Below the pieces are notes generated by a model. That model was not told the DNA's origin. It worked only from the letters and a program-made list of their open reading frames with translations, and did not search any database. Positions 1 through 64,000 of a stretch of 64,000 nt of DNA are shown piece after piece. Source of the DNA: Ruditapes philippinarum (Eukaryota); assembly GCF_026571515.1 (NCBI RefSeq), contig NW_026852595.1:124001-188000 (forward strand), in the 5' to 3' direction. The translations under genes and the position numbers were made by a program. How positions within the stretch are numbered: the stretch's first letter is position 1; each line of letters starts with the position of its first letter.

Positions 1-1990
1 CATATACAACGCGTTGTTTGCGATCAGAGAGATAGGAAGTGAACCAGTTAAGAAGGGAGCCGTTTATTCCAATTGAGGTAAGCTTATGTAAGAGACCTCG
101 ATGCCATACTCGGTCGAATGCTTAAGAGATATCGCAAAACACAGCGCGAACCTCCAAGCCTTCATCAAGAGCCTTGCAGATATCGTTGTATATGTATGTA
201 ATTTGATTAATGGTGGAGTCACCTTTGATGAAACCGGATTGATAAGACGTGAGGAGGTTGTTGGTAATAATATAGTTGTACAAGTATTTGTGAATACACC
301 TCTCCATTAGTTTACCCAACAGCTTAAGATAGAAATGGGTCGGTAGTTCGAAGGCTTAGATGGGTCATTCTTTTTAAATATAGCAGTGACATTGGCTATT
401 TTCCAGGAGGTAGGAAAGGTACATTTTGTAAGTAATATGTTGAAAAAGTCAGCCAAAGGTTTAGACAGAACAGTAGATCCTTCTCTCAATAATCGGGGAT
501 GAATAAGATCTGGCCCACAGGCTTTCGATGGGTCAATTAACGAGATAGCATCTCTGACATCTTCTTCTGTAATTGTAATTTGGGGAAGAGATGAGTTTGT
601 ATGCAAATTCAGATTTGGGAGTTGTGTGTTTTGAGCGTCAATGTTTGATTGTGTACAAAAGAAATTATTTAGAAGTTCTACCTTCTCTTTGTCAGTATTT
701 GCAGAAATTCCGTTATCACAAAGAGGACTGGGATTGCTGGTTTTGATTGTTTTTGTGTGAAAGATTTTGTCAGTTTAAACCAAATTTTTCGTTGAAGTAT
801 TTGATGAGTTTATTTGTTCAATTAATTTATTTTTATATTCATTCTTACTTTTTCTTATTTGTTTGGTAACCGCATTTCTGATTGTTTCTAAATTGTTTGC
901 CAAGATAACTCTGTATTCATCTGTTTGCTTTTTGTGGGCCTTTTTTCGTTTTCTTATTAGTTTACGTTATTTTGTTGGTCATCCATGGAATATCATGTGG
1001 TCTTATTGTTACTATTTTGTTAGGAATATTGTTGTCTGCGGCATTTAATATGGTACTAGTTATTTGGTTGACTGTTTCATCTATATCATTGTCAATATTT
1101 ATTATGGATTGCCAGTCTGCTGAGTTTATTTCATTTCTGTAGCCAGAGTAATCACCCCTATCATAAAGCCATATTTTGCGTTTGTATGTGGTACCCTTTG
1201 GTTTCGAAAATTTCATTACTGATACGATTGGACAATGAAAACGAATAACATCTGGAATAAATGGGTCTGCAACAAAACTTGTTAAGATATGATTTGTGTT
1301 CTTTACAAACATTACATCGAGCAATGAGCAAGAGCTTTCTGTAAAGTGGGTTGGTGTAGTAATAAGTTGTTCTGCATTGTAAGAGGCTATAAGATTAGAC
1401 AGTTTGTTTGACAATTAGAATTTTAGAAGATTAATGTTTAAAATCGCCAGCAATCAGGATATTGTCAGATCTCTCAAAAAATGCTTGATCTATACACTGT
1501 CAAGAAGAAGCCAAATGCTGATTGTTAGAGTCTGGGGGTCTATAAATACCACCTAGAAAGAAGTTTACGACTGTTTATATCAAGTTCTACCATACACATT
1601 CGATACCACGTACAGATAAATCAGAATCTTGTATTAAATCTTAAGCCCTCTCTAACATAGATCGCTACTCCACCACCGACTCTGTCTGATCTGTCGCAAC
1701 GAACCGGGAGCATTGGAAATTTGGTATTTCAATGTCATTGTTATGCCACTTCAGGACGCAGCCAGGTTTTTCAGTAAAAAATAAGAATATCATATGGCTG
1801 TGTTTTCGAGTTCAAGTATATCAAAAGCTTAGGTCTAGACTCTGAATATTTAAAACACATAATACTTAACCCACTATTTATTAAGCTCAGAAATAGAAGA
1901 TGCAAAAGATAGTCCGGTGCTGGAGTTGCTTTCAACAGATGGACCAGGATTACAATGAATATCCCCAGCACAAAATTAATATAATTGAAA
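1..1990 (-). mobile_element. Degraded APE-type non-LTR retrotransposon ORF2 (CR1/L2-like): endonuclease plus N-terminal half of reverse transcriptase, running off the window start
   Basis: Frameshifted minus-strand fragments read in order: GDIHCNPGP (1940-1966), GLSIM..QPYDILIF, GGGVAIYVRE (~1650-1680), EQLITTPTHFTESSCSLLDVMFV and RKIWLYDRGDY (962-1414), KACGPDLIHPRLL..WKIANVTAIFKKNDPSKPSNYRPISILS (307-606), YQSGFIKGDSTINQ..VFCDIS (122-319). Confidence 0.92.
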
Positions 1991-3999
1991 GCCAGTGAGG
2001 AAGTATAAATACAGAGTAAAAAAGGGTGATGATATCCAATGTGTATTTGTCAATTGCTTCCAGGTTCTGTCTGATGACACTGTCGTATTGCATGCATAAA
2101 CGATATCATGGGGGATGGTATCTAACAACATTTAAATGAGGTATCAGAGACAGAACTGAGGATATATATGTTTTTATGTGTCACAATCCTCCACGAAAAA
2201 TACCGTGTGCAGGTACATTAAAAAAGAAACTTATAAAAAAATGAAAATAAAAAATGAATCAATGGTAGTCATAAATAAGAGTGTTGGTGCAGCGTTAATT
2301 ATAAAGATACTACGGAAATGTGTCTTGGAAATTATAAGCATTGTATTTTTCTTTAGTGCCAATAAAATAACTGTTTCCTATTAAATTATATTAAGTCTGT
2401 AGCAAAAATGCATGATATGTTTCCTATAAAATTTTATATAAGTCTGTAGCAAAAATGCATGATATGAAATAATACTGATACAAGAAGGGACAATAACTAA
2501 CATTTACAAAATATGACACAACAATTGGCATTATTTACAAAGAAGAAATCATATACATGAAACAAAAAAATACAAGTAATTGAGTTAAGCATGGATACAT
2601 TGATTTTTTTTTTGAAAAATGTTTTTGTTTCTTGTTAAAATTTTAATTTAAAAGAGATGTAAAGACTTAGTATTTTATGTTTTTTATGCAATTGAAACTC
2701 GTTACCAAAAATGACTTTGCTTTTTTAAATTTAAAGAAAGGACAATATTTATTAGTTCAACAAAAAATAAGAGAAAAAAAATATTATATAAAATTTTGGC
2801 AGTATAAGTCCAATATCAAAAACAAGAAATAACAAGTTAAAACAACATGGTAAAGACTAATAAAACTTTATCATCCTTAAATTAGTATTCAGTTCAAAAT
2901 AATTTTATTCAGAATCGACGAAGTTTGAAGAAGAAAAATTATTGCCTGGTACAGTAATTTATGAGTTTTGGCGCCTATTTTACATGGCTTTAAAGAAGAA
3001 TAAGATCATTTAATCATTTGCAAAAAGTAAATGGTTCAATATTAAAGCGGTACTGAAAAAAAGCAATAGAAAAAACAAACAAAAACACGAGACAGGATAA
3101 GATCATTTTACAAAACAACGGTTCAATATTAAAGTGGTACAGAGAAAAAAAAAAAAAAGAAAAAGCCATATTAAAAAACAAACAAACACGAGACAACAGT
3201 AAAAAATGAAATTAGATAATTGTAATCATTTACATAATTATATGACAGGTATGTAAAGACAATTCAATACTTTTTACACTAGGGGGCGTGGAAAAAAACA
3301 ACAAAACAACAAAAACAAAAAACAGGGATTACAAGTTTGTGAAACACGAATATAATGTTGATTATTTTCCATGTGTTTTATATTTCATGATATATATATA
3401 ACGAGAGAACTTATAATTTTACAAAGTAGGTCGGGAAACATCATAGACAGGACAATTTGCGTGTAGTTGAACTAAGTCAAGGGAATCAATCCTAATAACA
3501 AAAAATTGAAGTAAGCAATTGGTTGTGTTCCTTATATTTCGTCAAGCGCACCGTCTATCATAATTATACAATCAATATTTTTACTGAATAAACATCGTTT
3601 TTAATTTGAATTGTTTTAAGAATTATTGGTTATAAATATTTTCCCGTGACATTTTATTAAAAATGAGATATTCACTGTAATGAAAAAAATAATATATTAA
3701 AAAATTAAACTACAGCGTTATATTAGAATTTACAAGAAGAAAATTAGTATTATAATTCGTATTAAGGATTCTAAGGCCTTTCTTTAAACGGGAAAGAAAA
3801 TAATAAGCTGGTATATTCGTAACGGGGGTCAGTTTTGTGAAATCTTTGACTACTGTTATAAAAATGTAAACAACTCAACCGGTAAAAATGAATCGTAAAT
3901 TCAAACACACTGGATGATCAAAACACAAACAAGACACAACGTGACAATACTATATTTTACAACGCTAAGCCGTCCAAACATTATAACTTTGACAGGAAA

Positions 4000-6900
4000 G
4001 AGTCTAAGTCTTTCTTTGTTTCTAAAATGCGTGCTTTGTTTGTCAGAACTTGTCCTTTTATCATTATTAACACCGTCTACGGTCCATGTTCCGCTCACAA
4101 TCTTGGTCTTTGGACTAATATCGAGTCTGTTGAAAGCAGGCTACGTGTACAATGTGTAAGGTCTCAATTGGAGGTACACGCCTTAAAACTTTGAGAACTT
4201 TTAAATTTGGCTTTTATTGCTCAGAAGTTTTAGATCTAGCAACGATACTCACAAATTTTACGAAATGGATGTTCCCTGGTTTCATATTTGAAACGTAGCT
4301 GGAATTGCTTTGCCCTGTGCGAACCCGAATCCCAAGTCGTCAATGGTAAATTCTCAGCCCCAACTGCCCCAGCGACATCAAAGCAACGATTTGGTCTGTG
4401 GATTCGCCACTTTTTTTCTGGTACGCCCACTAATGCGTAACAAGTTACGCCGTGAGTTACTGTCCGATCTGTTTGTTTAGCCTCCGTTACCAAAAGAGCC
4501 GGGGTTTCGAGTCTCGGACACTCGCTTTTCAAAGGTTTTATTTTCAGCTTCAAATACCTCTAACTTTTAGAGTTGGATTTTCGACAAACCACCATTAATA
4601 ACATCCTCCCCTTGTTTAGGGGGGGGCGGTCTGAAAAAGGGTTTTAAGAAGCGGGGCTTTTTTTCATGAGGGGCTTTTTTCACGGGGGTTTTTGTGTTAT
4701 GGTTCATCCATTTTGAAATTTTTTGGGCTGTGATCTGAAATTTCTTTTTCGTTATTTATCAAAAAGGGGGACGAGGTTTTCCCTTTTTTTTCTTTTAGAA
4801 AACACTGGGTGCTTTGTTTACCCTTTGTTTCACTTTATTCAACTAAAGGGTTAGCTTTGGTTTTGGTGGTATTTTTCAAAAAATTTGTCACGTTTAAAAA
4901 TATGTCAAGTCCCATATTAACGGTTTGTTTGTTCTATATGATTAAATTATTGGTATGAATGTTTAATAGCTATTAATGGAGCGCGACATAGGAAAAATTC
5001 AAATCAAAGTTTACTTGCTCACCTTTATGTATATAAAATTTTGCTTTTGACCAAAGTAAACATATTGAAAGGTTCATTTCCGTCAAGAAATTATATATTT
5101 TCCTAAAAAAGACACTTATCAAGCAAAATTTGTTCGCGCACTTTTTTCAACCCTCCATTATTCTAACCGGGACCTGATTTTTTGAAATGGTCATCTTAAG
5201 TTGCTACAATTGTTCCTTTAAACGAGCATTGTAAAACTGGCAAATATCTTTTACCAACAAAAAAGTGTTTAGGACTCTGGGGCTTTTAACTTTTCTTTCC
5301 CTTCTGAAATTTAAAAATAACAATGAATAAATTTCGGAATTTCGGTTGTCTTTAATTGCATTTCCCATATTCGTAGCGAAAGGTATAAATGGATTTGTTG
5401 TACGGGTTTCGGTGCTCCTTGTATTAGTTATGTAAATTTTGTTGTTTTTCTTAACGAGTAAATTTGTTGTTTCTGAAACAGCTAATGGAAATATGTTTTC
5501 AAGGTATTGTGGAAAGGGGACCTTAAACAGGTACTTTATTTTGATTTTACGCCTGGTTCTGAAGGGGGAAACCCACCCAAACTTTTTTAATAGCGAAATT
5601 GATCGATTTACCGACCGGGTAAGCCTGTTACTATGCTCGCTGGCATCATCTGTAGTTTTTCAAAATTGATTTGTTTTTCGAATATTACTGTACTCCGTCC
5701 CACACAACGGAGGGCTTTCTTCTAATATTGGACCATGTATTGAAATGTAAATTTTTTATTTGGTGGAGCGTTTTAGTTTAAACTTAAGTGCACGCTGGTA
5801 CCCAAAAAACTTTTAGAGGCTGGTGTCAATAATGTTTACCAAATATGCTGATGCCATTTTTAAAATCGGGTTGAAAAGTTTTTCCTAATGTTTTGTGATG
5901 ATCTTACAAACAAGAACTTATCATTAAAAGTTTCAGGTAGGCTTGTCCCGGATGTAGTTGATTTTTGAAAAAAAAAACTTAACCTCCGTTTTTTGGGATT
6001 TAAACTTACAAGCCTTGTTTTTGGACCATTCATCGATAATTTCGGGATTTCCGTGACTTAAAAGTGATTTCTTGTAGCGATGTTCATTGGAATGAAAACG
6101 GCCAATGAGCTGTTCATCCTGCGAAAAGACGTGTTTACTTTATCCCAAATTTTCTGGCAATTCTTAACAAGATTGAGAAATAAAAGAGGCCCAAAAGGGC
6201 CGATCCCTTGGGGTACGCCTTGCAGAGATGTCAAGTGTTTCGGACAGTTCTGAACCCTACAAAGACGGAACTGTTTTCTTCAGAGGGTAGTCGATAGTCC
6301 CTCAAAATTTAATAAATTTACCATAATAACCATACAGTGTAAGTTTAAAAAAAAGACCTTTGATGCCAGGACTCTGTCAAAAGCTTTGATATGTCACAAA
6401 ATTATACTGTATATTTTTTTTGTCAAATGTTCACAAATTTGTGTAAATGTCAATAAGCTGATTCCGTGATGTCAGGGAATAAAACCAGCTTGTAAATGGG
6501 ACTAGATTAAAAAATTTTTGAGTGTAGATGATTGTAAATATGTTTAAAGATAAACCCTTTTCCATTTAAACTTTACCTACACAGCTAATCAATGAGTTAG
6601 GTCTATAATTTGATGGCGGTTTTTTTTACTTTTTTAAAAGTGGCAATTTCCTTTTTGCAAATTTTCCAAGTTTTTTGGATAATATTCAGAGAGGAGGGGG
6701 CCTACTAAACAATATGTTAAAAGGATAAACATTTACTGATCGGTTTCTTTTAATAATTTATGCTTATTTGATTCAGGCCCGACTGCTTTATTTACGGCAA
6801 AAGTTAGTTGTCTAAAATTCTTTGATATTTAAGCTTAAAATCTTCTAAAATTGTTATTTGATTTGTAAACCAATTCCGGAAGATGAGTAGCTGATGGTCA

Positions 6901-8300
6901 ATTTTTTGAAACGGGAAGTAAAGTATTCATTTTAAGCAGTTGGCCCTTTTCGGTCAGTTGTGAAAATGTTTTTCATTATTTTTTTCATTTAATGATAAGA
7001 GATTGATTATTGAACTAAAACGCAGTAGAGGTTTTTTTATCGTAATTGGATGTTTTCCAATATTGCCTCGGATTAATTTTACTGATTTCCTTCTAAACGA
7101 GTTATTCTAAATTATTAAAAAGATTCTTTAGCGTGAGTTTTTAGTTTATGACTTTTTACGGAGGACGTTTAAAAGGCATTTCCATCATTTAAAAATTATT
7201 TAATTGGCTTTTTTTTACTCCGATACGTTGTCTTGTGTTCTACGATTTCCGAAGTCATACCAGGGGCTTATTTTTGGTTGATTTGTTCCAAACCGCGTGG
7301 GAATAACCTCTTTTCTAGGTTAAAAGGTAGTGCTGTAAAAGGTTCACTGGGCCTTATGGAACGGAGATCTTATTAAAAAAACCCAGTCTGTTGACTTATA
7401 AGGTTTTTTTAACGTTTGAAAATCCACGTTATAGATCCCAAACGGTCTTTTTACGTATTAAATGGTTCCATGTATGTTTTTTTGATAAAAAAACTTAAGT
7501 TCCATATTTCATCACTTATTTCTTCGCGGGTGTATGAAATAATTGCCAGGGAATGATAAACGTGGGATATTATTGGAAATAGCTATTGGGATTAAATTAA
7601 AGTTGAGGGGAATTGGGTCCGGTTACACGTGTGGGTTTCTGTAAATTAGATTTGCAGATTGTTTAATTTAATATAAAATATCTTTTGAAATTTGTAATTA
7701 TTTAAGTTTTCAGTTTGGTCTTCGTTTCAATCACCTCTAAAATAACCTTAATCACATTGTTCAATAGCCTTTTCCTCATATATTAAGTTTTTTTTCCAAA
7801 ATTCTACAGATGAGTTGGGTGCCTTTTAAATAGTGATCATAAAGGTATTTCGAATGTTTATTTCTTAATTAAATCCCTAAATTGATTCCCTGTAAAAAAA
7901 ATCTTTCCAGTTCTGATTTACGTTTTAGATATTTAAGGTGGGTCAGAAACATAAACTAAAATTTTCCCCGAGTGGTATGTTCATCCTTGCGATAAACCGT
8001 TACGGAACGATTCTAAAGAAAACCGGTTTTCATTTAGAAACCGAATTTGTCAAATGTTGTTTTCAGTTTAAACCTTAGCTATATTCAAAATCGAGTCATT
8101 ATCTTTTATGTAACTTAGGCTTATTTTCTAAATACTTTTATGTTTTTGGACTATAAATTTGATAGACCCAATTTTCGTCATTTTTTCACTGGACCGGATT
8201 TTTTTCAATGTCACCTCACCAAAAAATAATTAAGCTTTTTATTTGGTATATAAGATTTTCCAGATTTAAAAAAATAAGTATCTGAATATGATGCAATTTT
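4000..8300 (+). mobile_element. Probable heavily degraded L1/Tx1-like LINE in low-quality sequence
   Basis: Scattered motif remnants only: LIAINGARHRK (~4963-4995, like the endonuclease start motif LNINGAR), EIDRF (ORF 5439-5669, like SRIDRF), and a weak KKAF-like remnant near 7165. No long ORF survives; boundaries are approximate. Confidence 0.35.
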
Positions 8301-10149
8301 CATTAAAAAGTATCAAAATATATCTTATGCAACCCCCAAGGCCAATAACGTTAGAAAAACAGACATTATGTCCTACCACTTATAATTACTAATGCCAGTA
8401 GAAGTTAAACATTTACTGTTGTAAGCGAAAAAATAATGTAGACATTCCGTTTACATGTTATTCACTGGGAACTATTAGAATTATACAAACTTCTTAATTC
8501 CCTTGACTTTACCGTTATTAAATTAACCCAATTCGCCTCCGCCATGCTACACACAAATTACCCCATTAGGAAAAAGAAAAAACCAAATTTTAAAAAAATC
8601 ATGACAGATGACGATTGTTTTTTCCAAAAAAAAAAAACAAACTACGGACCAGACGGACACAATCCCGTTATCAAAACAACATAACAAATGCTTTGGATCC
8701 AAATAAAACCCCAAATTGTCAAAAAGAATTATACAAAAAGTATACATAAAACAAGGACATTTCTAGTCCAGATAAAGAAAGAAAGGGGGAAAATGGTGTT
8801 GAGCAAAAAAGCGGGAATTTTATGATTATACTTTATATTTAAATTAAATTTTGAATCAAATTAAAAAAATTGTCTTTAATTAACATTGTACTTTTATCAT
8901 GAAAACGAATATTTATTTTTTTATAATCAAGATTGAAATGTTTTGAATTGTTGATCAAAATGAATAAAACAAACAAGAAAATTTAACATAAACAAAAATG
9001 TTCCTTATACATTTATTACATTTCGTTTTACAAGCAACACTAAAATGTGAAATTGAAAAATTTGACTGTTCAGCGGTGAAGGAAGTTTGTTCTCTTAAAA
9101 AATATAAGTGAAACTCAAATTACATATAGTAGCTAGTTTTTGATAGTAATTATTTTATTAAGGCAAGAAAAACCTTTATTAAACAGTGTGCGTATTTATT
9201 GACGTGAAAAAAATTCTACACAATTTTATATAAAATTATATGCAACAGGCAATAAATTGTAATAATACAGATGTATATGTACTTGTTTAAAAAAAAAGGT
9301 TCAATGTTGCTCAATATTTATTACAGTGCATGTGATCGAATTTACAATCATGCAATAATATTAATTTACCAAACCCCAAATTTTTAACAAGTGCATGTGA
9401 TCGAATTTACAATGAAATATTAATATTTACACAAACAAAGAATTTAACTAAGATATACAATCAGCGGTTGCAAGTTGAATCTCTTTTCATTAAAAAAATG
9501 AGTGACATTTTTGTATTTATGTTGTTTTTAAAAATTTTTTACAAAAATAACCGGGACGTGCGTAATCATGATTTTCTATTTTGAACCGTTATTTCATTGA
9601 GATATTTGTACAATTTAAAGTTTTTCATGGGTATGCAAAAAAAATTTCGAAACCCCGGAAAAATCTTTTTGTGTTTAAAAGAAAAAAGGGGGAAAAAGGA
9701 TTTTTATGTTGGGTATGGATATTTCAAAATTTAAAATTTGTGGGGGTATTTTTTATCAAATTTTTGGTTTAAAAAAGCTCGGGGATATTAAAAAAACTGT
9801 ATTTTTGACCCTTTTACTTGGTGTAATGAATTTTAAAAGTACCCAAAAAAAGCATTGGGGTACAGAAAATAAAAATACATTTAATTTTTCAGGGAGAAAT
9901 TTTTTAAAAATTGGGTTTGTTTTTAGTAAAGAAGGGATAGATAATCTTGAAACATATAAACAGATGGATTCCCCCTTGATATAATGTTCACACCAAAATT
10001 ACTTTATTAGTCTATCTAAAAGTTTTATCAAGGTGGCTTTATTTCCACAAAGTTATCTTTTTATAAGTTATCTAAGTTTATTCATCTTTACTCTGATTTG
10101 TTGTTGGTTCATGGCTGGGAATGTGGGACATGGTTGTTCTGTTTCGACC

Positions 10150-10590
10150 CAAAGGACTGTTAAGCATTTTGTCCTGATGGGTCCGGCAAGATGAACTCGA
10201 TATACTCCCAAATGTCTGATGGAGTAATTTATCTTGGGGGTTTCACTCTACTAAAAAGATCGGGGCCTCAAGAGGTCCAGAAACTCTCTATATATTTATG
10301 CTCCTCCTTATGCAATTTCTAACTGTTGCCACTTAAAACTTGCCTTTTCTTGGTAAAGGTCTTCTGTTATAAACACTTTGAACGTATAGACTTGTGATTT
10401 TTAGATGCGATTTAGATTTGTATACTTGTTGTTTTGTTTTCCAATGTTTAAATTTGCACAAGATTTGTCCATAGCCATCCCTGACTGGGACAATAAGGTG
10501 TGATCTATCTATATCATTAGTAGTGATGGGTGGGCTGACATTCAATTTTTCGTTGCATATAGAAACAACCACCTGGTCAGTATCTAGTTG
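10150..10590 (-). mobile_element. LINE ORF1 fragment (L1-type RRM / Transposase_22-like)
   Basis: ORF 10333-10572 contains DIDRSHLI...GQILCKFKHWKTKQQVYKSKSHLK, matching the IDRSHR..PIIVKF..K..VY pattern of invertebrate LINE ORF1 proteins. Confidence 0.65.
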
Positions 10591-11134
10591 GTGAACTCCC
10601 TTATGTATTATGTTTGCATCACAGGCATATCGGATAAAGGATATATATAATCAGGTATATATTGAACATATTGAAAAATGCATTATCACCGGTTCTGATA
10701 TTTTTTCAGAATTATAATTAATCTCGATTTCATGTTTTAAATTTTTTTTTTTTATATGAACTATTTCAACAGCAAATAAGTTGACATTTCATTTGCTAAT
10801 AGATACATTAATTTCCACATCTTCTTTAAAAATGATCTCAGCTAGTGTTAGGTCCGTGATCTTAAGTTCTTAAACAAGTATCTTTTCCATGCCTTTTTAT
10901 GACATTCTTCGCCACAAAGCTATAAGTCATCTTTTCTATATTTGTTAAAAGCAATATCATATAATTTTCTACCGTTTACCTTGATCTAACTCGGTATTGT
11001 CTATGAACTTCTACTATATTTCTCTGTAGGGCGAAGAATTTTCTGCCCTACGCAGATTGCATATGCGCGAGAAAATTCTAATTCCGGTCGATTTTTCATA
11101 GCAACGGACCGCGTCGTAAAAGGGTCTATACCTA

Positions 11135-11330
11135 TGTGGGTTCAAATCTCGCCTAGGTCTTTCTTTCGGGAAGCTATCCAGTTAGATTTTAAAACGTTGG
11201 TGGTACGACATGGGTCGTGCCAGAAATAATGGACGTATTGGACACTCGATGTCTTCATCCACAAGAAAAGCTGGAAAGTCGCCATATGACCTCTACTGTG
11301 TTTATGCGACGTAAAAACCTAATAAAAATT
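11135..11330 (+). mobile_element. tRNA-derived SINE, degraded copy
   Basis: B-box-like GGTTCAAATC, then AAGCTATCCAG...AAAGCTGGAAAGTCGCCATATGACC...GCGACGTAAAA, colinear with the copy at 59220-59483. Confidence 0.75.
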
Positions 11331-12411
11331 ATTTTAAGTCTATTCAAAGTGTATTTGTTAAAAATAGATGTTAAGAATTGTAAATCTTTGTTTCATTTTA
11401 TGAACTAAAATGCAAATATCTTTGCTATATTTCAGGACTTCAGAAGCGATTTTTGATGAAATGTTCAGTCGTTTATAACCTTATGTTGTTTTCCAGTTAG
11501 GTTACGTACATAGAAAATAAGATTGATAATTTCATTATGACATTATCAAATCTATAGCACTGTCGTCTTTTTGAAAATTTAAAGAAAGACAAGTATTACT
11601 TATGATCATAAACCTGAATAATTATGAAACATTTAACCCTACCATTGTTTTACGAAAGCTATTGTTATTTTAACACACAAACGTTTCTGTAGGAACATGT
11701 AGACTGCACAGTCCTTGCAGCTTTATCTTATCTTATCTTAGCTTATCTTAAACATTTAGCTTTATTGCATAATGTGACGTCACATGGTGTTTTTTTTATT
11801 TATCGAGGCTTATTGAGGGACATGTATTATTTTTATAGTATACAACGTCAAACCGATAAAATACCTACATAATTATGTACACTTCGCATAGTATGCGAAC
11901 AACAAAAACAACAACAAAAACAAAACAAAAACAATAAAAAAGAAGGAAAATAAAAACAACAAAGCAACAATTTATTAGCATATATGGTCGGACGAACCAT
12001 ATGAATATCATGCCAACAAAGAAAATATCTGGCTGCTATTTTGATAAGAACATGCACTTTTAATTATAAACATTGTACTGATTTAAATCACATGTATAAA
12101 TATCTTTTTTTATTGTTTTCATAATAAGTTATGGTGTTAATTCATTCTACATGTATTTCTAATAGCTACTTGACTTTACGATCTCATCGTAGTTATAAAT
12201 ACAAAAAAAAAGCTTTAGAAATGTGTATTTTATATATGATATGTTCTGGTTATAAATAGAAATAAGACTTAACACTGTCTCACTTCTAACTCGATTCGAC
12301 GTGACACTTGTTCTTCTCCGCTCGTTATATCCATTATTGCCAATTTGAATTTGCACCCGCCATATATTTTGTTGCAATATTCTACTCGCGTGTCCGTTTG
12401 CCCCTTAAGTG

Positions 12412-12498
12412 ATGGACGGAGGTGCACCCAAGGTGTCTCTGGAAAGTCGCCGTATGAACTATATTGTGTTGGTGTGACGTAAAACACAACCAATAACA
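12412..12498 (+). mobile_element. 3' fragment of the same SINE family
   Basis: GCACCCAAGG...CTGGAAAGTCGCCGTATGAACTATATTGTGTTGGTGTGACGTAAAAC. Confidence 0.7.
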
Positions 12499-12683
12499 AA
12501 AATACTGACAATACAATTTGATCTAACATCTAAAATAGATAAAGATAAAGTGGCAGTATAATCAAGTTACTATAATTCACTGGTCACGACAATTGCCTCA
12601 CTTGTTGAAATATACTCTTAGGAGAGAAATCTGTAACAGGGGCAGGAATTTCGCATATCTTCAGGTATAAAAGATGAATACAG

Positions 12684-13791
12684 TTATTGTCCCCCGCCTT
12701 TTCGAAGAAAAAGGGGGGTATATAAATAGTCTCCGTCCGTCCGTCTGTCCATCCGCACTCACAGGACAGTAATTATGTGGCTAGAGGGACAATAGGTAAC
12801 TGTTCTTTCTCCTTGATGTCATTCATTCCGAAATGCTTTTATGTGGCTATTTTCTTTTGTGCGGCTAAAAAGAACAATAGAGAGAACAATAGAGTAGCCA
12901 CATTATTACTCTCCTGTTAGAACTTCAGTCTGTCCGTCCGTCACACTTTCGTGTCCGGTCCATAACTTTGTCATTTATCAAAGGAATTTGAAATAACTTG
13001 GCACAAATGTTTGTTATAATAAGACGATGTGTCATGCGCAACAACCAGACCCCTACCTCCAGGGTCAAGGTCGCACTTGCTCATTCAAGGTCAACATTGT
13101 CTATTTGAGGGTATATGTCGTGTCCGGTCCATAACTTTCTTATCTTTGAAGGGATTTTGTAAATACTTGCCACAATTGTTCACAATAATAAGACGATGTG
13201 TCATGCGCAACAACCGGTCACCTACCTCCAAGGTCAAGGTCACACTTGGAGGTCAAAGATTAACATAGTCTGTTATAGGGTATATTTTGTGTCCGGTCCA
13301 TAACTTTTTCATAGATCAAAGGATTTTGAAAATACTTGGCACAAATAGTCACTATATTAAGACAATGTGTCATGCGCAACACCTGCATCCCTACCTCCAA
13401 GGTCAAAGTCTCTCTTAGAGGTCAAAAATTAACATAGTCTGTTATAGGGTATATTTTGTGTCCGATCTATAACTCAAGGGATTTTGAAAATACTTGGCAC
13501 AAATAGTTACAATAACAAGACGATATGTCATGCATAACACTTGCACCCCTACCTCCAAGGTCAAGGTCACACTTAGAGGTCAAAGTCAAACATGATAGAT
13601 TTTTAAATTCCATGTTTCATTTTATTTCATTAATAAATTTATTATAGCATTTGCAGATCTAGCAATGATCATAATTTTGCACTGAAAGTCCTGAGATTCA
13701 TACCTCAATCTTTTGATATAGCACAATTTTATCCTTCATATAAAACTTCCCTGAGGCGGGGGACATTGGTAACTCTGTTACAAATTCTTGT
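12684..13791 (+). mobile_element. Non-autonomous Helentron-type (HINE/pearl-like) element with 169-bp internal tandem repeats
   Basis: Subterminal inverted repeats TGTCCCCCGCC (12688) and GGCGGGGGACA (13755), (TCCG)n microsatellite, GTCCG(G/A)TC motif at 12953/13122/13291/13460 (period 169), terminal hairpin followed by TCTTGT. Confidence 0.8.
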
Positions 13792-14899
13792 GTTTAATAC
13801 AGTTGGTTTATTACGTGTTTTACGTTTTTGCATAGTATCTCGCATAATACTTTTTTCAATATTAATAAATAAATAATTATGTTTAAAATATGAAAACAAT
13901 TATTTACTATTATATGATAAAGGTAAACAGAATACATTCAGAGAAGCAACTTTTATAAATTTAAAGCTTTTGAAACGGAATATCAATCACGTTCTTTTGG
14001 AATTGCTAAACGTAAGGGCAAAAGTATGTCAAGTAGAATATTTGAAGCAGCATTTTCTTTTTTAAGGCACCGGACACTTATATATTTTTCAGATTAAATC
14101 CTTCTCTGCCGCACAAACAATCTGGATATAATAGATCCAGAATTTATTTCGGTTTCGCCGACAGATTTAATGTAGTGGTGGAGATTTGTTGACAATAGAT
14201 ACTAAATGAGGTTTTCCACTTATTCAGGTACTAGAAGAATCTATAACAAACAAAATGATTACAAGACAAAAACAAAGAGAAATATTTTACAATAGACAAT
14301 TCATAAATTACATATTTTACAATTACAATAATTACAATACATGTATATACATTATCAACATTTCAAAATTTCAATAAAATAAATGTATACATACCCGGTT
14401 TAATGTAGAATATTACATATCAGTTATAAGATATATATTTTAGTCAATAGTATTTCTGGTAAGAAATAACAAGTTTGCTAAAGTGATAGTATTGCTTTGA
14501 ATGTAATGAGAGGAGTGGTCAGTTACTAGGAAAATTTAAAGTTATCCCTGAACCGCATCATCTATACACAATCATTCATCCATCACTGCACTTGCAGAAC
14601 CACTTCAATCACCCATAACAAAAGATTAATAGACAAATATTAACATTCATCACGACAATAGATTTGGCCTCGCCTTTAAGAGAAATTAACGTAAACATTC
14701 AAAAAAGCGAACGTGAATATTTTAAACCTTATCTACATAAATTATTAACATATTCTGAGATATGTCTATCTGATCAAAATATTTGGTCAAGACCAGAACG
14801 TCTTGCAAAAGTTTTAAGTTCATAAAAGTTTTTGAAAGTTGTTGTTATATAACATTGTTATATATTTGTAGCCTTGTTGTTGTTATTTGAATATTTCGG

Positions 14900-15735
14900 T
14901 ATGCGACGTTGAATATGTTAACATATCTGCTCTCGTATTTTGCCAAAATAGTCTCACCTTTATTTTTGTAGCAGAGAATTTTATAACTGTAGCATTAGAT
15001 GTTTTCGTATTTGCACCAGACGACAATGTCGTGCAAGTGGCTCAAAAATCTTTTGCATAGATCTCGATTTATCTGTTACAGTTCACCTTTGTACATCTGT
15101 AACAAATAATGTCTGTGTATATTGTTACACTAGACGTTGGTGTATCTATAACAGTAGAATTTAAGGTATATGTTATAGTTGACGTTGGTGTATCTTTTAC
15201 TGTAAATGTTACAGTAGATGTTGCTATACCAGTCATGAGAAATGTTGATGTACTTGTTTCTTAAGCTGTCAGTAAACGCTGGTGTATCTGTTACAAGTAA
15301 TATCGGTTTATCTTTTAGTCTAGCTTTCGAAGTTTCTCTTACAGTCGACGCTCGTGTATCTGTAACAATTGAAGTCGATATATTTGTTAAAAGAGATGTT
15401 GGTGTATCAGTTACAGTAGACACTGGTGTAGATGTTGATATATATATACCACAGTAGATGTTGTGGTATTTGTTACCGGAAATACCAATGTGTCTTTTAC
15501 GGAGCAAGTCACTGTTTCTCCCGAGGCAAAGATTGGTATATCTGTTTCAATCTTGTTTAGTGAATACCCAAGGACAGATAATTGTGTACCTAGGATAATA
15601 TTTACAGTTTATTTGTGTGACAGTTATAGCTGATGGTACATCTTGAGCAGTAAGAATTATTGTATATTTTACATTGGATACGACTGTATATTTTAAAGAA
15701 GATAATGGTTTATCTGATATTGATGATGGTGTTGT
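14900..15735 (-). pseudogene. Degenerate Thr-rich mucin-repeat coding sequence, a decayed continuation of the mucin exon
   Basis: Same GATGTTGGTGTATC/GTTACAGTAGA repeat vocabulary as 18.5-24.4 kb; ORF 15130-15507 reads STSTPVSTVTDTPTSLLTNISTSIVTDT; many frameshifts and stops. Confidence 0.7.
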
Positions 15736-17436
15736 TGTTGAATCACCCTTAGGATATGTTGCCTGCTTTTTAAATTTGTCTTTTGACGTCTTATCTGTGA
15801 TACGCAGGCTTCATAACCTCTGATCCCCTTTCAGAATTCCATTTTATTTAGTTCTGCCCATTGTTTTCTCGTTTAGGGCACACGCTTTTTATTACTTGGG
15901 GACCATACGCCGCTTTTCATGGAATGGCACGGAAGTGTCACATTGAAGGTTCCATGATAACCGCCGTATGAACACATCTGCGGATGTTTCAAAATTCAAA
16001 ATTTTACTATTTTACGTTTAAATGTTGAATTCTGCTTAAGCCGGTGCTAGGGGGCGTGGACGGTAATTTGCACTTTCCAGTACCGTCCATGAACAGGCTC
16101 AATCAAACCGAGCCTGCAACATTTTCAATTTTGCCGTGTTGGGCTTTCTTTAGGGATTCTATATTTATCTATTTTATGATCACATCCGTGTTATTTGTGC
16201 CGTGTGGCGGCTGTAAAAAGTCTCCCCGTACATTTAATCAATGATGTTATATTTTCGATCCTTGAAGATCGTTCAGCACGACATTATTGTTGTGCTTGTG
16301 GTATTTTTAGTTCCAACTTTTCGGCATTTTCTATATGGGTGGTTCCAATATTCCTACTTGAATAATGTTGAATCACCCTTAGGATATGTTGCCTGCTTTT
16401 TAAATTTGTCTTTTGACGTCTTATCTGTGATACGCAGGCTTCATAACCTCTGATCCCCTTTCAAAATTCCATTTTATTTAGTTCTGCCCATTGTTTTCTC
16501 GTTTAGGGCACACGCTTTTTATTACTTGGGGACCATACGCCGCTTTTCATGGAATGGCACGGAAGTGTCACATTGAAGGTTCCATGATAACCGCCGTATG
16601 AACACATCTGCGGATGTTTCTAAATTCAAAATTTTACTATTTCACGTTTAAATGTTGAATTCTGCTTAAGCCGGTGCTAGGGGGCGTGGACGGTAATTTG
16701 CACTTTCCAGTACCGTCCATGAACAGGCTCAATCAAACCGAGCCTGCAACATTTTCAATTTTGCCGTGTTGGGCTTTCTTTAGGGATTCTGTATTTATCT
16801 ATTTTATGATCACATCCGTGTTATTTGTGCCGTGTGGCGGCTGTAAAAAGTCTCCCCGTACATTTAATCAATGATGTTATATTTTCGATCCTTGAAGATC
16901 GTTCAGCACGACATTATTGTTGTGCTTGTGGTATTTTTAGTTCCAACTTTTCGGCATTTTCTATATGGGTGGTTCCAATATTCCTACTTGAATAATGTTG
17001 AATCACCCTTAGGATATGTTGCCTGCTTTTTAAATTTGTCTTTTGACGTCTTATCTGTGATACGCAGGCTTCATAACCTCTGATCCCCTTTCAGAATTCC
17101 ATTTTATTTAGTTCTGCCCATTGTTTTCTCGTTTAGGGCACACGCTTTTTATTACTTGGGGACCATACGCCGCTTTTCATGGAATGGCACGGAAGTGTCA
17201 CATTGAAGGTTCCATGATAACCGCCGTATGAACACATCTGCGGATGTTTCAAAATTCAAAATTTTACTATTTCACGTTTAAATGTTGAATTCTGCTTAAG
17301 CCGGTGCTAGGGGGGCGTGGACGGTAATTTGCACTTTCCAGTACCGTCCATGAACAGGCTCAATCAAACCGAGCCTGCAACATTTTCAATTTTGCCGTGT
17401 TGGGCTTTCTTTAGGGATTCTATATTTATCTATTTT
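15736..17436. repeat. 630-bp head-to-tail tandem repeat, ~2.7 near-identical copies
   Basis: AATCACCCTTAGG at 15741, 16371 and 17001; only a handful of substitutions and one 1-nt indel between copies. Confidence 0.97.
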
Positions 17437-18457
17437 GTGTGTTTTATTTTGCAGAAGATGTTGGTATATATAGTTCTATATATACAGTACATGTTCATAT
17501 ACAACGACTGTCTCAATAAGTCATGGACAATATAACGTTTTATTACAAAATACTAAAAAAAACCAACAAATTTCTAAAAAAATAATAATCTTTTCAATTG
17601 TCTCAAATGTTCATGGTCACTTGACCACGGGCATATCATTTTCTCATCACCTGTTGCATATTTATTACGAAATTTCTTTAACAACGATCGCGAAGCATTC
17701 TGTAACTTTTCCACTGTTTTTAACTTTTTTTAACAGGACTGTAAGTGTCATTCAGCACTAAATGCAAAAAAGATAACCATCTGCTGGGCCACATCAGCGT
17801 CAAATGTTTTTTTATTGTACTCATATGAGCACTACATGAAGATAAAGATGCACTGTATACATGTATGATGAAATTTCGCCATATAGCGTAAAAAACGAAA
17901 GGTTAATGTCAATGCCATAACATTGTGCAGCTTTTCTACCTTATTGTCCATTTACTCTGTTTTGAAGAGAATGTGTTACGTTTGTCAAATGACGATTTTT
18001 ATCGTGGGTCGCACATTCGCCTTAGGTCGTTATAAATACTTTAATATAAAATGTATGTATATTCCTTGATATAATGTTTCTTATTTTACTTAAAATAAAT
18101 GGAAATACGGTACTGCAAAATAATTTTATGACGTAATAGTTTTATTCTACAACCACTGTTCAAGACATTATGGGACAGCCATAGTACGAGTATATAGTAC
18201 AATGGATTGTGTTGTATCCGTCTCAGCAAATTTCTAACCACCATTTAACTTGTATTCGTACTTTGTTTGTTTAACTTCTGTTGTAGATGCCAATGAGCGC
18301 TTTGTATTTGATGCTTTTGAACCTTTGAGAGAAGAAGATAGGGTACCGGTATATGTTGCAGAAAATGTCGGTTTATACATTATAGACGATGTTGAGGTTT
18401 CTGTTACAACAGATTTAGGTTTATTAATATCTGTAACAGTAGCTGTAGATGTACTTG

Positions 18458-21400
18458 TTATAAGAGGTATTGATTACTTGTTATAAGAGGTATTATTATA
18501 TCTTTTTCAGCAGCTATCGCTTCATCTTTTACACCAGATGTTGGTGTATTTTTATCAGTAAAATTAGGTGTATCTGTTTTAGAAGCCATTTGTTTATTTG
18601 TTGAAAATGTTGATGTGTCTGTTACAGATGTTGGTGTAATTGTGACGGTAGAAATTGATATTATATTTAGAGAAGATGTTGGTGTATCTGTTACGGTATA
18701 TTCCGGTGTATCAGTTGCACTAGACGTTGGTGCAACTGTTGTAGTAAATATCGGTGTATCCTTTACAGCTGATGTCGGTGTATCAGCAACACGTGATGTA
18801 AGTGTAACTGTAACACTTGATGTCGGTGCAACTGTTCTTGTAGATCTTTGTGTATTTGTAATCATAGATGTCGGTGTGTCTGTTACAGAAGATACCGGTG
18901 TATCAGTTACACTAGAAGTTGGTGCAACTGTGCTAGAAGATGTTGGTACAACTATTCTAGTAGATGTTGGTATATACATTGCAGTATATGTCGGTGTTTC
19001 TGTTACACTAGATGTTGATGTATGTGTTACATTATAAGTTAATGCAACTGCTCTTGTAGATGTTGGTATGTCTGTAACAGTAAATGTTGGTGTATCTGTT
19101 ACAGTAGATGTCGGTGTATCTGTCACAGTAGATGTCGGTGTATCTGTTACACTAGATGTTGGTGTATCTGTTTCAGAATATGTCGGTGTATCTGTTACAG
19201 AAGATGTCTGTGTATCTGTTTCAGTATATGTTGGTGTATAAGTTATAGTAGATATAAGCGTATATGTTACACTAGATGTTGGTGTAACTTTTACAGTAGA
19301 TGTCGGTGTTAATGTTACACTAGATGTCGGTGTATCTGTTACAGTAAATGTCTGTGTATATGTAACAGTAGATGTCAGTGTATCAATTACTCTAGAAGGT
19401 AGTGCAATGGTTCTTGTAGACGTCGGTGCATCTGTTTTAGTAGATGTCGCTGTATCTGTTACAGTTAATGTCGGTGTATCTGTAACACTAAATGTTGGTG
19501 TAACTGTTACACTAGATGTCGGTGTATCAGTTGCACTAGAAGTTAGTACAACGTTTCTAGTAGATGTCGGTGTATCTGTTACAGTAGATGTTGATGTATC
19601 TGTTACACTAGATGTTGTTGCAACTGTTATAGTAGATATCGCTGTATCTGTTACAGTTGATGCCGGTGAATTTGTAACATTTGATGTTGGTGTAACTGTT
19701 GAACTAGAAGTCGTTGTATCAGTTACACTAGAAGTTAGTGGAAATGTTCTAGTTAAATTCAGTCTATCTGTTTCACTAGAAATCGGTGTAACTGTTCTAA
19801 TAGATGTTGGTATATCTATTACAGTAGCTGTCGATGTATCTGTTACAGTAGAAGTTAATGCAACTGTTCTAATAGATATCAGTGTGTCTGTTGCAGTAGA
19901 TGTTGATGCAACTGTCCTAGTAGATATCGGTGTATCTGTTACAGTTGATGTCGGTGTATGTGTTACACTAGAATATGGTGTAACTCTTCTAATAGATGTC
20001 GGTGTATCTGATAGACTAGATGTTGGTGTAACTGTTACACTAGAAGTTAAGGCAGCTGTTTTAGTAGATGTCGGTCTATCTGGTACACTATATGTTGATG
20101 TAAGTGTTACACTATGACTTGGTGCAACTGTTATTGTAGATGTTGGAATGTCTGTTAAAGTAAATGTCGGTGTATCTGTCAAAGTAGATGGCCGTGTATC
20201 TGTTACAGTTGATGTCGGTGTATCTGTTATAGTAGATGTCGTTGTATCTGTTACACTAGTAGATGTAAGTGTATCTGTTAGACTAAATGTCGGTGTATCT
20301 GTTTCAGTTGATGTCGGTGTTTCCTTTACACTAGATGTCGGTGTATTTGTTACAGTAGATGTCAGCGTATTTGTTGCACTAGATGTTTGTGTATCTGTTA
20401 CTCTAGATTTTGGTGTAGCTGTTACAAATGATGTCGGTGTATCTGTTACAGTAGATGTCTGTGCATCTGTTTCAGTTGATGTCGATGTATCTGTTACACT
20501 AGATTTTGGTATATTTGTTACAGTTAATGTCGTTGTATCTGTTACACTAGATGTCGATGCATCTGTTACAGATGATGTCGGTGTATCTGTAACACTAGAT
20601 GTCGGTTTATCTGTTACAGTAGATGTTGGTGTATCTGTTACAGTAGATGTCGGTGTATCTGTTACAGTTAATGTCTGTGTATCTGTTACAGTAGATGTCA
20701 GTGTATCTACTATACTAGATGTTTGTGTAACTGTGACACTAGATGTTGGTGAAACTGTTAATAAAGATATTGGTGTATCTGTTAAGGTAGATGTCAGTGT
20801 ATCAATTACACTAAAAGTTAATGCAATGGATCTTGTAAACGTCGGTGCATCTGTTTTAGTAGATGTCGCTGTACCTGTTACACTTAATGTCGGTGTATCT
20901 GTAACACTAAATGTTGGTGTAGCTAATACACTAGATGTCGGTGTATCAGTTGCACTAGAAGTTAGTTCAACGTTTCTTGTAGATGCCGGTGTAGCTGTTA
21001 CAGTAGATGTTGATGTATCTGTTACACTAGATGTTGTTGCAACTGTTCTAGTAGATATCACTGTATCTGTTAAAGTTGATGTTGGTGAATTTGTAACATT
21101 TGATGTTGAACTAGAAGTCGGTGTATCAGTTACACTAGAAGTTAGTGGAAATGTTCTAGTTAAATTCAGTCTATCTGGTTCACTAGAAATCGTTGTAACT
21201 GTTCTAATAGATGTTGGTATATGTGCTACAATAGCTGTCGATGTATCTGTTACAGTAGAAGTTAATGCAACTGATCTAATAGATATCGGTGTATCTGTTA
21301 CAGTTGATGTCGGTGTATGTGTTACACTAATATATGGTGTAACTCTTCTAATAGATGTCGGTGTATCTGATAGACTAGATGTTGGTGTAACTGTTACACT

Positions 21401-24400
21401 AGAAGTTAATGCAGCTGTTTTAGTAGATGTCGGTCTATCTGGTACACTAGATGTTGACGTAAGTGTTACACTATGACTTGGTGCAACTGTTCTTGTAGAT
21501 GTTGGAATGTTTGTTAAAGTAAATGTCGGTGTATCTGTCACAGTAGATGGCCGTGTATCTGTTACAGTTGATGTCGGTGTATCTGTTACAGAAGATGTCG
21601 GTGTGTCTGTTACAGTTGAAGTCGGTGTATCTGTTACAGTAGATGTCGTTGTATATGTTACACTAGTAGATGTCAGTGTATCTGTTACACTAAATGTCGG
21701 TGTATGTGTTACACTAGATGTCGGTGTATCTGTTACAGTAGATGTCAGCGTGTTTGTTACACTAGATGTTTGTATATCTTTTACTCTAGATTTTGGTGTA
21801 TCTGTTACAGTTGATGTTGGTGTATCTGTAACACTAGATTTCGGTGTATCGGTTACACTAGATGTCAGTGTATCTGTTACACTAGGTGTCGGTGTATCTG
21901 TTACTCTAGATGTCGATGTATCGGTTACAGTTGATGTCGGTGTATCTGTTACACTAGATGTCGGTGTATCTGTAACCGTAGTTGCCAGGGTATCTGTTAC
22001 AGTTGATGTCGATGTATCTGTTACACTAGATGTAGGTGTATATGTTACAGATGATGTCGGTGTATCTGTTAAACTAGATGTCGGTGTAACTGTTACAGAA
22101 GATGTCAGTGTATCTGTTACATTAGATGTTTGTGTATCTGTTACAGTTGATGTCAGTGTATCTGTTACAGTCTGTGTCGGTGTATCTGATACAGATAATG
22201 TCGGTGTATTTGTTACAGTTGATTTCGGTGAATCCGTTACACTAGATGTTTGTGTATTTGTTACAGTAGGTGTCGGTGTATATGTTACAGTTGATGTCGA
22301 TATATCTGTTACAGTTGATGTCAGTGTATCTGTTATCGTCTGTGTCGGTGTATCTGATACAGATAATGTCGGTGTATCTGTTACTGTTGGTATGGGTGTA
22401 TCTGTTTCTTTAGATGTCGGTGTATCTGTTACAGTAGGTGTCGGTGTATATGTTACAGTTGATGTTGATATATCTGTTACACTAGATGTTGGTGTATCTG
22501 CTACAGTTAGTGTCGGTGTTTCCGTTACCGTAGATGTTGGTGTATCTGTTACACTAGATTTTGCTGAATATGTTACAGTTGATGTCGGTGTATCTGTTAC
22601 ACTAGATGTCAATGTATATGTTACAGTTTTTGTCGGTGTATCTGTTACACTAGATTTTGGTGTATCTGTTACAGTTGATGTCGGTTTATCTGTTACACTA
22701 GATGTCGATGTATCTGTTAAAGTTGATGTCGGTGTATCTGTTACACTAGATGTCGGTGTATCTGTTAAAGTAGATGTCAGCATATCTGTTACAGTAGATG
22801 TTTGTGTATATGTTACAGTACGTGTCTGTGTATCTTTTACAGTTGATGTCGGTGTATCTGTTACATTAGATGTTGGTGTATCTGTTACACTAGATGTTTG
22901 TGTATCTGTTACACTAGATGTTGCTGTCCCTGTTACAGATGATGTCGGTGTATCTGTTACAGTAGATGCCGGTGTATCTGTAACAATAAATGTCGGTGTA
23001 TCTGTTACACTAGTTGTTAGTGTAACTGTTGAACTAGATGTTGGTGGAACTGTAATTAAAGATCTATCTTCTAGAGCAGATGTCGGTGTATCTGTTACAT
23101 TTAAAGTTGGTGCAATTGTATTAGTTGACACAGGTGTATGTGTTGCAGTAGATTTTGGTGTATTTATTAAACTAGATGTTGCCGCAACTGTTTCAATAGA
23201 TATCGGTGTATCTGTGTCAGTTGATGTCGGTGTATTTGTAACACTAGATACTGGTGTAACTGTTACACTAGATGTCGGTGCAACTGTTCCAGTAGATGTT
23301 GGTGTATCTGTAACAATAGCTGTCGGTGTATCTGTAACACTTGATAATGGTGTAACTGTTTCACTAGATGTCGTGGCAACTGTTCTAGTAGAAGTTGGTG
23401 TAACTGTAACTGTAGATGTCGGTGTATCTGTTGCAGTAAATGTCGGTGTATCTGTTACAATAGATGTTGGTGTAATTGTTACACTATAAGTTAATGCAAC
23501 TTTTCTTGTAGATTTTAGTGTATCTGTTACATTAGATGCTGATACAACTGTTTTTGTAGATGTCAATGTATCTGTAACAGTAGATGTCGGTGTTTCTGTT
23601 ACAGTAGATGTGAGTGTAGCTGTTACACTAGATGTTGATGGAACTGTTACACTAAATGTTGGTGCAACTGTTAAAGTAGGTACCGGTATATCTGTTACAG
23701 TAGGTGTCCATGTATCAGTTACAATAAAAGTTGGTGCAACTGTTCTAGTAGATTTCCGTGTATTTGTTAGAAAAGCTGTTGGTGTAATCGTTTCCGTAGA
23801 TGTCGGTGCGATTCTTTCGCTAGAAGTTGTTGTAACTGTTATTGTAGATGTCGGTGAATCTGTTACACTAGAAGTCGATGTAACTATTATAGTGAAGTCC
23901 GGTGTATTCGTTGAACTAGAAAGTGGTGTAACTTTTACAGTAGATGCCGGTGTACTCGTCACACTAGAATTCGATGTAAGTGTTACAGTTGATGTTGGTG
24001 TATTCGTTAAACTAGAAGTTGGTGTAACTGTTACTGTATCTGTTTCACTTGACGTAACGTTTTCAGTAGATGTCGGTGTATCTCTCAAACTAGAAATTGA
24101 CGTAGCTGCTACAGTAGAAGTTGATGTTTTTGTTGGACTAGACGTTGGTGCAGCTGTTATGGAAGGTATTATTGTATTTGTTGCAATTGATTCCTGTGTA
24201 CCTATTATAGCAGATGTTGGTGATTGTAATTCAGTAGATGCTTGTAACTCTATTACAGTAGTTATTGGCGTATCTGTAACAAAAGATACCAGTGTATATG
24301 TTAAAGAAGACAAAACCATGTCTGTTAAAAAGGATGTTGGGTTAGAAAGTGTCGTATCAGCATTTGATATAGCATTTATTGGCGTAGTAATTTGTTCCGT

Positions 24401-24462
24401 TTCTGTTGTCGTCGTTATCTTGGTACTGTATGTTGTTGATAGTGTAATGTTTGTCACAGTAT
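18458..24462 (-). CDS. Exon 4: ~6-kb mucin-type exon of 8-aa (24-bp) TVTDTPTS-like repeats
   Basis: Uninterrupted 2004-codon ORF; acceptor tttatgttttcag ending at 24463 joins in frame to the CCP exon. Confidence 0.9.
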
Positions 24463-27400
24463 CTGAAAACATAAATAAAGCAAATCATTAAAAAAGATTA
24501 TACATTTGAAAGGAAACGTTGGAACATCGTACAGAGTTTTTGGTGTTTTTTTGCACGATAGATTACAATGTTGCCATATAACGTGACCTTTCGGGTACAT
24601 TACACGCAGATTGTTCACCCGATGCACGTATGTTTTTTATTAATAACTTTGATGTTACTCAACCGATTTTGATCAGATAATAGTATCCGTAATTATATAA
24701 GCTACCATCTTTTGAAAACCCTTGAATGGTTTTTGAAAACATTCGATTACATTTTTTTTTCAAAGCCGTGGTCGAGGGGAACAGTACACACTTATTAATC
24801 ACATGCAAATTTACATTTTTTCTATTGATTTACATCGTTTTGAGAACCATAGGGCCTATTTCCCCCACTGTTTTATTTATAGATATAATTATTGAAAATC
24901 TTCATTATGTACTCTGGTTGATGTGTTTCATTTGAAAAATAAAACAGAGCATAATTAAGAAAGTGCTTCGTATCCCTCTCTAAAGTGTGTATGTTCCGTA
25001 ACCCTTTTAAAAGCATGTGCTCCGTAACATTTCATTAAAACTTGATGAACTAATGCTAAAACAGCACTGGATTATTGTAAAACATCAGCAAGAGTAAATC
25101 ATAAAGATTGTTCATATTTTATCTTTATCAAGCTGAGAATAAACAGGCCCTAGGGTTCTAAAAACTCTTTAAATAAATAAAATATGTAAATTTGAAAAAA
25201 AAGAAACACTTATATTATATTAAGTTAAAACAACTGTTCATATATTTTTTATCAGATTTATTTCAAAAAGACAGAAAATGTGTGTGTACCGTATCCTTTG
25301 AAATATAGAGTGCTCCGTACCATTTCAACAATATGCTAAAACATCACTGCATTCACTAGATACATTGGACATAGAAAATCTATAAGATTTAGCATTCATT
25401 TTTCTATGAAACTGTGGGAAAAAAACAGATGAATTGTTAGAAATGATGTGTTGTGATAAATGAATGTGTACCGTTCCTCTTGACCCCGGCTATAAAGAAA
25501 AATGAACTCGAATGCTCTCAAAAACTATTCAGTGATTTTCAGAACTTAGATTTATCGTTAGCAGCTTATATATAAGGACGTTGGGTACTCTGCGCCTTAT
25601 CTGATCAAAATCGGTTGAGTAACAAGAACGTTTTTAATAAAAAACATACCTGAATTTGGGTAAAACTCTACGTGTGCCGTTACCCGACAGGTCACGTGGT
25701 AAGGCCAGATTGAATAAGAGACAGTGAAATACTCACATGGGTGACAAGACAAATTGTTACTCCATGACCCATTTGTTAGACAAACTGCGCTTTTTACGCC
25801 GTCAACTTCTTTATAACCGTTGTCACAAAGGATTCGGATAGTACTGCCAATTGTATATTCGTTTCCTAAATAACGTCCACCCTGAACGTTTGGACGAGCA
25901 CATTCTGAAAATAGTTGATATAAATTCTTAAACCTTGTTTATTCTTCAAACGATTTTAATTATACACTGTACAGAAACCTGAGGAGAAGATAAATCATAT
26001 TCTTATTTCTAGAAATACCAAGTATCACTATCGGGACATTCGTTACTGGTTCTGGATGGAGACTTATCGAGTATTTAGTATCAAACGTTGACACAATATT
26101 ATATCTGTCACACATGGAGCTTAATGTGATACATTTTTCCTAGCGCTTCAATAAACGAAACTATATATGACGCAAAATTGTATGATGTACACGTATACAT
26201 GCATTTGTTTTAAATATGCGTTAATGTACGAGTGGTTTAGTTCATACGCATTTGCATGCTATTGATATTGGACGATAAAGTTATCGGTTATTGGTTACCT
26301 AGAGACAGACTAAAATAATTATGTTTAAAACGAAAACGAATGTTTTGAATACTGTCTTACCTGTTGTTATACATTGTCCGTTTGATAAGTCACAAGTCTT
26401 GTGAGAGGAGCATCCTGTACATGGCATCTGAAATCATAATAATAATTGTATAAGCATTGATTTGTTTCTGATTTTCAAAAGAACCTGTGGCTTTCTGAAG
26501 CGCGATAAATTAAAAAAAAGGGAAAATCAAATTCCAACAACTTAGAATGGAATTTAACCACACATTTTATAAAAAATTCAATTTCAATTCAATTTAACAT
26601 GCAGGGTTCATAGCAGAGGCTTAAGAGCAGCAATCTGTTTTCTAGCTGATATAATAAGTCAGAGTCTGTTAAGTCATGGTTCTGGCGAAAAAGTGCACAG
26701 GATATTTCAGGGGAAAATATTAGCTTTTTAGGGGAAAATATACCTATTTTGAGCTAGGGGAAACAGACTTTGTTCAGGTATGAAAAACATGGAAAAATCA
26801 CTGATAAGGCGTTAGAAAGAAACGTCGTGATAAGGTATAAGTGTTAAATTGGCCAAAGGCATGCTATCATGTAAGTTTGCTAAATAAAACTTAACTAAAC
26901 TGAACTGACAGTTCAATTTCAAAAATGTTTGACGATACGTTTCAAGTATGATTAATTTTTTTTTTTAAAAAGACGCAATCTATATGAAATCAATTTTTAT
27001 TCTAAATGGTCTTGTTGCTTTTTAATACATACTTATATATACATGTACAATAAAATGCTGAGAAAAATCCTTCGACAGCAACGAAAACAAAGCAAAAAAT
27101 GTAACAATTGCAGACTCGATTTAGTTGAGTCTGTTCATGAGAGATTATCTTATGTGCACAATACATCATGTACGTAGCACCGACTTAAGCGGTGTCCAAT
27201 CTATGACATTAAAAGTTTCAAAATTAAAAATCATGAAGGACCAATCGAAATATATATAAAATGTTAAAATGATTTTTGTATTTGAATTTTTACTAGAATT
27301 TACTTATTTGGTTCATTATGTCAGGTATCTTTCCTTAACCTCTTTTCCAACAAGTATACGGAATTCTTTATTCCTTGTTTTGTCTGGTTCAAAAAGTTGG

Positions 27401-27983
27401 AAAGTTATCAAAATATATATTATAATTATTTCGTATGTGTACGTTACAACTTTATCACAAAAATCACGAACACTGACTAAGGATAAAATTTGCTTCACAA
27501 AATTAAAGTAGGAACTTCTTTTTTAGAGTAAATTGCTTGATATAACTCAACTTTTCTCTCTTTTGGAGAACGCATTGTTGACTTAGACATGTGCTAAAAC
27601 ACAAATAAAACTCTGAACTACTCCAAACAATTTAAACTTGTATCTATACTTACATCTGTTATTACCATGTCAGATTTCCGTATATAATCACACACCGACT
27701 GATTGGAGAGCATGTCTTTATCGAGCAGTTGACACAGGTTATTTATACGCCTAATATAGTTCACAGCTTTGCATCTTGGCCGTTTGGCGCACTCTTTAAC
27801 ACAGTCATTTACGGACATTCCTTCTAAATGAAGAAAAACTGCGCTAGAGTCACCACAAATATTCAAGTTTGATAGTGTGTATTTAACTGACATTTTTGTC
27901 GCAAAACTTATCACTGAATTTCCAATTAGTATAGAAAATTGTAAGAAAAGACATCTTCGAAAACACGTCTTGTATAAAACCAT
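18458..27983 (-). CDS. Secreted/surface mucin-like protein: signal peptide, PAN/apple, Cys-rich EGF-like segment, Sushi/CCP, giant Thr/Ser/Pro-rich stalk (~2189 aa, 4 coding exons)
   Basis: Exons 27983-27654 (330 nt, phase 0), 26427-26361 (67 nt, MPCTGCSSHKTCDLSNGQC), 25904-25737 (168 nt, CCP) and 24462-18458. All introns are GT-AG and phases are consistent. Confidence 0.85.
24571..25708. mobile_element. Intronic non-autonomous DNA transposon with ~110-bp imperfect TIRs
   Basis: ACGTGACC...TTACTCAACCGATTTTGATCAGATAA (24581-24680) is the inverse of TTATCTGATCAAAATCGGTTGAGTAA...GGTCACGT (25597-25697). Confidence 0.75.
25737..25904 (-). CDS. Exon 3: Sushi/CCP domain
   Basis: ECARPNVQGGRYLGNEYTIGSTIRILCDNGYKEVDGVKSAVCLTNGSWSNNLSCHP; four Cys plus conserved Trp; symmetric phase 1-1 exon. 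Confidence 0.88.
27654..27983 (-). CDS. Exon 1: signal peptide plus PAN/apple-like domain
   Basis: Hydrophobic N-terminus then DCVKECAKRPRCKAVNY....LCQL; donor GAT|gtaagt at 27653. Confidence 0.85.
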
Positions 27984-29439
27984 CTTGATATTTCATTGAA
28001 GCTCTGACACTCCGAAGCTTAGCTGCTAACAATCATAAAATGATTTTCCAATTTTCCTTTATTTATTCAAAACAATAAATTCAACTGTTGTTAACGGATT
28101 CATAAAAGCCAATGACTTTGATATTTGATAAAATTTTGCATTAAGTTTTATTTATTTATGAAAGTGTTATTAAATATCAGTTTCTAGTTAATAAATCTTG
28201 CTCTGTTAACCTTTATAATTCAGTTTTATAACAATGCTTGAATGGTTTCGCATATACAATGTAACTTAAAAACATTAAAGAGCACATTACAGTTCCTGCA
28301 TGCAGATGTGATATTTTATTAATTTTTACAAAGTACAAATCACCTATTCTCTTGATTTCTTCTAATAACACCCTGAAATAAACAGAAACTGTTTCACTCT
28401 TTTTTTAAAAAAAGATATATTGACGTTTAAGTTGATAAACAAAACCAGTTATATCAAATTTGCTCCATATCAATACCGCAGTTATAAAATTTTTATGATT
28501 TAGAACACAATGTCTAGTAAATTCAACGTGTGTTGACATATTTTTAATGAATACAATAAAACGCTCTATGGTGTATAATTTCCCTTTGTTAAGTATGTCA
28601 GTGTACGTTAATGGCATTAAACAATATTTGATAAAAGACCTTATAAATAAGAAATGAAAACTTCATATCTATTCATCGATGCTACATAAAATGACTCCAT
28701 GATTTACAAAACTGCAACACGAAATATAGATTTACGAGAAAAAAATTCTTTAAAAAGAAAGAATGGTATATATTATATTGTTATTTAATACATTCTATTC
28801 TTGTGTTACTTCACGTGTTCTCTCAAAGTTCAACAGCATCAAGAGTAGCACTATTACATCATTTGAAAACCTTGCTCGTTTATCTGTTCCATCCGGGTAG
28901 ACGTGATTTATAAACATCAAACACTAATGATCACGCACTTAATTTAACAAATATCCAGCAGTATATTTTTTCTTCATTGCCACGTGACAAATGGCTTGTA
29001 TGAATGTCATTTGATATATAAAAAGAGTTTTGATTACCTTCTAAAGCGTGGTGTAAGTCCTGGAGAGGCACAGGGCATCAGATGATGATATACTATATTA
29101 GATTCTTTGCGATGTGTAACTACAGCTCACTGTGTTGTTAAGGCAGCCACATTTACCATAGAAGGTAGGTCGAAACGAATAATTTTGTATGAAAGTTGGC
29201 TGCTGATGTCTTGACTGAAGCCTAATACTCGCTCCTCTCCCTCCTTTTCGATGTTTTGTATGTGTTACATGCCTAATGTCAATGAAGATATTATGAATAT
29301 TATGAATGAAATGTTGAAGTAATTTGATTATTGATTCTATATTAGCAATTTCTTTATGATTTTATTTGTTTATTTTGATAAATTACGTGTAGTAAGTTGC
29401 TATCAAATTGAAAACAAAAATCCGAAAAAGTCTTATCTA

Positions 29440-30385
29440 CGATGGCACAGAAGTGATATATGTGTGTTTTAATTTATATCGTGCACACTAGATACTATGC
29501 CGTGGCTACTAAGTCTTGTGCACGAGATAATCAATTAGTGCGAACCAGATACTATGTCGTGGTCACGAGTTACTAAGTCGTGTGCACGAGATAAGAAAGT
29601 GATGCGCACGAGATATAATATTGTGCCCATGAGTTACTTAGTCGTGCGCATGAGATAATTAAATGGTGCGCACTAGATACTATGTAGTGGCCACGAGTCA
29701 CTAAGTTGTGTGCCCGAGATAATTAAGTGGTGAGTACGAGATACTATGTCGTGGCCTTTAGTAACTAAGTCTTGCGCACGAGATAATTAAGTGGTGCTCA
29801 CGAGATAATTAACCAATCGGATTACACAATATATATAAATATTATTTTTTTAAACTTAAAACATTCCTTATAATAGTTTTACATACAATATTAATGTTTT
29901 AAACTACTGACAGTATTCATTTTGAGCTACATACATGTCACAATCTAAAGCCTATTAATCAGACATGAATTTTGACTAGGTAAAGACCCTTTTTGGGGCC
30001 GTCCTGTGATAGGATTGATCAGTATGTACGTCCTAACGCCTTTTTAAACTTGTCCATACTATAACTTGAAAAAGAATATGCACTGGTTTATTTTATTGGA
30101 AGGGACAATACCAATGGCCAGTAAATGAGCTATATTGATGCGTAAGGTAATAAGGTCAAAGGTCAAGGTAACCAAGACGCTTCATGCAAAATCCTTGTCT
30201 GGTGAACAACTTGAAAAGGAAAAGCCATGGTTTATAAAACATTGAATGGACATTGCACCCGATCAGTAGATAACACCTAATAACTTTGTCAAAAATCAGG
30301 ATCACTATGACGTTTAATGTAATGTCATTGTCCAGTCAATAACTTGTATATATGGCACTGTGACAGGCAGGTGAAGTAGTAGCAC
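29440..30385 (+). mobile_element. Truncated copy of the TA-flanked foldback MITE family (full copy at 52070-53206)
   Basis: Left TIR TACGATGGCACAGAAGTG, ~20-bp GTCGTG...CACGAG subrepeats, and internal sequence shared with 52240-52780 (e.g. TTGCACCCGATCAGTAGATAACACCTAA); right arm missing. Confidence 0.8.
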
Positions 30386-31067
30386 CATTCCTATCAATCA
30401 TCGTGTTAGAAAGTATTAAACATTGTGTTAGATAGTATCAAACATTGTGTTAGATAGTTTTAAACATTTTGCAATAATCCAATACAAATATTTACATCTT
30501 AGAGACATTGGTATCATTAAAGGGTTAAGTGGTTCTTCGTTCTGAAAAGCAAGGCATGAATACCTATATTTATCACAATAGGAATGTGCCCGGAAACGTT
30601 CAAATGTATAGTCTGTGGCGTTTTTTGTACATAAAATTGTAGTATATTGTATAATTAATTACACACGGTACAAGAGCTTCATATTGTAAAGGCAGACAAC
30701 TGAGCAAATGTTAATGTTATTTTCTATACATTTTATTGTTGTTGCTTTTAGTGTTTTTATTTAATGTGAACCGGAAAGATCGTTTACACAATGCAAGGAC
30801 AACGGAATACTTTAATTATGACCATGAAATATTTCCCTCGTTCTATATAATTATTTATCACAGGTCAATCAAACATAAAATTGGTAGAACATTACAAAAC
30901 AACGACAGCAACGACAATGATCAATCGGAGAAAGGGGCACTTGTGTGATCCACGTTTTTGTAATTTCTTTTCGACGACAGACGGCAAATCTGTATGCATC
31001 TGCACGCTATAGCTAACAGACATTCAAAGTTTCTGTCTGAAATCACCAGTAATATTTTCTCATTAAA

Positions 31068-31590
31068 AACAAGAGAGCCATGATGGCCCTTATATCGCTC
31101 ATCTGAATATCAATACTCTCCATGACAAGGAACAAGTTATATTGTTAGCTATAAACAAAAGCAAACGTAAAATCTAAATCTTTAACTGATATCACAAAGT
31201 TCATATCTGTATCTGAAATAATGCACAATCATTACTGGTTACTTTTTTTAAACAACAGTTCCATAAGAAGATACTGGTTGATGTACAAAATAAATTGTTT
31301 CCTAGGAAGCCATTGCCTGCTATGAAATTCAATGGTAGATAAGATAATGTTTGCTTTGGAAGTCACTAGTTTCCATGATATTTTACAGTTTTATAAAGTA
31401 AATGGCTGCTATGAAGTCACTAAATGATATCGAAACTGAGCTTTAGCTTTTGTAGATTAAGAGATTTTTTAAAAAGTTTTTTACCATATACATAAAAATA
31501 AAATCAATTTTTCTCCGGGGCAGGGCCAATTTTGAGCTGAGGGCTATTATTTAAGAAAAGTCTACTGTAGAGGTCATATGCACAATTTAT
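31068..31590 (-). mobile_element. Degraded HINE-like element fragment
   Basis: AACAAGAGAGCCATGATGGCCC terminus and GGGGCAGGGCCAATTTT unit shared with the 55.9-58.6 kb elements. Confidence 0.6.
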
Positions 31591-32006
31591 GATATAAAAT
31601 CATAAAAGTTGTGTAACATGGTCTTATTGTTTGACTCGTTAATTTTCGGGAGCTTTTTTCTTGAGTTTCCGTAATTTATTACGAGTTACTACTTGAAATT
31701 TAAAGATTAGAAAGTGCTCAATACTTCATTTATACTAACGTCCCAATGGCATAGTGGTAAGTATAGCATAGCAATCGCGAAGTGGCAATTTCGAAAACTC
31801 AACTGAATATTTTTTTTAGATTTCTTTGATTATATTTTTATTGTATGCAGCATTAGTGGATGAATCAATTATTCACTTTTTGTGTATTTTCATAAAAGAA
31901 AATCATAACTATGAAATATAGATGCATATGTTAATTTTCACAGTTCAATTTGCACAGTTGTACAGTAGGTGATTGGCATGCACAAAAACTTAGTAACAGT
32001 TATATC

Positions 32007-32555
32007 CGGAATGCCGTTAGGGCCATCGCCTATGAATGTGTTAATCTGAAAAGCGATAGTCGATAGTACGATGGTGAAAACACGAAATCACGAAACTACG
32101 ATGGTGAAAACGCGATAGTACGATGATGAAAACGCGATAGTACGATGATGAAAACGCGATAGTACGATGATGAAAACACGACAGTACGATGGTGAAAACG
32201 CGATAGTACGATGATGAAAACACGACAGTACGATGATGAAAACGCGATAGTACGATGGTGAAAACGCGATAGTACGATGGCGAAAACGCGATAGTACGAT
32301 GATGAAAACGCGAAATCACGAAACTACGATGGTGAAAACGCGACAGTACGATGGTGAAAACACGATAGTTTATCGCGTTTTCATCATCGTAGTATCGTAC
32401 TGTCGCGTTTTCATCATCGTACCTTCGCATTTTCATCATCGTGCTTTCGCGTTTTCACCATCGTAGTTTCGTGATTTCGCGTTTTCACCATCGTACTATC
32501 GACTATCGCGTTTCAGATCAACACATTCATAGGCAATGGCCCTAACGGCATTCCG
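32007..32555. mobile_element. Foldback/MITE with ~100-bp TIRs and internal 21-bp tandem repeats
   Basis: CGGAATGCCGTTAGGGCCATCGCCTATGAATGTG versus CACATTCATAGGCAATGGCCCTAACGGCATTCCG-TA; GATAGTACGATGATGAAAACGC repeats switch orientation near 32370. Confidence 0.9.
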
Positions 32556-32993
32556 TAGTATACCGTTATGCCATACTTTAATATCCGTAAGTTTTTCTTC
32601 AGAATCCGATTATTACCGACAAAAGGTCATTAAATATTAAAATGTCTCAGATCAATATTGCCAAACAATAACATAGGACGTAACTGCATGGAATGCATAT
32701 AGTTATTTCTATATACAAATAACGAAGTAAAGGGCTTTTGTTTGAATAAACTTTGTAGACATCCACTCTAATATGTTTCATGTCACATGCCAAATAAATA
32801 AGCTTTGGCTCTTTCGGTTTTTTACAAGAACATTTTTTAAGCTTCTTTCTTTTGGTTGCCATGAAAAATAAAATTTAGCATGAAATAGAATTTTCGAACA
32901 ATTTTTAAAGGGTTTATAGCAAGGCAAGTTCCTACTTAGTTTTAATAATATTGGTCAATTTGTTAAGAAAGAGGTGCTGTTTAAACGTTTAAC

Positions 32994-33048
32994 GATAGCT
33001 CAGTTGGTTAGACCACTGACTGTCACTCCTGAGATTCCGGGTTCGATT
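32994..33048 (+). pseudogene. tRNA-like fragment (pseudo-tRNA or SINE head)
   Basis: A-box TAGCTCAGTTGG and B-box GGTTCGATT at tRNA spacing; no intact acceptor stem. Confidence 0.5.
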
Positions 33049-33797
33049 GAAGTTTCCCGTTCTGGTGTTTGATCCCACGCCATGCAGTTGACAGTAATTA
33101 TATTATTTTAGCCTATTTACCTATTCTTCAGAGCGTAGACATGGGGGGGGGGGAACGGGGGTTCACGCCTTAAAATGGACATTTAGACTATTGTTTGTTT
33201 ATCGCAACAAGGTTACCTAAAATGATTTATATTATCGCTTTTCTGTCACTCTGAAAAATCTTTAATATTTCGATTTGTAATATGTTAATACGCTGTAAAA
33301 TTTCAATGCAGTTTCTCGTCCACCGGTAAAAGCTTACTGTTTGTATTAACTTCACTCTACTTTATATTTATCTTCATCAACAAAGACCTGTGAAGTAAGT
33401 GTTGGTAATGTATACGGTATTGTTTGTCTGTTTTCATCATTTGGTATGTATTTGCTGAAAAGAATGATTAGATTTATGTTTGTATTCGAACGCCAAAACA
33501 TCACTTATGGTTCCAAAATGAATTGCAATTCATGCTTTATTTATATGTTCTGTGATGCAATTTAATAAGTGTTTGATTCATGAACAAATAACAAAATATG
33601 GTCATAAGAATAACCATTAATATTTTATCACATCTGTCCATAGTACATTACACATCAATACGTTATGATTGACAGATATGGGTGCGTTTATTGATCTGAA
33701 AGGTATTTGGTTATTATATTATTTTTAATATTATTTTTATGTAAGTCAATATTTAAAAAAAACTGTTCAATGTTGTTGTTACGGCGAGAAAAGAGGC

Positions 33798-34048
33798 NNN
33801 NNNNNNNNNNNNNNNNNNNNNNNNNNNNNNNNNNNNNNNNNNNNNNNNNNNNNNNNNNNNNNNNNNNNNNNNNNNNNNNNNNNNNNNNNNNNNNNNNNNN
33901 NNNNNNNNNNNNNNNNNNNNNNNNNNNNNNNNNNNNNNNNNNNNNNNNNNNNNNNNNNNNNNNNNNNNNNNNNNNNNNNNNNNNNNNNNNNNNNNNNNNN
34001 NNNNNNNNNNNNNNNNNNNNNNNNNNNNNNNNNNNNNNNNNNNNNNNA
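33798..34048. other. Assembly gap (251 N)
   Basis: Run of N. Confidence 1.
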
Positions 34049-34330
34049 AAAAATGAAAAAACACCAACAAAAAAAAAACAAAAAAAACACACAAAAAAAC
34101 CAACCTCAAATCTTACAAATACCAACGGCACCAAAGTACTACACCATTCTTTTGAATCAGATTTAATGCTGTTGGTCACTCGATTACTATTCATATTTCA
34201 CAACATTGTCTATCCAAATTATCTTAGACTGAGTCGGAAAATAATATAATTTGAATAAAATGCTTGTAACAATTAAAAACACATTAAAATTTTCAATTGT
34301 TGTAATAAAAATGGATAAATACGTTTGTGT

Positions 34331-35505
34331 TCACGAGTTGGAAATATTATTTACTGATTCAACTGTGTTTAAACCATCCTTTATTGACTCCACGGCGTCG
34401 TTAGAACTTTCCTTTACTGTGTCATCTGTTTTAGAACTACCCGTTACTGACGAGTCAGTTTTATGCGTTTTAAATGAAGTTTTTGAGTATTTTCTGCGAG
34501 TTACTGAAATTGATTTTCGCTTGTTGATTACCCATTTATCAAATGCCCTTTCTCCTTCAAGTTTTATCATTTGTTCAATATGCTTTTTATTGTGTAAGTC
34601 TTTAGATATTTGATGTCGTATCCAGGCAGCTTTCTGTAAAGAGTAATTTTTCTGTGCTTCAGACATAGCATAGGGTGAGTTATAGCTAAACTTCAAGATC
34701 GATTTAGAATGGTCTGTACCTTCTGAATAAGTTTTCCGGATGGACCCTGGCGTGTTTTTCAGTTTAACACCTAAAACTCCGTCAGTTGTTGAAGGCCGGG
34801 ACCGTAGGGAATTCTTTGTATTTTCTCGATGGTTTAAATTTTCGACACGAAATCCCACTTCCCTCTCTTTCTTAATGCTTTGTGCGTTGTCTTTTGGGGC
34901 TGTTATCGAAGGCTGGTTCACATCTGTGTCTTGAAATCCTTCAGTCTCATCGGGAATGTCTAAAGTATTGTGATATTCATTCGGATTTCCTTCATTAGGA
35001 AATGGAAAACGCCTTTCAAATTCATTAGCATAATAATCGGTAGAATGTCTACTGATTACAGACATGTGTCTCAATATCTTTTGTCTCGGATTATTTACTG
35101 TATTTTTCTTTACCAAGTATTTCGGAACATGTTTTGTAACGCCATCATTTTTATCTAATGTAGTCTTAGCTCTTGTTACGGTAGGATGTTTGCTATTGTG
35201 GTTATTATGTTCCAGCGTTGTTTTTGACCTTGTCACGTTGTTCATCTCGACTGGCGGCTTTGCAATGACTACTTGTTTACGGATATACGGGATAAATTTC
35301 AAGGAGCTTTGAGAGTTGGATCTTAGAGGTTCAGTCGAAAGGGCTGTCGTTGTCCTTTTTATCGGCGCTGTCCAGATCGAGGCTTGTACAGCAATCGTAC
35401 GAGTTTCTTTCTTTTTTGCTAATTTCTTTGCTAGCTTAGCTTTATTTTGCTCATTAATGAGACGAGCTGAATCAAGGTCATTAGAAGATTTCGGTCGTTT
35501 CGTAC
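34331..35505 (-). CDS. Terminal exon: long Lys/Ser/Thr-rich cytoplasmic tail
   Basis: Open frame from the acceptor at 35506 through ORF 34331-35302 to the stop. Confidence 0.85.
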
Positions 35506-38500
35506 CTGAAATAATAGAAATACTTTAAAGTGGTGATCTGCATATATTGATCTTACATATAGATCTACATGTAGTTCAATGACTGATATCATGTTAGCTC
35601 ACTTTGATGATATTGACATCAAATATAAAAAGAATTGGATTGTGGTCCCAAAAGTATCATTCAAAGCTGTTTTGTGACAGAATTACAATATGTATACAAT
35701 TAAAGAGTCATGAACAATAACTGATACAGACTGGATAAGGTTGATATTAATTTTAAATAAGGCATAACAGTTTTGAATATCGTGAGATTGTGAAATTAAA
35801 CATTTTTTACAAAATTCAGAATTGAATATTCTAGTTTATCTTGCTACCTTTCATTCCAGGTTTAACATTTGATTCCTCCGTCGTCTTTTGTGATTGAGAT
35901 TGGTCCTACAATAATAAATAACAAAATATGAGCCGCGTCACGACAAAACAAAGATAATGGGTTTACGACCAGCATGGATCCAGACCAGCCTGCGCATCTG
36001 CGCAGTCTGATCAGGATCCATGCTGTTCGCTTACCAACTCTAACAAGTAGAGAAACTGATAGCGAACAGCATTGATCCTGATCAGACTGCGCGGATGCGC
36101 AGGCTGGTCTGGAGCCATGCTGATCGCAAACCAATTATGTTTTGTCGTAACACGGCTCAATTATTATTACAATTTATTCAATGAATAATAACTATGTTGC
36201 ACTGAATCTTAAAAACAATGCGGCTTACACAGTTATATTTCGTTCTACTATCTTATAATTTGAAAACATAATGTAAATTTTCTTGACACTGTAACAAAAT
36301 AAAATCACGTATTTTGCTTGTTTGGTTGTTTCTTTAAAATCTTTGTTTTGAATTATTACCTAATCTCCGTTGATGAAAATACAAGAATCTTTTACAAAAA
36401 ACTTATGTCACAACGAATTTAAAGCCACATGTCACTTGCGCCCTTTCATTTATTCCGACATTTGGACACTTTTACACACAAAAAAGCGTATCTTAAAGGA
36501 AACAACAGCAAATCAGACCAATCATTATATATTGATTATTGTTAGCATATGAGCCGTGTCATGACAAAACCAACATAATGGGTTTGCGACCAGCATGGAT
36601 CCAGACCAGCCTGCGCATCCGCGCAGTCTGATCCGGATCCATGCTCTTCGCTTACCAAGTCTATTACAAGTAGTGAAACTGATAGCGAACAGCATGGATC
36701 CTGATCAGACTGCGCGGATGCGCAGGCTGGTCTGGATCCATGCTGGTCGCAAACCCATTATGTTGGTTTTGTCATGACACGGCTCATATATTAATTGAAT
36801 TACCTGTCTTATCTTTTTTCTGATGCAGCAGACAACAATTATAATCACGGCGAGAAGAACTAGGACACACACTATAACAATTATAGCAATAACCACCGCA
36901 CTTAGACCCGAATCATCACTAGTAGAGGCCGCTGAAAAAACAGATATATAAAAAACACGAAAGTTGTCTCAACAGACATTCTTGATGTGGGTCCACCAGC
37001 CGTTATATTAACGGAAGAAGACCTTGTTATGTCACAGAACTATTCAATTGATTACGTTTTATGTGTTTAAGAAGCTAAGTTTTTTTTTACATTTTTACAA
37101 AAACATGCCGAAAAGAAGATTTTGGGTTAAAGGTAGTGTTTACTACAATCGAGTTTGAATGTGTTGTTAAGATAAGAGCGGACCAGGGAATTATCATGAG
37201 CTTTAAGCTGTGGAGCAACAAGAACAAGTTGAAACTTTAATTCATCTAACCGTAATACAATTCTCAATAAGACCAGTATTCTACATGCAGGTTTTCAATA
37301 TGGATCTTTCACAGTATTAACCTAAAAATAACGACATTGTTTTCCCGATATGGAGAATGTTTAAGCAATTATATATGAAACTACTGTAGCATACTTTTTT
37401 ATTGACGGAATAAACTTATAATTTATTATCAATTTATATTCACCTGTATACTAATTTAAGTGAATTGGTCTGTAATGGACAGCTTTGACATAATTATGTC
37501 AAATATTTATAAGAACAATTATATATTTTTTTATTATTTTTGATACCCCCATAAACCATTGCTTTGACAAATGTTATAGAACTCCTAAGTGGTTTGTTAT
37601 GATAAATATTATTTCTAGAACAATTGTTTGAATATGAATATTTTTTCCGTTACATAAATAATTATATTATATCAGATATAATATATATCTCATCCTTACA
37701 AACAGTATCAATATTTTATTCATTCAACATTATTATTTATGGTACTTTAAACCTTCTATCATTGACCAATTCACATAATTTTTATTTAAACTGATAGACT
37801 TTTGGCCACCCAAAATTAGACATTTTCAAAACTGGGATGTTTTCAAACCATATGGATTTATTGAACATGACTTTGATATAAGTTTTAAAAAGTTTGATTT
37901 CAATATTCCATTGGACCAAATGGTCCATGAGGACAAACAAACAGACACATATGATAAATGACATGACAGTGTAAAGCATATACTTACAATAATACTTGTA
38001 AGTGGAGAAGGTATACAAAAAATGGTATATCATCATTAAAAATGAATATCATGACAAAAGGACATTCAAATTAAACAATGCTAAATAGATTACCACTGTC
38101 AAGCAAAACTTACGGAGAGGTAAACTTCATATATTGTATTGAATTAATTTGACAAGATACATGTATATATATATATATAATGCATCATATAAATTTATAT
38201 TCATACTTGCTCGAATATGTGTATGTTGTTTTTGTTGAATCATAATACAAGAATATATATGTGGTGTAATTAATATGCCCATGATATGAAGCTACTCCCA
38301 CTTGAAAGATGAACTAAATCTAAATTTTATACTTACGACAGGTTACTGTAATATATTATAAATGAATAAATAATTATAAAATGAATAATAGTTTGAAATA
38401 CAAAGCATGTCATAAATTCACTGCACCTATCAATAAACAAATTTACAAATTATAAATGTTTTATGTGTTTTCTAAATGCAGCCACAGCGCTTTTATCAAA

Positions 38501-41500
38501 TTGTTTACTGTCGGTTAACAAACATATAAAGGCCCAATTTTGTTCCAGAAATGCTTTTATTTCTATTTCTAAAAAGTTTTCTATTTCTGTTGTGCTTTTA
38601 TAGTTTCCAAATAAACACGCATTGGCCAATAACCTGACGTTACGTTTTTTTTTCTGTGGCTTATTGACAATTACTCTATTACAGTGAAATAGTATTTTGC
38701 AATTTTAATAACTCATGTATATTCTTTATATAGAAGTTATAATGGATTCGTGTCTGAGATATTATGTGCCTTTAATAAGTCTTAAAGTTCTTTATTTTCA
38801 TTTTGTTAAATATTTTTCTTTCTTTTTTAATTCATACTTCTTTATTATCTATGACACTTTCTTTTACTCTCTCAAGTTAACAACGCCTTAAGATAAAATT
38901 GACTTCTGATTAAAAGATTTGCAATCTTGAACTCAATACCCGATGCCTCCAGAATAAGAATTTGGCCACCTCTAGGAACACTTGTGGAATTCTGGCCGTC
39001 CTGGCAAACTTCCGGATACACTGTAGCATATACTGTAGAAGACACTTGTGAAACAGCCTAAAATGTATAACAATGACCAAATTATTCTATTTAATATTAT
39101 GAAAGGACTGTTATGAGATAAACATTTTTTATCGTACTTGTGCGATATATATTGTTAATGTTATTTGCAAATCTATTTCTTCAGCTGATTCATTTTTATC
39201 CTAATTGCTTTTCTTATAATTAGAATGGTGTTGATGATGGAATGATGATGATGGCGATGATTGTGATCACGATGATGATAATCATAAGGATGATAATGAT
39301 GATGATGATAATAATAATAATGATGATAATGATGGTGAAAAGAAATAGAATAATAATGACGATCACGATTATGATTATGATGATAATGATCATGATGCTG
39401 ATTACGATGACGGTGATGATAATGATGATGATGATGATTATCATCCCGATGGTAATGATGATGATGAGGAAGATAAGGATGATGATAACGATGATAATCA
39501 TCATCATGAAAAAGATGATGATGATGATTAAAAGGGTGATGATGAAAAGGATGTTGATGATGATGATGATAAAGGGTGATGATAACGATGGCGATCACAA
39601 TGATCATAATGGTAAAGATATTCGTATTGAAAAAAACCGTTATGTTAATTTACCCATTAGCTTTATTTTTATTTTTTTTAATGTTATGATTTGAAACTAT
39701 TAGATAATTAAAATAATTAAAAAAGTACCATAATACAATTATGCCTGAACACAGCGTCAATATATCTAAAAAGAGAAAATATGTATGTGCGTAAAAGATA
39801 ACTGTGTTTTGTTCTGTCGTGTGCAATAATTCGAAAGAATAAAAAAGTAGATTAAATAGCACCAGCAGATCTCCATTTTTAAATTTTATTAATTTGTAAA
39901 GTTATATTATATCAACAAATTATACCGACCCAGCAGCTAAATCTGTATGTAGTTGAAGAATCCACAGATGTATCAATGTTGTATGTGTATATAAACGTGA
40001 CGCCAACCGAAGAAAAAGACTTTAAATTGTATAGGATGCCGGAATCTGAAAGTAAATTAAAAGAATAAAAGCCAAATAATCCTTTTACTACTGATAGACA
40101 TAAACATACTGGGGTTTTGAAAAGCAAGTTCAATAAATCTAATTAAAGTAAATCAATAATCTTACTGGCAATTGAAACAAGATGTGTACAATGCATTGAA
40201 TCTGAAACAACATTCAAATATTCAGAAATATAAAGAGAGTGAGCTACCAACAGTATAGAGCCTCGACTGATTTCAAGTATAGGTTTGTCTGGCTCTATAT
40301 GGTGTCAAAGGCTTATCACATTTGGTTCCAGCCAGTTATGGGGTAACGAAGCTCGAGGTCAATTGTTGCTATGGGGAAATGTGCGTTTATTCATTATATT
40401 CTAGTGTGAAGCATCTTGATTTCAAATCTTACCTGAAAAGCCAACAGCGCTGACAATTTGTGTCACGTTGCCTGTCTCGGTGAAGTAAAATGCGCTTGTG
40501 TCATTACACGACGACATTGTCGTCTGGTTACTGGTTTGACCATTCTGGTCAGTGATTGTAACTATATATTCACCTCTTATAACATCCGGTAAGCTCTGTT
40601 TTACCGTTTCTATATCTACTCCTGTACGTCAAAACAAAAATAAAACAAATGACAATTTGAGTCATTTTATTATATCAAAAATGTTAAAACGACATTTTAT
40701 TTATTACCTTTCAGTTTGTTTTTATAAAGTTATGTGCATATTTATTGATATCCGTTCTTTAACAACATAAGTATTTTGTACAAATAAAATGTTTTAATTT
40801 CAATATAAACTGTTACCGTTATTGACTTCTTAATTGCATTTCTTTTTTACCTTGATAAAAGAAATTTTTCGTAAGAGACTTTGATTATATTAGTATTTGT
40901 TAAAAAAAGTCTATTTATCATAAGACTTTGACAATAATCGTATATAATACCGTCTGCGACAATAATATTGGTATTAACACCCGTCTCTTCCACTGTCCCG
41001 TCACAAACCGCACTGACATTAGAATTGAATGGTTCACCGGTAGAAACGTCAATATCTGATAAAAAATATATATTTGTTTTAAACCATAAATAGAATTTAA
41101 TAATTTATTAGCCTTAGTAATTAAGATAGACATTTTTTATCGATATGATCGTAAAAAATGTCATGATGAAAATGTATGGAAATGGAATCTTGTCATTCAA
41201 AAGTTATATGTGATGTATGGCATACTATTATTTTAAAGATAATTATATGCATGTATAAGACAGAATATCTTGCAGGCGTTGTAAATTAGCCATTAAGAAT
41301 CCTGTGTAAGTCTTGAATTATTATTACATACGCAAATATGTTGCAGTTAAAACAAATGATATAGATCGTACGTATGTATATTAGGACAAAATTACAAATC
41401 GACGAGTTTGAACTGTCGGTACAAATACATATAAAATCCTATAAACTTATGTAAATAATAAGCATTTAGCATAGAGTAAATAATCTACCAGGTTTGTAAA

Positions 41501-43958
41501 AAATAAAAAAAATTCAGCTGCGTTAGAAAACAGCTTACTTGATGTTAGATCAGGTGGTATATGTTAGCAAACCCAACAAGATCAAAAACAACAACAACCA
41601 AAAATATATGATATATACTGTGAATGAGCGCCAATAATTTGATTTTCAAAAGTATGAAAAAGAAAAAGAAAAAAAGAAGAATAAAATCACGACAGCGTAT
41701 AAATGCTTATAGCTATCGATATCTGCATTGGTTCCACTGGTACATGTATGCATCGATGTAGCAGGTTTCACACCTTAAAGCTTATCGTTAAAAAAAATAA
41801 AAAAATGAAAATTATGAATAAAATGAAGCCGAAGTATATGAAAAAGTTATTAACAATAAATAAGTAATGATAGTATTTTTGTATAGAGTTTTAACCTTTA
41901 ATTCACGAGGTGATGATATAAAAATGATTTGCAAACAATTTCTTAACTCTAAAATATGAAGTTTATTTTCAAAAAAATATTGTAAGTAAGAAAATAAGAC
42001 CCGCTCGGGCAGAATTTGTTAAAGAAATGAAACGAACCTCTAGGTTTATCGGTCACCTGCGTAAATATTCAATAATCAGAACAGATATAAGTAAAACTGA
42101 TACGCAAGAACAGAAAATAATCTTAGACAAAATAGTTCAGACAAATTAACATACCTGTTACAAAATAAAGTTCGTATGTAGAAGGTGAATTTGACGTTGT
42201 CCTTATCTCAAGACAGGTATAGGAATGTATGAAAATGGTAGAGAAGAGTTGAATACTTGTTCTGAAATAGTTTCGAATAAAAAAGGAATAGTTAGTGAAA
42301 TAACGTCATGGGAAGATATCAAGATCATCAGCATAAACAAGTAAATCATATATTGGTTTTGCATAAAAGTCAAATGATTCCACATGAAACAGCAAAATTA
42401 TCTTCTTGAGTCACCCGAAACAATGCTTAACCTTTCCCCTCATATAGACGTGTTTTGACGGCTTTTTGCCCCCCCCCCTTTTTTTGAGGCCCCAAACTGT
42501 GAAATAATGCCCTATTTCGGCCCCAAACACTCTTTTTCGTTTGAGAAATGTTGTTAAAAAATTAACACTTTTCGGCGCTGCTCCATCAAAATGATACATC
42601 ATGGGGTTGCCAGAAGGGGGATATGTCCCCTTCTGTTTATTTTTTTTTTTTTGGGGGGGGGGGGTATGAAGGGGGACGGTAGTCCCTCTCATCTCCAAGA
42701 ACATTTTGGACGTGTGACAGGCTAAAATAGCCTCAGGTCGATCTAAGGATACCTAGTAATCGACGCTGAGAAGCCTTTTACTCTGTCTCAATTCATTAAG
42801 AAGTTGCAGCACTTTGAAATCAGTTTTGATAGGGGAAAATGCAAAATAGTGATTTTTGGCAATTTTGAGACGTCCCCCCGGTTCCATGGTAACAGGAAAT
42901 TTACGATTGAACATGTTGTTACAGAGGCTATGGTCTAGTCAACATCAGTATTGAACCATTTTTCATAGTTCCATAGCAGTTTGAACTTGTTACAGGAGGC
43001 TTTTTAATGAAAACGGCCATTTTTTGCAATATACTCATGGGATATAGTTTTCCAAACAATTTCGTCATAAATATGAATTACACTATTATAAAAACACGCG
43101 CTGTGTCTGTGGTTATAAAAATGCGACTTCCTTATTGAGAAGACCATAATGGCTGTTGAAAGGAATTGTTTGTATGGTAACCAGAACAAGAACAACATAC
43201 CCCAATATATAACGATTTCCGGATGAACTGTAACACGCTAAATCATGTATTGTCACAGATGGGGTCAGGGAGGCTTTAAAATTCTGAATTTCTGTTCTGT
43301 TTTCAGGTATTGTCCATGTACCACGTGACGATGATAGCCATGTTCCTTTGGTTAATGGTAACACACACTGACAATCTAAATCAAAATAGTTTATGACAGA
43401 AAATACATATTTACATATAAAGTAAAAAGAAACATGACAAATATACGCAAAAGTCAAAATCATTCCAAACTCGCAAAAGAAATAATATCATGCAAGCATT
43501 TATTTTTATTTTTTAATGTTCTTTATCTTGAAAATAATATTTACAAAACATGCAATAAAATGGAAAAAACTGGTAATACGTATAAAATATATACCTTTAC
43601 AAAAAGAAATTAATCCAGCAAGTTATTTTATGATTGTTTCAATACATTTTTTTACTGATGTAAAACGGTTAATGTTAATCAAAGTTTTATTATATTTCAT
43701 TTTTTAACGAAAGCAAGCTCTTACTGATAAATAGACCTTTTGAATAAATATAACTATATATTGTATATGTGTAATTCTAGTTTTAGTTTTCCATTCAAAT
43801 AATAGTAAAATTATTTAGGATTTGTAAATGTTTCGTAATCAAGTCACGCAACTTGCATGTTATAGTCGAAGACATTTTTCACACTTACCTATGCTATGAA
43901 CGAGTAAATTATAAACAATAAAACATGTATTAAAATAGATAATAATCCAACATTCCAT
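34331..43958 (-). CDS. Uncharacterized type I single-pass membrane protein, ~746 aa, 10 coding exons
   Basis: Exons 43958-43889, 43375-43201, 42261-42155, 41055-40951, 40621-40433, 40045-39930, 39057-38940, 36931-36804, 35905-35848, 35505-34331. All GT-AG with matching phases, 2241 nt in total with no internal stop; hydrophobic N-terminus, Cys/Trp-containing beta-rich ectodomain, TM helix, long basic tail. Confidence 0.85.
35926..36160. mobile_element. Palindromic MITE (~240 bp), copy 1
   Basis: TGAGCCG...CAGCATGGATCCAGACCAGCCTGCGCATC arm with its reverse complement ending ...CGGCTCA. Confidence 0.9.
36547..36789. mobile_element. Palindromic MITE (~240 bp), copy 2, near-perfect ~105-bp arms
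   Basis: ATATGAGCCGTGTCATGACAAAACC...GGTTTTGTCATGACACGGCTCATAT. Confidence 0.93.
36804..36931 (-). CDS. Transmembrane exon
   Basis: SGLSAVVIAIIVIVCVLVLLAVIIIVVCCIRKKIRQ; ttttttcag acceptor and CAG|gtaatt donor. Confidence 0.9.
39225..39612. repeat. Degenerate (ATG)n microsatellite, intronic
   Basis: GATGATGAT/GATAAT runs that create spurious poly-His/Ile/Met ORFs. Confidence 0.95.
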
Positions 43959-44414
43959 TTTTCAACTTTCACTTAGCTGTTGAACAAGTACGGATTTTTT
44001 TACGTACGTAAGTGTAAAAACAAAACTTTACAGATTTTCTTACAATATCAAGTTTCAAATTCCAATACCGGGTTTTGTTTTACGAAGTTTTATCAACAAT
44101 GAAAGTATTTACAAATATGTAAAGTGATATTAAGTTTTAGAGTTTTACCATAACAGTACCTTTAAACTGAGATATCTGTTGACTTGTGACATTTAAAGAA
44201 CTGATAGTATCTAACCTTTGTCAAAATAAGACATTATAGATATATATTATAAACTTTCCTTTTACTGACATGATAATAATATTGGAGGTTGGGTTTGACG
44301 GGACGAGAAATTTATGACGTGGAAAATCTTAGTTACTCTTCATTTTTATCTGTGAGTGCGAACATATAGGTAGAATCAAATTAGTACGCTAGATAAAATA
44401 TATTAATAAAGATG

Positions 44415-44590
44415 ACGATTACGATACAATAATAATTTTAATCATCATCATCATCATGATCAATATCATCATCATAACCGACATAAATACCATTGTTATT
44501 CCATCGTCGTCGCCATCATTATCTTTATATTTCACAATCATCATCAGTATCATCATCGTTGTCGTCGTTATATTATCGCTATCATTGTTA
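44415..44590. repeat. Degenerate (ATC)n microsatellite; a purer run lies at 45061-45097
   Basis: Visible ATC repeats. Confidence 0.85.
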
Positions 44591-46599
44591 AAAGGAGTCA
44601 CAGGCAAAACTTTCTTATCTTCGACTTGAATTTTTCTTCCAACATTATATACATGTCATCGAAATGTATAAACTAAGCAGTATTGGGAACAAATATTTTC
44701 TCTATATAAAGAAAATAATGTTGGTTCCTAACCTGACCCACGTGGGTCAGGTTAGAGCATTTGGATTTTAGTGAACTATGGAAACGTAAAATAACCTGTC
44801 AAATAAGCCACTATCTGTTTTTCTTTTAACTTCTATGGTTTGTTATTGTTAAATTTCTTGTTTTAAGACTACAAAATGATTCTGTCTGCGTCTTCTTTCG
44901 TTCAACATAATTATGTAGATTTATTCACGTTTCAAACTCACATTATATAGTATTTAGATAGAAAAAAAATGCTGGGACTTTAAAAACCCCATAGCGTGAT
45001 TTGAGCAAATATTATAAATTTGATATTTACTAATTTATTTGCCTGAGTATTCCTTTAGCGTCATCATCATTATCATCATCATCATCATCATCATCATTCG
45101 AACATATTAACTGAGTAAACATTTGAAGACTGGTTTCATTGAATTAATCTCTGATCAACTCACATATAAAACGTGGGGAAAAGATACACATAGTACTTTT
45201 CAGAAGTATTTTCCTTTAGTAAAATAAAAAAAATATGAGGGAAGCGAAACCCATTTAACTCATCCCATAGAAAACCCCTGATAGATACCCCGGGCGTTTT
45301 TTTAAAATTTTGGGACGCTGCTTAAACCTTTCCCTTCCCAAAACTGGGATTTTAAAAAGTAATAACCCATCTTTAAAACGCAACAAAAAAATTTGACAAT
45401 TAAAAAAAAATACCAAAAAATTGAACCCCTTTTAAACCCGTTAAAGCAGTTATTTTAAATACTGCCCGTTTTAAAATTTTGGTAATTTTAAATTAAAAAA
45501 ACTGTTGATAAAACAACTTTGTAAATTTTAATGGTTTATAAAATAAAATTTGGGAAAACCATTAAAATGTAAATATTAAATTTCCCTTTTTACATATTTC
45601 TATGGTAAAACCTTTTTCGTAAGAGTTAAATGTATTAATTAATATTTGAGAAGTTCGTTTTGAAACAATAATCTAAGTAACAATAATCATGCAAAATAAT
45701 TATTTTCATGAATATTTGACTTGTATGCCCAGTGGGCTAATATTTCTTTAAACAGTCATGTATTTAGTTATGCGTTGACTTTGTTAAATTGCGATGTTTA
45801 AATACCTATTTTATTTATTCGTATTTTCCACTTGAACGAATCGAACTTGTAGGAGCGACTTTCTCAAACTTTTTTATTTTTATATAATCAGTTGCAAAAA
45901 CAACTGTGTACATGGTTATAGTGAGAATGAATAAAAGTATATGCATATTTGGTCTCAAAATCTAGGGATGTATTGACTATACAATGATTTACATTTCATC
46001 GAAATTTGATAATATTATTAGAACATTGGTAAACAGCTGACGGATGGAAATTAAAATATGCTCAAGAATTCAGCATTTTGTACACGCGTTTGTGCGTTTG
46101 GATACTTTAATTATTAAATGGAACATCATTCAAATCCATGTCCATACAGCGTTACGTCAGGCCTATGTCATCTAAAACACTTTATTTGATCTATAGATAT
46201 GATCAACGCAAAAGACACTGATTTATGGTCACATATCGAGACAAAACGAAAAACGTTTAACAACTTAACTCTGCAACCTTCCGCTGTTTACATGAAATAC
46301 AATACAAATAAAACCATTGTACGGTCATTCTATTTCTATACATGTATACATGTGTGTCTGATACAAAATATTGTAAATCTTACCTGAACTAGTCTGGTGA
46401 AGATTCCTGTAAGATTTATTATTACTTGTTCAGCTTAAATAAATATGAATGCATCTTTTACACACAAAAATGATATAATAGCTAAATACAACACCTTTTA
46501 GATGACATACAACTTAATTATTAATTATCTTTTAGAAAAAATAATACAAAAGCAAAAACAAAAACAAATGTATTTTCTATAGTTTGACCTTTTTTCCAG

Positions 46600-48629
46600 A
46601 TGGCTGAAGCCTGTGTGAACACCAGTAAATTACCAATACAGTGTCCGGTATGTCTTGACACTTATCAAAGACCACGTACATTACCATGTTTGCACTCGTT
46701 TTGTTCCACTTGTCTCCATAGTCACATAACAAACGCTGGCCAGAACGCGCACTTTTCTAGCTTTCTTTGTCCTGTTTGTCGAGCTAATACGAGACCACCA
46801 CGCCCTTATTCTGGGAAAGACACATGGACGGAGCAATTTCCTATAAATCATTGGATAGTATCAGTCATTGATGAAGCCACTGTTACACAACAAGATGACG
46901 CAATATACTGTGATTTACACCCAGACTCCAAAGTTAACCTGTATTGTTTCGATCATGAGACTGTTTGCTGTCCGATGTGCGTTGCGACTGCACACAGAAA
47001 ATGCGATCATGTTGACGAGATAGAAAAAGTATTAGCGTTATCTGATTATGAACACGAACGACAGGAACTTGTAGCGAACATTAAACATTCGGAAGACGTT
47101 CTTACAGACCTTGCGGCTAAATGCGCACTTGCTGATAGTAATCTTCAAATTGATAAAGACAAAATGACCAACGCCGTTGAAAAAGAATATACAGCAGCTG
47201 TAGAACACTTGGATACATTAAAACAATCAGCAATGGATAAAGTTGAACAGAATTGTAGACTCCTATCAAACGAAATACTTACCAAAAAACTAATCTGTAA
47301 TAAAGGAAAACAAACTTGTAAACAAGTTAAAGACATGTTAATGGAAACTAGAGAAAGAAATACACCCTTTGCAAGTTTTATACAGTCCATTTCTGCCCAA
47401 AACCCTTTAAAAAGAAAGCGTTTTATGTCGTTTTTCGAATGATTGGTTTCTTCAATAGGGAAAATCAAAAAATTTAAATTGGCCGTCCCCTTTACAGGAA
47501 ATGAAAAAAAATACGGTCGCTCGGGAGGGTTTTAAAAAACAAAAAAATGGCCCCCCGGGGGCAAGAAAAGGCAAAACCGTCCCCGTCCCCAAACTAAAAA
47601 TTTGGAGGGGCCATTTTGCAAGAAAGGAAAACATGGAAATCGCCCCCCTTTTAAAATAATATTGTTTTTCAAAAATTCAAAAGCCCAATAGCATGATGTA
47701 AATAAATGTTTACACCGACTGTATTAGGCAAAAGTTCTTTAAACTCCAATACTTAAAGTACTGGAATAATCCATTTTTTTAAACACCAAATTTGGGTCAC
47801 GGGGTTGGGAAATTTTTTCAAATGATTTCTAAAGATTTTTCAAACCCCGGAACCCACACTTCCCCTTTTTCCCCTTTTTTAAGGGGAAAAACCCTAGTTT
47901 ATGAGGAAAAAAAAAAACCACCCCCTTGGGTTTTTTAGCAAATTGTCTGACACCAGAGTAGTTGTTACATATCCCCAAGAAAGCCTTGTGCGTATCTTTG
48001 AAATTAAATGTAAGGGTGCAGTATCAAGATTGTTTAGAATCGTTGGTAGGCCTTTAAGCTCATGCAGAAAATTTTCTACTATAGACGCTTGTTTCGGTGT
48101 CGTTGTCGCAGTTGGTAGAATATTTCTCGCTTGCGAAGATTGCATTAAGGTATACACAGTTAACGGTGATTGCGTCCAGACTCTGAAATCATCCAATCGT
48201 GTAGACCCTCTATTTGAGAGGGTTATCAGTCTTTCATATGATCGTCAAAAAGCCACTTTGTACGCCGCAGATGAAGTTAGTCATGCAGTCTATTCATTTC
48301 AATTAGCAGGCGGGCAGTTAAGTCACCACTGTGGCTTTATATACAAAAATCAAAGTTTGCATTGTCCTAGAGGGATTGCGGTTGGTAAACACGGCGAGAT
48401 TTTTGTAACTGGTTTTGTATCCAAATCAGTTCATATTTTAAATGATAACGGAGAATGTATGAAAATTTTATCTACCGAGCAGAGCCCATGTGCCGTTTCT
48501 GTTGACCATAATCAGAGTTTACTTGTCATAAGTTTCTACCCTGATGCCGCTAGAAGAAATAGTGAAACTGCTAATGACGTCAGATTTTACAAGATCAAAT
48601 CAAGATTCAACTCACATCGCGTGCATTGA
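46600..48629 (+). CDS. TRIM-family E3 ubiquitin ligase-like protein (RING, B-box, coiled coil, NHL-like beta-propeller); middle disrupted, probably by sequence error
   Basis: RING CPVC..LPCLHSFCSTC..CPVC; B-box CDLH..LYCFDHETVCCPMCVATAHRKCDH; helical region; C-terminal LHCPRGIAVGKHGEIFVTGFVSKSVHIL (NHL-like). An acceptor ttttccag directly precedes the ATG; 47400-47940 is homopolymer-rich noise. Confidence 0.85.
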
Positions 48630-51373
48630 TAGTAATAAACATAATTAACAACTCTATTCTCCGTGTGAATAGTTCAGATGTTTCGAGATTCTCTAATATC
48701 TTTACAACATTTTTGCCGGTCATCTGTATTCATTTTTAAAAGTATTGTGCATGTCGTTTTTCGTACCGAGGAAATATATTGAACAGCTTTAACCTGAAAT
48801 ATATTGATGTACTGTTTCAAGAATGTTTTACCAATGAACTGTCCATTTTGACCCCGCTCTAAGGAATGTTGGTTGTGAAAAACTATTGGTATGTTAAACG
48901 TCTCTTAAATCCGAGAAATATTAAGTTATTTGTTATTTAATAAACATGTTTATTACATACTTCTTCACTGTAGTGTGATACATGGTCATATGAAGGTATG
49001 CAACTGCTGCCTTGAACAGTCATAGTGGTCCGTTGATTACGTCCCTTAACCGACATCATATCTATATATTAATTTAATGATGTCGATTTTAATGTAATTC
49101 ATTACCGTTAATAATGGTCATCAAATGTTATTAAGGGATTAGTAAAAGTCGTTATATCGTTGGTTTAATATTGTGTTACTACTACTACTTAGTTATGTTA
49201 CCTTCAACATCTACTGTATATTTCTGAATAGCGGTTTACTATTTCACGTTTCGAAAAACACTATAGCTACAATTTCACTATTATATAACTGAGTGAACAG
49301 TGTATCCAAACTTTGCAGCTCCTATAACTTCCGAATACTTCGGAAGATTGTTTGACCGGAGACTGACTAACAAAACTATTCTTCCTATTTATCAAACATT
49401 TTTTATTGAATTAAACAAATCTTCTACAGCTGCAATAGACCGCTAGCGTGCAAGCTTGTTTTCTCTGCCAGGTATCTCTCATTCATATAAGGGTGTACAA
49501 TTGTTATTGGCTGTTGAAATATACTATATATAAAACAGTGCAATAGTAGACCTACATTCTGGTAATGCCTGGAGTGGTGTATCAAACTATGACGGTAATT
49601 AACGAATATCGATCATAATTATGTAAAAGAAAGCAGTATAAAAATATTCCTTACAAAATACTTACCTGCGTAAACATTATTCTAAAGTGTTATAAATGTT
49701 TCATATCAAATACATAACTGATTATAGATAATTAAGTATCATATAAGACCATTCTATCTGTTTGACACGTTTCTTTCAATAACTCTTTCATTATATCAAT
49801 AAATTTTACTTCACGGCTAGAACTGAATTATAAATAAAATAAATAAATAAATTAATAAATCAAAATACGAATGAACCAACAAACACGACAATAGACCCCC
49901 AAAATTTTCTTTACAGCAGTATGTCAGTCACTTGTATGGACGCATATATTCTGAATAAAAAAAATACTGTCAACATATTCAAATACATGCATCGAAATTA
50001 TTCTTCTATGCTGAAGATTTTTGCCAATTTTCAAAGCGCTTTGTTTGTAAACAAAGTCACAGGCAAGTTTTAAAAAACATGTTTAAACCGTGGTAATATT
50101 ACGCCCTTGTGGTTATTACGCGGCACCGGATAGACGGGCCTTTATACCAACGTGACTGTAATAAATAGAAGCGTTACTACATTTACGTACACTATACACA
50201 CTATAACAATTCATTGGTATGGAAAATTAGAGTGGTAAAGGAGGTATATTTTAAAGTTTAAAGTATAGGATCAATTTTAATGATTTTTTTTAAAATGGAA
50301 ATAATTCATACGTTTTACAATTCAGGTTAAGTTTGCACCAAACTTCATTAAACTGTATTGCTTTATCTTTTTAACACGCATTAATGTTATATCTGAAAAT
50401 CTAATAAAGTTTCCTTTTAAAAGGAAAGGCTTGCACAGTTGTGCCTTCATCCCAACATATTTAGTTGTTTTTATTTTTGTAAAAACGAATATTTTTGTCA
50501 AAACGATTTGAAATCTATTCTCTATTGTATAAAACTAATAAAGAAAATAATCAATCGTAAAAATACTAACGTGAAGACCTATCTATCATACTGAAAGGAA
50601 ACAAGTTCCACTTCGTTACGTGGTACCAATTAATAAGCATCGCTATCTATAGATCATCACGTGGTAAGGTTAATGATATGCATGCATGAACTATTTTTAG
50701 ATTACCTCACCAAGTTCAGTAGATCTAAATATAACTCGATCATGCGTGAATTGGACCACCCTTTGAAGACAGAATACTACTACAGTCAACATCTCTATTG
50801 TATAAAAACTAATACAGACAAAAAAACAATTATAAATAACCTAACTTTTGCGTCTTGAAAAAGAATTGAAACGGAACAATTTCGTTTATAAATATATTAC
50901 GGTTTAAATCAATAAATCAATCCTATTTATATAAACAAACTGGGATTACCGAAGTAACTAAAATAGCTTAGATTTCCGTAATATTACTTCGTCTGATTCC
51001 GCAGCATTCGATTGATTCTGCAGTATGACGGAATCGCCCGAATTGTCACAATTGCAATCGGAACTACATCGGCTATTATCATTAATCCGAAGAGTGACGA
51101 AAAAGGCCGAAAAGTTGCGATTGGCACGATTTCAACTGGTTTCCTGTTTAATCATGCACTTACAAATGTAAGCAGAAAAACACCTAACCGGAATAAGTTT
51201 TCCGTATGAAATGGCTTGCAGCCGTGGCTGCAAGCCAAAAATAACAGTTAATATATGTCAACCCAATTTGAACATGTTTTCAGAAAATTGGGAGTGTATT
51301 TTATTGATTCGTCAAAACAAAACATTAACGTTCAAGTTTTATTTTATTTTCTTAAAACGTGTTACTAGATAAA

Positions 51374-54266
51374 ATGGAGGAGAGTAAAACGCAAATCAAA
51401 CGCGAAACAACGCCGTTTACGGAATCTGGAGAGTGCATAGATGAAATAGAGTTCGTATTTGATGACGAAAGAAGTTTATATGTTTCACAAAACTTTTTAA
51501 AGTATGTCTCCCCAGTGTTCAAAGCAATGTTCGAGCACGACTTTAAGGAAAAGGAAAATAAAAGCGTGACCATGACAGGGAAAAAGTACGAAGATGTTTT
51601 GGAATTCTTACTTTGTTTACATCCAAACATGCAAAAGTCTGTTACTAGTAAGTAACCTTTTATGTTATGTTAAAAGAAACTTGGAATTATAAATATAAAT
51701 GAAAGTTTGATATGAGATTTTAAGTGACATTATGCTCATTTGTTTTCATTGTTTAGTTGAGTTAAATTATAATATATTTTAAACGATTGACTTTTTAACG
51801 GTCATTCATATACTTTCATTTAGAATTAGATATTAAAAGTGCATAAAAGGTAAAAGGACTGCCCAACCCTTTTAAATGAATTGAACGTTTGGGACAATTT
51901 CCGAAAGATATTTATAAATATTTATGTCAGTAATTTGGGTGACATATAGTAAAAAATTGAAAACAAATATGACAAAAAGTTCAATTAAATTTTATCCGAA
52001 GAGTCACATTCAACTCATTTATTGGCATAATTATCACTTAAATAAATTACGTAACTATGTAAAAATGTACGGTGGTACAAAGGTGAAATGTGTATGTTTT
52101 TATTTATCTCGTGCACGTGAGATACTTTGTTGTGTCCATGAGTTACTAAGTCGTGGCCACGAGTTACTAAGTCGTGGTCATGAGATAGTTAAGTCGTGGG
52201 AACGAGATAACTATGTCGTGCGCACGAGATAATAACCAATCAGATAGGTCAATTGACTATGATTTTTATAAACTTAGAACAAATTCTGTTTAAAGTTTTA
52301 CATGCAACATAAATCTTTTTAAATACTGAAGAGTTCACTTTAAACTTGATACATGTATTAAGGAACATATTAGAAAGTCACCTTCTAAGGCCCATAAATC
52401 AGACATTAATTTTGACTAACTAATAGCCCTTTGTGGGGAAAATTCTATGATAGAATTTGTCAGTTTGTACGTACAGCGGCCTTTTAATCTTGTTTATACG
52501 ATAACTTGAGAAGGACAGTAGATAGCCTATAAGGATGTTTGAGGTCAAGGGTCAGAGTAAACGTGAAACTTCATGTAAAACCTTGTCTGATGAATGATTT
52601 AGAAGGAATAAGCCATGGTTTATATAACCTAGAAAGATCATTGCACCCGATCAGTAGATAACACCTAATAATTCTGAGGCCATTGGGTCAAAAATCAGGG
52701 TCACAATGACGCTAAATATGAAATCATTGACCTATAAATATCTTGTATAAATAGCACTTTTACAGGCAGGTGAGGTAGGGGCATCCTTGTACGATAGCAC
52801 ACGTCTAAATAATTAGTTAAATTCATATAAATAGTGTAATCTGATTGGTTATTTATCTCGTGCCCACGACTTAACTATCTCGTGGCCACGACTTAGTAAC
52901 TCGTGGCCACGACAAAGTATCTCGTGGCCACTACTTAATCATCTCGTAGCCACGACTTAGAAACTCGTGGTCACGACATAGTATCTCGTGGCCACGAAAT
53001 AGTATCTCGTGGCCACGACTCAATTATCTCGTGGCCACGACTTAGAAACTCGTGGCGACGACATAGTTTCTCGTTCCCGCGACTTAACTATTTCGTGGCC
53101 ACGACCTTGTAACTCGTGGCCGCGACTTAGGAACTCGTGGCCACGACATAGTATCTCGTGCGAACGAGATAAATAAAAACACACTCATGTCACCTTTGTG
53201 CCACCGTAAAGAAGAGTGCAATGCACTTTTTGTTTGTATTTTGATAAGAAAGCACTTAAGTAGAAACTTGAAGGATATAAATTCTTACTACCTTCTAAAA
53301 TATAGATAATGTTGTAGATGGAAATTTTGAAAGGGGCTATTTTAACACGTTTTTTTGTCTTTCCGGATACTGTTGTTTCAGGGTATTGAGGACCTGTGTT
53401 CCGTGTTGTTTTTCTTCATTGTTATTGTTAGATTTATTATTTTAAATGGTTCGTGCCGCGCTTATGATTAAAATATTGTATAATCAACCCTTATCCCATA
53501 GAATCATTAAAATGGAACTTCCAGATGTTTAGTATCGTGAATATCGAACTAAAAACTTTTAGTTTATAAGTAAACTTCATAGCAAAGGCTGTAGAAATCT
53601 GCTAAATCATTCAATGTCAACATTACATTAAATATTAAACAGAATTCTAAATGTTAATACGTATTCTTTAGTTACAGAAAAGTATTGAGTACATACATTG
53701 TAAGAAAAGTGTTGACATTTTAAAGATATTATTATAATGTTGATGATTCCCATAATTATCATATCATATCAAATCATTTAGAAACATATATTAACTTTTT
53801 CGTTCTGTTTGCAGAAGACAATGTTCTTTCAGTTGTGCACATAGCAGAGGAATATCAAGCTGAATTAATGATAACACGGTGTCAGAGTGTCATGTCTGAT
53901 TGGCTCAAGTCGGAATTAGCCTTGGCCCAAACACCAACATCGCTTGAGGATAGAAGTAGACGGGCAAGGACTTGTCTGAGAGTGATGTCTGAAGCAAACA
54001 GTCTACAATACGAGACTCTTGTTAAAGAAGCATGTACAGTTATTGCATACTTCGGACATGTTATATTTACTGGAACTGTACTGTTGCCGCCAAGTTACAG
54101 TAAATTTGCTATCAGACAACGTAAAATATTAACAAATGTTGACAATCCTGTTAGTGATTGTAAAAAGCTTTTTGACAACTTATCCATTGAGTTAAAGTAC
54201 GAATTAATACAAAAAAGATTGAAATTGTGTGATACTTTAGAAATGTATGAAGCAAATGAGTATTAA
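51374..54266 (+). CDS. BTB/POZ-domain protein, 241 aa, 2 coding exons (resembles the BTB part of BTB-MATH-like proteins)
   Basis: Exon 51374-51647 (IEFVFDDERSLYVSQNFLKYVSPVFKAMFEHDFKEKE..EFLLCLHP), donor A|gtaagt, acceptor tttgcag, exon 53815-54266 (DNVLSVVHIAEEYQ..RC) in phase; AATAAA near 54849. Confidence 0.88.
51720..52041. mobile_element. TTAA-flanked MITE (Kolobok-like), copy 1
   Basis: TTAAGTGACATTATGCTCAT...GCATAATTATCACTTAA; internal similarity to 58618-58971. Confidence 0.65.
52070..53206. mobile_element. TA-flanked foldback MITE with ~20-bp subterminal tandem repeats, in the BTB intron
   Basis: TA|CGGTGGTACAAAGGTGA...TCACCTTTGTGCCACCG|TA; palindromic CTCGTGGCCACGA subrepeats in both arms. 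Confidence 0.9.
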
Positions 54267-55379
54267 TTTACGGAGTGTTGATTGCATTTTCCTGTAGAAT
54301 AGAATACGATTTCTTTATTCCATTTCACACTTTTATGTTGAATCATTCTATATTGAAACGAAGTGTCCTCTTCCTGCATAGAACAACAGACCTCGTTCGT
54401 ACAGAGCAGATGAATAATCTATGTTCATTTTTATTAATACAGTCATTATTTCTAACATAGAAGTAAGAATATCTACATGTATATTGCAATCACTCTCTTT
54501 CTAGACCATTATCTTAAAAAAAAACGCTTTGTTGAAAAGTGCCGGCGTGCGTGTACGGTACCGCTTTCATTTAAATTCTCGTGGATTAAGATTATACAAC
54601 AGTCACACAAACCTGAAAATTACCTCTAAAGTACGTATATGCAAAAACAAATATATATACATTACAGATCGACATAGATTGTTTAAAAGACTCTTTGTTT
54701 ACAGTTTGAATGTTCCATGGTCATATTGTTAAAATTTACTACATTGTAATTGCTCTTTATCTGACAATTGTTTAGTTATTCACCATCTGCTTGCTTGTCT
54801 ATAAAGTTATGCAAGAATTGTAACTAACAATGCTTACATAAACTTGCGAATAAATTTTTGTCATTATTTACCTTAAATGCCCATTATGCACTACAAATGC
54901 TTTTATTTTTTCAAAAAGTTTTTATTGTAATTTTTGATGTCCTGTTATAGTTCCAAAAGAAAAGAAAATACTCACTGGCCAATTACAATGTACCTGAACC
55001 ATTTTTGCTCATGTGTTGCTTTTTGGCAATTAGAAGATTTACAATGATTAAGAATTTTATATGGAATCAACCAGAGATGTAGATAATATTATCTATGTCT
55101 CTGAATCAACATACTAAAATGTTTTCCTTTTGCGACATTCATAAGAAATTAGTTCACATGATGACAAGCATGTAGTATGCTCTTAAATTATTATTTAAAC
55201 GTTTTAGAAGTCGTGTTTGTTCTTTTCATTTCTAAAGAAGGAAATATTCATTCGTTTCTGAGGCAAATTGTGTCTTTAAAATGAAATGAGACTTAACATG
55301 CTATAACTTTTATGCCCTTGTCTTCATACCGAAACATATTTACAATGCACTTAAACGTTTCTTTACATGATCGGTTACA

Positions 55380-55670
55380 ATTTTATGGCTCTTTATTAAC
55401 AGTTGTAGGTTGATGTTACACGATCCTTTACTTATATGCGTGAAAAAGGGTTGAAGCTGATTTAACCCAAACCACAGGTTATAGGGATCAATTAAACGGC
55501 TGTAGGTTGATTTTACCCGAGTCACAGTTTAGAAGCGACTGTAAATTGATTTGTTATATCATCATAAATGGTTGTAATCCATCATAAAACGTTGTAGGTC
55601 GATGTAATCCTAGCCACAGGTTATATGGATCATTAAACACGGTTGTAAGTTGACGTTACCAAAGCCACTA
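55380..55670. repeat. Degenerate minisatellite (~50-bp unit)
   Basis: Recurring TGTAGGTTGAT...CCACAGGTTATA.GGATCA motifs. Confidence 0.5.
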
Positions 55671-55903
55671 GGCTTTGTCTTTGTAACGAATTTATATTCT
55701 TCAATTTCAGAATTATTTAAGCGAAAATGACTGAAGAAGCGTATATACATAATATAACCATCACGGTTATCCAATAAAAAGCGCCGTTACAAACGTGCTG
55801 AATAATAAATTTATGTAGACTTAATATCTATGCTGATTTTTCTTCTGTGTTGACTTTATCATCTGTGCTGAGTGTCCCCTGTGATGAATGAAAGTAATGA
55901 TAA

Positions 55904-56768
55904 TTCACCAAGTGATATGGTAAGCTTTTGTGATCGCTTTTCGTCCGGTGTACGTCCGGTGTCCGTCCGTAAATTTTTACTTTAAACGACATCTCCTCAT
56001 AAACCACTAAGCCAATTTCAACCAAACTTCAAATGAATGTTCCTTTGGTAGTCAACTTAAAAAAATGTTCAAAGAATTAAATTCCAAGCAGAACTCTGGA
56101 TGCAATGGCAACCGAAAGAAAAAACTTAAAATATCTTCTTTTAGCCAACCAAAAGAGCTAGAGCTTAAATATTTGGCATGAAACACCATCTAGTCAGTGT
56201 CTACCAAGTTTGTTCAAATAAATGCCCTGGGGTCAAAATTAGCCGCGCCCCGAGGGTTTTTGATTTTCCTTATTTTCTTTTAAAAACCCCAAAGAGCTAG
56301 AGCTAAGATTTTTAGCATAAAACATCTTCTAATGGGTGTCTACCAAGTTTGTTCAAATAAGGACCCTTAGGTTAAAATTGGCCCTGCCCCAAGGGTCATT
56401 TATTTTCCTTATGTGTGTATACGTAAAATCTTCTTATTAAAAACCCAAAGAGCAAGAGTTTAGATACTAAGCATGAAATATCTTTTAGTGAGTGTCTACC
56501 AAGTCTGTTCAAATAAAAGCCCTGGGATGGAAATTGGCCCCTCCAAGGGGATTGGGGTCATTGTTTTCCCTATATGTATGTAGTTAAAACTTAATAAATC
56601 TTCTTATAAAAAACTCTAAAGAGCTAGAGCTTATATATTTATCATGAAACATCTTCTAATGGGAGTCTACCAAGTTTGTTCAAATAAAAGCCCCTGGTTT
56701 AAAATTGGCCTTGGCCAAGGGGCCTATATACAGGTGAGCGATTTCAGGGCCATCATGGCCCTCTTGTT
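55904..56768 (+). mobile_element. HINE/pearl-like element with ~130-170-bp internal repeats
   Basis: GTCC microsatellite, repeated CTACCAAGT(T/C)TGTTCAAATAA units, end CAGGTGAGCGATTTCAGGGCCATCATGGCCCTCTTGTT. Confidence 0.85.
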
Positions 56769-57392
56769 TTAACTTGTAGATTTTTTTGTTTCCTCAATGT
56801 ATTAAGCACGAATAATTACACTGAGAAAATAACATCGTAATGTTCTATTTGTGCAAATATATTATGGATGTAAAAACCAAATCATAATGGAATTTTCCAA
56901 ATAAGGACAAAAAGTCTTCGAATTAATGATGTCGGACTCGTTTCCAACAGTACCAGTGGCTGAAGATTGATAACAAGGTTGTTCTTTCCTCCGAATAGTG
57001 TTCAACATAAATGATTTTATTGAAAGCATGCTTTACAAAGCGGTATAAGTTCAAAATAAAGAAAATAATGCATTATGTCGAAAGTTGAAATAAAACACAG
57101 CTTTCAGTCAGTTTCTTGTTCAGCCTAGTGATTTTGATTCACTTTTTGAATCATGTCTGTATCTCCTTCAGGTGTTTAAAAAAAGTGTTTTCAAAACTTA
57201 GCATGCCACTTCTCGGATGAATTAATAGGTACTGTAAAAAACAAGGATAAAGATCAGCAAGGCAGAGGCAACGTTCACAGGACGCATCCCCCGACATACC
57301 CAAGCAGGGCACCCAGAATCCACTAAACAAAAACCCGAAGGGTGGCGAAAGGAAAGAGTAAAGGTCACAGGGGCCTTGAATGTCAGAATGTG

Positions 57393-57779
57393 TTTTATGC
57401 CCCGCCATATAATGGCTGGGGTATATAGTGTTACCCTGTTCCGTCATTCTGTCATTCCGTCATCATCTGTTTCCGTTCATTATCTCCCGAACGGTATTAA
57501 ACATTTAACTCAAATTTGACAGATGGATATGTCATCAAAAAACACAAGGCACGTTCGAATTTGATCATGGTTCGATGATTTTTGGCAGAGTTATGCCCCT
57601 TTTACTTTGAAAATAATATGAAATTTTCTGTTTCCGTGCATTATCTCCCCAACGGTATTAAACGTTCAACTCAAACTTGACATATGGATAAGTCATGAGA
57701 AAATACAGGTCAAGTCTGAATTTGTCATGGTTTGATGAATTTTGGCAGAGTTATACCCCTTAAACTTTTACAAATATGA
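57393..57779 (+). mobile_element. Truncated HINE-like element of a different family
   Basis: TTTATGCCCCGCC...GGGGTATA hairpin, TTCCGTCA repeats, two units containing TTTTGGCAGAGTTAT. Confidence 0.7.
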
Positions 57780-58603
57780 AACAAGAGGGCCATGATGGCC
57801 CTGAAATAGCTCACCTGTATATAGGCTCCTGGGGCGGGGCCAATTTTAACCAGGGGGCTTTTATTTGACAAAACTTTGTAGACACCCATTTGAAGATGTT
57901 TCATAATAAATATCTAAGCTCTAGCTGTAAGAAGATTGTTTAAGTTTTTACCATACACATAAAGGCTTTTATTTGAATTGGTAGTCACTCAATAAAAGAA
58001 AGTTCATGCTTAATATCTAAACTCTAGCTCTTTTGCTTTTTTTTTCAAAGAAGATTATCTTAATAAGTTTTTATTATATACATATAAGGAAAATCAATGA
58101 TCCCGGGGCGGGGCCAATTTTAACCCCAGGGCCCTTATTTGAACAAAAATGGTAGACACTCGTGCTAAATAAAATCTTAGCTCTAGCTCTTAGGGTTTTT
58201 TTAAAAGAAGAATTTTTAAAGTTTTTACTATATACAAATAAGGAAAATCAATGACCCCCCGGGGCGGGGCCAATTTTGACCCCAGGGCTTTTATTTGAAC
58301 AAACTTGGAAGACCCTTACTAGATGATGTTTCATGCCAAATATTTAAGCTCTAGCTCTTTCAGTTTTCTAAGAGAAGATTTTTTAAGTTTTTTCTTTTAG
58401 TTGCCATGGCAACCAGAGTTCTGCTTAGAATTAAATTCTTTGAACAATTATTAATGTTGACTATTCAAAGGAACATTCCTGTGAAGTTTTGATGAAATTG
58501 GCTTAGCGGTTTTTGAGGAGATGTTGTTTAAATTAAAAGTTTACGGACGGACGGAAAAGCGATCACAAAAGCCCACCATGTCACTTTGTGACAGGTGAGC
58601 TAA
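57780..58603 (-). mobile_element. HINE/pearl-like element, same family as 55904-56768, inverted
   Basis: AACAAGAGGGCCATGATGGCCCTGAAATAGCTCACCTG...GTCACTTTGTGACAGGTGAGCTAA. Confidence 0.88.
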
Positions 58604-58617
58604 AAAAAAACATCATA

Positions 58618-58971
58618 TTAAAGTGACATTTTGCTCATGTTTTCAACTCAAGTTAAGCTGAATTGACTTTTTATTTCAAAAGATTGACTATTAAAATGGC
58701 GTTTGACCAACAGTTTATTTTGGAAAATGTTTAGGCTAAATTCAAATTCTGCCTAAAATATAAAAAGACTGCCCCACTCTTTTTATAAACTAAACGTTTC
58801 AGGTAAGTTCTAATTGATATTTACAGAAATTCCGTTTCGGTCTGGGGATTATTTATTGTATATATGAAGAAAATTACTGGATTTAAAGGAATCATGGCTA
58901 TATAAAAACTTATTCTGACTTTCACCTGTTCACTCACGGTTTACCCACAAATGAGCATAATGTCACTTTAA
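58618..58971. mobile_element. TTAA-flanked MITE (Kolobok-like), copy 2
   Basis: TTAA-AGTGACATTTTGCTCAT...ATGAGCATAATGTCACT-TTAA. Confidence 0.75.
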
Positions 58972-59219
58972 TATAAAATATGTTTTATTCTGGCTATGTG
59001 TCACACACCTGTGAAAGAAATAATAAAAAAAATATTTGATTCCCCTTCATCATCGAAGATAATATATTTATCTCTTGTACTAAATGATAGAAACATCTTC
59101 TTAAATACATTTTTGAATCATTCATTATCATTTTCACCATGCTTGAAAATAAAACAACGAAACAAACACACAAAAACTTGATCTTTCTGAATGGTTATTA
59201 TTATAACTATTTTATTTTT

Positions 59220-59483
59220 TTTTTGTTTGGTTTTGTTGCACCAACACTGTATAGGTCATATTGGGACTTTCCAGCTTTACTGGTGGTGGAAGACCTGAGG
59301 TGCCATTAAGTGAATTATTTCAGGCACAAACAGGCTCCTGAGTAGAACAACCAACATTCCGTAAGCTAGCTGGATAACTTTCTCACAGGTAGAATCCGAC
59401 CATGCTTGTGTGGCTCGAACCTAAAGAGGTGAGAGGCAAGTGGTTTGAAGTCACAACCTTTACCACTCAGCCACGGATGTCCC
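59220..59483 (-). mobile_element. Near full-length tRNA-derived SINE
   Basis: Minus strand: GGGACATCCGTGGCTGAGTGG (A box), GGTTCGAGCC (B box), core AAAGCTGGAAAGTCCCAATATGACC, A-rich tail. Confidence 0.85.
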
Positions 59484-60244
59484 TCTGTTTTAAACTCAAG
59501 ACTAAAATTTAATAAATTCAAAATTTCTGTATGCATAACTAGTACTACCTGAATAAATTACATGTACTAGTATTACCTTTCAGATTTTAAATGTAGGATG
59601 ATAAAAATTAAGGAAGTAAATATCAAATTTCACAGATCTAACAGAGCGCAAAATATTTACATTATGTAGTTAGAGTGAATCATTGTGCATGATTTTACAC
59701 CTGTTTAACAATTTCTAGGATTAAACCAGGTAAATATCTTTTATGTCTTTCTAAATATTAAATAATTAGTATTAATACTCTTAAAATACTTTGGTTATAA
59801 AAATACCAGAAAGTCAACTTGAAGGCCATATATTGTTCACAAATTCATAGGAAGAATTGCAAAGTTTTTATTTATAAATATCTAGGGAAACACAATCCAT
59901 TTAAATATCTCCATAGTCGATCACCTATAAAGCATAAATATTTAATTTTATCAAAATTTGACTAACACTAAACAGATTTTTACTAATTCCTATATACCAA
60001 AGATAATGATCCCAGCCCCTTTAGCCGCCATGTCATTCTTTAAAATTATATTTTTTTTAAATAAAGAGCATGCTCCCAGTAATCATGTTTTTAAATTCAC
60101 AAATATTGGGCGACCATTTCTAAAAATAAATAATAACAAAATTTAACCTACAGTTTATGAAAAGAATAGTTCTAAAGTTTCTTCTTGTTGGTTGTCATGG
60201 CAAATACTTATTTCTTATATATTTATTTTTTTTAATTTAAAAGA

Positions 60245-61091
60245 AACAAGAGCTGTCACCCAAGTGACAAATGGCCCCGAAAAGGTTTCTTAAGCATGGA
60301 AAAAGAAAAGAAAAGAGAATAAAAGTAACTAATTGCTGAATAGTATTCTTTGTATTATTGTACCTGTAATCTCCAATTGTGATAACATGAACCTTCAAAA
60401 AATAAGTGTGACCTTGACTTTTGAAGAAGGGACGTGGTTCCTGGACGCAACAAAATGTTGTTATGAGATAGACATTTGTGCCAAATTATTTCAAAATCCC
60501 TCAATGCATGACAAAGTTAAAGTCTGGACATGATTGTTGTGTAAGTGGAGACACATGGACAGACGGACATGAGCCTTAGCCGCAACACATTGTCTTGATG
60601 TGGTAGACATTTGTGCAATGTTATTTTAAAATCATTCCATGCATGACAAAGTTACAGTCCGGACATGAATGTGTGTGTATCTTCAAACTCTTCTCGAGAG
60701 AATGTTTACCATCAAACTTTAAGTGTGACCTTGAAGGTAGGGACATATGTCTTTGTCGCGGCATGTCGTCTTGATGTGGTAGACATTTATTCTTAGTTAT
60801 TTTAAAATCCTTCGATGCATGACAAAGTTACAGTCCAGACATGAATGTGTGTACCTATTTACTCTAATTGCGATAATATTAAACTTCAAATTAATAGTGT
60901 GACCTTGACTTTTGAGGTAGGGACGTAGTTTTTTGGATGCGACACATCGTTTTGATGTGGTAGACATTTGTGCCCAGTTATTTCAAAATCCCTCAATGTA
61001 TTACAAAGTTACAGTCCGGACACAAATGAAGTGGCACAGACGGACGGACAGACGGTGCGATTATATTATGCCTCCCTTCGGGAGCATAAAA
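60245..61091 (-). mobile_element. HINE-like element with internal repeats
   Basis: AACAAGAGCTGTCAC..GTGACA terminus, repeated GTGACCTTGA/TAGACATTT/GACAAAGTTA units, GACG microsatellite, end ATGCCTCCCTTCGGGAGCATAAAA. Confidence 0.8.
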
Positions 61092-62178
61092 ATCCACATA
61101 TACTTTTTACTTAACTAACAATATGTACATACGACACTGACAGCCATGCAATAATACATTTTTACATCTAAGTATAGACTTGACCAACGACTTGCACATA
61201 ACACACTGTCTGACTGAGATGAAGATATATCACAAATAATTTTACAATCTCTCAAGTAATTACAAGTTCAAAAACAAACAGCACTTGACATTTAAACTCC
61301 AAAAAATGAGTGGGATGGTACGAAAAACTTAAATAAAAGCAGACACCCATGTTAGTAGAATAGCTCTCAGTATTACAAACAAGTGAATGGAACAAGAAAG
61401 GGTCGTGGGACAAGTAATAGAAAGAGCACCGAAACACGAGGCTATCTGATTTGTACGAGGGGGCGTAGCCCCCGAGTATAAATCAGATTGCCGAGTGTTT
61501 TGGTGTTCTTTCTCTTTTGTATCATAGTCAAACATAAAAACACGTTCCCTGTTGTCACAATTTTAAACCCCGAGGAAAAAGTAACCAATGATCGAGCATC
61601 TGAATATGATATTTCTGCCGCTTTCCCTTTCTCTGCCGTCACAATATGTAAACCCCAGCAAAAATGAGCCAATCAAACGGGTATGATCTGGAGTGGGCGG
61701 GTAACTGATACCTGCACTCCAGTTACCGCACTGTGCATGTATATGTATACGATTTAACTCTGACACTTTTTCAACAGAAAGGTCCCCAAACTATGATACA
61801 AAAGGACATATACATGTAGAAGGAAGGACAAATGAAGGAATGATATTTTCATATTGACAGTAGAGGATATTTACTACAGAATTTCACAAACGTATTGAAA
61901 TTTGTGTCAATCAAACCAATTTCTTTCAACAATCTTGAAATATTCTAAAAAAATAATTAAAAAATCATTATTAAATGAAAATATAAAAGAAACATAGCAA
62001 TGCCACAAACCAGGTTTTCAATTATCACCATTGTAGAATGTTTCCTTGTTACGTAATAAGTTGAATTACAAATACAAGCAACGAACAATGTCAATAAATA
62101 ATAAATAAATGTCAATATCATAAATAATGAAGAAACAAAAGAAATAAGTAAATATTTTGTAGTAGTTACAGCAGATGG

Positions 62179-63120
62179 AACAAGAACCGGTTGAACCGGG
62201 TGCATCATGCTCCCCAAATAGGTTTTGGACACAGAAAAGTATACCTCTTGTAGTTTCAGAGTTATGGCCCGGACAAAATTCAAAGTGCAATAATTCCAAA
62301 CTTAGGCAAGATAAAGTGACTGTTCTGTGCACTGCTCATATACTCAATGATATATATCTACATACAAAGTGTCTTGTTCATATCTATTATACTGTCAGAA
62401 CTATGTCCAGGACAACGTTCAAAGTGTAAAAAATGAACAAAGGGCAACAACTCCAAAACTAGGCAAGGCAGAATTATGGTTATTGTGCACTGCACGTCTA
62501 CCCAATGAGATCTATCTACCTACAAAGTTTCATGTTGATACCTCTGATAATTTCAGAATTATGTCCTGGACAACGTTCAGAGTGTAAAAATGAACAACAG
62601 GCAACGACTCCAAAATTAGGCAAGGCAGAGTTGTGGTGGTTTTGCACTGCACTTTTACTCAATGACATCTATCTACCTACAAAGTTGCATGTTGATATCT
62701 CTTATAGATTTAAAGTTATGTCCCAGACAAAGTTCATAGTATAAAAATGAACAAAGGGCAACAACTCCAAATCAAGGCAGGGCAGAGTTACAATTATTGT
62801 GCATTGCACATCTGCCCAATGAGAACTTCTACCTACAAAGTTTCATGTTGATATCTCTTATAGTTTCAGAGTTATGTTCCAGACAAAGTTCAAAGTGTAA
62901 AAATGGACAAAGGGCCATAACTCCAAAATTAGGCAGGGCAGTTTTATGGTTCTTTTGCACTGCACCTCTACCAAATGAGATCTATCTACCTACAAAGTTT
63001 CACGTTGATACCTCTTGTTGTTACAAAGTTATGTCCCGGACAAGAAAAGAGGACACATGGACTGACAACTGGACGGATGGACAAAGCGGGAACTATATAC
63101 TCACCCTTCAGGAGCATAAA
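62179..63120 (-). mobile_element. HINE-like element with ~159-bp internal tandem repeats (~5 units)
   Basis: AACAAGAACCGGTTGAACCGG terminus, repeated AACTCCAAA..AGGCA.GGCAG units, GGAC microsatellite, GGAGCATAAA end. Confidence 0.85.
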
Positions 63121-63676
63121 TATCAGGACTTTTTTTATATTCTTAACAAGTTAAAATACTGATTAAAAAACACAATGCTAAAATTAAATAGTTTCTCGCA
63201 CACTACACTCTTTATTTACGAAATAAATGACTGGTTTAAACTTGTAACTTTACAATGTTATCAGTGTTTTAAAACAAGGAAGTAAAAACAGAGCAAAATC
63301 CACGTACCAAATATTTACATTTGGAAAATGTGAGACAATCTCTGAGGATTACAATTTCAAGGTTCAATAATTTTTTTAAATATCTTAATGTCTACAAAAA
63401 ATTACTCTCTCACAACTAGTGAGCATTATTATTTTATAAAGGATTTTTTTAAAAGGAAGTTCAATTAAATATACATATATTTTGAAACACAAAGTCATGG
63501 TATTGAAAAACTTCTGGACTGGGTTACCGGTATTTTTGCATGCCTTTTAATTATATTTATATTTGTAATCAAACCAGTCAGTAGACAGAGCGCTCCATTT
63601 TTTCAATTGCTTTATAATATAATTCAATCATATCAATAAAGAAAGGGGAAAATTATGTAAATGTGATAAGCAGACT

Positions 63677-64000
63677 AACAAGAATTTCAAGTTTGAAGTG
63701 AACTTTCATTTTTTGTTAAAATATAATTTTAGAACCTTGAACTTGGAGGTAGGGATGCAGGTGTTGCGCATGACACATCGTCTTATTATAGTGACTATTT
63801 GTGGCAAGTATTTACAAAATCCTTTGATCTATGAAAAAGTTATGGACCGGACACAAAATATACCCTGTTTATCTTTGACCTCCTAGTGTGACCTTGACCT
63901 TGGAGGGAGGTGACTGGTTATTGCGCATGATACATCGTCTCATTATCATTGTGAAAAATTTTATTTACAAAATCCCATCAAAGAAAAGAAAGCTTTGGAC
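63677..64000 (-). mobile_element. HINE-like element, same family as 12684-13791, truncated by the window end
   Basis: TTGCGCATGACACATCGTCTTATT and TTATGGACCGGACACAAAATATACCCT are reverse complements of the 169-bp unit. Confidence 0.85.

Follow-up and report, generated by a model that had tools for sequence, protein, structure and literature searches.

A high-copy, non-coding clam element with the 5' end of selenoprotein-type Naiads and two covarying RNA structures

The window, a stretch of 64,000 nucleotides from contig NW_026852595.1 of Ruditapes philippinarum, carries at 15736–17436 (+) an insertion composed of one 5'-truncated unit and two full units of a non-autonomous, Naiad-type element. 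The family is non-coding and present in high copy number, it has the 5' end of clam Naiads and, by analogy with a related element, it would be mobilised in trans by a Naiad endonuclease-reverse transcriptase, a reading to which we give a probability of roughly 0.8. Parts of this reading that are directly supported are the head in common with Naiads, a right end that is fixed, the layout as a partial tandem, high copy number and two covarying plus-strand structures. The element is likely a ribozyme-free, non-autonomous derivative of Naiads that depends on internally initiated reverse transcription in trans. An earlier, sequence-only reading of this DNA had suggested that a structured, retrozyme-like element without coding capacity was inserted here recently, and this is upheld; its proposal that the element was copied from circular RNA or ssDNA and is of undescribed affinity is not supported, as the right end is fixed and the 5' end is that of a Naiad. 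In outline, the repeat is explained as a hammerhead-free, non-autonomous Naiad family with defined and testable RNA signals.

Layout of the insertion

The window sequence gives a period of 630 nt and 2.7 tandem copies at 15736–17436. Copy 1 differs from copy 2 by 4 substitutions and from copy 3 by 1 substitution and 1 extra G; the recomputed period and the few differences agree with the near-identical repeat described before. The phase of the unit had been set incorrectly. It begins at 16176 and not at 15736, because this is where the match to the Naiad head starts and where other copies have their right ends. The array therefore consists of a 5'-truncated first copy of 440 nt (15736–16175, +), the pseudo-LTR of a partial tandem as judged from the head match and from right ends elsewhere, followed by full unit 1 (16176–16805, +, 630 nt) and full unit 2 (16806–17436, +, 631 nt), which stops just before the next head would begin; the array end at 17436 corresponds to 16175. 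A truncated copy first, full copies after it and a fixed 3' end form the partial-tandem layout of Penelope-like elements. No long open frame was found in the six frames of the circularised 630-nt monomer, and no terminal inverted repeat among the 25 longest of 31 inverted pairs, in line with the earlier statement that a convincing ORF or TIR is lacking.

Copies 1 and 3 share three alleles (at 15834, 15991, 16161 and the matching sites), one of which is found in about 2% of other copies, while copy 2 carries the majority allele. This sharing may reflect a template jump, a dimer read 1.35 times, conversion or assembly mixing. The middle of the 630-nt unit, about 350 nt, is absent from the small relatives described below and includes a long hairpin (15904–15970, +); the 5' side of this hairpin, 15892–15941, is also complementary to the head. 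The origin of the middle was not found by sequence comparison, and a 25-nt likeness between it and the 5' UTR of two autonomous loci, L025 and L005, did not exceed the best of 200 shuffles.

The sequence that received the insertion is a decayed 24-bp mucin-like repeat, and no clear target duplication is seen. The intact part of this repeat (24-bp unit, 223 copies) forms a mucin-like frame of 2008 stop-free codons at 18458–24484 (-) with 8-residue repeats of Thr, Pro, Ser and Val and no Pfam match. Its decayed continuation extends over about 15000–15735 and 17437–18450, and the element is inserted in this decayed part. Elsewhere in the window, a TRIM-type gene occupies 46588–48629 (+), with a frame for RING and B-box and, after it, one that is NHL-like, and short arrays with units of 139–176 bp and 21–22 bp are located at 12949–13574, 56152–56412, 60581–61022, 62326–63043, 29507–29812, 32084–32513 and 52854–53160; we take these arrays to be of the bivalve satellite and MITE family kind.

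The Naiad head, the 3' core and their relatives

The Naiad head (16176–16267, +; second copy 630 nt further on) is the 5' end common to autonomous selenoprotein-type Naiads. Over the first 90 nt of the unit, 66–74 of 90–91 letters are identical to the loci L025, L028, L005 and L019, and the start of the published Naiad_Scon agrees with 16175–16250 at 60 of 76 letters in an ungapped comparison, made by eye after a short-word search of the PMC8557442 consensus file. A match to a known transposable element, which the sequence-only reading had named as a finding that would speak against its proposal, is thus present for these 90 nt of the unit. A pattern built from the near-invariant bulged hairpin motif of the head (16202–16228, +) was found at 46 loci, in 42 metagenome and 4 genome contigs, and not in viral contigs; exact or core patterns matched neither metagenome nor viral contigs. 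Six of the 46 loci were dropped as GC-rich chance matches, and the junction model, given five of these, matched 0. Among the 40 that remain, two datasets with similar numbering contribute 26, and these are not independent; the selection of loci for holding the head introduces a bias in starts.

At 6 of the 40 loci the head motif adjoins a Naiad reading frame: ahead of the frame in L005, L025 and L028, behind it in L019 and L026, and on both sides in L031. L025:647–3898 (+), L028:261–3506 (+) and L005 (-) carry selenoprotein-type Naiads that are complete or nearly so, each with four TGA codons in frame. If TGA is read through, the frames of L025 and L028 are open for 1083 and 1081 residues; both carry a GIY-YIG domain at the N terminus (Pfam E 1.2e-4 and 3.4e-4), and by eye the N-terminal parts are similar to Naiad_Scon and Naiad_Mmer, the positions of the first two Sec codons agreeing. 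The reverse transcriptase domain had no Pfam match and was recognised by motifs and by eye. A weak SECIS match lies right after the stop of the second frame (L028:3505–3567, E 0.054, below the Rfam cut-off).

Three of the contigs that carry Naiad or mini-Naiad DNA (L043 over its whole length of 561 nt, L044 near 4700–5050 and L046:5800–6230) are filed in bacterial assemblies, by their titles those of Puniceibacterium, Sedimenticola and Ca. Thiodiazotropha. They look like contamination from the animal host. Another locus contains a near-perfect AT-rich inverted repeat (L022:692–769) with sub-threshold microRNA-family matches.

Most other head loci are non-coding tandem or single units of 276–297 nt that combine the same head with the same 3' core. 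Of the 37 alignment ends of the 276-nt family that are not at contig edges, 20 lie in the 25 nt before the head, some of the others belonging to other families, where similarity stops; starts are scattered. Arrays among the matches of this family reach at most 3.7 units. The conserved 3' core of the unit in the window is located at 16015–16130 (+) and repeated at 16645–16760 and 17275–17391. It consists of a single-stranded, GCTA-G-rich leader, a hairpin (16055–16065/16081–16091), the dinucleotide AA and a short hairpin (16094–16100/16110–16116) with an A-rich loop. The G-rich leader may resemble the 3' half of the CTCF site.

A second, diverged family is represented in the window by a 5'-truncated copy with the same core at 27050–27209 (-), the right end being approximate, in which the short hairpin shows a compensatory change. 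The core model matches this copy at 27097–27209 (-), although the copy was part of the training alignment. Near 27100, the copy sits between a PAN-domain exon (27618–27992, -) and a Sushi-repeat exon (25597–25938, -). Outside its training set the core model matched 5 loci, and it matched 0 of 9 autonomous or autonomous-family loci; no match of the core to published bivalve Naiad 3' ends was found by eye or by short-word search. The pseudo-LTR of the autonomous loci features a different conserved core, which is also present in published clam and mussel Naiads. Since the core was found neither in the autonomous loci nor in the published 3' ends, only one end of the element is common to a known partner; as a structure, the short tail-to-head helix described below is all that the two have in common at the other end. 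The 3' core is likely either a second RNA signal, which could serve processing, stability or the binding of protein, or else the pseudo-LTR of an unsampled partner family.

RNA structure, copy ends and a model of copying

As a circle, the monomer folds at -179.0 kcal/mol on the plus strand and -164.1 kcal/mol on the minus strand; compared with 60 dinucleotide shuffles (z -5.6 and -6.1), both strands fold better. Two relatives, L037 and L023, reach z -3.7 each on the plus strand, against -0.5 and -1.1 on the minus strand, while a third, L016, does not fold better than its shuffles. The main predicted structure is a tail-to-head rod (16137–16278, +) that encloses a U-rich linker and the head hairpin. 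Its pairs 16148–16157/16258–16267 have a probability of 0.99 and 16137–16144/16271–16278 a probability of 0.90, and the helix is predicted in the tandem transcript and in the circle (0.99 in both); a single linear unit, in its best fold, also contains it, its two ends being paired.

Two structures covary. In the tail-to-head helix, cognate partners pair with a mean of -14.5 kcal/mol and non-cognate partners with -9.4 kcal/mol over 10 lineages (permutation p 1e-5); the cognate partner is the best in 6 of the 10, and 4 of the 10 lineages are autonomous or autonomous-like. For the helix enclosing the head, p is 0.09. RNAalifold on the junction alignment returned the head hairpin only, as the register of the flanking helices differs from family to family. 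In the two-hairpin core, 94% of 300 cells are paired over 17 sequences and 18 pairs, and 12 of the 18 pairs show double changes, figures that are inflated by relatedness and by the structure having been read off the same sequences; 0 of 500 shuffles scored as high, and slid controls were 24–56% paired. Where only one side of a pair in the head hairpin has changed, the result is a G-U wobble, and 12 of the 31 listed variant sites are paired compared with a background of 59% (p 0.02). The covariation, the wobbles and the two of three relatives that fold well only on the plus strand argue for selection on a plus-strand RNA fold, as had been suggested.

The previous description of a monomer tiled by stems stands in part. 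Six of the named stem pairs were checked and are exact in position, and the hairpin at 15904–15970 is as described, but several of the small stems are private to one copy or displaced. Most genomic copies have A at 15834 (98% of reads in run X21) and C at 15855 (about 90%), which break or shorten the TCTGA/TCAGA and TGCCC/GGGCA stems; the GGAA tetraloop at 15931–34 is variable, and the CGATC and AGCACGACA hairpins, with ensemble probabilities of 0.001 and 0.14, are displaced by the longer tail-to-head rod. An alternative long-range helix between 15892–15941 and the head had also been proposed. The complementarity is real (z -4.1), but the ensemble probability of the helix is 0.1%, and at 6 other loci it is not significant (z -1.4 to +1.3), which speaks against its conservation. 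A general pairing of a pseudo-LTR segment with the head in all Naiads failed the shuffle test.

Searches for known catalytic RNAs were negative. Rfam returned nothing at curated thresholds in the window, sub-threshold chance matches for the unit at E up to 10, and no ribozyme match for 9 relatives at E up to 5; in particular, HDV-like, twister, pistol, hatchet and hairpin ribozymes had no Rfam match in the unit or these relatives. The CTGANGA hammerhead core occurs on neither strand of the unit, and together with Rfam this bears out the earlier failure to find a canonical hammerhead. An HDV-like descriptor, used without a positive control, found nothing in the unit, and the twister, pistol, hairpin-ribozyme and hammerhead folds, compared by eye with the core on the basis of their consensus structures, did not fit. 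LTR/TRIM elements, telomerase RNA, 7SK and RNase MRP were dropped for lack of their motifs. A TRIM has TG...CA repeats, a primer-binding site, a purine tract and a target duplication of 4–6 bp; the repeat does start with TGTTG and CAACA is present at 16117–16121, yet copies end 40–55 nt later, and neither a target duplication nor a primer site was seen in the sequence.

The repeat stretch is present in 20 of 24 listed public runs, 14 of them from one organism, and four runs were mapped on one unit plus the left flank. In the DNA run X2, 65,664 of 11,464,516 contigs match the unit. In run X21, 150,668 of 12,895,792 reads match, or 0.7% of bases, which corresponds to about 8,000–19,000 copies if a genome of 1–1.5 Gb is assumed. 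X21 is filed as RNA-Seq and is read here as proximity-ligation-like DNA, given that GATC sites are where its loose ends are found; 73% of its matching reads continue into sequence unlike the unit, a pattern of proximity-ligation DNA libraries. The family is dispersed and very abundant, at roughly 0.7% of host DNA. Depth over 15746–16148 is 1.6 times that over 16180–16365, from which it follows that about half of the 3' parts have no head behind them. In the four runs, loose ends with T-rich, unlike flanks cluster behind 16158–16160 and 16174–16177, that is, in the U-rich linker (16158–16177, +), and the two clusters flank the single-stranded linker inside the rod. We infer that these clusters mark reverse-transcription start sites. 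They are about 16 nt apart; the tail described for Penelope-like elements is longer, 30–40 bp.

The RNA evidence comes from run X23. Five of the six RNA runs listed with the stretch (at a share of about 0.6, from invertebrate gut, fish, echinoderm and another mollusc) are not part of it. In X23, 1,264 of 7,369,024 reads match, mostly to diverged copies, with 20 reads at least 99% alike; this is about 1% of the DNA share, in a library that is unstranded, of unknown tissue and possibly selected against circles. Depth falls roughly tenfold, from 244 to 16, across the head-to-tail junction at 16179/16180, and there is no place where many molecules begin or end. On this low share and the drop at the junction, the X23 library shows no abundant circle. 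Transcription across the monomer junction, which the sequence-only reading had proposed to look for, amounts to little and junction-poor RNA in this one unstranded library.

A likely course of copying can be outlined on the model of the anole Poseidon. In PMC11167929, the protein of that element nicks AT-rich DNA, and reverse transcription starts within an RNA extending across the pseudo-LTR junction; this RNA must continue downstream of the start, two nearby start sites match genomic right ends, and hammerhead cleavage is dispensable in vitro. In the clam family, transcription of a tandem copy would yield an RNA in which one unit's tail continues into the next head, and this RNA would fold into the tail-to-head rod, presenting the head hairpin beside the single-stranded U-rich linker; a single unit could form the same helix end to end. 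The Naiad protein would bind there and, as in the account in PMC11167929, nick AT-rich DNA. Reverse transcription would then begin within the RNA, at either of two sites separated by about 16 nt, run back through one or more units and stop at a variable point, leaving a 5'-truncated copy ahead of full ones. Neither self-cleavage nor a covalent circle would be needed. The anatomy fits the anole model: the conserved head lies a short way downstream of the fixed ends, these ends form two clusters, and 5' truncation is variable.

Alternatives and known systems

We regard as improbable a retrozyme-like alternative, in which an undescribed self-cleaving ribozyme in the core cuts tandem transcripts to monomers, these circularise and the circles are copied by the Naiad enzyme. 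The unit does have the retrozyme-like trait of being short, low in GC and self-paired in tandem; the core covaries strongly, with invariant unpaired letters, and, like the hammerhead in retrozymes, it occurs in small tandem elements from several lineages, probably of bivalves, and in 0 of 9 autonomous-type loci. In addition, CTGATGA is held by 15 of 29 pattern-found cores, one of the 29 fits the loose hammerhead-core pattern of PMC8557442, and the alleles common to copies 1 and 3 are consistent with re-reading of a dimer template. Against it, neither the unit nor its 9 relatives have a ribozyme match in Rfam, the unit lacks a hammerhead core, the covarying short hairpin buries the letters that a hammerhead would need, and RNA is scarce and junction-poor in X23 (one unstranded library, possibly selected against circles). 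There is a comparably slight chance that the two-hairpin core takes the place of the hammerhead as a ribozyme of a new class, self-cleaving or assisted by protein, the elements then being hammerhead-free retrozymes; circular RNA intermediates would in that case be driven by a selenoprotein reverse transcriptase.

Distinctly less credible is a satellite-like repeat that arose from part of a Naiad, was multiplied through unequal crossing-over and gene conversion, and still folds only because of this origin. Near-identical tandem copies would be expected of it, and the X-Y-X allele pattern could be conversion, but the arrays are short, dispersed and fixed at the right end, many lineages have retained compensatory changes, and about half of the 3' parts lack a following head, as seen in the depth ratio of 1.6. 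Least probable of all is a non-autonomous rolling-circle DNA transposon of the Helitron2/Helentron or Replitron type, with the hairpins acting in ssDNA. A fixed, T-rich right end, tandem copies, the lack of a target duplication, hairpins near the end and the folding of both strands of the unit better than shuffles would all suit such an element; however, the head sits directly on retrotransposon reading frames and not on Rep or helicase, and both the G-U wobbles and the two relatives that fold well on the plus strand only speak for RNA. Among the 46 head-motif loci there was no Rep/HUH-encoding element.

The preferred reading, a non-autonomous Naiad derivative mobilised in trans, bears on a wider question. 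Naiads dominate many bivalve genomes, and the question is how they mark RNA for copying without the hammerhead of other Penelope-like elements. Passengers of 276–630 nt show the minimum that is kept: a head of about 90 nt, a covarying junction helix at the genomic right ends and a covarying core. The conserved paired-strand patterns point to RNA signals that are likely used by hammerhead-lacking Naiads, and short RNAs together with matching intact enzymes (L025, L028) allow a direct test of template recognition; the core is one well-defined orphan RNA motif for a cleavage assay. On the genomic side, the family accounts for about 0.7% of host DNA, and host Naiad DNA appears to sit in bacterial assemblies. 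A literature search that covered neither most subscription papers nor Repbase and Dfam found no description of RNA structure in Naiads or of non-autonomous bivalve Naiads. The 630-nt family may be present, as unknown, in automated repeat libraries, and the supplements of bioRxiv 10.64898/2026.07.22.740005 may list relatives.

Among known systems, the metazoan non-LTR retrozymes, as described in PMC7229834 and bioRxiv 10.64898/2026.07.22.740005, are likewise short, structured, non-coding, low-GC tandems; they are tied to pseudo-LTRs and are proposed users of Penelope-like machinery. The 630-nt unit lies above the size range of 150–450 given in PMC7229834 and within the 51–972 of the bioRxiv report. 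Unlike retrozymes, which in these accounts have a type I hammerhead per unit and abundant circular RNA, the clam family lacks the hammerhead and shows little RNA in one library. The parallel with Poseidon of Anolis carolinensis is an analogy, since Poseidon, as described in PMC11167929, is autonomous, belongs to another clade, carries a hammerhead and has a tail of 30–40 bp.

A non-coding element with head-to-tail multicopy insertions is also known from an alga, MRC1 (Chlamys) of Chlamydomonas reinhardtii. According to PMC8557442, it depends on a Penelope-like element that has an N-terminal endonuclease and no hammerhead, the same kind of partner as is proposed here. The present family differs from MRC1 in its host, an animal and not an alga, and in the similarity to its partner, which is at the 5' end here and generally at the 3' end in the algal elements; covarying RNA structures were found here and are not described for the algal elements in the parts of PMC8557442 consulted.

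The clam selenoprotein Naiads themselves, Naiad_Scon and Naiad_Mmer, have the common 5' end and a partial tandem with 5' truncation. As described in PMC8557442, they also resemble the present family in lacking a canonical hammerhead, in their very high copy number, and in an AT-rich insertion site with no clear target duplication; the function of the hammerhead is called unclear there, and Naiads thrive without it. In contrast with those clam Naiads, the unit has neither a reading frame nor a SECIS match and measures 630 nt, compared with 3.3–4.4 kb, and its 3' core differs from that of both the published and the newly found clam Naiads.
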